Source: Candidatus Krumholzibacteriia bacterium
GTDB taxonomy: Bacteria; Krumholzibacteriota; Krumholzibacteriia; WVZY01
NCBI GenBank assembly: GCA_036478295.1
Contig: JAZGDW010000058.1
Span: forward strand, 1 to 24,512
Direction: 5' to 3'
DNA: 24,512 nt
Shown here: positions 1 through 24,512 of the stretch, one piece after another
Numbering within the stretch: the first letter of the stretch is position 1
Layout: each line of letters begins with the position of its first letter
Position numbers and translations under genes: made by a program
The notes under the pieces: model-generated
What the model saw: the letters and a program-made list of their open reading frames with translations, nothing else
What the model was told of the DNA's origin: nothing
Databases searched by the model: none

Positions 1-179
1 CTCCGCGCCGCGACGAACCTATCATCCGGACCGACGAAATCGGTGGCACGGTCGACGTCGAGGGTCGACGTGTGTCTCCAAACCACAACGCCCGCGCCTG
101 TCCGGGCCTGGGCGATCGGCGGTGAAAACAGGTACACGGCGGCCACGGCCACGGCCGAGATCAAGAGTGCGTTACGCAT
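1..179 (-). CDS. 5' part of a secreted protein (runs off the left edge of the window)
   Basis: Not in the ORF track. ATG at 179-177 with AGGAGG (192-187) 7 nt upstream. Reads MRNALLISAVAVAAVYLFSPPIAQA-RTGAGVVVWRHTSTLDVDRATDFVGPDDRFVAAR with no stop; classic Sec signal peptide ending in A-Q-A. Confidence 0.8.
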   Translation of the reverse strand, partial: MRNALLISAVAVAAVYLFSPPIAQARTGAGVVVWRHTSTLDVDRATDFVGPDDRFVAAR

Positions 180-366
180 TAGCCTTCCTCCTTGGAAAAA
201 CGGACCACCCGTCGAGGTCGATATTCGTCCATGCTCTATTCCGACCTTTCCTGGGCCCGCTTACGGCTCAGTCTGCCGTTTTGGTAGATTGAGCCTTGTA
301 AAGCAGGGAACGTTCCAACACGGTCCCCACAGCCACTACGGCGGCGGGTTTTTGGCGTATCTATTT

Positions 367-395
367 ATTATATAGTGTGTTATGTGGAATGCCAT
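367..395 (-). promoter_or_regulatory. candidate sigma70 promoter for the leftward gene
   Basis: Minus strand ATGGCA (395-390), 17-nt spacer, perfect TATAAT (372-367), in an AT-rich patch. Confidence 0.45.
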
Positions 396-486
396 GAGGC
401 GGATCGCTGCCCGCCGCTGCCCCGCGTTGGACCCGTTCGACGTGGAAACGGCAACGTGGAGCGTGCAGGAGCGGCCCACGAATAAC

Positions 487-500
487 TTGATAATAATCAA
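487..500. promoter_or_regulatory. FNR-family binding site upstream of the benzoyl-CoA operon
   Basis: TTGAT-aata-ATCAA, an exact match to the FNR consensus TTGAT-N4-ATCAA, about 95 nt upstream of the had start. Confidence 0.75.
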
Positions 501-558
501 CAAATTTCTCCTTTCCCCGCGCCTGGGGCAGTGAGTATCCTGTGAATGAGGGATTACA

Positions 559-570
559 GAACGTACGTTC
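559..570. promoter_or_regulatory. candidate repressor operator
   Basis: Perfect 12-bp palindrome GAACGTACGTTC between a possible -10 (TATCCT 536-541) and the had RBS (GGAGGT 583-588). Confidence 0.4.
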
Positions 571-595
571 GTTCGGGTTTTGGGAGGTGAGCTCT

Positions 596-1657
596 ATGGA
601 GGCCATAGAGGCCTACGGGTACTATTTCGAAAGCCCCGGCAGCCCGCTCCGGCGCCGGGATTTGAGCATTGCATCGGTGGAGCGTGAAGAGGTCGTGGTT
701 CGGGTGGCGGGCTGCGGTCTTTGCCACACGGATATTTCTTTCTATAACGGCCAGGTCGAGCCCCGGCACAAACCGCCGATCATCCTCGGCCACGAGGTGA
801 GCGGAACGGTCGTCGCCGCCGGGGAGTCGTTCCGGGACGTCGTGAGGAAGGACGTTGTCATACCCGCCGTCCTGCCCTGTGGAGAGTGCGAACTTTGTCA
901 CGGGGGCCGGAGCAACATCTGCCGCAGGCAGAAGATGCCGGGCAACGATTTCGACGGCGGTTTTGCGTCGCACATCACCGTTCCCGGCCGGCACCTGTGT
1001 CTCGTGCCCGAAGACATCGGAGACCTTGAATTGTCCGAGCTTTCGGTCATTGCCGATGCGGTGACCACTCCTTACCAGTCGCTCATGCGGAGCGGGCTCG
1101 CAAGTGGGGAGCTCGGGATTGTCATTGGTGTCGGTGGAATTGGTACCTACATGGTGCAGCTGGCGAAGGGGACGGGCGCCAGCGTCATCGCGATTGATAT
1201 CGACGAAAAGAAACTCGAGAGTGCGCGCGGGATGGGCGCGGATTACACGATCAACGCGAGTGGAATCGGCGAGCGTGAGGTCAAGCAAGCGGTGAGGGAG
1301 CTCGTCAAGGAACACGGGTTGCCAAAGAGCGGATGGAAGGTATTCGAGACCAGCGGCACAGCGCCGGGCCAGGCGACGGCCTTTTCGCTGCTGTCATTTG
1401 CCGGGGTGCTGGCCGTGGTGGGATTCACGATGGAGAAGATCCACATCCGGCTGAGCAACATCATGGCGTTCGACGCGGACGTTTTTGGCAACTGGGGATG
1501 CAAGCCGGAATACTATCCGGACGTCCTGGCGGAAGTGCTGGGCGGGCGTGTAAACATCAGGGACAACGTCGAGCAGCATCCGCTGGATTCCATAAACGAA
1601 ATCCTGCCGCTTGCGCTGGAGCACAAATTGGAGAAACGGGTGGTTTTCGTACCATAG
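596..1657 (+). CDS. had: 6-hydroxycyclohex-1-ene-1-carbonyl-CoA dehydrogenase (Zn-dependent MDR alcohol dehydrogenase)
   Basis: Catalytic Zn motifs CGLCHTD and GHE; structural Zn CGECELC-x7-C; Rossmann GVGGIG; Had-typical ADAVTTPYQ and GNWGC. Adjacent to oah/dch/bcr. Start moved to ATG 596 because GGAGGT precedes it. Confidence 0.9.
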   Translation: MEAIEAYGYYFESPGSPLRRRDLSIASVEREEVVVRVAGCGLCHTDISFYNGQVEPRHKPPIILGHEVSGTVVAAGESFRDVVRKDVVIPAVLPCGECELCHGGRSNICRRQKMPGNDFDGGFASHITVPGRHLCLVPEDIGDLELSELSVIADAVTTPYQSLMRSGLASGELGIVIGVGGIGTYMVQLAKGTGASVIAIDIDEKKLESARGMGADYTINASGIGEREVKQAVRELVKEHGLPKSGWKVFETSGTAPGQATAFSLLSFAGVLAVVGFTMEKIHIRLSNIMAFDADVFGNWGCKPEYYPDVLAEVLGGRVNIRDNVEQHPLDSINEILPLALEHKLEKRVVFVP

Positions 1658-1728
1658 GCGGGTGGCGTTCTCTCGTTCGGGTGCAGAGGCGGGCGACAGG
1701 GAACCGGTCACAATAAGGAGACTCAAAG

Positions 1729-2805
1729 ATGAAGAATCACGAACTGGTTTCGGATGTGTCCTACAAGGACATCCTGGTTGAGAAAAGACCATTGCGCGAT
1801 AACGACGGCAAAGAGGTCGAAGGGCTTCTTAACTACTGGATATTCCTCAACAACCCCGGGCAGTACAACTCGTACACGACGAACGCCCTCAAGGAATTGA
1901 TCCTGGCGTTCCGGCAGGCGTCGTGCGACCGCTCGGCCGTGGCCGCGATCCTGACCGGGGTGGGGGACAAGGCTTTCTGTACCGGCGGCAACACGAAGGA
2001 ATACGCGGAGTACTATGCGGGCAACCCGCAGGAGTACAAGCAGTACATGCGCCTGTTCAACGATATGGTGACGACCATTCTCACGTGCGACAAACCGGTG
2101 ATCAACCGGGTCAACGGCATGCGAATCGCGGGCGGGCAGGAAGCAGGGATGGCCTGCGACTTTTCGATTGCCGCGGACACGGCGGTTTTCGGACAGGCGG
2201 GACCCAAGCACGGTTCGGCGCCGGATGGCGGCTCCACGGATTTTCTGCATCTGTATGTCGGCCTGGGCCGCGCGATCGAGTCCTGCACCCTGTGTGGCTG
2301 GTGGTCCGCCCAAGAGGCGGTGAGGATGGGTCTGATCAACAAGATCACGCCGGTGCTCAAGAATGCGGACGGCGTCTTCATTTCGAGTCCATTCGCCAGC
2401 ATGGAAGAGTCGGACGAGTGGGGCAATCCCGCCCTCGGCAGGCTGAAGACGGGCAAGGCCCGCGAAGAGGCAAAGCGGGTTGCCGAAGGCTGCACGATCG
2501 ACCTGTCGCTGCTCGACGCCGAAACGGAAAAGCTCGCGTACGCGTTGGCGCTAACAATGCCGGACTGCATGAGCAAGACGCTCGAGTCGCTGCGCAAGAA
2601 GAAACTCGAGCACTGGCAGAAGAACTGTGAGACCAACCGCTCGTGGCTCGCGCTGAATATGATGACGGAGGCGAAGGCCGGCTTTCGCGCCTTCAACGAA
2701 GGGCCCAAGCACAACCGCGAGGTGGATTTTATCGCCTTGCGCCGCGCACTGGCCGAGGCAACGCCGTGGAGCGATGACCTCGTTGAACGCATCATGCCCA
2801 AGTAG
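1729..2805 (+). CDS. oah: 6-oxocyclohex-1-ene-1-carbonyl-CoA hydrolase (ring-opening crotonase; Oah/BamA/BzdY family)
   Basis: Motifs QYNSYTT, AFCTGGNTKEYAEYY, NGMRIAGGQE, GQAGPKHGSAP and WLALNMMTEAKAGF; AAGGAG RBS at 1715-1720. Confidence 0.95.
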   Translation: MKNHELVSDVSYKDILVEKRPLRDNDGKEVEGLLNYWIFLNNPGQYNSYTTNALKELILAFRQASCDRSAVAAILTGVGDKAFCTGGNTKEYAEYYAGNPQEYKQYMRLFNDMVTTILTCDKPVINRVNGMRIAGGQEAGMACDFSIAADTAVFGQAGPKHGSAPDGGSTDFLHLYVGLGRAIESCTLCGWWSAQEAVRMGLINKITPVLKNADGVFISSPFASMEESDEWGNPALGRLKTGKAREEAKRVAEGCTIDLSLLDAETEKLAYALALTMPDCMSKTLESLRKKKLEHWQKNCETNRSWLALNMMTEAKAGFRAFNEGPKHNREVDFIALRRALAEATPWSDDLVERIMPK

Positions 2806-2837
2806 CCGTTATGCCGACCTTGCGGCGGCATAACGGC
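2805..2837 (+). other. stem-loop immediately after the oah stop
   Basis: GCCGTTATGCCG (2805-2816) and CGGCATAACGGC (2826-2837) form a perfect 12-bp inverted repeat with a 9-nt loop and no U-tract. Confidence 0.7.
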
Positions 2838-2988
2838 CGGCGATTAGGAGCAGACAGTGCAAGCGCTGCAGCTCAATCACCGGGATTGCTGGCCACCCGG
2901 GGCATAACGGCCGGCGATTGGAGCAGACAGCGCAAGTGCTGCAGCTCAATCACCGGGATTGCTGGCCACCCGGGGCATAACGGCCGGC
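2827..2988. repeat. tandem direct repeat, 73-74 bp unit, about 2.2 copies
   Basis: Units begin GGCATAACGGCCGGC at 2827, 2901 and 2974 (third is partial). The two full copies differ by one indel and two substitutions. Confidence 0.95.
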
Positions 2989-3037
2989 CTTGCGGCGGGC
3001 ATGGCTGCACGGCCAAACTCGAAAAAGGAGACCAAGG

Positions 3038-3820
3038 GTGGCCCACGAAGTAATCAACGTCAACTACCTGCACGACGGACAGGTGGTGGAAATCGTCCTG
3101 GGGCCGGGGCCGGGGAATATTGTCACCGCACGGCTGATTCAGGAAATATCGACCGAGATCGGGATACTGACTGACGGTTCACCTGACAACCGAAGCCGCA
3201 AGCTGATCGTTTTCACAGGTGAGGGGGAGCATTTTAGTTACGGCGCTAGTGTTGAGGAACACAAGGCCGAGAGTGTGGGAGAAATGCTCCCCCAGTTTCA
3301 CCGGTTGATCGGGGAGATTCTCGAGTGCGACATTCCGACCCTGGCGAAGGTGTCCGGGTTGTGCCTGGGGGGCGGGTTCGAGCTCGCCCTGTCCTGCGCC
3401 ATGATATTCAGTGCCGGGGATGCCAAGTTCGGAGTTCCGGAGATCCAGCTGGGGGTCTTTCCACCGGTCGCCAGTGTACTCCTGCCCCACAAGATGGCAG
3501 AGTCGGCCGCCTCGCAAATGATCCTTACCGGCGCGAAGGTCAGCGCCGGCGAGCTCCAGCGTCTGGGCGTCGTGCACGCCGCGACGGGCTCGATCGACGA
3601 TTCGGTGGAGCAGTTCATCCAGAAACAGATTCTCCCCAAGAGCGCATCGTCGCTCAGGTTTGCGTGCCGTGCGGCGCGGGCGGGCATCCGGCGGCAGTAT
3701 CGCGAAAACATAGCAGAGGTGGAGCGCCTCTACCTCGACCAGCTCATGGCCACCGCGGATGCCCGGGAGGGCATCGACGCGTTTCTCGAAAAACGCTCCC
3801 CGAAATGGACCCACAAATAG
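3038..3820 (+). CDS. dch: cyclohexa-1,5-diene-1-carbonyl-CoA hydratase (crotonase family)
   Basis: HFSYGASVEEH, CLGGGFEL and PEIQLGVFPP motifs; GTG start at 3038 with AAGGAG at 3025-3030; pathway context. Confidence 0.9.
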   Translation: MAHEVINVNYLHDGQVVEIVLGPGPGNIVTARLIQEISTEIGILTDGSPDNRSRKLIVFTGEGEHFSYGASVEEHKAESVGEMLPQFHRLIGEILECDIPTLAKVSGLCLGGGFELALSCAMIFSAGDAKFGVPEIQLGVFPPVASVLLPHKMAESAASQMILTGAKVSAGELQRLGVVHAATGSIDDSVEQFIQKQILPKSASSLRFACRAARAGIRRQYRENIAEVERLYLDQLMATADAREGIDAFLEKRSPKWTHK

Positions 3821-3831
3821 GAGGTAGTTCC

Positions 3832-4572
3832 CTGGCCGACAAGCGACATAAGCCCGATCCCATCGGTTCCTGGTCGATGACCGAAGGCCTGGACGAGATC
3901 CTGAAGAAATCGTGTCACTTGATGGCACGCCAGGGGTTTCACGGGACCAGTATGCGCGATCTCGCGCAGGCAACCGGGCGAAGCCTGTCGGGCCTGTACC
4001 ACTACTTTCGCAACAAAGAGGACCTGCTCTTTCTCATCAACTTCTACGGATTCAAGACGCTGAACGAGACGTGGGCCAGGATCGCCGATAACTTCGAACA
4101 TCCACGGGAGAAGCTGTACACGTTCGTTTATTTTCACACCGCCTATTTCATCGAGCACATGGACGAGATGCGCGTGATGACCTGGGGGACTCACGAATTG
4201 CACCTGGAGAAGGCCACGGTGATACAGAAACTCAAAGACCGGTATACCGCCGCCGCCCGTGGGATCGTCCGGGATGTATATCAAGCCGACAAGCGGATGG
4301 ACCTGGACGAACGCCGGTCATGGCGGGAGACATACCTGCTGTTCGGGATGATGAACTGGATGTTCAGCTGGTATTCGGCGAAAGACCATGGGGGCGTCAG
4401 CGATCTCGTCGGTGATATTTATCGTACGTTCGTGTCGGGCATTTCGGGTAACGGCCGTGACCAGATCGACATCGAGCGCCTGAAGAGTGTGGTCGGCAAA
4501 TCGTTTCGCGAGAACAAGGCGGCGTCGATGTGGGCGACGACCGGTGAATCGGACCACTTGGAGAAATCATGA
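3832..4572 (+). CDS. TetR/AcrR-family transcriptional regulator (PaaR/KstR2-like); start uncertain (CTG 3832 or ATG 3877)
   Basis: HTH ILKKSCHLMARQGFHGTSMRDLAQATGRSLSGLYHYFRNKEDLL; C-terminal LFGMMNWMFSWY. Its stop overlaps the bcrC start (ATGA). Confidence 0.9.
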   Translation: MADKRHKPDPIGSWSMTEGLDEILKKSCHLMARQGFHGTSMRDLAQATGRSLSGLYHYFRNKEDLLFLINFYGFKTLNETWARIADNFEHPREKLYTFVYFHTAYFIEHMDEMRVMTWGTHELHLEKATVIQKLKDRYTAAARGIVRDVYQADKRMDLDERRSWRETYLLFGMMNWMFSWYSAKDHGGVSDLVGDIYRTFVSGISGNGRDQIDIERLKSVVGKSFRENKAASMWATTGESDHLEKS

Positions 4573-5729
4573 GCGTCGGCAGCACTGTGAGCAGATGCGA
4601 GGAACTCTACAACGATCTCCATTTCTCGTACGTCAAGGAGTGGAAGAAAAAGCGCGGCGGTCGCGCCATCGGCTATATGCCCATCTACGTGCCACGCGAG
4701 ATCATCCACGCGGCGGGCATGCTGCCCGTCGGCATAATGGGCGCCGGTGACAACCTCGAAATCATTCGCGGAGACGCATACTACCAGTCGTACATCTGCC
4801 ACATTCCCCGCTCGACAATCGAGCTGGGCCTCGGGGGCCGCCTCGATTGTCTGGACGGCATGCTGTTTCCCGCCATTTGCGACGTTATCCGTAACCTCAG
4901 CGGTATGTGGCAGCTGATGTTCAAGGACAAGTATGTGAAATACATCGATTATCCCCAGAACTTCAATGCGGGCATCGGCGGCAACTTCTATGTCAACGAG
5001 TTGAATCAGCTCCGCAACGACCTCGGGGCCATGAACGGCAAGCCGATCCACAACGACAAACTCAACGAGTCGATCAAACTCTACAACAAGAACGCGAAGG
5101 CAATCGACAGACTGTACGCGCTCCGCGCCGAGGCGCCTCACCTGGTGCCGACCTACGAGCTCTATCTGCTCATGCGCGCGGGGAATATTCTGGAGGTCTC
5201 GGAGCACACCCGTATGGTCGAAGAGTACCTCTCGCAGGTGAAGAAGGAGAAACGGCATGAAATGGACAACATTCGCGTCATCGTCACCGGCGTCTTCTGC
5301 GAACAGCCGCCGCTCGGGCTGATACGAGCGCTCGAGCAGAGCGGCTGTTACATCGTGGATGACGACTGGGTGCTGGGCGCGCGCTACCTCACCGGCGGGG
5401 TGGCGATAACCGACGACCCAGTACAGGCCCTGTCCGACGGCTATTTGAACCACGGCGTCGCAACGGCTTCGCGTTACATCGACCAGGAGGAAAAAGGGCG
5501 TGATCTCATCGATCGCGTCAAGAAGCTCAACGCGGAGGGGGTCATTTTCGCGTCGCCGAGCTTCTGCGACCCGGCGCTGCTCGAGCGGCCGATGCTGCAG
5601 AGCGCGCTCACGAAGGCGAACATTCCCAACACATCATTCAAGTTTTCGGAAAACTCGGGCCAGTACCAGGTCATCAAAGAGCAGACAGGAACCTTTTCGG
5701 ACTCGATCAAACTTTGGGGGACGGCATGA
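4569..5729 (+). CDS. bcrC: benzoyl-CoA reductase subunit C (2-hydroxyacyl-CoA dehydratase-like)
   Basis: 386 aa with GDAYYQSYICHIPRSTIELG, PAICDVIRNLSGMW, GVFCEQPP, SFCDPALLERPM and EQTGTFSDSIKLW; first gene of the CBAD order. Confidence 0.93.
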   Translation: MSVGSTVSRCEELYNDLHFSYVKEWKKKRGGRAIGYMPIYVPREIIHAAGMLPVGIMGAGDNLEIIRGDAYYQSYICHIPRSTIELGLGGRLDCLDGMLFPAICDVIRNLSGMWQLMFKDKYVKYIDYPQNFNAGIGGNFYVNELNQLRNDLGAMNGKPIHNDKLNESIKLYNKNAKAIDRLYALRAEAPHLVPTYELYLLMRAGNILEVSEHTRMVEEYLSQVKKEKRHEMDNIRVIVTGVFCEQPPLGLIRALEQSGCYIVDDDWVLGARYLTGGVAITDDPVQALSDGYLNHGVATASRYIDQEEKGRDLIDRVKKLNAEGVIFASPSFCDPALLERPMLQSALTKANIPNTSFKFSENSGQYQVIKEQTGTFSDSIKLWGTA

Positions 5730-6994
5730 GCCAGAATACTACCGCTCAAAAAGAAAAGAGCATGGAGCTGCAGAAGGAAATGATCGCCGCCCATTTCAAG
5801 CGGTTGTCCAGGGTGAAGGAAACGGGCAAGAAGGTTGTCTACACGTTCGTTCCCGGCAATCTCAACGAGCTGATATGGTCGTTCGACATGCTGCCCGTTC
5901 ATCCCGAGATCAACGCCCTGCAATCGGCGATGCGCAAGAAGAGCAGCCAGTACGTGCTCGAAGCCGAGAAGCACGGCCACTCGGAGGACGTCTGCACCTA
6001 CGTCAAATGTGACATCGGCATGTTGAAGAGCGGGAATATCGGTCCCACAGGTGAGAAGCTCCCCGAACCCGACCTGCTGTTACTCAGCTATACCGGTTGC
6101 TTCACGTTCATGAAATGGTTCGAGCTGCTCAAGCAGGAATACGGCTGCCCGGTGGCGATGCTGCACGTGCCCTACCAGGGGGACGGAGAGCAAACACCGG
6201 AGATGCTCGAGTACGTGGTGAAGCAGCTCAGGGATGAGGTCATACCGCTGATGGAAAAAATCTCCGGCAACAAGTTCGACGAGGACCGCCTGCGCGGGTT
6301 TATGGCCGCGTCGGCAAGAGCCGAGGACGACCTCGTCGCCGTATGGGAGTCGGCGAAGCACCGCCCGTCGCCCATCGACGCCTATTTCGGCGGAGTGTTC
6401 TACATCGGCCCGATGTTCTCGGCGTTCCGGGGGCTGGAATCCTGCGAGGATTACTACAAGACCCTGCGCGAAGAAGTCGACAACCGGGTGGCGAAGAAGC
6501 TGGGGCCCATCACGCCCGACGGCATGATGAAGGAGGAAAAGTACCGCCTGGTGGTGGAAGGACCCCCGAACTGGACCAGCTTCCGCGACTTCTGGAAGAT
6601 GTTCTACGAGGAAGGCGCGGTCGTGGTGAGCTCTTCTTACACCAAGGTCGGCGGTATCTACGATTCCGGCTTTCGCCACGATCCTGACCGTCCGCTGGAG
6701 AGCCTCGCGGAGTATTGCTCCGGATGCTACACCAACCTCAACCTGCCGACGCGGATCGAGCTCCTGCAAAAAGCCATGGACGATTTTGAGGCGGACGGGT
6801 TCTTGATCAACTCGATCAAGAGCTGTAATTCCTTTTCGGCCGGGCAGCTGCTCATCCTGCGCGAGCTGGAGAACCGCACCGGCAAAGCGGGGGGATTCAT
6901 CGAGTCCGACCTCGTGGACCCGCGGTATTTCAGCGCGGCGAACATCAAGAACCGGCTGGAATCCTATTTCCAGATGATCGACGCCAAACGATAG
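5726..6994 (+). CDS. bcrB: benzoyl-CoA reductase subunit B
   Basis: GHSEDVCTYVKCDIG, SYTGCFTFMKWFE, EGPPNWTSF, KSCNSFSAGQ and ESDLVDPRYFS; ATG 5726 overlaps the bcrC stop (ATGA). Confidence 0.93.
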   Translation: MSQNTTAQKEKSMELQKEMIAAHFKRLSRVKETGKKVVYTFVPGNLNELIWSFDMLPVHPEINALQSAMRKKSSQYVLEAEKHGHSEDVCTYVKCDIGMLKSGNIGPTGEKLPEPDLLLLSYTGCFTFMKWFELLKQEYGCPVAMLHVPYQGDGEQTPEMLEYVVKQLRDEVIPLMEKISGNKFDEDRLRGFMAASARAEDDLVAVWESAKHRPSPIDAYFGGVFYIGPMFSAFRGLESCEDYYKTLREEVDNRVAKKLGPITPDGMMKEEKYRLVVEGPPNWTSFRDFWKMFYEEGAVVVSSSYTKVGGIYDSGFRHDPDRPLESLAEYCSGCYTNLNLPTRIELLQKAMDDFEADGFLINSIKSCNSFSAGQLLILRELENRTGKAGGFIESDLVDPRYFSAANIKNRLESYFQMIDAKR

Positions 6995-7004
6995 GAGCGA
7001 ACGG

Positions 7005-8360
7005 ATGGATTGTTACATCGGAATCGACCTTGGTTCGACCACGACGAAGGCCGTCTACATGGACACGGACGAGCGCATCCTGGGCCGCGGCATTACGAAC
7101 AGCCGGGCCAACTACGGGCTCGCCTGTGAGATCGCGAGCGACGAGGCCGCTATCAATTCCCGTTTTCACCTGCTCAGGCGCAAGATCGGCGAGAAGCACG
7201 ACTCCGGCGAGTTGGTGACCAACCTCATGGATTGGCTGGGATGCAAGTTCAAACTGGCGCAGCACCTGCAGCAGGTAGAGGCGCTGGAGAGAGTATGCGG
7301 CGAGATTGTGGGCGGCTGGACCGATGCGGAGGCGAAGAAAGCCCACATGCCGGCGCTCGCAAAGATATTCGCCGAGATGAACGACCTCGCCGCTCCGATG
7401 TTCCGGCCCGGCGTCAAGTCGCGCAGCGACTTCTTCAGGGATATCGCCTCGAGCCAGTTTCTCGACAATGCCGAGGGACTGGCCCGGAGTGACGGCGTGT
7501 CGTTCGACCGCCTGACCGGCCTTTTCGACAAGGCGATCCTCCTGGTCGAGGGCGAGAGCTTCGCGGAGCACTACGACACCTATCTCGATTTCGCGTGCCG
7601 GGAAACGCTCAAGGTCGACGGCTTCAGCGCGCTCGAAGACGAAATCAAGCGGGCGACCGAGTACGCGGCCACGGTCGAATTCAACGCCATCAATACAATC
7701 GGCACCGGTTACGGGCGCCAGACCCTCCCGTTCCCCAAGCACCAGATCCGCTCGGAGATTCTGTGCCACGGGTTGGGGGCGCACTCCATGTTCCCGCGGA
7801 CGGCAACGGTGCTCGATATCGGTGGGCAGGACACGAAGGCCATCCAGGTCGACCCCGCCGGCGTCGTGACGAACTTTCAGATGAACGACCGCTGCGCGGC
7901 CGGGTGCGGCAGATACCTTGGGTACATCGCCGACGAAATGAACATGGGCGTGCACGAGCTGGGGCCGCTGGCGATGACGGCGAAGCGCACGGTCCGCATC
8001 AACTCGACCTGCACCGTGTTCGCCGGCGCGGAGCTCCGCGAGAGGCTGGCCCTTGGCGAGAGGCGTGAGGACATTCTCTCCGGCCTGCACCGGGCCATTG
8101 TCATCCGGTCGATGTCGCTTCTGGCGAGGAGCGGCGGCGTAAAGGACGAGTTTACTTTTACCGGTGGCGTGGCCAAAAACGAGGCGGCGACCGATGCGCT
8201 GAAGAAGCTCGTGTTCGAGAACTACGGAGAGATGACGATCAACATCAGCCCGGACAGCATTTACACCGGGGCATTGGGGGCCGCGCTCTTTGCCCGCCGG
8301 GACGAGAAGGGCGATCTGGTGAACGTGGATCTGAAGAAACTGAGAAAGAGGGTACACTGA
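7005..8360 (+). CDS. bcrA: benzoyl-CoA reductase subunit A (ASKHA ATPase, [4Fe-4S] activator)
   Basis: GIDLGSTTTK, long helical insertion, GTGYGR, SEILCHG, LDIGGQDTK, MNDRCAAGCG, NSTCTVFA and TGGVAKN; AGGAG RBS at 6993-6997. Confidence 0.95.
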   Translation: MDCYIGIDLGSTTTKAVYMDTDERILGRGITNSRANYGLACEIASDEAAINSRFHLLRRKIGEKHDSGELVTNLMDWLGCKFKLAQHLQQVEALERVCGEIVGGWTDAEAKKAHMPALAKIFAEMNDLAAPMFRPGVKSRSDFFRDIASSQFLDNAEGLARSDGVSFDRLTGLFDKAILLVEGESFAEHYDTYLDFACRETLKVDGFSALEDEIKRATEYAATVEFNAINTIGTGYGRQTLPFPKHQIRSEILCHGLGAHSMFPRTATVLDIGGQDTKAIQVDPAGVVTNFQMNDRCAAGCGRYLGYIADEMNMGVHELGPLAMTAKRTVRINSTCTVFAGAELRERLALGERREDILSGLHRAIVIRSMSLLARSGGVKDEFTFTGGVAKNEAATDALKKLVFENYGEMTINISPDSIYTGALGAALFARRDEKGDLVNVDLKKLRKRVH

Positions 8361-9217
8361 TGCTATATACCTTGGGAATGGATGTCGGCTGCAGCGCGGT
8401 CAAGTCCGCCGTGATGGCGTTCGATGACCGGGGCCGCAAGGAGAAGTTGCTCGGTACCCGGTTGGACAAGATCCGCAGGCGCAACCTCAAGGATGTTATC
8501 GTGCAATCCTGTGAGCGCATCCTGGAGGAGCAGAAGTTGTCCCGAGACGACATTGACTACGTGGCCACGACCGGCGAAGGCGAACTGGTGGATTTCAAGC
8601 GAGGCCATTTTTATTCCATGACCACGCACGCGCGCGGCGCCCTCTTTCTGGACCCCGAGGCAAGGGCGGTCCTGGACGTGGGCGCGCTGCACTCGAAGGC
8701 CATCGTCATGGACGAGCGCTCCAAGGTTCTGGGCTATCGCATGACGTCGCAGTGCGCGTCGGGCACCGGCCAGTTTCTGGAGAACATCTCGCGTTATCTC
8801 GGCGTGTCCATCGACGAAGTGGGGCCACTCTCCCTCGAGGGAGACAATCCGGAGATCGTATCGGGCATTTGCGCGGTCCTCGCCGAGACGGACGTCATCA
8901 ATATGGTGAGCCGCGGGATCACGCCAGGAAACATTCTCAAGGGAATCCACTTGTCCATCGGCAAGCGGTTGATTAACCTGCTGCGTATGGTGAAGGCCGA
9001 GGGCCCGATGCTCGTGACCGGCGGCCTTTCCAGGGACAGCGGACTGCTCGCCGTTCTCGAAGAGCTGGCGCAGAAGACGTCGCTGGACGTCGAGGTTCGC
9101 AGCCACGAGCTATCCGTCTTCGCGGGGGCCATCGGTGCGGCGGTGTGGGGTGCATTCCGCCACGTAAAACTGAAGGGCGCTCACAAGTCGTCGTCGCAGG
9201 CGATCGGCACCGCCTGA
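8360..9217 (+). CDS. bcrD: benzoyl-CoA reductase subunit D (ASKHA ATPase)
   Basis: GMDVG, YVATTGEGE, HFYSMTTHARGA, MTSQCASGTGQFLEN and SGICAVLAETDVINMVSRG; TGATG overlap with bcrA. Confidence 0.95.
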   Translation: MLYTLGMDVGCSAVKSAVMAFDDRGRKEKLLGTRLDKIRRRNLKDVIVQSCERILEEQKLSRDDIDYVATTGEGELVDFKRGHFYSMTTHARGALFLDPEARAVLDVGALHSKAIVMDERSKVLGYRMTSQCASGTGQFLENISRYLGVSIDEVGPLSLEGDNPEIVSGICAVLAETDVINMVSRGITPGNILKGIHLSIGKRLINLLRMVKAEGPMLVTGGLSRDSGLLAVLEELAQKTSLDVEVRSHELSVFAGAIGAAVWGAFRHVKLKGAHKSSSQAIGTA

Positions 9218-9226
9218 GAGCGGCTT

Positions 9227-9259
9227 TGCCGCCGCCCGGCGTATACTGTCGCGGCGGCA
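9227..9259. other. GC-rich stem-loop between bcrD and the SDR gene
   Basis: TGCCGCCGC (9227-9235) pairs with GCGGCGGCA (9251-9259); 15-nt loop containing TATACT; no U-tract. Confidence 0.5.
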
Positions 9260-9269
9260 GCGGATCATC

Positions 9270-10025
9270 ATGATAGATCTCAAGAAGAAAACGGCCATCG
9301 TCACCGGGGCAGGCAAGGGGATCGGTTCGGGCATCGCATCCACCATGGCGCGTCTCGGCGCGTCCGTGGCGCTGGTCGACGTGGACGGCGAGTCCGTGGC
9401 CCAGGTCGCCGAGCGGCTGGCCGCGGAGGGAGGAAGGGCAAAGGCGTTCCCCGCCGACGTGCTCGACCGGGGGGCGCTCGCGGGAGTCGTCGACTCCGTG
9501 CGGGGGGATTGGGGCCAGGTCGACATCCTGGTCAACAATGCCGGTATCATCCGTGATAATTTCCTGGAAAAGATTACCGAGGCGGACTGGGACGCCGTTC
9601 TGGGTGTGAATCTCAAGGGCGCCTTCCTGGCCTGCCAGGCCGTGGTTCCGCACATGAAAGAGCGCGGCTACGGCAAGATCGTGAACATCATCTCCCGGTC
9701 GTGGCTGGGCAATGTCGGCCAGAGCAACTACGCGGCAAGCAAGGGCGGCCTGGTAAGCCTCACCCGGACGCTGGCGCTGGAGCTGGCCAGGGACGGGATC
9801 AACGTCAACGGTGTATCTCCCGGCATGGTCGACACGCCGATGACACGCGCGCTCCCCGACAAGGTCGTCAAGCGGCTCCTCAGCACACAGCCAATGGGCG
9901 AGATGGGAACCGTCGACGATATCGCTCATGCGGTGTGTTTTCTCGCCTCCGATGAGGCCCGTCTCATCACCGGGCAGATCTTGCACGTCGATGGCGGAAA
10001 AAGCTGCGGATTACTATCTCTGTAG
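9270..10025 (+). CDS. short-chain dehydrogenase/reductase (FabG-like; possibly a 3-hydroxyacyl-CoA dehydrogenase of the lower pathway)
   Basis: TGAGKGIG, NNAG, YAASK and VDGG motifs; Asp at the end of beta-2 (LVDVD) suggests an NAD(H) preference. Confidence 0.88.
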   Translation: MIDLKKKTAIVTGAGKGIGSGIASTMARLGASVALVDVDGESVAQVAERLAAEGGRAKAFPADVLDRGALAGVVDSVRGDWGQVDILVNNAGIIRDNFLEKITEADWDAVLGVNLKGAFLACQAVVPHMKERGYGKIVNIISRSWLGNVGQSNYAASKGGLVSLTRTLALELARDGINVNGVSPGMVDTPMTRALPDKVVKRLLSTQPMGEMGTVDDIAHAVCFLASDEARLITGQILHVDGGKSCGLLSL

Positions 10026-10115
10026 AGTCCTCCCGGCCTCGATTAAATATATAACCAAATATAAAATAATAAGATACGATAGATCTTGAAGTATTGGTCA
10101 AATAATTGTTGACAC

Positions 10116-10138
10116 GAATATTGTTATAACAGATATTC
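10116..10138. promoter_or_regulatory. probable MarR autoregulatory operator overlapping an extended -10
   Basis: GAATAT-TGTTATAACA-g-ATATTC near-perfect palindrome containing TG-n-TATAAC (10122-10130), at the end of a roughly 100-bp AT-rich stretch and abutting ATG 10139. Confidence 0.65.
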
Positions 10139-10642
10139 ATGTCATCTCCCATCAATAAACGACCCGGATTGACGTTAAAGGCGGTACTCATGGCGGAAGT
10201 CGCCCCGCACCGTGCACAACAAGCGTTCCTCGACGTGATGCGTACACAGGATCGACTGCTCGGCGAGGTCGCCGAGTTCTGTAAGGCGAACGGGATCTCC
10301 GAATCCCAGTACAATGTCCTGCGCATCCTGCGGGGAGTGGGGGAGACGGGGCTGTCGTGCCAGGGGATCGCTTCGAGCATGATCACGCGAGTGCCCGACG
10401 TGACCCGCCTCATCGACCGCCTGGAGAAGTTGGGGCTGGTCGAGCGCGCGCGCAGCGACGACGACCGGCGGGTGGTCGTGGTGAAGATCGGGCGGCCGGG
10501 ACTCGATCTGCTCGCCCGGCTCGATGAGCCGGTTCTGGCTCTTCACGAGCGCCAGTTCAGCTGCCTGACGACGAGCGAGCAGCACGAGCTGAGCCGGCTG
10601 CTCGCAAAGCTGCGTGGACCCAGACAAGGAGAACCTTCATGA
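10139..10642 (+). CDS. MarR-family transcriptional regulator
   Basis: ISESQYNVLRIL, PDVTRLIDRLEKLGLVERARSDDDRRVV winged-helix signature. Confidence 0.92.
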   Translation: MSSPINKRPGLTLKAVLMAEVAPHRAQQAFLDVMRTQDRLLGEVAEFCKANGISESQYNVLRILRGVGETGLSCQGIASSMITRVPDVTRLIDRLEKLGLVERARSDDDRRVVVVKIGRPGLDLLARLDEPVLALHERQFSCLTTSEQHELSRLLAKLRGPRQGEPS

Positions 10643-11337
10643 TCGAGAGACGACCGGCAGGCGAGCGCGGCCATGCGAATCACGGGTGGCTCGACACGCA
10701 CTTTACGTTCTCGTTCGCCGATTACCACGACGAAGAACACATGGGTTTCCGAACGCTGCGCGTCATAAACGACGACACCATTCAGCCGGCAGGCGGTTTC
10801 GGCACGCACCCCCACCGCGACATGGAGATTATCACCTATGTCCTCGAGGGCGCGCTCGAACACAAGGACAACATGGGAACGGGATCCGTGATCACCGCCG
10901 GCGACGTGCAGCACATGAGCGCCGGCAGGGGCGTGACCCACAGCGAGTTCAACCCGTCCAGCGAGCGCCCGGTACGACTTCTCCAGATCTGGATCCGGCC
11001 GGCCGAGCGCGGCATCGAGCCCGGTTACGACCAGAAATCGTTCCCGGAAGAATCCAAGCGCGGACGGCTGTGCCTGATCGCGTCGCCGGACGGACGTGAC
11101 GGCTCGCTGACCATCCACCAGGATGTCAGCCTCTACGCGACTGTGCTCGCGGGGGGCGACAGGGTGAAATACGATCTCCGCGCCGGGCGTCATGCCTGGG
11201 TGCAGGTGGCGCGCGGCGAGGCGAAGGTGAACGGTGTCCGCCTGCAGGAAGGCGATGGAGCGGCTGTCAGCGATGAGTCCCGTCTCGAGTTCGAAGGCGT
11301 CGAGACCGCGGAAGTGTTGTTGTTTGACCTTGCCTGA
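10639..11337 (+). CDS. pirin-family bicupin protein (YhhW-like)
   Basis: RGHANHGWL, GFRTLRVINDD, metal ligands in HPHRDME and HSE, LLQIWI; ATGA overlap with marR. Confidence 0.93.
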   Translation: MIERRPAGERGHANHGWLDTHFTFSFADYHDEEHMGFRTLRVINDDTIQPAGGFGTHPHRDMEIITYVLEGALEHKDNMGTGSVITAGDVQHMSAGRGVTHSEFNPSSERPVRLLQIWIRPAERGIEPGYDQKSFPEESKRGRLCLIASPDGRDGSLTIHQDVSLYATVLAGGDRVKYDLRAGRHAWVQVARGEAKVNGVRLQEGDGAAVSDESRLEFEGVETAEVLLFDLA

Positions 11338-11382
11338 GTAACGGCGTCCCTTAAGAGACGCGAACCTACGAAAGGAGCCAGA

Positions 11383-11985
11383 ATGTCAAAAGAGGCAAAG
11401 ACGGACCATCCCGTGCATGAGCTTATTGCAAAACGTTGGAGCCCGTACGGCTATGCGGATCGCACCGTATCCGTAGAGGATCTTCGCTCGCTGTTCGAAG
11501 CGGCTCGGTGGGCCGCCTCCTCGTACAACGAGCAGCCGTGGCGGTATATCGTTGCGACGAAGGACGACCCGCAAGAATTCGAGCGGGTGCTCTCCTGCCT
11601 GGTCGAGGGCAATCAGGGATGGGCGAAATCGGCGCCGGTACTGGCCCTGGGTTGTGTCAATCTCAACTTCACCCGCAACGGCAAGCCGAACGCCGCGGCC
11701 ATTCATGACCTGGGGCTCGCCGCGGGCAACCTGACGTTCGAGGCCACGGCCCGGGGGATCGTCGTCCACCAGATGATCGGCATCCTGCCGGACCGTGCGC
11801 GCGAGATCTACGGCATCCCCGAAGGCTCGCAGCCAGTAACGGCACTAGCCATTGGTTACGCCGCAGACCCCGGCGACCTGCCGGAGCCGCTGAAAGAGCG
11901 TGACCTCGCGCCCCGCAGTAGAAATCCCCTGGGTGAGTTGGTTTTTGGGGGTAAGTGGGGAGAGCGCGCCGACTTCACCGGATAG
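11383..11985 (+). CDS. nitroreductase-family flavoprotein
   Basis: IAKRWSP, EAARWAASSYNEQPWRY, HDLGLAAGNL, HQMIG and AIGY motifs; AAGGAG RBS. Confidence 0.92.
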   Translation: MSKEAKTDHPVHELIAKRWSPYGYADRTVSVEDLRSLFEAARWAASSYNEQPWRYIVATKDDPQEFERVLSCLVEGNQGWAKSAPVLALGCVNLNFTRNGKPNAAAIHDLGLAAGNLTFEATARGIVVHQMIGILPDRAREIYGIPEGSQPVTALAIGYAADPGDLPEPLKERDLAPRSRNPLGELVFGGKWGERADFTG

Positions 11986-11989
11986 CGTC

Positions 11990-12068
11990 CGCGAAAACCG
12001 CCGCGCGGCTCAGCGCCGGCGGCGCGCGACAACCCGAGCGCGACAACCCCGGTGCCACCCGCGAAAAC
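11990..12068. repeat. four dispersed copies of the 9-mer CGCGA(A/C)AAC
   Basis: Copies start at 11990, 12025, 12039 and 12060, in the spacer between the convergent nitroreductase and histone genes. Confidence 0.55.
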
Positions 12069-12079
12069 GGCACGCCGGC

Positions 12080-12265
12080 TCAAAAGTCCCGGTCCATGAC
12101 GGTCTTGCGACCGGCACTCCTTGCCTTTTCAACGGCCTCATCGCAGAGACGGCGAACGATGCTGGACAATGCCGGTGCAACGTTGCCGGCCGTGCTCATG
12201 CCGGCGGTCGACTTGATGTATTTCTTGATCTTCGATACAACAACCAGGGTTTCGTTATCGCTCAT
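12080..12265 (-). CDS. bacterial histone-fold protein (Bd0055-like singlet)
   Basis: 61 aa and basic. alpha1 LVVVSKIKKYIK, L1 GMSTA, alpha2 ALSSIVRRLCDEAVEKARSAG, L2/alpha3 RKTVMDRDF with histone R-x-T-x4-D spacing. AGGAGG RBS a few nt upstream of the ATG. Confidence 0.9.
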   Translation of the reverse strand: MSDNETLVVVSKIKKYIKSTAGMSTAGNVAPALSSIVRRLCDEAVEKARSAGRKTVMDRDF

Positions 12266-12321
12266 GGTCCCTCCTGTGCGTGGTTCGGGCCAGCCCGTCC
12301 GGGACGGGGTTTTGACGGATT

Positions 12322-12350
12322 AATATAGCCGTGTCCGGGCAGGTTTGGAA
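12322..12350 (-). promoter_or_regulatory. candidate sigma70 promoter of the histone gene
   Basis: Minus strand TTCCAA (12350-12345), 17-nt spacer, TATATT (12327-12322), about 55 nt upstream of the ATG. Confidence 0.55.
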
Positions 12351-12391
12351 ACGACTATTTTGTCGCCGCGAGCGGATCGTTTCCCGTGCGA

Positions 12392-12435
12392 GCGTGCCCT
12401 GTAACATGATATATACAATAGGTTACAGGGCACGC
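12392..12435. other. 14-bp perfect inverted repeat (terminator-like hairpin or binding site)
   Basis: GCGTGCCCTGTAAC (12392-12405) and GTTACAGGGCACGC (12422-12435) around an AT-rich 16-nt loop, about 40 nt downstream of the cytochrome stop. Confidence 0.7.
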
Positions 12436-12477
12436 ACCAGACGGAGAACCCCGATAGTATCCTGGGCGCCGTCTGGC

Positions 12478-15138
12478 TCAGCGCAGGAGAACGATCTTGC
12501 GGCTGAAATGCTGTGTCGCCGTCTTCATGCGGTAATAGTAAACCCCCGAGGCAACGCGCTGGCCGACCTGGTTGGTTCCATCCCAGGTGACCGTCTGAAA
12601 CCCTGGTGGCCTTTCCTCATTGATAAGCGTCTTCACCAGACGACCGGCGACGTCGTAGATGCGGATCGTCATCGGTTCCCGTTTTCCGAGCGCATAGCGG
12701 ATGGTCGCAGATGTGCGGAACGGGTTGGGCCAGTTCTGGAGCAGCGCGGTCTTTATCGTTGGAATATCACCGATCCCAGTCGGATCCACATGGAGGCTGG
12801 TTGTGTCGGTGACCATTACAACCGGCGCGGCCCGTCCCTGTGCCACCCATGCATCGTACAACTGTTGTCCCAGTGTGTTGGTCGTGTTTTCGTCGCGGAG
12901 GAACTCGATGTATCCCTTCGATGTAGTTTGGTAATACAGTGTCACCTCTGCGAACACCGCGTCGAGGGGCAGAACGTATTCGGTTTCGTCCCAGTACTGG
13001 CCGTCCGGATACGTGTGCGCGACCGGCGGCGACTGAATTGCTTCAAAGGCCGCAAAGGTGTACCCGCGCGGCGGAATCCGGTTATCCGAATATATGGTGT
13101 CGTTCAAAACGAAATGGAACGACGGGGCCGCGGGCAGACCGACGACCGGCGCGAGCGATGTCGAAACGCCGGGCTTGACCTGATAGATCTTCACGTCGGC
13201 GTCGTGCGTAAGAACGCCGGTCGCGGGATCGTATGCGCCTGATTCGTAAACCAGGCTGTCGTCCGCATCGAACGCCTTGACACCCAGCCAGATCCTCCGG
13301 CCTTCCGGGTAGCCGGACGGTAGCTTGTGGCCTGTTTCGTTGGTGACCGTCACCGTGACTGTCGGATTGGAAAGTTGCTGGCCGGGGGTAAGTGCCATCG
13401 TCGCCGCCAGCCCCAGCATCTGGATCGCCCGCTGCTTTCCATCCTGCAGGCGCAGCGAATCCACTTCACTGCCCCAGAAGGACGGCAGAATATCCGGCAC
13501 GAAGTGATTGGCTCCCATCAGGTCGTGCAGCGGCAGATCGGGCCGCGTCGGAACGCCGGGCTCGTCGCAGCCCACTCCGCTAACGTCGCGCATGTGGCAA
13601 TCCTGGCAGGTCGACACGATGCCGTCGGCCTTATTGCCCGCGAACTGCGGTGCGAACACGCCCGACGCCGCGTACTCACTCTCCGACCACTCGCTGAACG
13701 TACGCTCCACAGGGAACATATTCCGAAGGTCTCCGTCGGGATGGGGTGCGTCGAATGCGTTAGGCACGTATTCACCCGGACTGCCGCCGGCGCTGAACAC
13801 GGGGTTGCTGACGTCATGGCAGGTCCCGCAGAGAGCGGCGCGGTGAAAGGGCGATTCGAGAAACGAGTGGCTCGCGACCGCATCGCCAAACGGCCCGCGC
13901 ATGATCGGGTCCGGGTCGACCACATACTGCCCGTTCGCCGGGGCGAGGGGCACGACATCCAGCGAATCGAGCACCGCCGTGTCCTGCGGTGGGCTTATGC
14001 CGGGTTTATAGATCGGGTCCACCTGGCGGTGACAGAAATCGCATTGGACACCCGCGCGGTCCTTTGCCGTTATGAGAGCACCGCTCGTATCGACCGAACG
14101 TCCTTCCAGCCACCCGCCCGGCGTGTGACAACGGATGCAAAGATCGCCCACTGACGGCGCATCCTGCTCGGCCACCACCACGGTGGCCAGAAACAGCGGA
14201 TCCCTCTGGGCTTGGGCCATCATACTGCCCTTCCACACGTACCAGGGCTCCACCGCGGGATCGTATTCGCCGTGGCAGGTGACGCAGTTGACATCGGGGT
14301 CCCTGAACACACCTGCGGAGAATGGCTGCGAGCCGGGAAGATCGATATCACGCATCGTTGTGGGGACAGTTCCACCGGGTACGCGGGTGATCGTGAAGGA
14401 GGCGTCGCTCAGATCCTCACCGTAGTTGCCCGCGTTGTCCCGTGCCACCACACGGATGGCGCTCAGTCCGCCGGGGCGGTTGGGCACGAACCAGTCGAAG
14501 GTTCCGTCGTTGGGTTCCTGGGCGGCGACCTGCTTGAAGGTCCCGCCAAAATCGTCGGACAAGTAGATATCCACATGTGAAATGCCGCTGGCGTCGGTCG
14601 CCGACCAGGTCACGAGATCGAATGTGCCTGCCTGGGCGTTCTCTCCGCCGTTCGGTGACAGAACGGTCACGACCGGAGGTGTGGTGTCGCTGCTGCCGCT
14701 GGGCGTCAGGTACGGCAGTATGTCGGCCGGATCGACGTTAGCGACGGAGCCGACGTTGCCCGATTCGAGTCCGGGGAAGGTCGGGGTATTGGTAAAATTG
14801 ATGACGTCTGTTATCTCGACATTATTGATAAAACCATCGTTGTCGGCATCGAGGCCATCGAGCGAGAGGATGGCAGCCTCGGTGGTGGGGAAGCTGCCGA
14901 TGGCAACCTCCACCGACAATCCGTAAGGATTCCGCGGCCCGCCGCCGTCGAAATCAAAATGGCACACACCGCAGTGCCCCGCGTTGCTGGGCAGGTCGTC
15001 GAGCCGGCTTGCGGTGGCGCCGGGATACACATTGAAAAACGCCTTGCGGATCGGTCTTCGGGCCTGGGCCGGTGACACCGGAAGCGTGAGAAGGGTCGCG
15101 ATGACGAGGATGGATACTCTGAAAAAGGCAGTGGGCAT
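12478..15138 (-). CDS. secreted multiheme (6 CxxCH) cytochrome c with an Ig-like domain and a C-terminal FlgD-Ig/T9SS-type sorting domain
   Basis: Start reassigned to ATG 15138 (GAGGTG RBS; signal peptide MPTAFFRVSILVIATLLTLPVSPAQA), giving 886 aa. Heme motifs CGVCH, CVTCH, CIRCH, CDFCH, CGTCH, CQDCH; GHKLPSG; tail LLQNWPNPF...IYDVAGRLV...WDG...ASGVYYY...KIVLLR. Confidence 0.9.
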   Translation of the reverse strand: MPTAFFRVSILVIATLLTLPVSPAQARRPIRKAFFNVYPGATASRLDDLPSNAGHCGVCHFDFDGGGPRNPYGLSVEVAIGSFPTTEAAILSLDGLDADNDGFINNVEITDVINFTNTPTFPGLESGNVGSVANVDPADILPYLTPSGSSDTTPPVVTVLSPNGGENAQAGTFDLVTWSATDASGISHVDIYLSDDFGGTFKQVAAQEPNDGTFDWFVPNRPGGLSAIRVVARDNAGNYGEDLSDASFTITRVPGGTVPTTMRDIDLPGSQPFSAGVFRDPDVNCVTCHGEYDPAVEPWYVWKGSMMAQAQRDPLFLATVVVAEQDAPSVGDLCIRCHTPGGWLEGRSVDTSGALITAKDRAGVQCDFCHRQVDPIYKPGISPPQDTAVLDSLDVVPLAPANGQYVVDPDPIMRGPFGDAVASHSFLESPFHRAALCGTCHDVSNPVFSAGGSPGEYVPNAFDAPHPDGDLRNMFPVERTFSEWSESEYAASGVFAPQFAGNKADGIVSTCQDCHMRDVSGVGCDEPGVPTRPDLPLHDLMGANHFVPDILPSFWGSEVDSLRLQDGKQRAIQMLGLAATMALTPGQQLSNPTVTVTVTNETGHKLPSGYPEGRRIWLGVKAFDADDSLVYESGAYDPATGVLTHDADVKIYQVKPGVSTSLAPVVGLPAAPSFHFVLNDTIYSDNRIPPRGYTFAAFEAIQSPPVAHTYPDGQYWDETEYVLPLDAVFAEVTLYYQTTSKGYIEFLRDENTTNTLGQQLYDAWVAQGRAAPVVMVTDTTSLHVDPTGIGDIPTIKTALLQNWPNPFRTSATIRYALGKREPMTIRIYDVAGRLVKTLINEERPPGFQTVTWDGTNQVGQRVASGVYYYRMKTATQHFSRKIVLLR

Positions 15139-15186
15139 GGCGCACCTCGTTCGGAGAAAGGGGAAGGAAAAGTGACAAATATCAAC

Positions 15187-15206
15187 TATGTGAAAAGTTT
15201 CACATA
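15187..15206. promoter_or_regulatory. Rex- or CRP-type operator upstream of the cytochrome gene
   Basis: TATGTGAA-aagt-TTCACATA fits both TGTGA-N6-TCACA (CRP) and the TGTGAA-N4-TTCACA core (Rex). It lies between a minus-strand TATACT (15224-15219) and the start codon. Confidence 0.7.
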
Positions 15207-15400
15207 CTTTCTGCAGTGAGTATAGACCTGATTGTTGCGTTTCGCCATTTCGTTTTTGCCCCGCCGATCGATCCTCTAACGGAATAGTGAAACCATCGCC
15301 TGAAATTGGCTTGCGCCGGGCTGTGCCGCGTGCCACGATGCACGGTGCCCGCTTGGGGTCGCGGGTCCTTATTCGCGATCGTGTGTCCACTGCAACCCTC

Positions 15401-16579
15401 ATGAAAAACAGACTGTCGGTGATTCAATCCGTGCCGGTCTGGCTACCGCAGACCGGCACGTGGCTCCACGACCAGGTTCGGTTCCTGCCCGACGATATCG
15501 AGAGCCACGTCGTTTGCGAAACCACTCAACGCCTCGACCAGTTTCCCTTCCACAATATCGACTGCCTTCGCGATCAGCCGCGCCTGAAATTCGTCTGGGA
15601 CCTGGGTATGCGGAAGATCGGCGCCCGCAAGCACCTGCATTTCCACGTGGCGTGCGCCCGCAAGCACGGCGCCCGCCTGATGCACTCGCATTTCGGCAAC
15701 ACCGCCTGGCAGGATCTCGGCGCCGCCAGGGCTGCGTCGCTGCACCACGTCGTCACGTTCTACGGGCGGGACGTGAACCACCTGCCCACCGTCGATCCAC
15801 GCTGGCGCGAGCGCTACGGCGAGCTGTTCCGGCGGGTCGACTGCGTGCTGTGTGAAGGCGAGTTCATGGCGGCGAGCATCGTGCGGCTCGGCTGCCCCGA
15901 GAACAAAGTGCGTGTCCACCACCTGGGGGTCGATGTCGAGGCCATCACCTTCGTGCCCAGGGAATGGGCGCCCGGCCAGCCGCTGCGCGTGTTCATGGCA
16001 TCTGTTTTTCGCGAAAAGAAAGGAATCCCCTACGGACTGGAGGCATTGGGCCGGCTGCAGCACGACGTTCCGCTGGAAATCACCATCATTGGTGACGCGC
16101 ACGGCACGGCCGGCACCCGGGAAGAGAAGAAGAAAATCCTCGCCACCATCGAAAAGCACGGCCTGGGTCCGCGAACCCGCCGGCTCGGCATCACGCCGTA
16201 CGAGGTCATGCGCCGGGAAGCGCTCGATCACCACGTTTTCATGTCGCCGAGTGTGACGGCCGCCGACGGCGACACCGAGGGTGGGGTTCCGGTCTCGATT
16301 ATCGAGATGTGCGCGTCGGGCATGCCGGTGGTGAGCACCAGGCACTGTGACATCCCCGGTGTTATTCTCGACGGCAAGACCGGCCTGCTCGCCGACGAGC
16401 GCGACGTCGACGGGCTGGTGCGCGGCCTGCGCTGGCTGGTGGAACATCCCGGCGAGTGGAGCGGTATGCTCGCTGCCTCCCGCCGGCGCATCGAGCAGGA
16501 GTTCGATGCTCGTACGCAGGGGACGCGGCTCGGTGCCATATACGCGGAGATCGCGGGCGGGGGCGCCGTCGCCGCCTGA
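15401..16579 (+). CDS. GT4 (GT-B) glycosyltransferase, WcaL-like
   Basis: HSHFG, VVTFYGRDV, REKKGIPY, PSVTAADGDTEGGVPVSIIE and VVSTRHCDIP motifs. ATG 15401 preferred because the upstream extension runs through the divergent promoter region. Confidence 0.88.
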   Translation: MKNRLSVIQSVPVWLPQTGTWLHDQVRFLPDDIESHVVCETTQRLDQFPFHNIDCLRDQPRLKFVWDLGMRKIGARKHLHFHVACARKHGARLMHSHFGNTAWQDLGAARAASLHHVVTFYGRDVNHLPTVDPRWRERYGELFRRVDCVLCEGEFMAASIVRLGCPENKVRVHHLGVDVEAITFVPREWAPGQPLRVFMASVFREKKGIPYGLEALGRLQHDVPLEITIIGDAHGTAGTREEKKKILATIEKHGLGPRTRRLGITPYEVMRREALDHHVFMSPSVTAADGDTEGGVPVSIIEMCASGMPVVSTRHCDIPGVILDGKTGLLADERDVDGLVRGLRWLVEHPGEWSGMLAASRRRIEQEFDARTQGTRLGAIYAEIAGGGAVAA

Positions 16580-16696
16580 AGCCGCTGCGGACGCTCGCCG
16601 ATAGCGCGAAAAGGCCTGTACCATCAACGGTTGCGCGCCCCGGTACTTCCCGCTAATATCAGGGGGCGCACCCCCATTTGAAAGGCGACCCGATCG

Positions 16697-17866
16697 ATGT
16701 CCGACCCCGTACGTCCCGATGACCGCTTCCTGATTTTCGGCGCTCCCGCCATCGAGGAGGACGAGGTGCAGGAAGTCGTCGCCAGCATCCGTAGCGGCTG
16801 GCTCGGCACCGGTCCCAAGGTTGCCCGCTTCGTCGAGGACTTCAAGAGCTACATCGGCGCAGAGCACGCCGCCGCCGTCAACTCCGGCACCGCGGCCATG
16901 CATCTGGCCATGATCGCCGCGCAGCTCGATCGCGGTGACGAAGTCATCACGACGGCGATGACGTTCTGCTCCACGGTCAACGCGATCATCCATGCCGGCG
17001 CGACGCCCGTACTCGCCGACTGTGATCGCGGGACGATGAACATCGATCCCGCGCGCATCGAAGAAAAGATCACCCCCCGCACGCGCGCTGTCATGCCGGT
17101 GCACTTCGCGGGCCGCGCGTGCGACATGGACGCCATCATCGACATCGCCGCGCGTCACAACCTCAAGGTGATCGGCGACTGCGCCCACGCCATCGAGACG
17201 GAGTACAAGGGACGCAAGGTGGGGACCATCGGTGAATTTGCCTGCTACAGTTTTTACGTAACGAAGAACGTCATTACCGGCGAAGGAGGCATGGTGCTCA
17301 CCCGCCGGGAGGAGGACGCGGCCCGTATCCGCACGCTCGCGCTGCACGGGATGAGCAAGGACGCGTGGAAACGCTTCAGCGACGAGGGCTACGTCCATTA
17401 CTACGTCTACGAGGCGGGCTTCAAGTACAACCTGATGGATATCCAGGCGGCGATCGGCATACACCATCTCAAACGGGTGGAGAAATACTGGAAGCGCCGG
17501 GAGGAGATATGGAAGCGTTACGACAAGGCATTCGCGGACATGCCGATCGGCACCCCACTGCCAGCCGAACCGGACACGCGCCACGCCCATCATCTCTACA
17601 CGATCATGGTGGACAAGAAGCGGTCGGGAATCACTCGCGACGAGTTCTTGAACGCGATCCAGGCACATAATATCGGAGTCGGTGTTCACTATTTGAGCAT
17701 CCCCGAGCATCCTTACTATAAGAAAACCTTCGGCTGGAAGCCCGCGGAGTACCCGAACGCCTCGCGGGTCGGGCGCGAAACGGTTAGCCTGCCCCTGTCG
17801 GCCAAACTGACCGACGGGGACGTCGACGACGTGGTCGAGGCGGTGGGGAGGGTTCTTCACCGGTGA
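16697..17866 (+). CDS. DegT/DnrJ/EryC1/StrS-family PLP-dependent NDP-sugar aminotransferase
   Basis: SGWLGTGP, NSGTAAMHLA, PVHFAG, DCAHA, SFYVTKNVITGEGG (PLP lysine), GFKYNL and SLPL motifs. Confidence 0.93.
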   Translation: MSDPVRPDDRFLIFGAPAIEEDEVQEVVASIRSGWLGTGPKVARFVEDFKSYIGAEHAAAVNSGTAAMHLAMIAAQLDRGDEVITTAMTFCSTVNAIIHAGATPVLADCDRGTMNIDPARIEEKITPRTRAVMPVHFAGRACDMDAIIDIAARHNLKVIGDCAHAIETEYKGRKVGTIGEFACYSFYVTKNVITGEGGMVLTRREEDAARIRTLALHGMSKDAWKRFSDEGYVHYYVYEAGFKYNLMDIQAAIGIHHLKRVEKYWKRREEIWKRYDKAFADMPIGTPLPAEPDTRHAHHLYTIMVDKKRSGITRDEFLNAIQAHNIGVGVHYLSIPEHPYYKKTFGWKPAEYPNASRVGRETVSLPLSAKLTDGDVDDVVEAVGRVLHR

Positions 17867-19107
17867 CCTGGTTAGAAGGCGCCGCCGGAATCCCCCTCCG
17901 GCAGCTCACAAACTTGAGGGAATTGCTCGCCGGCCGCTCGGTCACGACTCCGGCCATGGGCTCCGTAACTCTCGACGAGGACGACGTGGCGCTCGCCCGC
18001 GCTTGGCTCAAGCGGCGCCAGGGCTGGTCCGACCCCGAACCGGTGCGCCGTTACGAAGAGGCTTTTGCAGCCTGGAACGGGTCGAGCCATGCGTTCGCGT
18101 TCATGGGTGGGCGTGTGGCCCTGAGCGCCTGCATCCATGCGCTGGGTCTCAAGCCGGGGGATGAAGTCATCATACCCGGCTACACCTGCGTCGTGGTACC
18201 CAATGCCTTCAAGTACGCCCGGGTAAACGTCGTCTACGCGGATATCGAGCTGCAATCCTTTGGTCTCGATGCCGGCTCGGTGCGCTCCAAGATTACCGAA
18301 CGCACGCGGGCCGTCATGGTCCAGCATCTTTACGGTCTCGTTTCGCGCGACTACGACAAGGTTCTCGCCCTCGCCGAGGAGCACGACCTGCATGTGATAG
18401 AGGACTGTTGCCATGCGACCGGAGCGGAGCACCACGGCGTAAAGGTCGGCAATCGCGGTCACGTGGCGTTCTATTCGAGCGAGCAATCCAAGATATTCAC
18501 AACCATCCAGGGGGGAATGGCGACGACCAACGACGCGGAGATCGCGGACCGGCTGAGTCGTTACCAGGCGGACGCGCCCTATCCCGACGAGGCGTGGATC
18601 GACCGCCAGCTGCACAACGTCGTTCTGAACTACTACCGGTTCAAACATCCCCAGCGCTGGTGGCGCGGCGACCTGGCCGTTTTGCGCTACGGTCACAAGC
18701 GCCTGGTTTCCACCACCCAGGGCGAGTGCAGCGGCGTGCGGCCGCAGCACTACGGCCGCAGGATGCCGGCGCCCATCGCGGTCATCGGCAGCAACCAGCT
18801 GAAAAAGATCGATAGGTACAACGAGCGGCGGCGCGAAACGGCGCTGTACTGGGACGACTGGTGCCTGAGCGCCGGTTACGGCCGGCCGCTGGTGTTGGCA
18901 GAATCACTCCCCGTGTTTCTGCGCTACCCGGTACTTGTCGAGCCCGAAAAAAAGCGCAAACCCTCGTGGGCCAAAAAGGAGCTTGGTGTCACGCTCGGGG
19001 TCTGGTTTATTAGTCACGTGCACCCGGCGCCCCGAAGCATCGACGGCTGCCCGCATGCCGACGAGGCGGTCAGGCGCTGCGTAAACCTGCCCTGTCTACT
19101 GGATTAA
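17863..19107 (+). CDS. divergent DegT/DnrJ/EryC1/StrS-family PLP-dependent enzyme
   Basis: GRVAL, PGDEVIIPGYTCVVV, QHLYG, IEDCCHATG, YSSEQSKIFTTIQGG and VNLP motifs; GTGA overlap with the preceding gene. Confidence 0.85.
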   Translation: MTWLEGAAGIPLRQLTNLRELLAGRSVTTPAMGSVTLDEDDVALARAWLKRRQGWSDPEPVRRYEEAFAAWNGSSHAFAFMGGRVALSACIHALGLKPGDEVIIPGYTCVVVPNAFKYARVNVVYADIELQSFGLDAGSVRSKITERTRAVMVQHLYGLVSRDYDKVLALAEEHDLHVIEDCCHATGAEHHGVKVGNRGHVAFYSSEQSKIFTTIQGGMATTNDAEIADRLSRYQADAPYPDEAWIDRQLHNVVLNYYRFKHPQRWWRGDLAVLRYGHKRLVSTTQGECSGVRPQHYGRRMPAPIAVIGSNQLKKIDRYNERRRETALYWDDWCLSAGYGRPLVLAESLPVFLRYPVLVEPEKKRKPSWAKKELGVTLGVWFISHVHPAPRSIDGCPHADEAVRRCVNLPCLLD

Positions 19108-19109
19108 TA

Positions 19110-19682
19110 ATGAACGTCTTTCGATTGTTTTCCGAAATGTGGAAGTTCGGGCGCGAAGCGTTCGCCGGTGTGATCCGCGGCAACCCGTCGATGATCGCAG
19201 CGCGGCTCCGGCGCCGCATGTTTCGCACGGTCTGCACTATCGATACCCACGTGTTTATCACCCACCGTCGCAATTTCGCGGCGGGTGAGGGCAGTGCACT
19301 CTACCACGGCTGCTACATCCTGAACGCCGAGGGCAAATTCAGCCTGGGTGCCAAGTCGCACCTCGGCGCCTACTGCTATGTTAATGCTTGCCACGGAAAC
19401 ATCACCATCGGGGACGACGTGGCTGTCGGCCCCGGTACGAAGTTCATCGCCTATTCCAATCATTATGAAGCGGGCAAGAAGGTCACGGACATCCGCCTGA
19501 CCCGGGACATCGTCGTGGGGAACAACGTTTTTATCGGCGCCAACTGCAGCATCCTTCCCGGGACGGTGATCCACGATAATGTCGTGGTCGCCGCCGGGTC
19601 GGTGGTCAAGGGCGAACTCGAAGGCAACGCCATCCACGGTGGCGTGCCCTGCCGCAAGTTGAAAGACGGATGGTACGAGTAA
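19110..19682 (+). CDS. hexapeptide-repeat (left-handed beta-helix) acyltransferase
   Basis: ITIGDDVAVGPG, NH, IVVGNNVFIGANCSILPGTVIHDNVVVAAGSVV and GGVPCR motifs. Confidence 0.9.
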   Translation: MNVFRLFSEMWKFGREAFAGVIRGNPSMIAARLRRRMFRTVCTIDTHVFITHRRNFAAGEGSALYHGCYILNAEGKFSLGAKSHLGAYCYVNACHGNITIGDDVAVGPGTKFIAYSNHYEAGKKVTDIRLTRDIVVGNNVFIGANCSILPGTVIHDNVVVAAGSVVKGELEGNAIHGGVPCRKLKDGWYE

Positions 19683-19762
19683 CCCGGCCGGAGCTGACAG
19701 CCCGGACGACGATCCAGCGGAGGTCCGTTGTCAGAGACGTTTCCTAACGCGCAGGGGAGGCC

Positions 19763-21145
19763 ATGAGCGACGAAAAGTACGATGCCATCGTCATCGGAAC
19801 CGGACAGGCAGGTCCGTCTCTGGCCGCACGGTTGGCCGGGGCTGGAATGAAAACGGCGGTAATCGAACGCAAGCTATTCGGGGGGACTTGCGTCAACACC
19901 GGGTGCACACCGACCAAGACCATGGTGGCCAGCGCGAGAGTCGCGCACATGGCCCGTCGCGCCGCCGACTTCGGTGTAATGATCGACGGTTCGATCGGCG
20001 TCGATATGAAAAAAGTCAAAGCGCGAAAGGACGAGGTCGTCGGGCGGTCCAACAAGGGTGTCGAGAACTGGTTGAAAAACATGGAGAACGTCACCGTCTA
20101 TGAAGCGCACGGGTGTTTCGAGGGCCCACACGTCGTACGGGCGGGAGAAGCAGTCCTGGAGGCGGAAAAGATATTTATTAATGTGGGTGCCCGCGCGGTT
20201 GTGCCCGCTTTCCCCGGAATAGACACGGTAGATTACCTGACCAACACGGGCGTGATGGAAATAGAAGAGTTGCCCGGGCACCTGCTGGTGGTCGGGGGCA
20301 GTTATGTCGGATTGGAGTTCGGGCAGATGTTCCGCCGCTTCGGCAGCGAGGTTACCATCGTTGAGAAAGGACCCCGTCTCATCCAGCGCGAAGATGAGGA
20401 CATCTCCGAGGCGGTGAAAGAGATACTGCAGGGTGAGGGGATCGATGTTCAGCTCGACGCGGAGTGCATCACCCTCGGACGTCGCGGGGGCGACATCGTC
20501 ATGGGACTCGACTGCGGCGGTGACAAGAGGGAAGTCACAGGAACCCACGTGGTCATTGCCGTCGGTCGGCGTCCCAACACGGATGACCTCGGGCTGGACG
20601 CCGCCGGGATCAAGACCGACGCGCGGGGCTTCATCGAAGTCGACGACCAGCTCCAGACCGGCGTCGCCGGCGTGTGGGCTCTGGGCGATTGTAACGGCAA
20701 GGGAGCGTTTACCCACACCGCCTACAACGATTTCGAAATCGTTGCCGCCAACCTGCTCGACAACGACCCGCGCCGCGTCAGCGACCGCCTGCTCACCTAC
20801 GGTCTCTTCATCGACCCTCCTCTGGGGCGGGTGGGAATGACGGAAGCCCAGGTACGCACGTCGGGGCGAAACGCATTGATCGGAAAACGCCCGATGACCA
20901 AGGTTTCGAGGGCCGTAGAAAAAGGTGAACCCCAGGGATTCATGAAAATCCTCGTGGACGCCGACACCCAGGCGATCCTGGGTGCGGCGATCTTGGGCGT
21001 CGGCGGCGACGAGGTCATCCACCTGATTACGGACGTCATGTATGCCAAGGCGCCGTACACGGTTATCCAGCGTGCGGTACACGCCCATCCCACAGTCTCT
21101 GAACTCGTTCCCACCATGATCGGTGATTTGAAGCCGCTCGAGTAG
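19763..21145 (+). CDS. FAD-dependent pyridine nucleotide-disulfide oxidoreductase (mercuric reductase-like/RclA-like; not true MerA)
   Basis: GTGQAG, redox-active GGTCVNTGCTPTK, GGSYVGLE, GRRPN, LGDC and HPTVSE; no C-terminal Cys-Cys pair and no N-terminal HMA domain; GGAGG RBS. Confidence 0.9.
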   Translation: MSDEKYDAIVIGTGQAGPSLAARLAGAGMKTAVIERKLFGGTCVNTGCTPTKTMVASARVAHMARRAADFGVMIDGSIGVDMKKVKARKDEVVGRSNKGVENWLKNMENVTVYEAHGCFEGPHVVRAGEAVLEAEKIFINVGARAVVPAFPGIDTVDYLTNTGVMEIEELPGHLLVVGGSYVGLEFGQMFRRFGSEVTIVEKGPRLIQREDEDISEAVKEILQGEGIDVQLDAECITLGRRGGDIVMGLDCGGDKREVTGTHVVIAVGRRPNTDDLGLDAAGIKTDARGFIEVDDQLQTGVAGVWALGDCNGKGAFTHTAYNDFEIVAANLLDNDPRRVSDRLLTYGLFIDPPLGRVGMTEAQVRTSGRNALIGKRPMTKVSRAVEKGEPQGFMKILVDADTQAILGAAILGVGGDEVIHLITDVMYAKAPYTVIQRAVHAHPTVSELVPTMIGDLKPLE

Positions 21146-21244
21146 CCCCGCGTACCGGATCACGAGTCGCCCGGGTACCGAACGCCCGTGGTGCCATCGA
21201 GCGGTGGCTCGAGGGCGGACGCGGTAGATATCATTCCTGGAAAG

Positions 21245-21270
21245 TGCTATACTTTATAAAGAGTTAACTC
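21245..21270 (+). promoter_or_regulatory. candidate extended -10 promoter overlapped by two palindromes
   Basis: TG-c-TATACT (21245-21253), then CTTTATAAAG (21252-21261) and GAGTTAACTC (21261-21270). Confidence 0.45.
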
Positions 21271-21288
21271 GCTTTGCAGGACACCGAC

Positions 21289-24200
21289 ATGACGCATCTC
21301 ACCACCGTTTTTGCCCGCTCCTGGACCTTCCTCAACGTCTTGCTGGTTGCCACGCTGATCGCCGTACAGGGCGCTTCACCCCTCTACGCGGGAACCGTGC
21401 GCCGGTATGTCGAGGATTTTGCGACCCAGCAGTTCAGGGATGCCGCCACCACCACCGCCGATTGGAACAGCGCGGCCGGAGAGATCCAGCTCTTTCCGTT
21501 TGTGCCATCCATCGTGGCCGGCTTCGGCCCACCGGGCGCGGGGTTTACACGCGATCTGGCAATAGACGGCAATATTCTCTGCATGGTCGACGGCGCCGAA
21601 GGGCTCCGGGTGTTCGACGTGACCGACCCGCTGAATCCGGTGCTGGCCGGCACGTGGGTCTCGCCTCCCGACGGTATAGAAGCGTTCGCGTCGGACGTCG
21701 TCATCGCGGGTGATATGGCGTTGGTCGCGGACGGGTTGTCCGGTCTCCAGATAATCGACATCAGCGACACGGCGAACCCGTTTCGGGTCGGCCATTATCA
21801 GACAACGGGCTTCGCTCGTGGCGTCACCGTGGCCGGCGACTTCGCTTACGTGGCGCAGAGTGCCGTGCCACCGGCGACGGATTCAGGGCTGTTCGTGGTT
21901 GACATCAGCAATCCTGCGCTGCCGGCGTTGGCGGGAAGTCTGCTGCTGCCGGGACTCCCGATCGGCGTGTCCGTTGATGGAGACCTGGCGTACGTCGCCG
22001 GCGGCACCGGCGGGCTCTTTACGGTGACCGTTAGCAACCCGGCGAGTCCCGCGCTTCTCGGCAACCTGCCCACACCGACCCTGTCACGAAGTATCGTGGT
22101 CGCGGGTAAGCACGCCTACATGGCGACGGCGCAAAGCGGGCTCTACGTCGTAAACGTCACCAATCCCCTGACCCCGACACTGGCGAAGGTCTATGACACG
22201 CCGGACATTTCATTCGGTGTCGCGCTCGCGGGCGATGTGCTCTACGTTGCCGACGGCGCCACGGGCCTGTTGGAATTCAATATCGAGGACGCCGTCAACC
22301 CCGTTCTCGCGCATACGATCGATACAGCTGACCTGGCGCTCGGAGTGGCCCTCGCCGGTGACTATGCGTACGTGTCAGACGGCGCCGCGGGACTGAAGGT
22401 AATCAAGACGAGCGAGGCGGTGCGGCCGATTCCCGTGGGAGCAACACAGTCGGCGATGAACGCGGGCGGTGTCGTCATCCGCGGCAACCACGCCCTGGTG
22501 GCGGACGGGAGCTTCGGCCTGCGTTCCGTGGACATTACCGATCCCGCCCTGCCGGTCGTGGTCGGTGGCGCGGCGTCCGTGCTGTCGCTCGCCGGGGATG
22601 TTGCCCTCTCCGGCGATCACGTGTACGCGTCCACAGGTGGCAGCGGGCAGCTGGAGATTTTTTTGATCGGCGACGCGGCCAACCCCATCCACCTGTTCAA
22701 CTTTGACACGGGGAGTGAAACGGGAAGCATGGTGATCCGAGGAGACCGCGGCTACCTGGCGAATGGCATCGCCGGTTTTACCGTCCTGGATCTCGCCAAT
22801 CCTCCCGTGCCGGCCATCGTGGGAAATGCGTCGACGCCCAATTTTGCGGTGGCGGCCGATGCCGCCGGTGACATGGCGTTTGTCACCGTTATCGCAACGG
22901 GCCTTAGGACAATCGACATCAGCAATCCCGCCCTGCCCGTCACCGCCGGCGGTTATACCGACGGCGCCGGCGGCAACGACATCGAGGTGCACGGCGACGA
23001 GGCGTACATCGCCTCCAGCGACGGTCTGCGGGTTTTCGATATCACCGACCCGACGGCGCCCGCGCCGCTCGCGCACCTGCCCACGACGACGGGTGTGGGT
23101 CGGGGAGTGGCGGTAGCGGGGGACTATGCGGTTGTTACGACCGGCTCGAATCCGCCGGGCGCGGTCCTGGTCATCGATGTCCGTGATCCGGCGAACCCCG
23201 TGGAAGTCGGGAGCTACCCGACCACCAACGCGCTTGACGTCGCTCTTTCCGGTGACCTTGCCTACGTCGCCGACGGAACCTCAGGGCTTCGTGTCTTCGA
23301 GGTCTTCGAACGCGCCTTCGGCCTGGCGAATAACATCGCGCAGTCAACGAACGTGCATGCCGCGGGTGATGACATCATCCGCGTGCGGCTGGCGGCCACG
23401 CACAATGATTCCATTCGTTGGGAGGTGTCTGCCGACGGCGGCGGCGCCTGGCGGGATGTGGTCCCCAACGGCAGCTGGGTCAAACCGCCGCAGCCGGGGT
23501 CTGACCTACGCTGGCGTTCGAGCCACGTGTACGCCGTCGCCCGCACCAATCCGGCGGCGAGCACACTGGAGCTGGAATGGCTTTACCCGTTTGCCGCCAT
23601 CGACTCTATCGTCGACGTGCCGAATGATACCGGCGGCTGGGTCAACGTGCACTTTTCTCGCTCGGGACACGACTTCGCCGACACAACGCTCATCGTCGAT
23701 TACGCCGTGCGGCGACAGGTGGAGGGAGCACCCAACGATTGGGAAATCGTGGGAACCGTCACCGCCCAGCGGCAGGACGAATATATTGCCACGGTCCCGA
23801 CCGTCCCCGATCCGGCGGACACGGTCTTCTCGGTCTATTCGATCCGTGCCCGCACGTCGGATCCACTGGCTTTTTTTGACAGCCCGCCGGACAGCGGCTT
23901 TTCGGTGGATAACACCGTCGCGGTTCTTATCGCGGATTTCAACGCCGCGTATGTCGCAAACGCCGTTCGTCTCCGGTGGCGTGTCGCCCACGCCAACGGG
24001 CTGCAAGGTTTCCATGTCTACCGCTCGCTGGAGAGGGAGCGGAATTATCACCGCGTCAACGGCGCCATGCTGCCCGCCTCGACCGCCGGTGTCTACACCG
24101 ATACAGCAATCGAGCCCGGCGCGAGCTACTGGTATCGGCTTGGCGCGGTCGACCGCGACGGTGAGTTCCTGTCACCTCCCGTTTCGGTGACGATTCCACG

Positions 24201-24480
24201 GGGCGTGTTTCGCCTCTTTCAGAACCATCCCAACCCGTTCAACCCGTCGACCACCATCTCCTATGACGTGCCGCTGCGGACCCGGGTGACACTCCGTATC
24301 TTCGATGTCAGCGGCGGGCTCATTCGCACCCTGGTCAACGGGGCACAACCCGCCGGGCGCAGGTCCGTGACCTGGGATGGACGCGATAATTCCGGCCGGC
24401 GGGTGGCGTCGGGAATCTATTTCTACCGCCTGCACGCCAACGGGTTTAGCGGGACGCGCAAGATGGTGCTGATCGAGTGA
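21289..24480 (+). CDS. secreted LVIVD-repeat (beta-propeller) protein with an Fn3/Ig-like region and a C-terminal FlgD-Ig/T9SS-type sorting domain
   Basis: Hydrophobic signal peptide ending PLYA; 14 repeats of about 42 aa (V-x-V-x-G-D-x-A-Y-V-A-D-G-x-x-G-L-x-V-x-D-I-S-N-P-x-x-P); tail LFQNHPNPFNPSTTISY...WDGRDNSGRRVASGIYFY...RKMVLIE; ATG 21289 after AGGA. Confidence 0.9.
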   Translation: MTHLTTVFARSWTFLNVLLVATLIAVQGASPLYAGTVRRYVEDFATQQFRDAATTTADWNSAAGEIQLFPFVPSIVAGFGPPGAGFTRDLAIDGNILCMVDGAEGLRVFDVTDPLNPVLAGTWVSPPDGIEAFASDVVIAGDMALVADGLSGLQIIDISDTANPFRVGHYQTTGFARGVTVAGDFAYVAQSAVPPATDSGLFVVDISNPALPALAGSLLLPGLPIGVSVDGDLAYVAGGTGGLFTVTVSNPASPALLGNLPTPTLSRSIVVAGKHAYMATAQSGLYVVNVTNPLTPTLAKVYDTPDISFGVALAGDVLYVADGATGLLEFNIEDAVNPVLAHTIDTADLALGVALAGDYAYVSDGAAGLKVIKTSEAVRPIPVGATQSAMNAGGVVIRGNHALVADGSFGLRSVDITDPALPVVVGGAASVLSLAGDVALSGDHVYASTGGSGQLEIFLIGDAANPIHLFNFDTGSETGSMVIRGDRGYLANGIAGFTVLDLANPPVPAIVGNASTPNFAVAADAAGDMAFVTVIATGLRTIDISNPALPVTAGGYTDGAGGNDIEVHGDEAYIASSDGLRVFDITDPTAPAPLAHLPTTTGVGRGVAVAGDYAVVTTGSNPPGAVLVIDVRDPANPVEVGSYPTTNALDVALSGDLAYVADGTSGLRVFEVFERAFGLANNIAQSTNVHAAGDDIIRVRLAATHNDSIRWEVSADGGGAWRDVVPNGSWVKPPQPGSDLRWRSSHVYAVARTNPAASTLELEWLYPFAAIDSIVDVPNDTGGWVNVHFSRSGHDFADTTLIVDYAVRRQVEGAPNDWEIVGTVTAQRQDEYIATVPTVPDPADTVFSVYSIRARTSDPLAFFDSPPDSGFSVDNTVAVLIADFNAAYVANAVRLRWRVAHANGLQGFHVYRSLERERNYHRVNGAMLPASTAGVYTDTAIEPGASYWYRLGAVDRDGEFLSPPVSVTIPRGVFRLFQNHPNPFNPSTTISYDVPLRTRVTLRIFDVSGGLIRTLVNGAQPAGRRSVTWDGRDNSGRRVASGIYFYRLHANGFSGTRKMVLIE

Positions 24481-24512
24481 TGGGCCGTTGCCAGAACAGT
24501 GTGGATAGCCGG

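What the first reader, a model, noticed from the sequence alone, without database searches (positions are those of the whole stretch)
12080..12265. Stand-alone bacterial histone (Bd0055-type)
Seen: a 61-aa basic ORF with strong RBS, its own candidate promoter and the signature GRKTVMDRD. Established: the R-x-T-x4-D L2/alpha3 motif is the archaeal histone RD clamp. The protein aligns without gaps, by eye and from memory, to Bdellovibrio Bd0055 (LVVxSKxKKxIK...M-x-T...LS...LC...VE-x-A...GRKTVMxRD), an abundant nucleoid protein that binds DNA without forming canonical nucleosomes. Inference: histone-based chromatin in an apparent FCB-lineage anaerobic aromatic degrader. The gene is small enough to be missed or called hypothetical, and the protein stops right after RDF, so alpha3 is minimal.
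Basis: partly seen in the sequence, partly recalled or inferred. Interest (0 to 1): 0.8.

Follow-up and report, generated by a model that had tools for sequence, protein, structure and literature searches.

The report
Bdellovibrio-type bacterial histone gene
This small gene really does encode a miniature bacterial histone of the type first studied in Bdellovibrio, a known and widespread family, and the same genome also carries a second histone of the DNA-wrapping Leptospira type that is common across its whole phylum.

Summary
A 61-codon ORF at 12080-12265 (-) has a Shine-Dalgarno site and a promoter-like site conserved in a congener. It aligns without gaps to Bd0055/HBb (27 of 56 identical, E 3.2e-10). 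The AlphaFold model (pLDDT 91) is a histone fold with a one-turn alpha3 and best matches HBb structures.

It belongs to the 'bacterial dimer' class of alpha3-truncated histones. It lacks two of the three conserved residues behind face-to-face (FtF) tetramers and the archaeal tetramer histidine.

It is a new member of a known kind. At least 557 related loci exist in species genomes, and this scan already holds 69 notes with the same words from at least 60 genomes.

New here:
- The genome, whose nearest named relatives are Krumholzibacteriia (FCB superphylum), also has an FtF-type histone on another contig, plus three HU/IHF genes.
- The FtF type occurs in 139 of 208 genomes of the phylum. The HBb type occurs in only 10, and 9 of those 10 carry both.

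Expression, oligomeric state and DNA binding are untested. No RNA run was listed, and the complex prediction never ran because its queue stayed full.

The parts
12080..12265 (-). Coding sequence of a 61-aa singlet histone of the alpha3-truncated 'bacterial dimer' (HBb/Bd0055) type. Predicted alpha1 is residues 9-21, alpha2 29-50, alpha3 58-60. L2 is R53-K54-T55 and the RD clamp is R53/D60.
   Evidence: ORF. PDB phmmer: 8fvx/8cmp E 3.2e-10 without gaps. AF2 pLDDT 91. Foldseek top five rows are all HBb, TM 0.71-0.76. dN/dS 0.07 against the congener.
12270..12275 (-). Shine-Dalgarno-like AGGAGG, 4 nt upstream of the ATG.
   Evidence: Read directly from the sequence. GGAG is kept in the congener (A2).
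12322..12351 (-). Promoter-like site TTTCCA-18-TATATT, the candidate own promoter of the histone gene.
   Evidence: 1 site found against a shuffle mean of 0.2. The congener has TTTTCA and an identical TATATT in an otherwise diverged spacer. Consensus match only; no transcript data.
12392..12435 (.). Perfect 14-nt inverted repeat with a 16-nt loop, between the stop of the upstream 974-aa gene (12478) and the histone promoter. Probably that gene's terminator hairpin or an operator. It marks the histone as a separate unit.
   Evidence: arms 12392-12405 and 12422-12435, 100% complementary. It is the main hairpin in the fold of 12266-12480(-), z -3.31. No T-run follows, and the terminator scan found none.
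11986..12079 (.). 94-nt GC-rich spacer between the convergent nitroreductase gene (stop at 11985) and the histone stop. It holds hairpins followed by UUUUC on the minus strand and is a possible bidirectional terminator.
   Evidence: Fold (z -1.06, not significant). The consensus terminator scan found none. Weak.

Best explanation
The ORF encodes a genuine singlet histone of the alpha3-truncated 'bacterial dimer' class, the class of Bdellovibrio HBb/Bd0055.

Inferred mechanism, by homology to HBb:
- Two chains pair head to tail through antiparallel alpha2 helices. The hydrophobic positions L33, V37, L40, I13 and F61 correspond to HBb L31, I35, L38, V11 and I59.
- The dimer binds the DNA backbone without sequence preference through the alpha1 Ser-Lys face (S11, K12, K14, K18) and the L2 loop (K54, T55, R59). 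The L2 loop is held by the R53-D60 clamp.
- It has neither the archaeal tetramer histidine nor the FtF Arg/Asn pair. It therefore most likely stays a dimer that bends or coats DNA and does not wrap it.

In this organism it is a monocistronic, accessory nucleoid protein. It acts beside an FtF-type histone that is widespread in the phylum and three HU/IHF proteins.

Shown here: gene, family, fold, conservation and paralogue inventory. Inferred: dimer state, DNA bending, nucleoid role and expression.
For: - Sequence: 8fvx_A/8cmp_A E 3.2e-10 without gaps. HLp (9qt0) scores 1e-6, HTkC (9f2c) 4.7e-4 and HMfB 0.2.
- Fold: pLDDT 91, helices 9-21 and 29-50, one-turn alpha3. Foldseek ranks 1-5 are HBb entries (TMq 0.71-0.76, 48% identity), then HLp and HTkC.
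- DNA contacts: of the 10 HBb DNA-contact residues named in PMC11317129 (passage), 7 are identical here: S9, K10, K12, K16, K52, T53 and R57 map to S11, K12, K14, K18, K54, T55 and R59. Both RD-clamp residues are kept.
- Not the FtF type: in alignment A3 the FtF Arg and Asn are present in 10 of 10 FtF-type rows from the phylum, and the window protein has K47 and A51. The profile scores are 122.2 bits (HBb type, self left out) against 39.2 (FtF type).
- No archaeal tetramer histidine: the position of HBb A48 / archaeal H49 is S50 here (alignment with the passage).
- Selection and regulation: dN/dS is 0.07-0.25 in the 6 of 8 orthologue pairs where dS could be computed. The promoter-like site is conserved in the congener.
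- Chromosomal setting: the pirin-nitroreductase-histone order is shared with the congener. There was no phage match.
Against: - There is no evidence of expression. No RNA run was listed.
- Oligomeric state and DNA binding are not tested.
- Pfam PF00808 scores 21.1 bits, just under its 21.4 cut-off. NCBIfam archaea_histone scores 21.7 against a cut-off of 50.
- Three of the 10 HBb DNA-contact residues differ (T8 to V10, N22 to S24, S24 to A26). The extra HBb salt-bridge residue D49 is A51 here.
- The protein ends one residue after the clamp Asp. HBb runs at least to I61, and its tail packs on the partner's alpha2 (passages). Dimer stability could therefore differ.
- The HBb type is present in only 10 of 208 genomes of the phylum and 3 of 13 of the family. 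It is dispensable for the lineage and not its main chromatin protein.
- The DNA-binding mode of HBb itself is disputed in print: an end-on sheath on straight DNA (PMC10627809) or bending (PMC11317129).
Confidence: 0.85

Rival explanations
1. It pairs or stacks with the genome's FtF-type histone (contig C252). It would form mixed dimers or cap FtF tetramers, so its role would be to tune DNA wrapping by the main histone and not to act alone.
For: Both genes sit in one genome. In the phylum, 9 of the 10 genomes with the HBb type also carry an FtF type. The two predicted folds are alike: the FtF model also matches HBb at TMq 0.75-0.78. Two of 5 HBb holders sampled from other phyla also have a strong FtF-type hit.
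Against: The two proteins give no BLASTP alignment at all. They lie on different contigs in unrelated neighbourhoods. G017 (100% complete) has the HBb type with no strong FtF hit. FtF genes are so common in the phylum (139 of 208) that co-occurrence is expected by chance. No mixed complex was modelled.
Confidence: 0.08
2. It is a tetramer-forming, DNA-wrapping histone like HLp/HTkC (FtF type) that was misfiled as the dimer type.
For: It matches HLp at E 1e-6 and 40% identity, with TMq 0.80. HLp R49 is conservatively replaced by K47. S52, R55 and F63 are kept as S50, R53 and F61.
Against: HLp N53 is A51 and T61 is R59 here (alignment with the passage). The Arg/Asn pair is invariant in 10 of 10 FtF rows and absent here. 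The profile difference is 83 bits in favour of the HBb type.
Confidence: 0.04
3. It is a histone-fold protein that does not bind DNA, such as a protein-protein adaptor, or the ORF is not expressed at all.
For: No expression data exist. The Pfam hit to TAFII28 (E 7.5e-4, below cut-off) is a reminder that histone folds also serve as protein adaptors.
Against: The DNA-contact residues and RKT loop are invariant across 25 aligned relatives (S11, K12, K14, R53, K54, T55, R59, D60). The protein has a basic pI. Purifying selection is strong. A ribosome site and a promoter-like site are conserved.
Confidence: 0.03

Closest known systems
HBb / Bd0055 of Bdellovibrio bacteriovorus (PDB 8fvx, 8fw7, 8cmp, 9ezz, 9f0e); 'bacterial dimer' category of alpha3 histones (PMC11390915)
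   Same: - Gap-free alignment, 27 of 56 identical.
- Same predicted fold, with alpha2 one turn short and a one-turn alpha3.
- S-K motif, alpha1 lysines, RKT loop and RD clamp are present.
- 7 of 10 DNA-contact residues are identical.
- No tetramer histidine and no FtF Arg/Asn pair.
   Different: - The C-terminus stops at F61, one residue after the clamp Asp, while HBb runs on at least to I61 in its own numbering.
- HBb D49, the extra salt bridge to the clamp Arg, is Ala here.
- T8, N22 and S24 of HBb are V, S and A here.
- The host is a Krumholzibacteriia-like FCB bacterium, and the protein co-resides with an FtF-type histone.
- Abundance and essentiality, shown for Bd0055, are unknown here.
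HLp of Leptospira perolatii (PDB 9qt0-9qt2) and HTkC of Thermococcus kodakarensis (9f2c): face-to-face (FtF) alpha3 histones
   Same: Same truncated histone fold (TMq 0.75-0.80), with the RD clamp and a C-terminal aromatic residue. These are the closest solved relatives of the genome's second histone on C252.
   Different: The window protein lacks the conserved tetramer Asn (A51) and has Lys for the Arg (K47). It scores 83 bits lower on the FtF profile than on the HBb profile.
Archaeal nucleosomal histones HMfA/HMfB (PDB 1a7w, 1b67, 5t5k)
   Same: RKT loop and RD clamp. The match covers alpha2-L2-alpha3 only (residues 28-60, E 0.2).
   Different: Alpha2 is shorter, alpha3 is one turn instead of three, and there is no His49-type four-helix-bundle interface. 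Hypernucleosome formation is therefore not expected (passages of PMC10627809).
HU/IHF (Pfam PF00216)
   Same: Small, basic, dimeric, non-specific DNA benders. PMC11317129 likens HBb's action to theirs. Three such genes are in this genome.
   Different: Unrelated fold. They are functional analogues only.

Membership tests
alpha3-truncated histones (PMC11390915) | Histone fold (helix-loop-long helix-loop-helix) | tested here: met
   AF2 pLDDT 91, helices 9-21, 29-50 and 58-60. Foldseek probability 1.00 to HBb, HLp and HTkC. This is a predicted structure, not a solved one.
alpha3-truncated histones (PMC11390915) | Alpha3 of only 3-4 residues and alpha2 shorter than in nucleosomal histones | tested here: met
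   DSSP gives alpha3 as residues 58-60 and alpha2 as 22 residues. The definition was read in a passage.
'bacterial dimer' histones (HBb/Bd0055 group) | Sequence clustering with HBb. The category is defined by sequence, not by structure. | tested here: met
   HBb is the best solved match, 43.2 bits against 32.4 for HLp. HBb-type profile without self 122.2 bits against FtF profile 39.2. I did not run the CLANS clustering used in the paper.
'bacterial dimer' histones (HBb/Bd0055 group) | RKTxxxD motif and conserved alpha1 lysines / S-K motif | tested here: met
   R53-K54-T55...D60, S11-K12, K14 and K18. All except K18 are invariant in 25 rows.
'bacterial dimer' histones (HBb/Bd0055 group) | Lacks the FtF dimer-dimer residues (R48/N52 of the FtF logo) | tested here: met
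   K47 and A51 sit at those columns, while 10 of 10 FtF rows have R and N.
'bacterial dimer' histones (HBb/Bd0055 group) | Dimer as the largest oligomer; bends or coats DNA | not tested
   Complex prediction was never accepted.
FtF histones (HLp/HTkC) | Conserved R49, N53 and R55 (HLp numbering) forming the tetramer hydrogen-bond network | tested here: not met
   Only R55 (the clamp Arg, R53 here) is kept. R49 is K47 and N53 is A51 (alignment; residues from the section read).
Archaeal nucleosomal histones (Pfam PF00808 / NCBIfam NF043032) | Score over the curated cut-off; three-turn alpha3; tetramer histidine | tested here: not met
   21.1 bits against a 21.4 cut-off and 21.7 against 50. Alpha3 is one turn. 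S50 stands at the histidine position.
DUF1931 pseudodimeric histones (PF09123) | Two fused histone folds | tested here: not met
   The protein is a 61-aa singlet. PF09123 finds nothing in the genome at E <= 1 (genome 90.9% complete).

The most novel reading that the evidence does not exclude
Krumholzibacteriota would be a bacterial phylum with unusually persistent histone genes. An FtF-type, probably DNA-wrapping histone is found in about two thirds of its genomes, against 1-2% of bacterial genomes overall in the published surveys. A few lineages, including this one, add an HBb-type bending histone and keep HU/IHF as well. In that reading the two histone types share the work, or form mixed assemblies, in one bacterial cell.
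Probability: 0.2. Interest if true: 0.6.

Novelty: new member of a known kind. Interest (0 to 1): 0.3.

Why it matters
Taken alone, the gene is one more correct example of a family that has been described structurally and catalogued since 2023-2024. It adds a host lineage, Krumholzibacteriia-like and in the FCB superphylum, that the passages I read do not list among the phyla named for this class. [quoted passage not shown]

The more useful result is the context:
- The same genome carries both bacterial histone types plus three HU/IHF genes.
- The FtF type is present in 139 of 208 genomes of the phylum.
- Published surveys give 1.86% of bacterial genomes with any histone fold (passage of PMC10627809) and 1.15% of bacterial proteomes with an alpha3 histone (passage of PMC11390915).

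This offers a natural setting to ask how a bending dimer and a wrapping tetramer coexist. No paper in the searched library holds both 'Krumholzibacteri' and 'histone'.

Tried and rejected
- **Expression.** The look-up of sequencing runs listed no RNA holder. All 22 rows were DNA or of unknown kind, and the best share of words was 0.26.
- **Codon-adaptation proxy for expression.** The reference was 14 minus-strand ORFs next to the S10 gene on C311, set against 2872 crude ORFs. The reference set's own median sits only at the 70th percentile. The HBb-type histone (49.5), FtF-type histone (43.3) and the three HU/IHF genes (40-48) are all mid-range. The proxy does not discriminate in this genome and I drew no conclusion.
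- **First own-genome inventory.** The window protein (E <= 10) and PF00808 found only the window gene and missed the second histone. Only a profile built from FtF-type hits of the phylum found it. My provisional 'single copy' reading was wrong.
- **Tree of 83 HBb-type rows, 64 columns.** Five of 78 inner branches were starred, and only the window+congener pair was recovered (SH-aLRT 91). I left out L077 and L084 (X or a stop inside) and L088, L089, L091, L092 and L093 (duplicates of L009, L010, L030, L055 and L075). The AU test does not reject the 10 rows of the phylum as one clade (p 0.689). That does not show a clade, so gain and loss cannot be told apart.
- **Syntenic comparator.** The nitroreductase neighbour was found in 1 of 5 family genomes, and only at 42% identity. 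There is no empty site to compare.
- **Phage origin.** PHROGs gave no family. tblastn against 50,697 phage records gave no match.
- **Consensus terminator scan.** None found. The downstream fold is not better than shuffles (z -1.06).

Full report
**1. The observation**

The window holds a 61-codon ORF at 12080..12265 on the minus strand. The signature GRKTVMDRD is residues 52-60, and the stop follows one residue after the clamp Asp. The protein is basic: pI 9.65, 11 K+R against 7 D+E, 6.6 kDa.

AGGAGG lies at 12270-12275 (-), 4 nt before the ATG. The promoter scan finds one site, TTTCCA-18-TATATT at 12351..12322 (-), against 0.2 expected from shuffles.

In the same-genus genome G011 the upstream spacer has diverged. 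It keeps TTTTCA and an identical TATATT at the same register, and it keeps the GGAG (alignment A2).

A perfect 14-nt inverted repeat (12392-12405 / 12422-12435) lies between the stop of the upstream 974-aa gene and this promoter. The downstream neighbour, a nitroreductase-family gene at 11383..11985, is convergent. The gene therefore looks monocistronic.

**2. What it is**

- **Solved structures.** phmmer against all PDB chains puts the Bdellovibrio histone first: 8fvx_A and 8cmp_A, E 3.2e-10, query 5-60 against chain 3-58 with no gap. I count 27 of 56 identical. Next come HLp of Leptospira perolatii (9qt0, 1e-6), HTkC of Thermococcus (9f2c, 4.7e-4) and HMfB (0.2).
- **Curated families.** Pfam PF00808 scores 21.1 bits, just below its 21.4 cut-off. 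NCBIfam archaea_histone scores 21.7 against 50. This explains why such genes are left as 'hypothetical'.
- **Predicted fold.** An AlphaFold2 model on a 25-row alignment has pLDDT 91, with helices 9-21 and 29-50 and a one-turn helix at 58-60. Foldseek ranks five HBb entries first (TMq 0.71-0.76, 48% identity), then HLp and HTkC, then eukaryotic H2B chains.

**3. Which class of bacterial histone**

PMC11390915 (passages) splits alpha3-truncated histones into two main bacterial classes. Face-to-face (FtF) tetramers carry a conserved Arg/Asn pair. 'Bacterial dimers' are the HBb group and lack that pair.

PMC12701072 (sections 6 and 7 read) names HLp R49, S52, N53, R55, T61 and F63 as the tetramer network. 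[quoted passage not shown]

On the alignment these six map to K47, S50, A51, R53, R59 and F61 here. The Asn is lost and the Arg is a Lys.

In an alignment with ten FtF-type proteins from the same phylum, the Arg and Asn are present in 10 of 10 FtF rows, and the window protein is the only exception. An HBb-type profile built without the window row scores it 122.2 bits. The FtF profile scores it 39.2.

The archaeal tetramer histidine position (HBb A48) is S50 here.

**4. DNA-binding and dimer residues**

Of the ten HBb DNA-contact residues listed in PMC11317129 (passage), seven are identical here: S11, K12, K14, K18, K54, T55 and R59. Three differ: V10, S24 and A26. The clamp R53/D60 is kept. 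HBb's extra D49 is Ala here.

The five hydrophobic dimer-interface positions named there (L31, I35, L38, V11, I59) are L33, V37, L40, I13 and F61 here.

The gene is therefore a member of the HBb/Bd0055 'bacterial dimer' class. Its dimer state and DNA bending are inferred from homology, not shown. The binding mode of HBb itself is reported in two ways: an end-on sheath (PMC10627809, abstract and passages) and bending (PMC11317129, abstract and passages).

**5. Is it a real, selected gene?**

- 123 of 125 candidates in the 5.8-billion set match at E <= 1e-3, best 90% identical. Some are named 'histone H3/H4' by JGI.
- The exact protein is in the collection from an NCBI source, so the gene was called.
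- dN/dS against the congener is 0.07. It ranges 0.07-0.25 in the 6 of 8 orthologue pairs where dS could be computed.
Titles include Planctomycetota, Bdellovibrionota, Gemmatimonadota, Nitrospirota, Chlamydiales, Eisenbacteria, Latescibacterota and Krumholzibacteriia.
- In the 1.84-billion representative library, 538 clusters match at E <= 1e-3 and 119 at <= 1e-10.

The family is large and widespread.

**6. The organism**

The congener's histone (L086) reads the same as P0005 apart from the first letter (a GTG start, printed V). NCBI files P0005 under Candidatus Krumholzibacteriia.

Passages of PMC10936416 place Krumholzibacteriota in the FCB superphylum. They say GTDB merges some Latescibacterota into it, and they report bcrABCD in its MAGs. 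The window carries two HGD-D and two BcrAD/BadFG genes with enoyl-CoA hydratases.

**7. Inventory of nucleoid proteins (genome 90.9% complete)**

- Three HU/IHF genes (PF00216; contigs C45, C101, C226).
- No DUF1931.
- My first searches with the window protein and PF00808 found only this histone.
- A profile of FtF-type hits from the phylum then found a second histone at G000:C252:33705-33887 (E 3e-25).

The second histone's ORF is L107:3998-4186, 62 aa.
- It has the invariant R48, N52 and R54.
- It matches HTkC and HLp but not HBb in the PDB.
- It gives no BLASTP alignment with the window protein and no Pfam hit.
- Its model (pLDDT 79.6) best matches HLp, TMq 0.79.
- It lies between a dCTP deaminase-like gene and an MgtC gene, in a locus collinear with the congener over 8 kb.

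**8. Distribution in the phylum (208 genomes, G000 included)**

| Histone type | Genomes with a hit | Details |
|---|---|---|
| HBb type | 10 at E <= 4.9e-29 | f1: G000, G011, G010. f2: G186. f3: 6 of 7. In the family: 3 of 13 genomes, 2 of 11 genera |
| FtF type | 139 of 208 at E <= 1e-3; 87 of 125 among high-quality genomes | Without G000: f1 11/12, f2 19/23, f3 7/7, f4 1/12, f5 9/10, f6 0/1, f7 8/43, f8 0/8, f9 83/91 |

All but three of the 139 have best E <= 1e-20. The three are G017 at 1.2e-5 (probably a cross-hit of its HBb-type gene), G027 and G063.

I read the sequences of only 11 of these FtF-type hits. Nine of the 10 HBb-type holders also have a strong FtF-type hit; G017 does not.

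Within f3 the HBb-type gene sits in a conserved neighbourhood across loci of three genera. That neighbourhood differs from the window's.

The tree is unresolved. The AU test does not reject one clade for the phylum's 10 rows (p 0.689).

Outside the phylum, 2 of 5 HBb-type holders tested also carry a strong FtF-type hit: genomes reached through L068 (Eisenbacteria title) and L060 (Oligoflexia title).

**9. Comparison with what is in print**

No paper in the searched library holds both 'Krumholzibacteri' and 'histone'.

In the supplements of PMC10627809, Candidatus Krumholzibacterium zodletonense appears in the genome list (Table S4). The term does not occur in the histone table S1. Files 6, 7 and 9 were not searched.

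In the supplements of PMC11390915, three of four files were searched without a hit for the four FCB names. Supplementary figures that I could not see may still show these phyla.

This scan already holds 69 notes with the words 'bacterial histone Bd0055 HBb' from at least 60 genomes. They include Eisenbacteria and another relative of the Bacteroidota group.

**10. Verdict**

The gene is a new member of a known kind and of modest interest. The added value is the two-histone setting and the high frequency of FtF-type histones in this phylum. Both are worth a specialist's look, and both rest so far on sequence searches only.

Noticed in passing
L107:3998-4186 (+), which is G000 contig C252, about 33702-33890: A second histone in the same genome. 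It is 62 aa and of the FtF (HLp/HTkC) type, with the invariant Arg/Asn/Arg tetramer residues. It has no Pfam hit and lies between a dCTP deaminase-like gene and an MgtC gene. The locus is collinear with the congener. Searches with the window protein and with PF00808 missed it.
   Followed up: yes
Phylum-wide; examples L097-L102, L105, L106: FtF-type alpha3 histone genes are found in 139 of 208 genomes of the window's phylum (87 of 125 high-quality ones), against 1-2% of bacterial genomes in published surveys. The searched literature does not mention histones in Krumholzibacteriota.
   Followed up: partly
L103:193-489 (+) and L104:196-486 (+), from genomes G036 and G040 of family f5: FtF-like histones of 98 and 96 aa carry a Lys/Ala/Pro-rich N-terminal tail of about 38 residues, reminiscent of eukaryotic or H1-like tails. 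The same genomes also hold a tail-less copy: 8 of the 9 matching f5 genomes, G036 and G040 among them, show two matches. No Pfam hit.
   Followed up: no
P0123-P0142: The best-scoring representatives for the window protein are 120-274-aa proteins with two matched stretches. These are tandem HBb-like doublets. Many other hits carry long N-terminal extensions.
   Followed up: no
window 4569-9217 (+), with 1729-3820: Two HGD-D (BcrB/C-like) genes and two BcrAD/BadFG ATPase genes in a row, preceded by two enoyl-CoA hydratases and a TetR regulator and followed by an SDR. The set looks like a class I benzoyl-CoA reductase, as reported for Krumholzibacteriota MAGs in PMC10936416.
   Followed up: partly
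window 12478-15402 (-): A 974-aa protein with weak multihaem-cytochrome matches (MtrC/MtrF-like and cytochrome c7, both below cut-off) and a FlgD-Ig / Por_Secre_tail C-terminal sorting domain. No homologue of it was found in the congener's 3.2-kb locus L086, where a homologue of the next ORF lies close upstream of the histone.
   Followed up: partly
window 12392-12435; L086 upstream region (A2 columns about 55-85): The perfect 14-nt inverted repeat upstream of the histone promoter has a different AT-rich palindrome (CTGTTATA-T-TATAACAG) at the matching place in the congener. It could be an operator and not only a terminator.
   Followed up: no
window 15443-17860 (-) against 16697-17866 (+): An 805-aa ORF without any Pfam hit overlaps a strong DegT/DnrJ aminotransferase gene on the other strand. 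Its 5' part is probably spurious. Only the part homologous to the congener is likely to be real.
   Followed up: no

Follow-up and report, generated by a model that had tools for sequence, protein, structure and literature searches.

A six-heme cytochrome with a PHC-type core and a predicted type IX secretion tail in a Candidatus Krumholzibacteriia bacterium

The PHC family of multiheme cytochromes includes the polysulfide reductase MccSep (ExtKL) of Geobacter sulfurreducens (PDB 9WT8), which its description (10.1101/2025.11.18.688581) presents as a periplasmic tetramer with no sorting tail. The low-potential penta-heme cytochrome c552 also belongs to the family, and PMC11976967, in which PHC hemes I, III, IV and V are reported to superimpose on the archaeal nanowire AvECN, assigns it no clear function. 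Proteins exported by type IX secretion (the T9SS) carry C-terminal domains (CTDs) with a conserved terminal Lys, as described in section 7 of PMC10994853, which also states that motor energy is required for substrate release. The word cytochrome is absent from the T9SS reviews PMC10202324 and PMC5445135, and literature searches covering largely non-subscription papers found no cytochrome as T9SS cargo.

The gene described here lies in a 24,512-nt stretch of DNA, referred to as the window, and its features are listed in Table 1. The original prediction of a six-heme protein in a 1+5 arrangement proved accurate, with six CxxCH motifs (starting at residues 56, 285, 334, 366, 437 and 511) and a GHKLPSG motif at 603–609 in one 886-aa frame, whose ATG is preceded by GAGGT 5 nt upstream. 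The only Cys in the whole protein outside the six motifs is C524, and the 886-aa model has a pLDDT of 90.3 and a pTM of 0.86. The six CxxCH motifs are retained in 115 of 117 aligned homologues and the C-terminal tail in all 117, so the architecture is not a product of chance. The signal peptide, predicted at the outset to be cleavable and without a lipobox, ends in AQA/R at 26/27 (a cleavage site read by eye from the sequence), position 26 is A, G or S in 114 of the 117 homologues, and a lipobox is lacking because there is no Cys at this end. Neither an Rfam match nor a promoter or terminator signal above shuffles was found near the gene, a look for expression listed no RNA data holding it, and no porin or second multiheme cytochrome is encoded in the window, as had been noted for a partner porin. 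The window also carries an anaerobic benzoyl-CoA reductase pathway.

Table 1. Coordinates of the cytochrome gene and its predicted domains within the window.
Feature	Residues	Positions	Strand	Basis
Whole gene, six-heme c-type cytochrome (P0001), 886 aa		12478..15138	-	Single open frame
Likely ribosome-binding site, GAGGT		15144..15148	-	Sequence
Signal peptide, predicted Sec/SPase I, no lipobox	1-26	15061..15138	-	Sequence; model helix 2-24; position 26 conservation
N-terminal monoheme domain, temptin-C-like	27-148	14695..15060	-	Conservation; Atlas look-alikes
Ig/FnIII-like spacer	150-254	14377..14691	-	Big_7 22.4 vs cut-off 24.1; Z 12.0 to 3pdd
Pentaheme domain, CxxCH at 285, 334, 366, 437, 511	258-578	13405..14367	-	
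Ig-like stem of PHC fold	579-785	12784..13404	-	
Linker PTGIGDIP, candidate sortase cleavage region	786-793	12760..12783	-	Cleavage inferred
T9SS type A-like C-terminal sorting domain, with K881	794-886	12478..12759	-	TIGR04183; PorU CTD fold match

The N-terminal monoheme domain, a likely electron-input module, has an HCxxCH motif at 55–60 and a conserved D97-x-D99-x-D101...E108 pattern that is possibly a Ca2+ loop. Its look-alikes in the Atlas are Temptin_C domains (0.91–0.92, TM 0.57), and homologue P0282 reaches Temptin_C PF24784 (27.4 vs cut-off 27); the cytochrome's own domain has no Pfam match, and when folded alone it gives a model of pLDDT only 67 and a best fold match of Z 2.9. The spacer that follows (residues 151–255) is Ig-like as first described, matching FnIII-like modules with Z 12.0 and rmsd 2.0 over 93 aligned residues.

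Four distal ligands of the core hemes are predicted from motif alignment, not from coordinates: Met307, His424, His538 and, within the GHKLPSG motif of the stem, His604. Among 93 diverse cores, H538 and H604 are each present in 93 and H424 in 91, and position 307 is Met in 88 and His in four. Since these four ligands map elsewhere, heme 2 of the core is probably left open, beside conserved Tyr, His, Glu and Arg residues. These are Y610 (Tyr in 74 of the 93 cores, Phe in 10, His in five), which stands at the position of the MccSep Sec, H675 (84 cores), in a hairpin adjoining the H604/Y610 loop of the stem, R479 (84 cores) and E478 (Glu in 74, Gln in 13, Asp in four). The residues E478-R479-T480 occupy the place of the MccSep heme-2 Cys in the pentaheme domain, and there is no Cys among the residues listed for the alignment columns of V477 and E478. 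H675 could be the sixth ligand of heme 2, closing the site. C524 was rejected as an MccSep-like heme ligand, being Cys in just 49 of the 93 cores and placed after heme 5. The combination of a His/Met chain heme with a Tyr/His/Glu/Arg pocket, as predicted from sequence, appears to be a new variant of the PHC-fold active site.

The tail exceeds the cut-offs of TIGR04183 (34.8 vs 23) and FlgD_ig (44.6 vs 27) and falls narrowly below that of Pfam Por_Secre_tail (PF18962; 26.3 vs 27), and its model matches the PorU CTD 6za2 with Z 10.0 and rmsd 3.0 over 91 aligned residues. The flagellar hook cap FlgD proper was rejected, with NF005176 giving 33.6 bits over 56 residues against a cut-off of 230. K881 is kept in 110 and T787 in 94 of the 117 aligned homologues, and linkers resembling PTGIGDIP precede the tail in many more of the genome's tail-bearing proteins. 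The LVIVD protein of the window (21274–24480) bears the same type of tail by the same profile matches, in agreement with the original prediction.

The same genome encodes candidate components for export and heme attachment. A SprA match scores 516.9 (cut-off 200, summed within one frame) and a PorU match 428 (cut-off 420). The C-terminal piece of this PorU immediately precedes the best of six PorV-family barrels over cut-off, whose score clears the PorV/PorQ family model (227.6 vs 90) but falls short of the strict PorV one (140.3 vs 250). Absence of a translocon had been named at the outset as evidence against export; the SprA, PorU and PorV-family genes all score above their cut-offs. The Ccm maturation system, for which a search had been proposed, is present as CcmA, B, E, F and H genes plus a CcmC-like gene on contig C135. 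The T9SS-like route originally suggested is upheld for these components, and not for the motor: GldK, L, M and N were not found in this genome (90.9% complete), and GldM and GldL exceed cut-offs in 0 of 61 and 0 of 31 genomes of the phylum, but no control genome reached cut-off in any of these searches, so these results do not demonstrate absence. SprA is found in 150 of 151 genomes of the phylum; its presence does not discriminate between tail types, as it occurs in five of five genomes with CTD-tailed copies of the cytochrome and in four of five with other tails. We identified 89 tail-bearing open reading frames in the genome, of which the cytochrome alone has CxxCH motifs. A separate contig (C197) carries a cluster of a decaheme protein, a barrel and a hexaheme lipoprotein, the barrel scoring 16 against MtrB_PioB, under the cut-off of 23.

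The core is present in 85 of the 151 genomes of the phylum, and elsewhere it ends instead in dockerin-like, IPTL-CTERM or myxosortase-like segments, or in none; among the 128 homologues that were classified, at least nine lack a tail entirely. A single clade of CTD-bearing cores is rejected (p-AU 4.7e-76), and from these sequence comparisons the C-terminal ends of the core are swapped repeatedly, across phyla. The architecture originally described was right, and the PHC fold and this swapping of tails had gone unrecognised. The N-terminal end also varies, with a sugar-dehydrogenase propeller taking the monoheme slot in some homologues; five of 15 homologues chosen for long extensions have a GSDH propeller (four) or a cupredoxin (one) ahead of the core. 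There is no conserved gene neighbour, as no neighbour cluster occurs in more than nine loci among 80 loci and the window, many of them short; the two clusters above that size come from alternative frames of the cytochrome gene itself. L083 encodes a di-heme peroxidase that bears this tail too. The organism labels from cluster look-ups include no cultured strain, the sole label being Calditrichia.

Surface display is likely, given a type IX tag and genes for the pore, shuttle and sortase in the same genome, and T9SS export of the cytochrome, taken alone, is a prediction in which we have good confidence. The fuller proposal, that it is an extracellular redox enzyme whose heme 2 is open, is tentative, with a chance that we judge to fall just short of even. 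The protein would be exported by Sec and receive its six hemes in the periplasm, likely from the Ccm system; the tail would then be recognised, the cytochrome would pass folded through SprA/PorV, and PorU would trim it near T787/G788, leaving a protein of ~81 kDa (apo) that is released or anchored. Electrons, which the candidate porin-cytochrome conduit on C197 could supply, would enter by the monoheme module and pass from heme 1 to 3, 4 and 2, as proposed for MccSep, with one chain heme predicted to be His/Met (M307). Heme 2, having no counterpart of the MccSep Cys ligand, would bind substrate directly among Y610, H675, E478 and R479. In this reading the cytochrome would be a terminal reductase whose electron acceptor can stay outside the cell, and family ties to MccSep make sulfur or polysulfide species the first choice, with metal oxides or humic quinones next; this substrate assignment is the weakest step of the explanation.

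Of the two roles originally offered, extracellular redox catalysis fits better than an electron-transfer conduit, because of the relation to the enzyme MccSep and the conserved heme-2 pocket; the probably open heme, together with that pocket, speaks more for a redox enzyme at the surface than for a mere wire. The same export could nonetheless deliver a non-catalytic relay, capacitor or filament former that exchanges electrons with minerals, electrodes or partner cells. In that case heme 2 would be bis-His through H675. The conservation of H675, the reported overlay of PHC hemes on AvECN and the cluster on C197 are consistent with this, but the cytochrome has ~127 residues per heme and retains a branch heme 2 with Tyr, Glu and Arg residues that a wire does not need, and its bulky and varied terminal domains would be expected to hinder polymerisation; we regard a relay as unlikely.

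It is also improbable that the protein is a periplasmic PHC enzyme, its tail a mere tether or unused for export, with T9SS-like parts that have no motor. The studied or solved PHC proteins such as MccSep do sit in the periplasm, homologues with no tail exist, the tail scores higher on FlgD_ig than on Por_Secre_tail, and the GldKLMN genes were not found, in searches where no control genome passed either. Against this stand the retention of SprA across the phylum, a genome with so many tail-bearing frames alongside PorU and six PorV-family barrels, the constancy of the tail and of K881 among close homologues, and the placing of other surface-type tags at the same site in other lineages. His/Met ligation of a heme should raise its potential, and an extracellular oxidative or detoxifying enzyme, fed by its own N-terminal module outside respiration and acting on peroxide, O2, NO, sulfide or polymers, would accord with the predicted His/Met heme, with homologues fused to GSDH, malectin, CBM96, PKD and fn3 domains, and with the similarly tailed peroxidase. 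In cable bacteria, some PHCs are reported as fusions with truncated haemoglobin, for which O2 reduction has been proposed. Profile searches, however, gave the cytochrome no peroxidase or oxidase family match, the benzoyl-CoA reductase pathway in the window is anaerobic, and we consider such a role very unlikely.

Screens for extracellular electron transfer seek porin-cytochrome clusters and named outer-membrane cytochromes, so a stand-alone T9SS-tagged cytochrome would escape them, and this class occurs in over half of the sampled genomes of the phylum. Export would also bring covalent multiheme proteins into the range of T9SS cargo and would mean that an SprA/PorV/PorU system can work in the absence of the known motor. 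A broader and more doubtful idea is that the large, unnamed PHC branch is a general surface redox module to which each bacterial lineage adds its own sorting tag, a T9SS lacking the known motor exporting the folded holo-multiheme protein in FCB candidate phyla. Uncultured sediment and sludge bacteria would thereby respire or carry out catalysis extracellularly with a terminal cytochrome that can do without a lipid anchor, T2SS or linked porin. The PHC active-site variant can be expressed and assayed directly.

Among described proteins, Thermochromatium tepidum c552 (5ZE8) shares the pentaheme-plus-Ig fold with residues 274–782 (Z 22.5, rmsd 2.9, 338 aligned at 22% identity; profile E 1.4e-11), but here it is ~140 residues larger, has Met instead of His at 307, and carries the monoheme domain, FnIII spacer and T9SS tail as extras. 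MccSep likewise has five hemes and an Ig-like stem, and its His320/Sec loop aligns with H604/Y610, the confident alignment with MccSep homologues being limited to the stem (hhalign probability 98.9). The two differ in that the heme-2 Cys is missing here, with no Cys between C440 and C511, the Sec/Cys of the stem loop is replaced by Tyr610, and one ligand His is Met; identity with MccSep/ExtKL was rejected (NF040886 29.4 bits vs cut-off 250), and the genome has no MccSep/ExtKL match at 1e-20. MccSep and AvECN were not among the matches of whole-protein fold searches, which is not evidence of a difference. The cytochrome resembles MtrC/OmcA, OmcS, OmcZ and AvECN as a multiheme c-type protein, here predicted to face outwards, but scores under the cut-off of PF22113 (28.4 vs 30) and, unlike the MtrC/OmcA conduit cytochromes, has no lipobox, no linked porin gene and a different export signal. 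With the T9SS type A cargo PorU, RgpB and RemZ it shares a signal peptide, a ~90-aa Ig-like CTD and a terminal Lys, and differs in having a covalent multiheme cytochrome as passenger and a host outside the Bacteroidota.

The six-heme cytochrome is encoded in a frame whose GC by codon position resembles that of the adjacent genes. The features described in the original prediction are all present in the 886-residue protein: a basic-hydrophobic signal without cysteine, ending in AQA before R; six CxxCH motifs, starting at residues 56, 285, 334, 366, 437 and 511; and a sorting tail. The HMM search proposed with that prediction bore out the tail, as the last 93 residues pass both TIGR04183 (34.8 versus a cut-off of 23) and FlgD_ig (44.6 versus 27), and lie narrowly under Pfam Por_Secre_tail (26.3 versus 27). 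Features in the window and elsewhere are collected in the table.

Locations of the cytochrome gene and of other features discussed in the text
Feature	Location	Strand	Remarks
Anaerobic aromatic degradation cluster	window 542-9217	+	NCBIfam models
Six-heme cytochrome	window 15138 to 12478	-	886-residue frame
Glycosyltransferase, two DegT aminotransferases, hexapeptide acetyltransferase	window 15287-19682	+	divergent from the cytochrome gene
LVIVD-repeat protein	window 21274-24480	+	1068 aa; same T9SS-type tail as the cytochrome
Candidate divergent porin-cytochrome conduit	G000:C197:18511-22247 (L102), host genome		three consecutive genes: decaheme, probable barrel, hexaheme lipoprotein
Di-heme cytochrome c peroxidase (CCP_MauG)	L083:8705-10123	+	directly after a hexaheme homologue; FlgD_ig-type tail like the cytochrome's, a second heme protein with such a tag

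A protein search gave 2583 matches among 8000 scored candidates, and the best 120 of these share 59–96% identity, almost over the full length in nearly all. When the query is aligned with 116 of the 120 (117 rows), the six CxxCH motifs are kept in 115 rows and the tail is found in all 117 by a profile built from the host genome's own tails; mean identity is 68–70% in the heme domain and stem and 46% in the tail. Named genomes yielded 399 matching stretches, and 80 were kept for inspection (tail in 70, three cut by a contig end, seven ending otherwise), with taxon labels mostly of Krumholzibacteriia, Eisenbacteria, Latescibacterota and Zixibacteria, which makes a host of the Krumholzibacteriota type probable. 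Sampling 151 genomes from the host phylum shows the core in 85, and Atlas clusters with the core fold are labelled mostly Krumholzibacteriota, Binatota, Planctomycetota, Chloroflexota, Myxococcota and Pseudomonadota; contig C246 of the host genome codes for two distant core relatives (E 6.7e-22 and 2.7e-11). The T9SS-tailed six-heme cytochrome is real, widespread and uncharacterised.

No conserved gene neighbour was found at the compared loci, and the adjacent glycosyltransferase, DegT and acetyltransferase block, which at a guess could make a surface glycan anchor, is not among conserved neighbours. The aromatic degradation cluster encodes a benzoyl-CoA reductase whose subunits C, B and D score over NCBIfam cut-offs, with A just under (565.9 versus 578); had and oah are over cut-off and a dch-like hydratase is under.

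The genes to which the original prediction had looked for export and heme maturation are encoded in the host genome (90.9% complete, 5.0% contaminated). SprA scores over its cut-off, PorU reaches 428 versus 420, its C-terminal piece lying immediately ahead of a PorV-family gene on a different contig, six PorV-family matches are over cut-off, and contig C135 carries CcmA, B, E, F, H and a CcmC-like gene. SprA matches occur in 150 of 151 phylum genomes, in 147 over cut-off. The host genome has 89 ORFs with the tail (88 rows end at most 15 residues from the C-terminus), among which only the six-heme cytochrome contains CxxCH. In the structure model the tail resembles the CTD of PorU (Z 10.0), and its near-terminal lysine, K881, is kept in 110 of 117 rows; such a lysine contacts PorV in solved translocons, according to section 7 of PMC10994853. 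On contigs C190, C203, C265 and C139, PorV-family matches adjoin ORFs with atypical tail versions, as if they were paired shuttle and cargo.

The core occurs with a variety of ends. Classed by rough rules, the 128 of 150 representatives whose core reaches its end comprise CTD (25), dockerin-like (23), no tail (9), other (54), myxosortase-like (6), Chloroflexi-type YLP (6), FYR-type (3), IPTL (1) and IFADGFE (1), the myxosortase, YLP, FYR and IFADGFE labels being patterns that we presume to mark such ends. Curated models confirm part of the overall classification, with TIGR04183 over cut-off in nine, IPTL_CTERM in one and dockerin_GC in one of 57 scanned, and Dockerin_1 matches in 5 of 44. On the core tree, where some labels were assigned by eye and 26 rows have none, the CTD label requires eight changes, at least three forced by strong branches, and the dockerin label six; in a 42-row subset picked after the tree was seen, topology tests reject grouping the CTD-bearing cores into one clade (p-AU 2.2e-44 and 4.7e-76). 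SprA is found in five of five genomes with CTD-tailed copies and four of five with other tails, and the type of tail therefore does not follow SprA in any simple way. Homologues at L057, L082 and L090 have dockerin-like ends in genomes with SprA, so the SprA translocon may recognise such ends as an additional sorting signal. Among 15 homologues picked for long N-terminal extensions, four have a GSDH propeller and one a cupredoxin, which suggests that the N-terminal slot holds an electron-input module.

We tentatively propose that the cytochrome passes the inner membrane via Sec, acquires its six hemes from Ccm and then folds, and that the tail would draw the folded protein through SprA, with cleavage near T787/G788, to act as a redox enzyme at or beyond the cell surface; we give this reading nearly even weight. 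Heme attachment before export is compatible with the periplasmic folding of T9SS cargo described in PMC5445135. The proposed electron path runs from the monoheme module to heme 2, and the C197 proteins could feed it: the decaheme is DmsE-like, under cut-off, and the 597-aa probable beta-barrel is the host genome's only MtrB_PioB match (16 versus 23). On contig C170 (L103) of the host genome, 19-, 9-, 6- and 4-heme proteins cluster with cytochrome b and NrfD-like genes.

Export is complicated by the motor: searches of the host genome did not recover GldK, L, M or N, whereas motor energy is necessary for substrate release according to PMC10994853. GldM is over cut-off in none of 61 phylum genomes and GldL in none of 31, alongside the near-universal SprA; however, no control genome passed these models either, so the missing matches do not show absence. 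The phylum's T9SS-like system may use a motor other than the known one. Retention in the periplasm, where the related ExtKL (MccSep) works as a polysulfide reductase (10.1101/2025.11.18.688581), is unlikely. A pure electron relay or filament is scarcely more likely; four PHC hemes overlap those of the archaeal nanowire AvECN, as PMC11976967 reports. An oxidative or detoxifying role is quite improbable. Relative to these, surface export as a redox enzyme is the reading we prefer.

The PHC fold and the T9SS export signal are each already known, and their combination is not in the literature searchable here. The literature search listed no paper on a cytochrome as T9SS cargo, though supplements could contain such proteins; the word 'cytochrome' is absent from the T9SS reviews PMC10202324 and PMC5445135, and T9SS is unmentioned in the accessible parts of metagenome papers on related groups. 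Database labels of relatives already read 'T9SS type A sorting domain-containing protein'.

The PHC family includes c552, Geobacter ExtKL and Gsu2801, and cable-bacteria proteins (PMC11976967). In the structure model (pLDDT 90.3, pTM 0.86), residues 274–782 share the pentaheme fold of Thermochromatium c552 (5ZE8; Z 22.5, rmsd 2.9, 338 aligned; Foldseek E 5.7e-13), the next-best match having Z 12.0, and residues 151–255 are FnIII-like. The monoheme domain has no solved structural look-alike in the fold search; Atlas and one homologue mark it as temptin-C-like, without a match in its own Pfam scan. MccSep-type genes occur in 8 of 151 phylum genomes, and L093–L099 are Sec-type versions with in-frame TGA from one family of this phylum. 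Five MccSep-type genes were compared with 93 diverse cores (the query and 92 of 150 representatives with near-complete cores). The MccSep histidine after W-x-x-S aligns, in a weak local match, with M307, and this position reads as a ligand site since it is Met in 88 cores and His in four. H424 (91/93), H538 (93/93) and H604 (93/93) probably correspond, by motif position, to MccSep's other conserved histidines. From the same alignments, heme 2 would be either closed by H675 (84/93) or open, like the hemes that bind substrate in other multiheme enzymes; open is favoured because Tyr, Glu and Arg around heme 2 are conserved. In MccSep, heme 2 has His/Cys ligation and the Ig-like stem holds a catalytic Sec (10.1101/2025.11.18.688581), whereas the cytochrome's family has P-[VIL]-E-R-T-[YF]-S-E-W, without Cys, at the position of the heme-2 Cys and, in a stem alignment of probability 98.9, Y610 (Y74, F10, H5 across the 93 cores) on the Sec, with N679 on the MccSep Lys.
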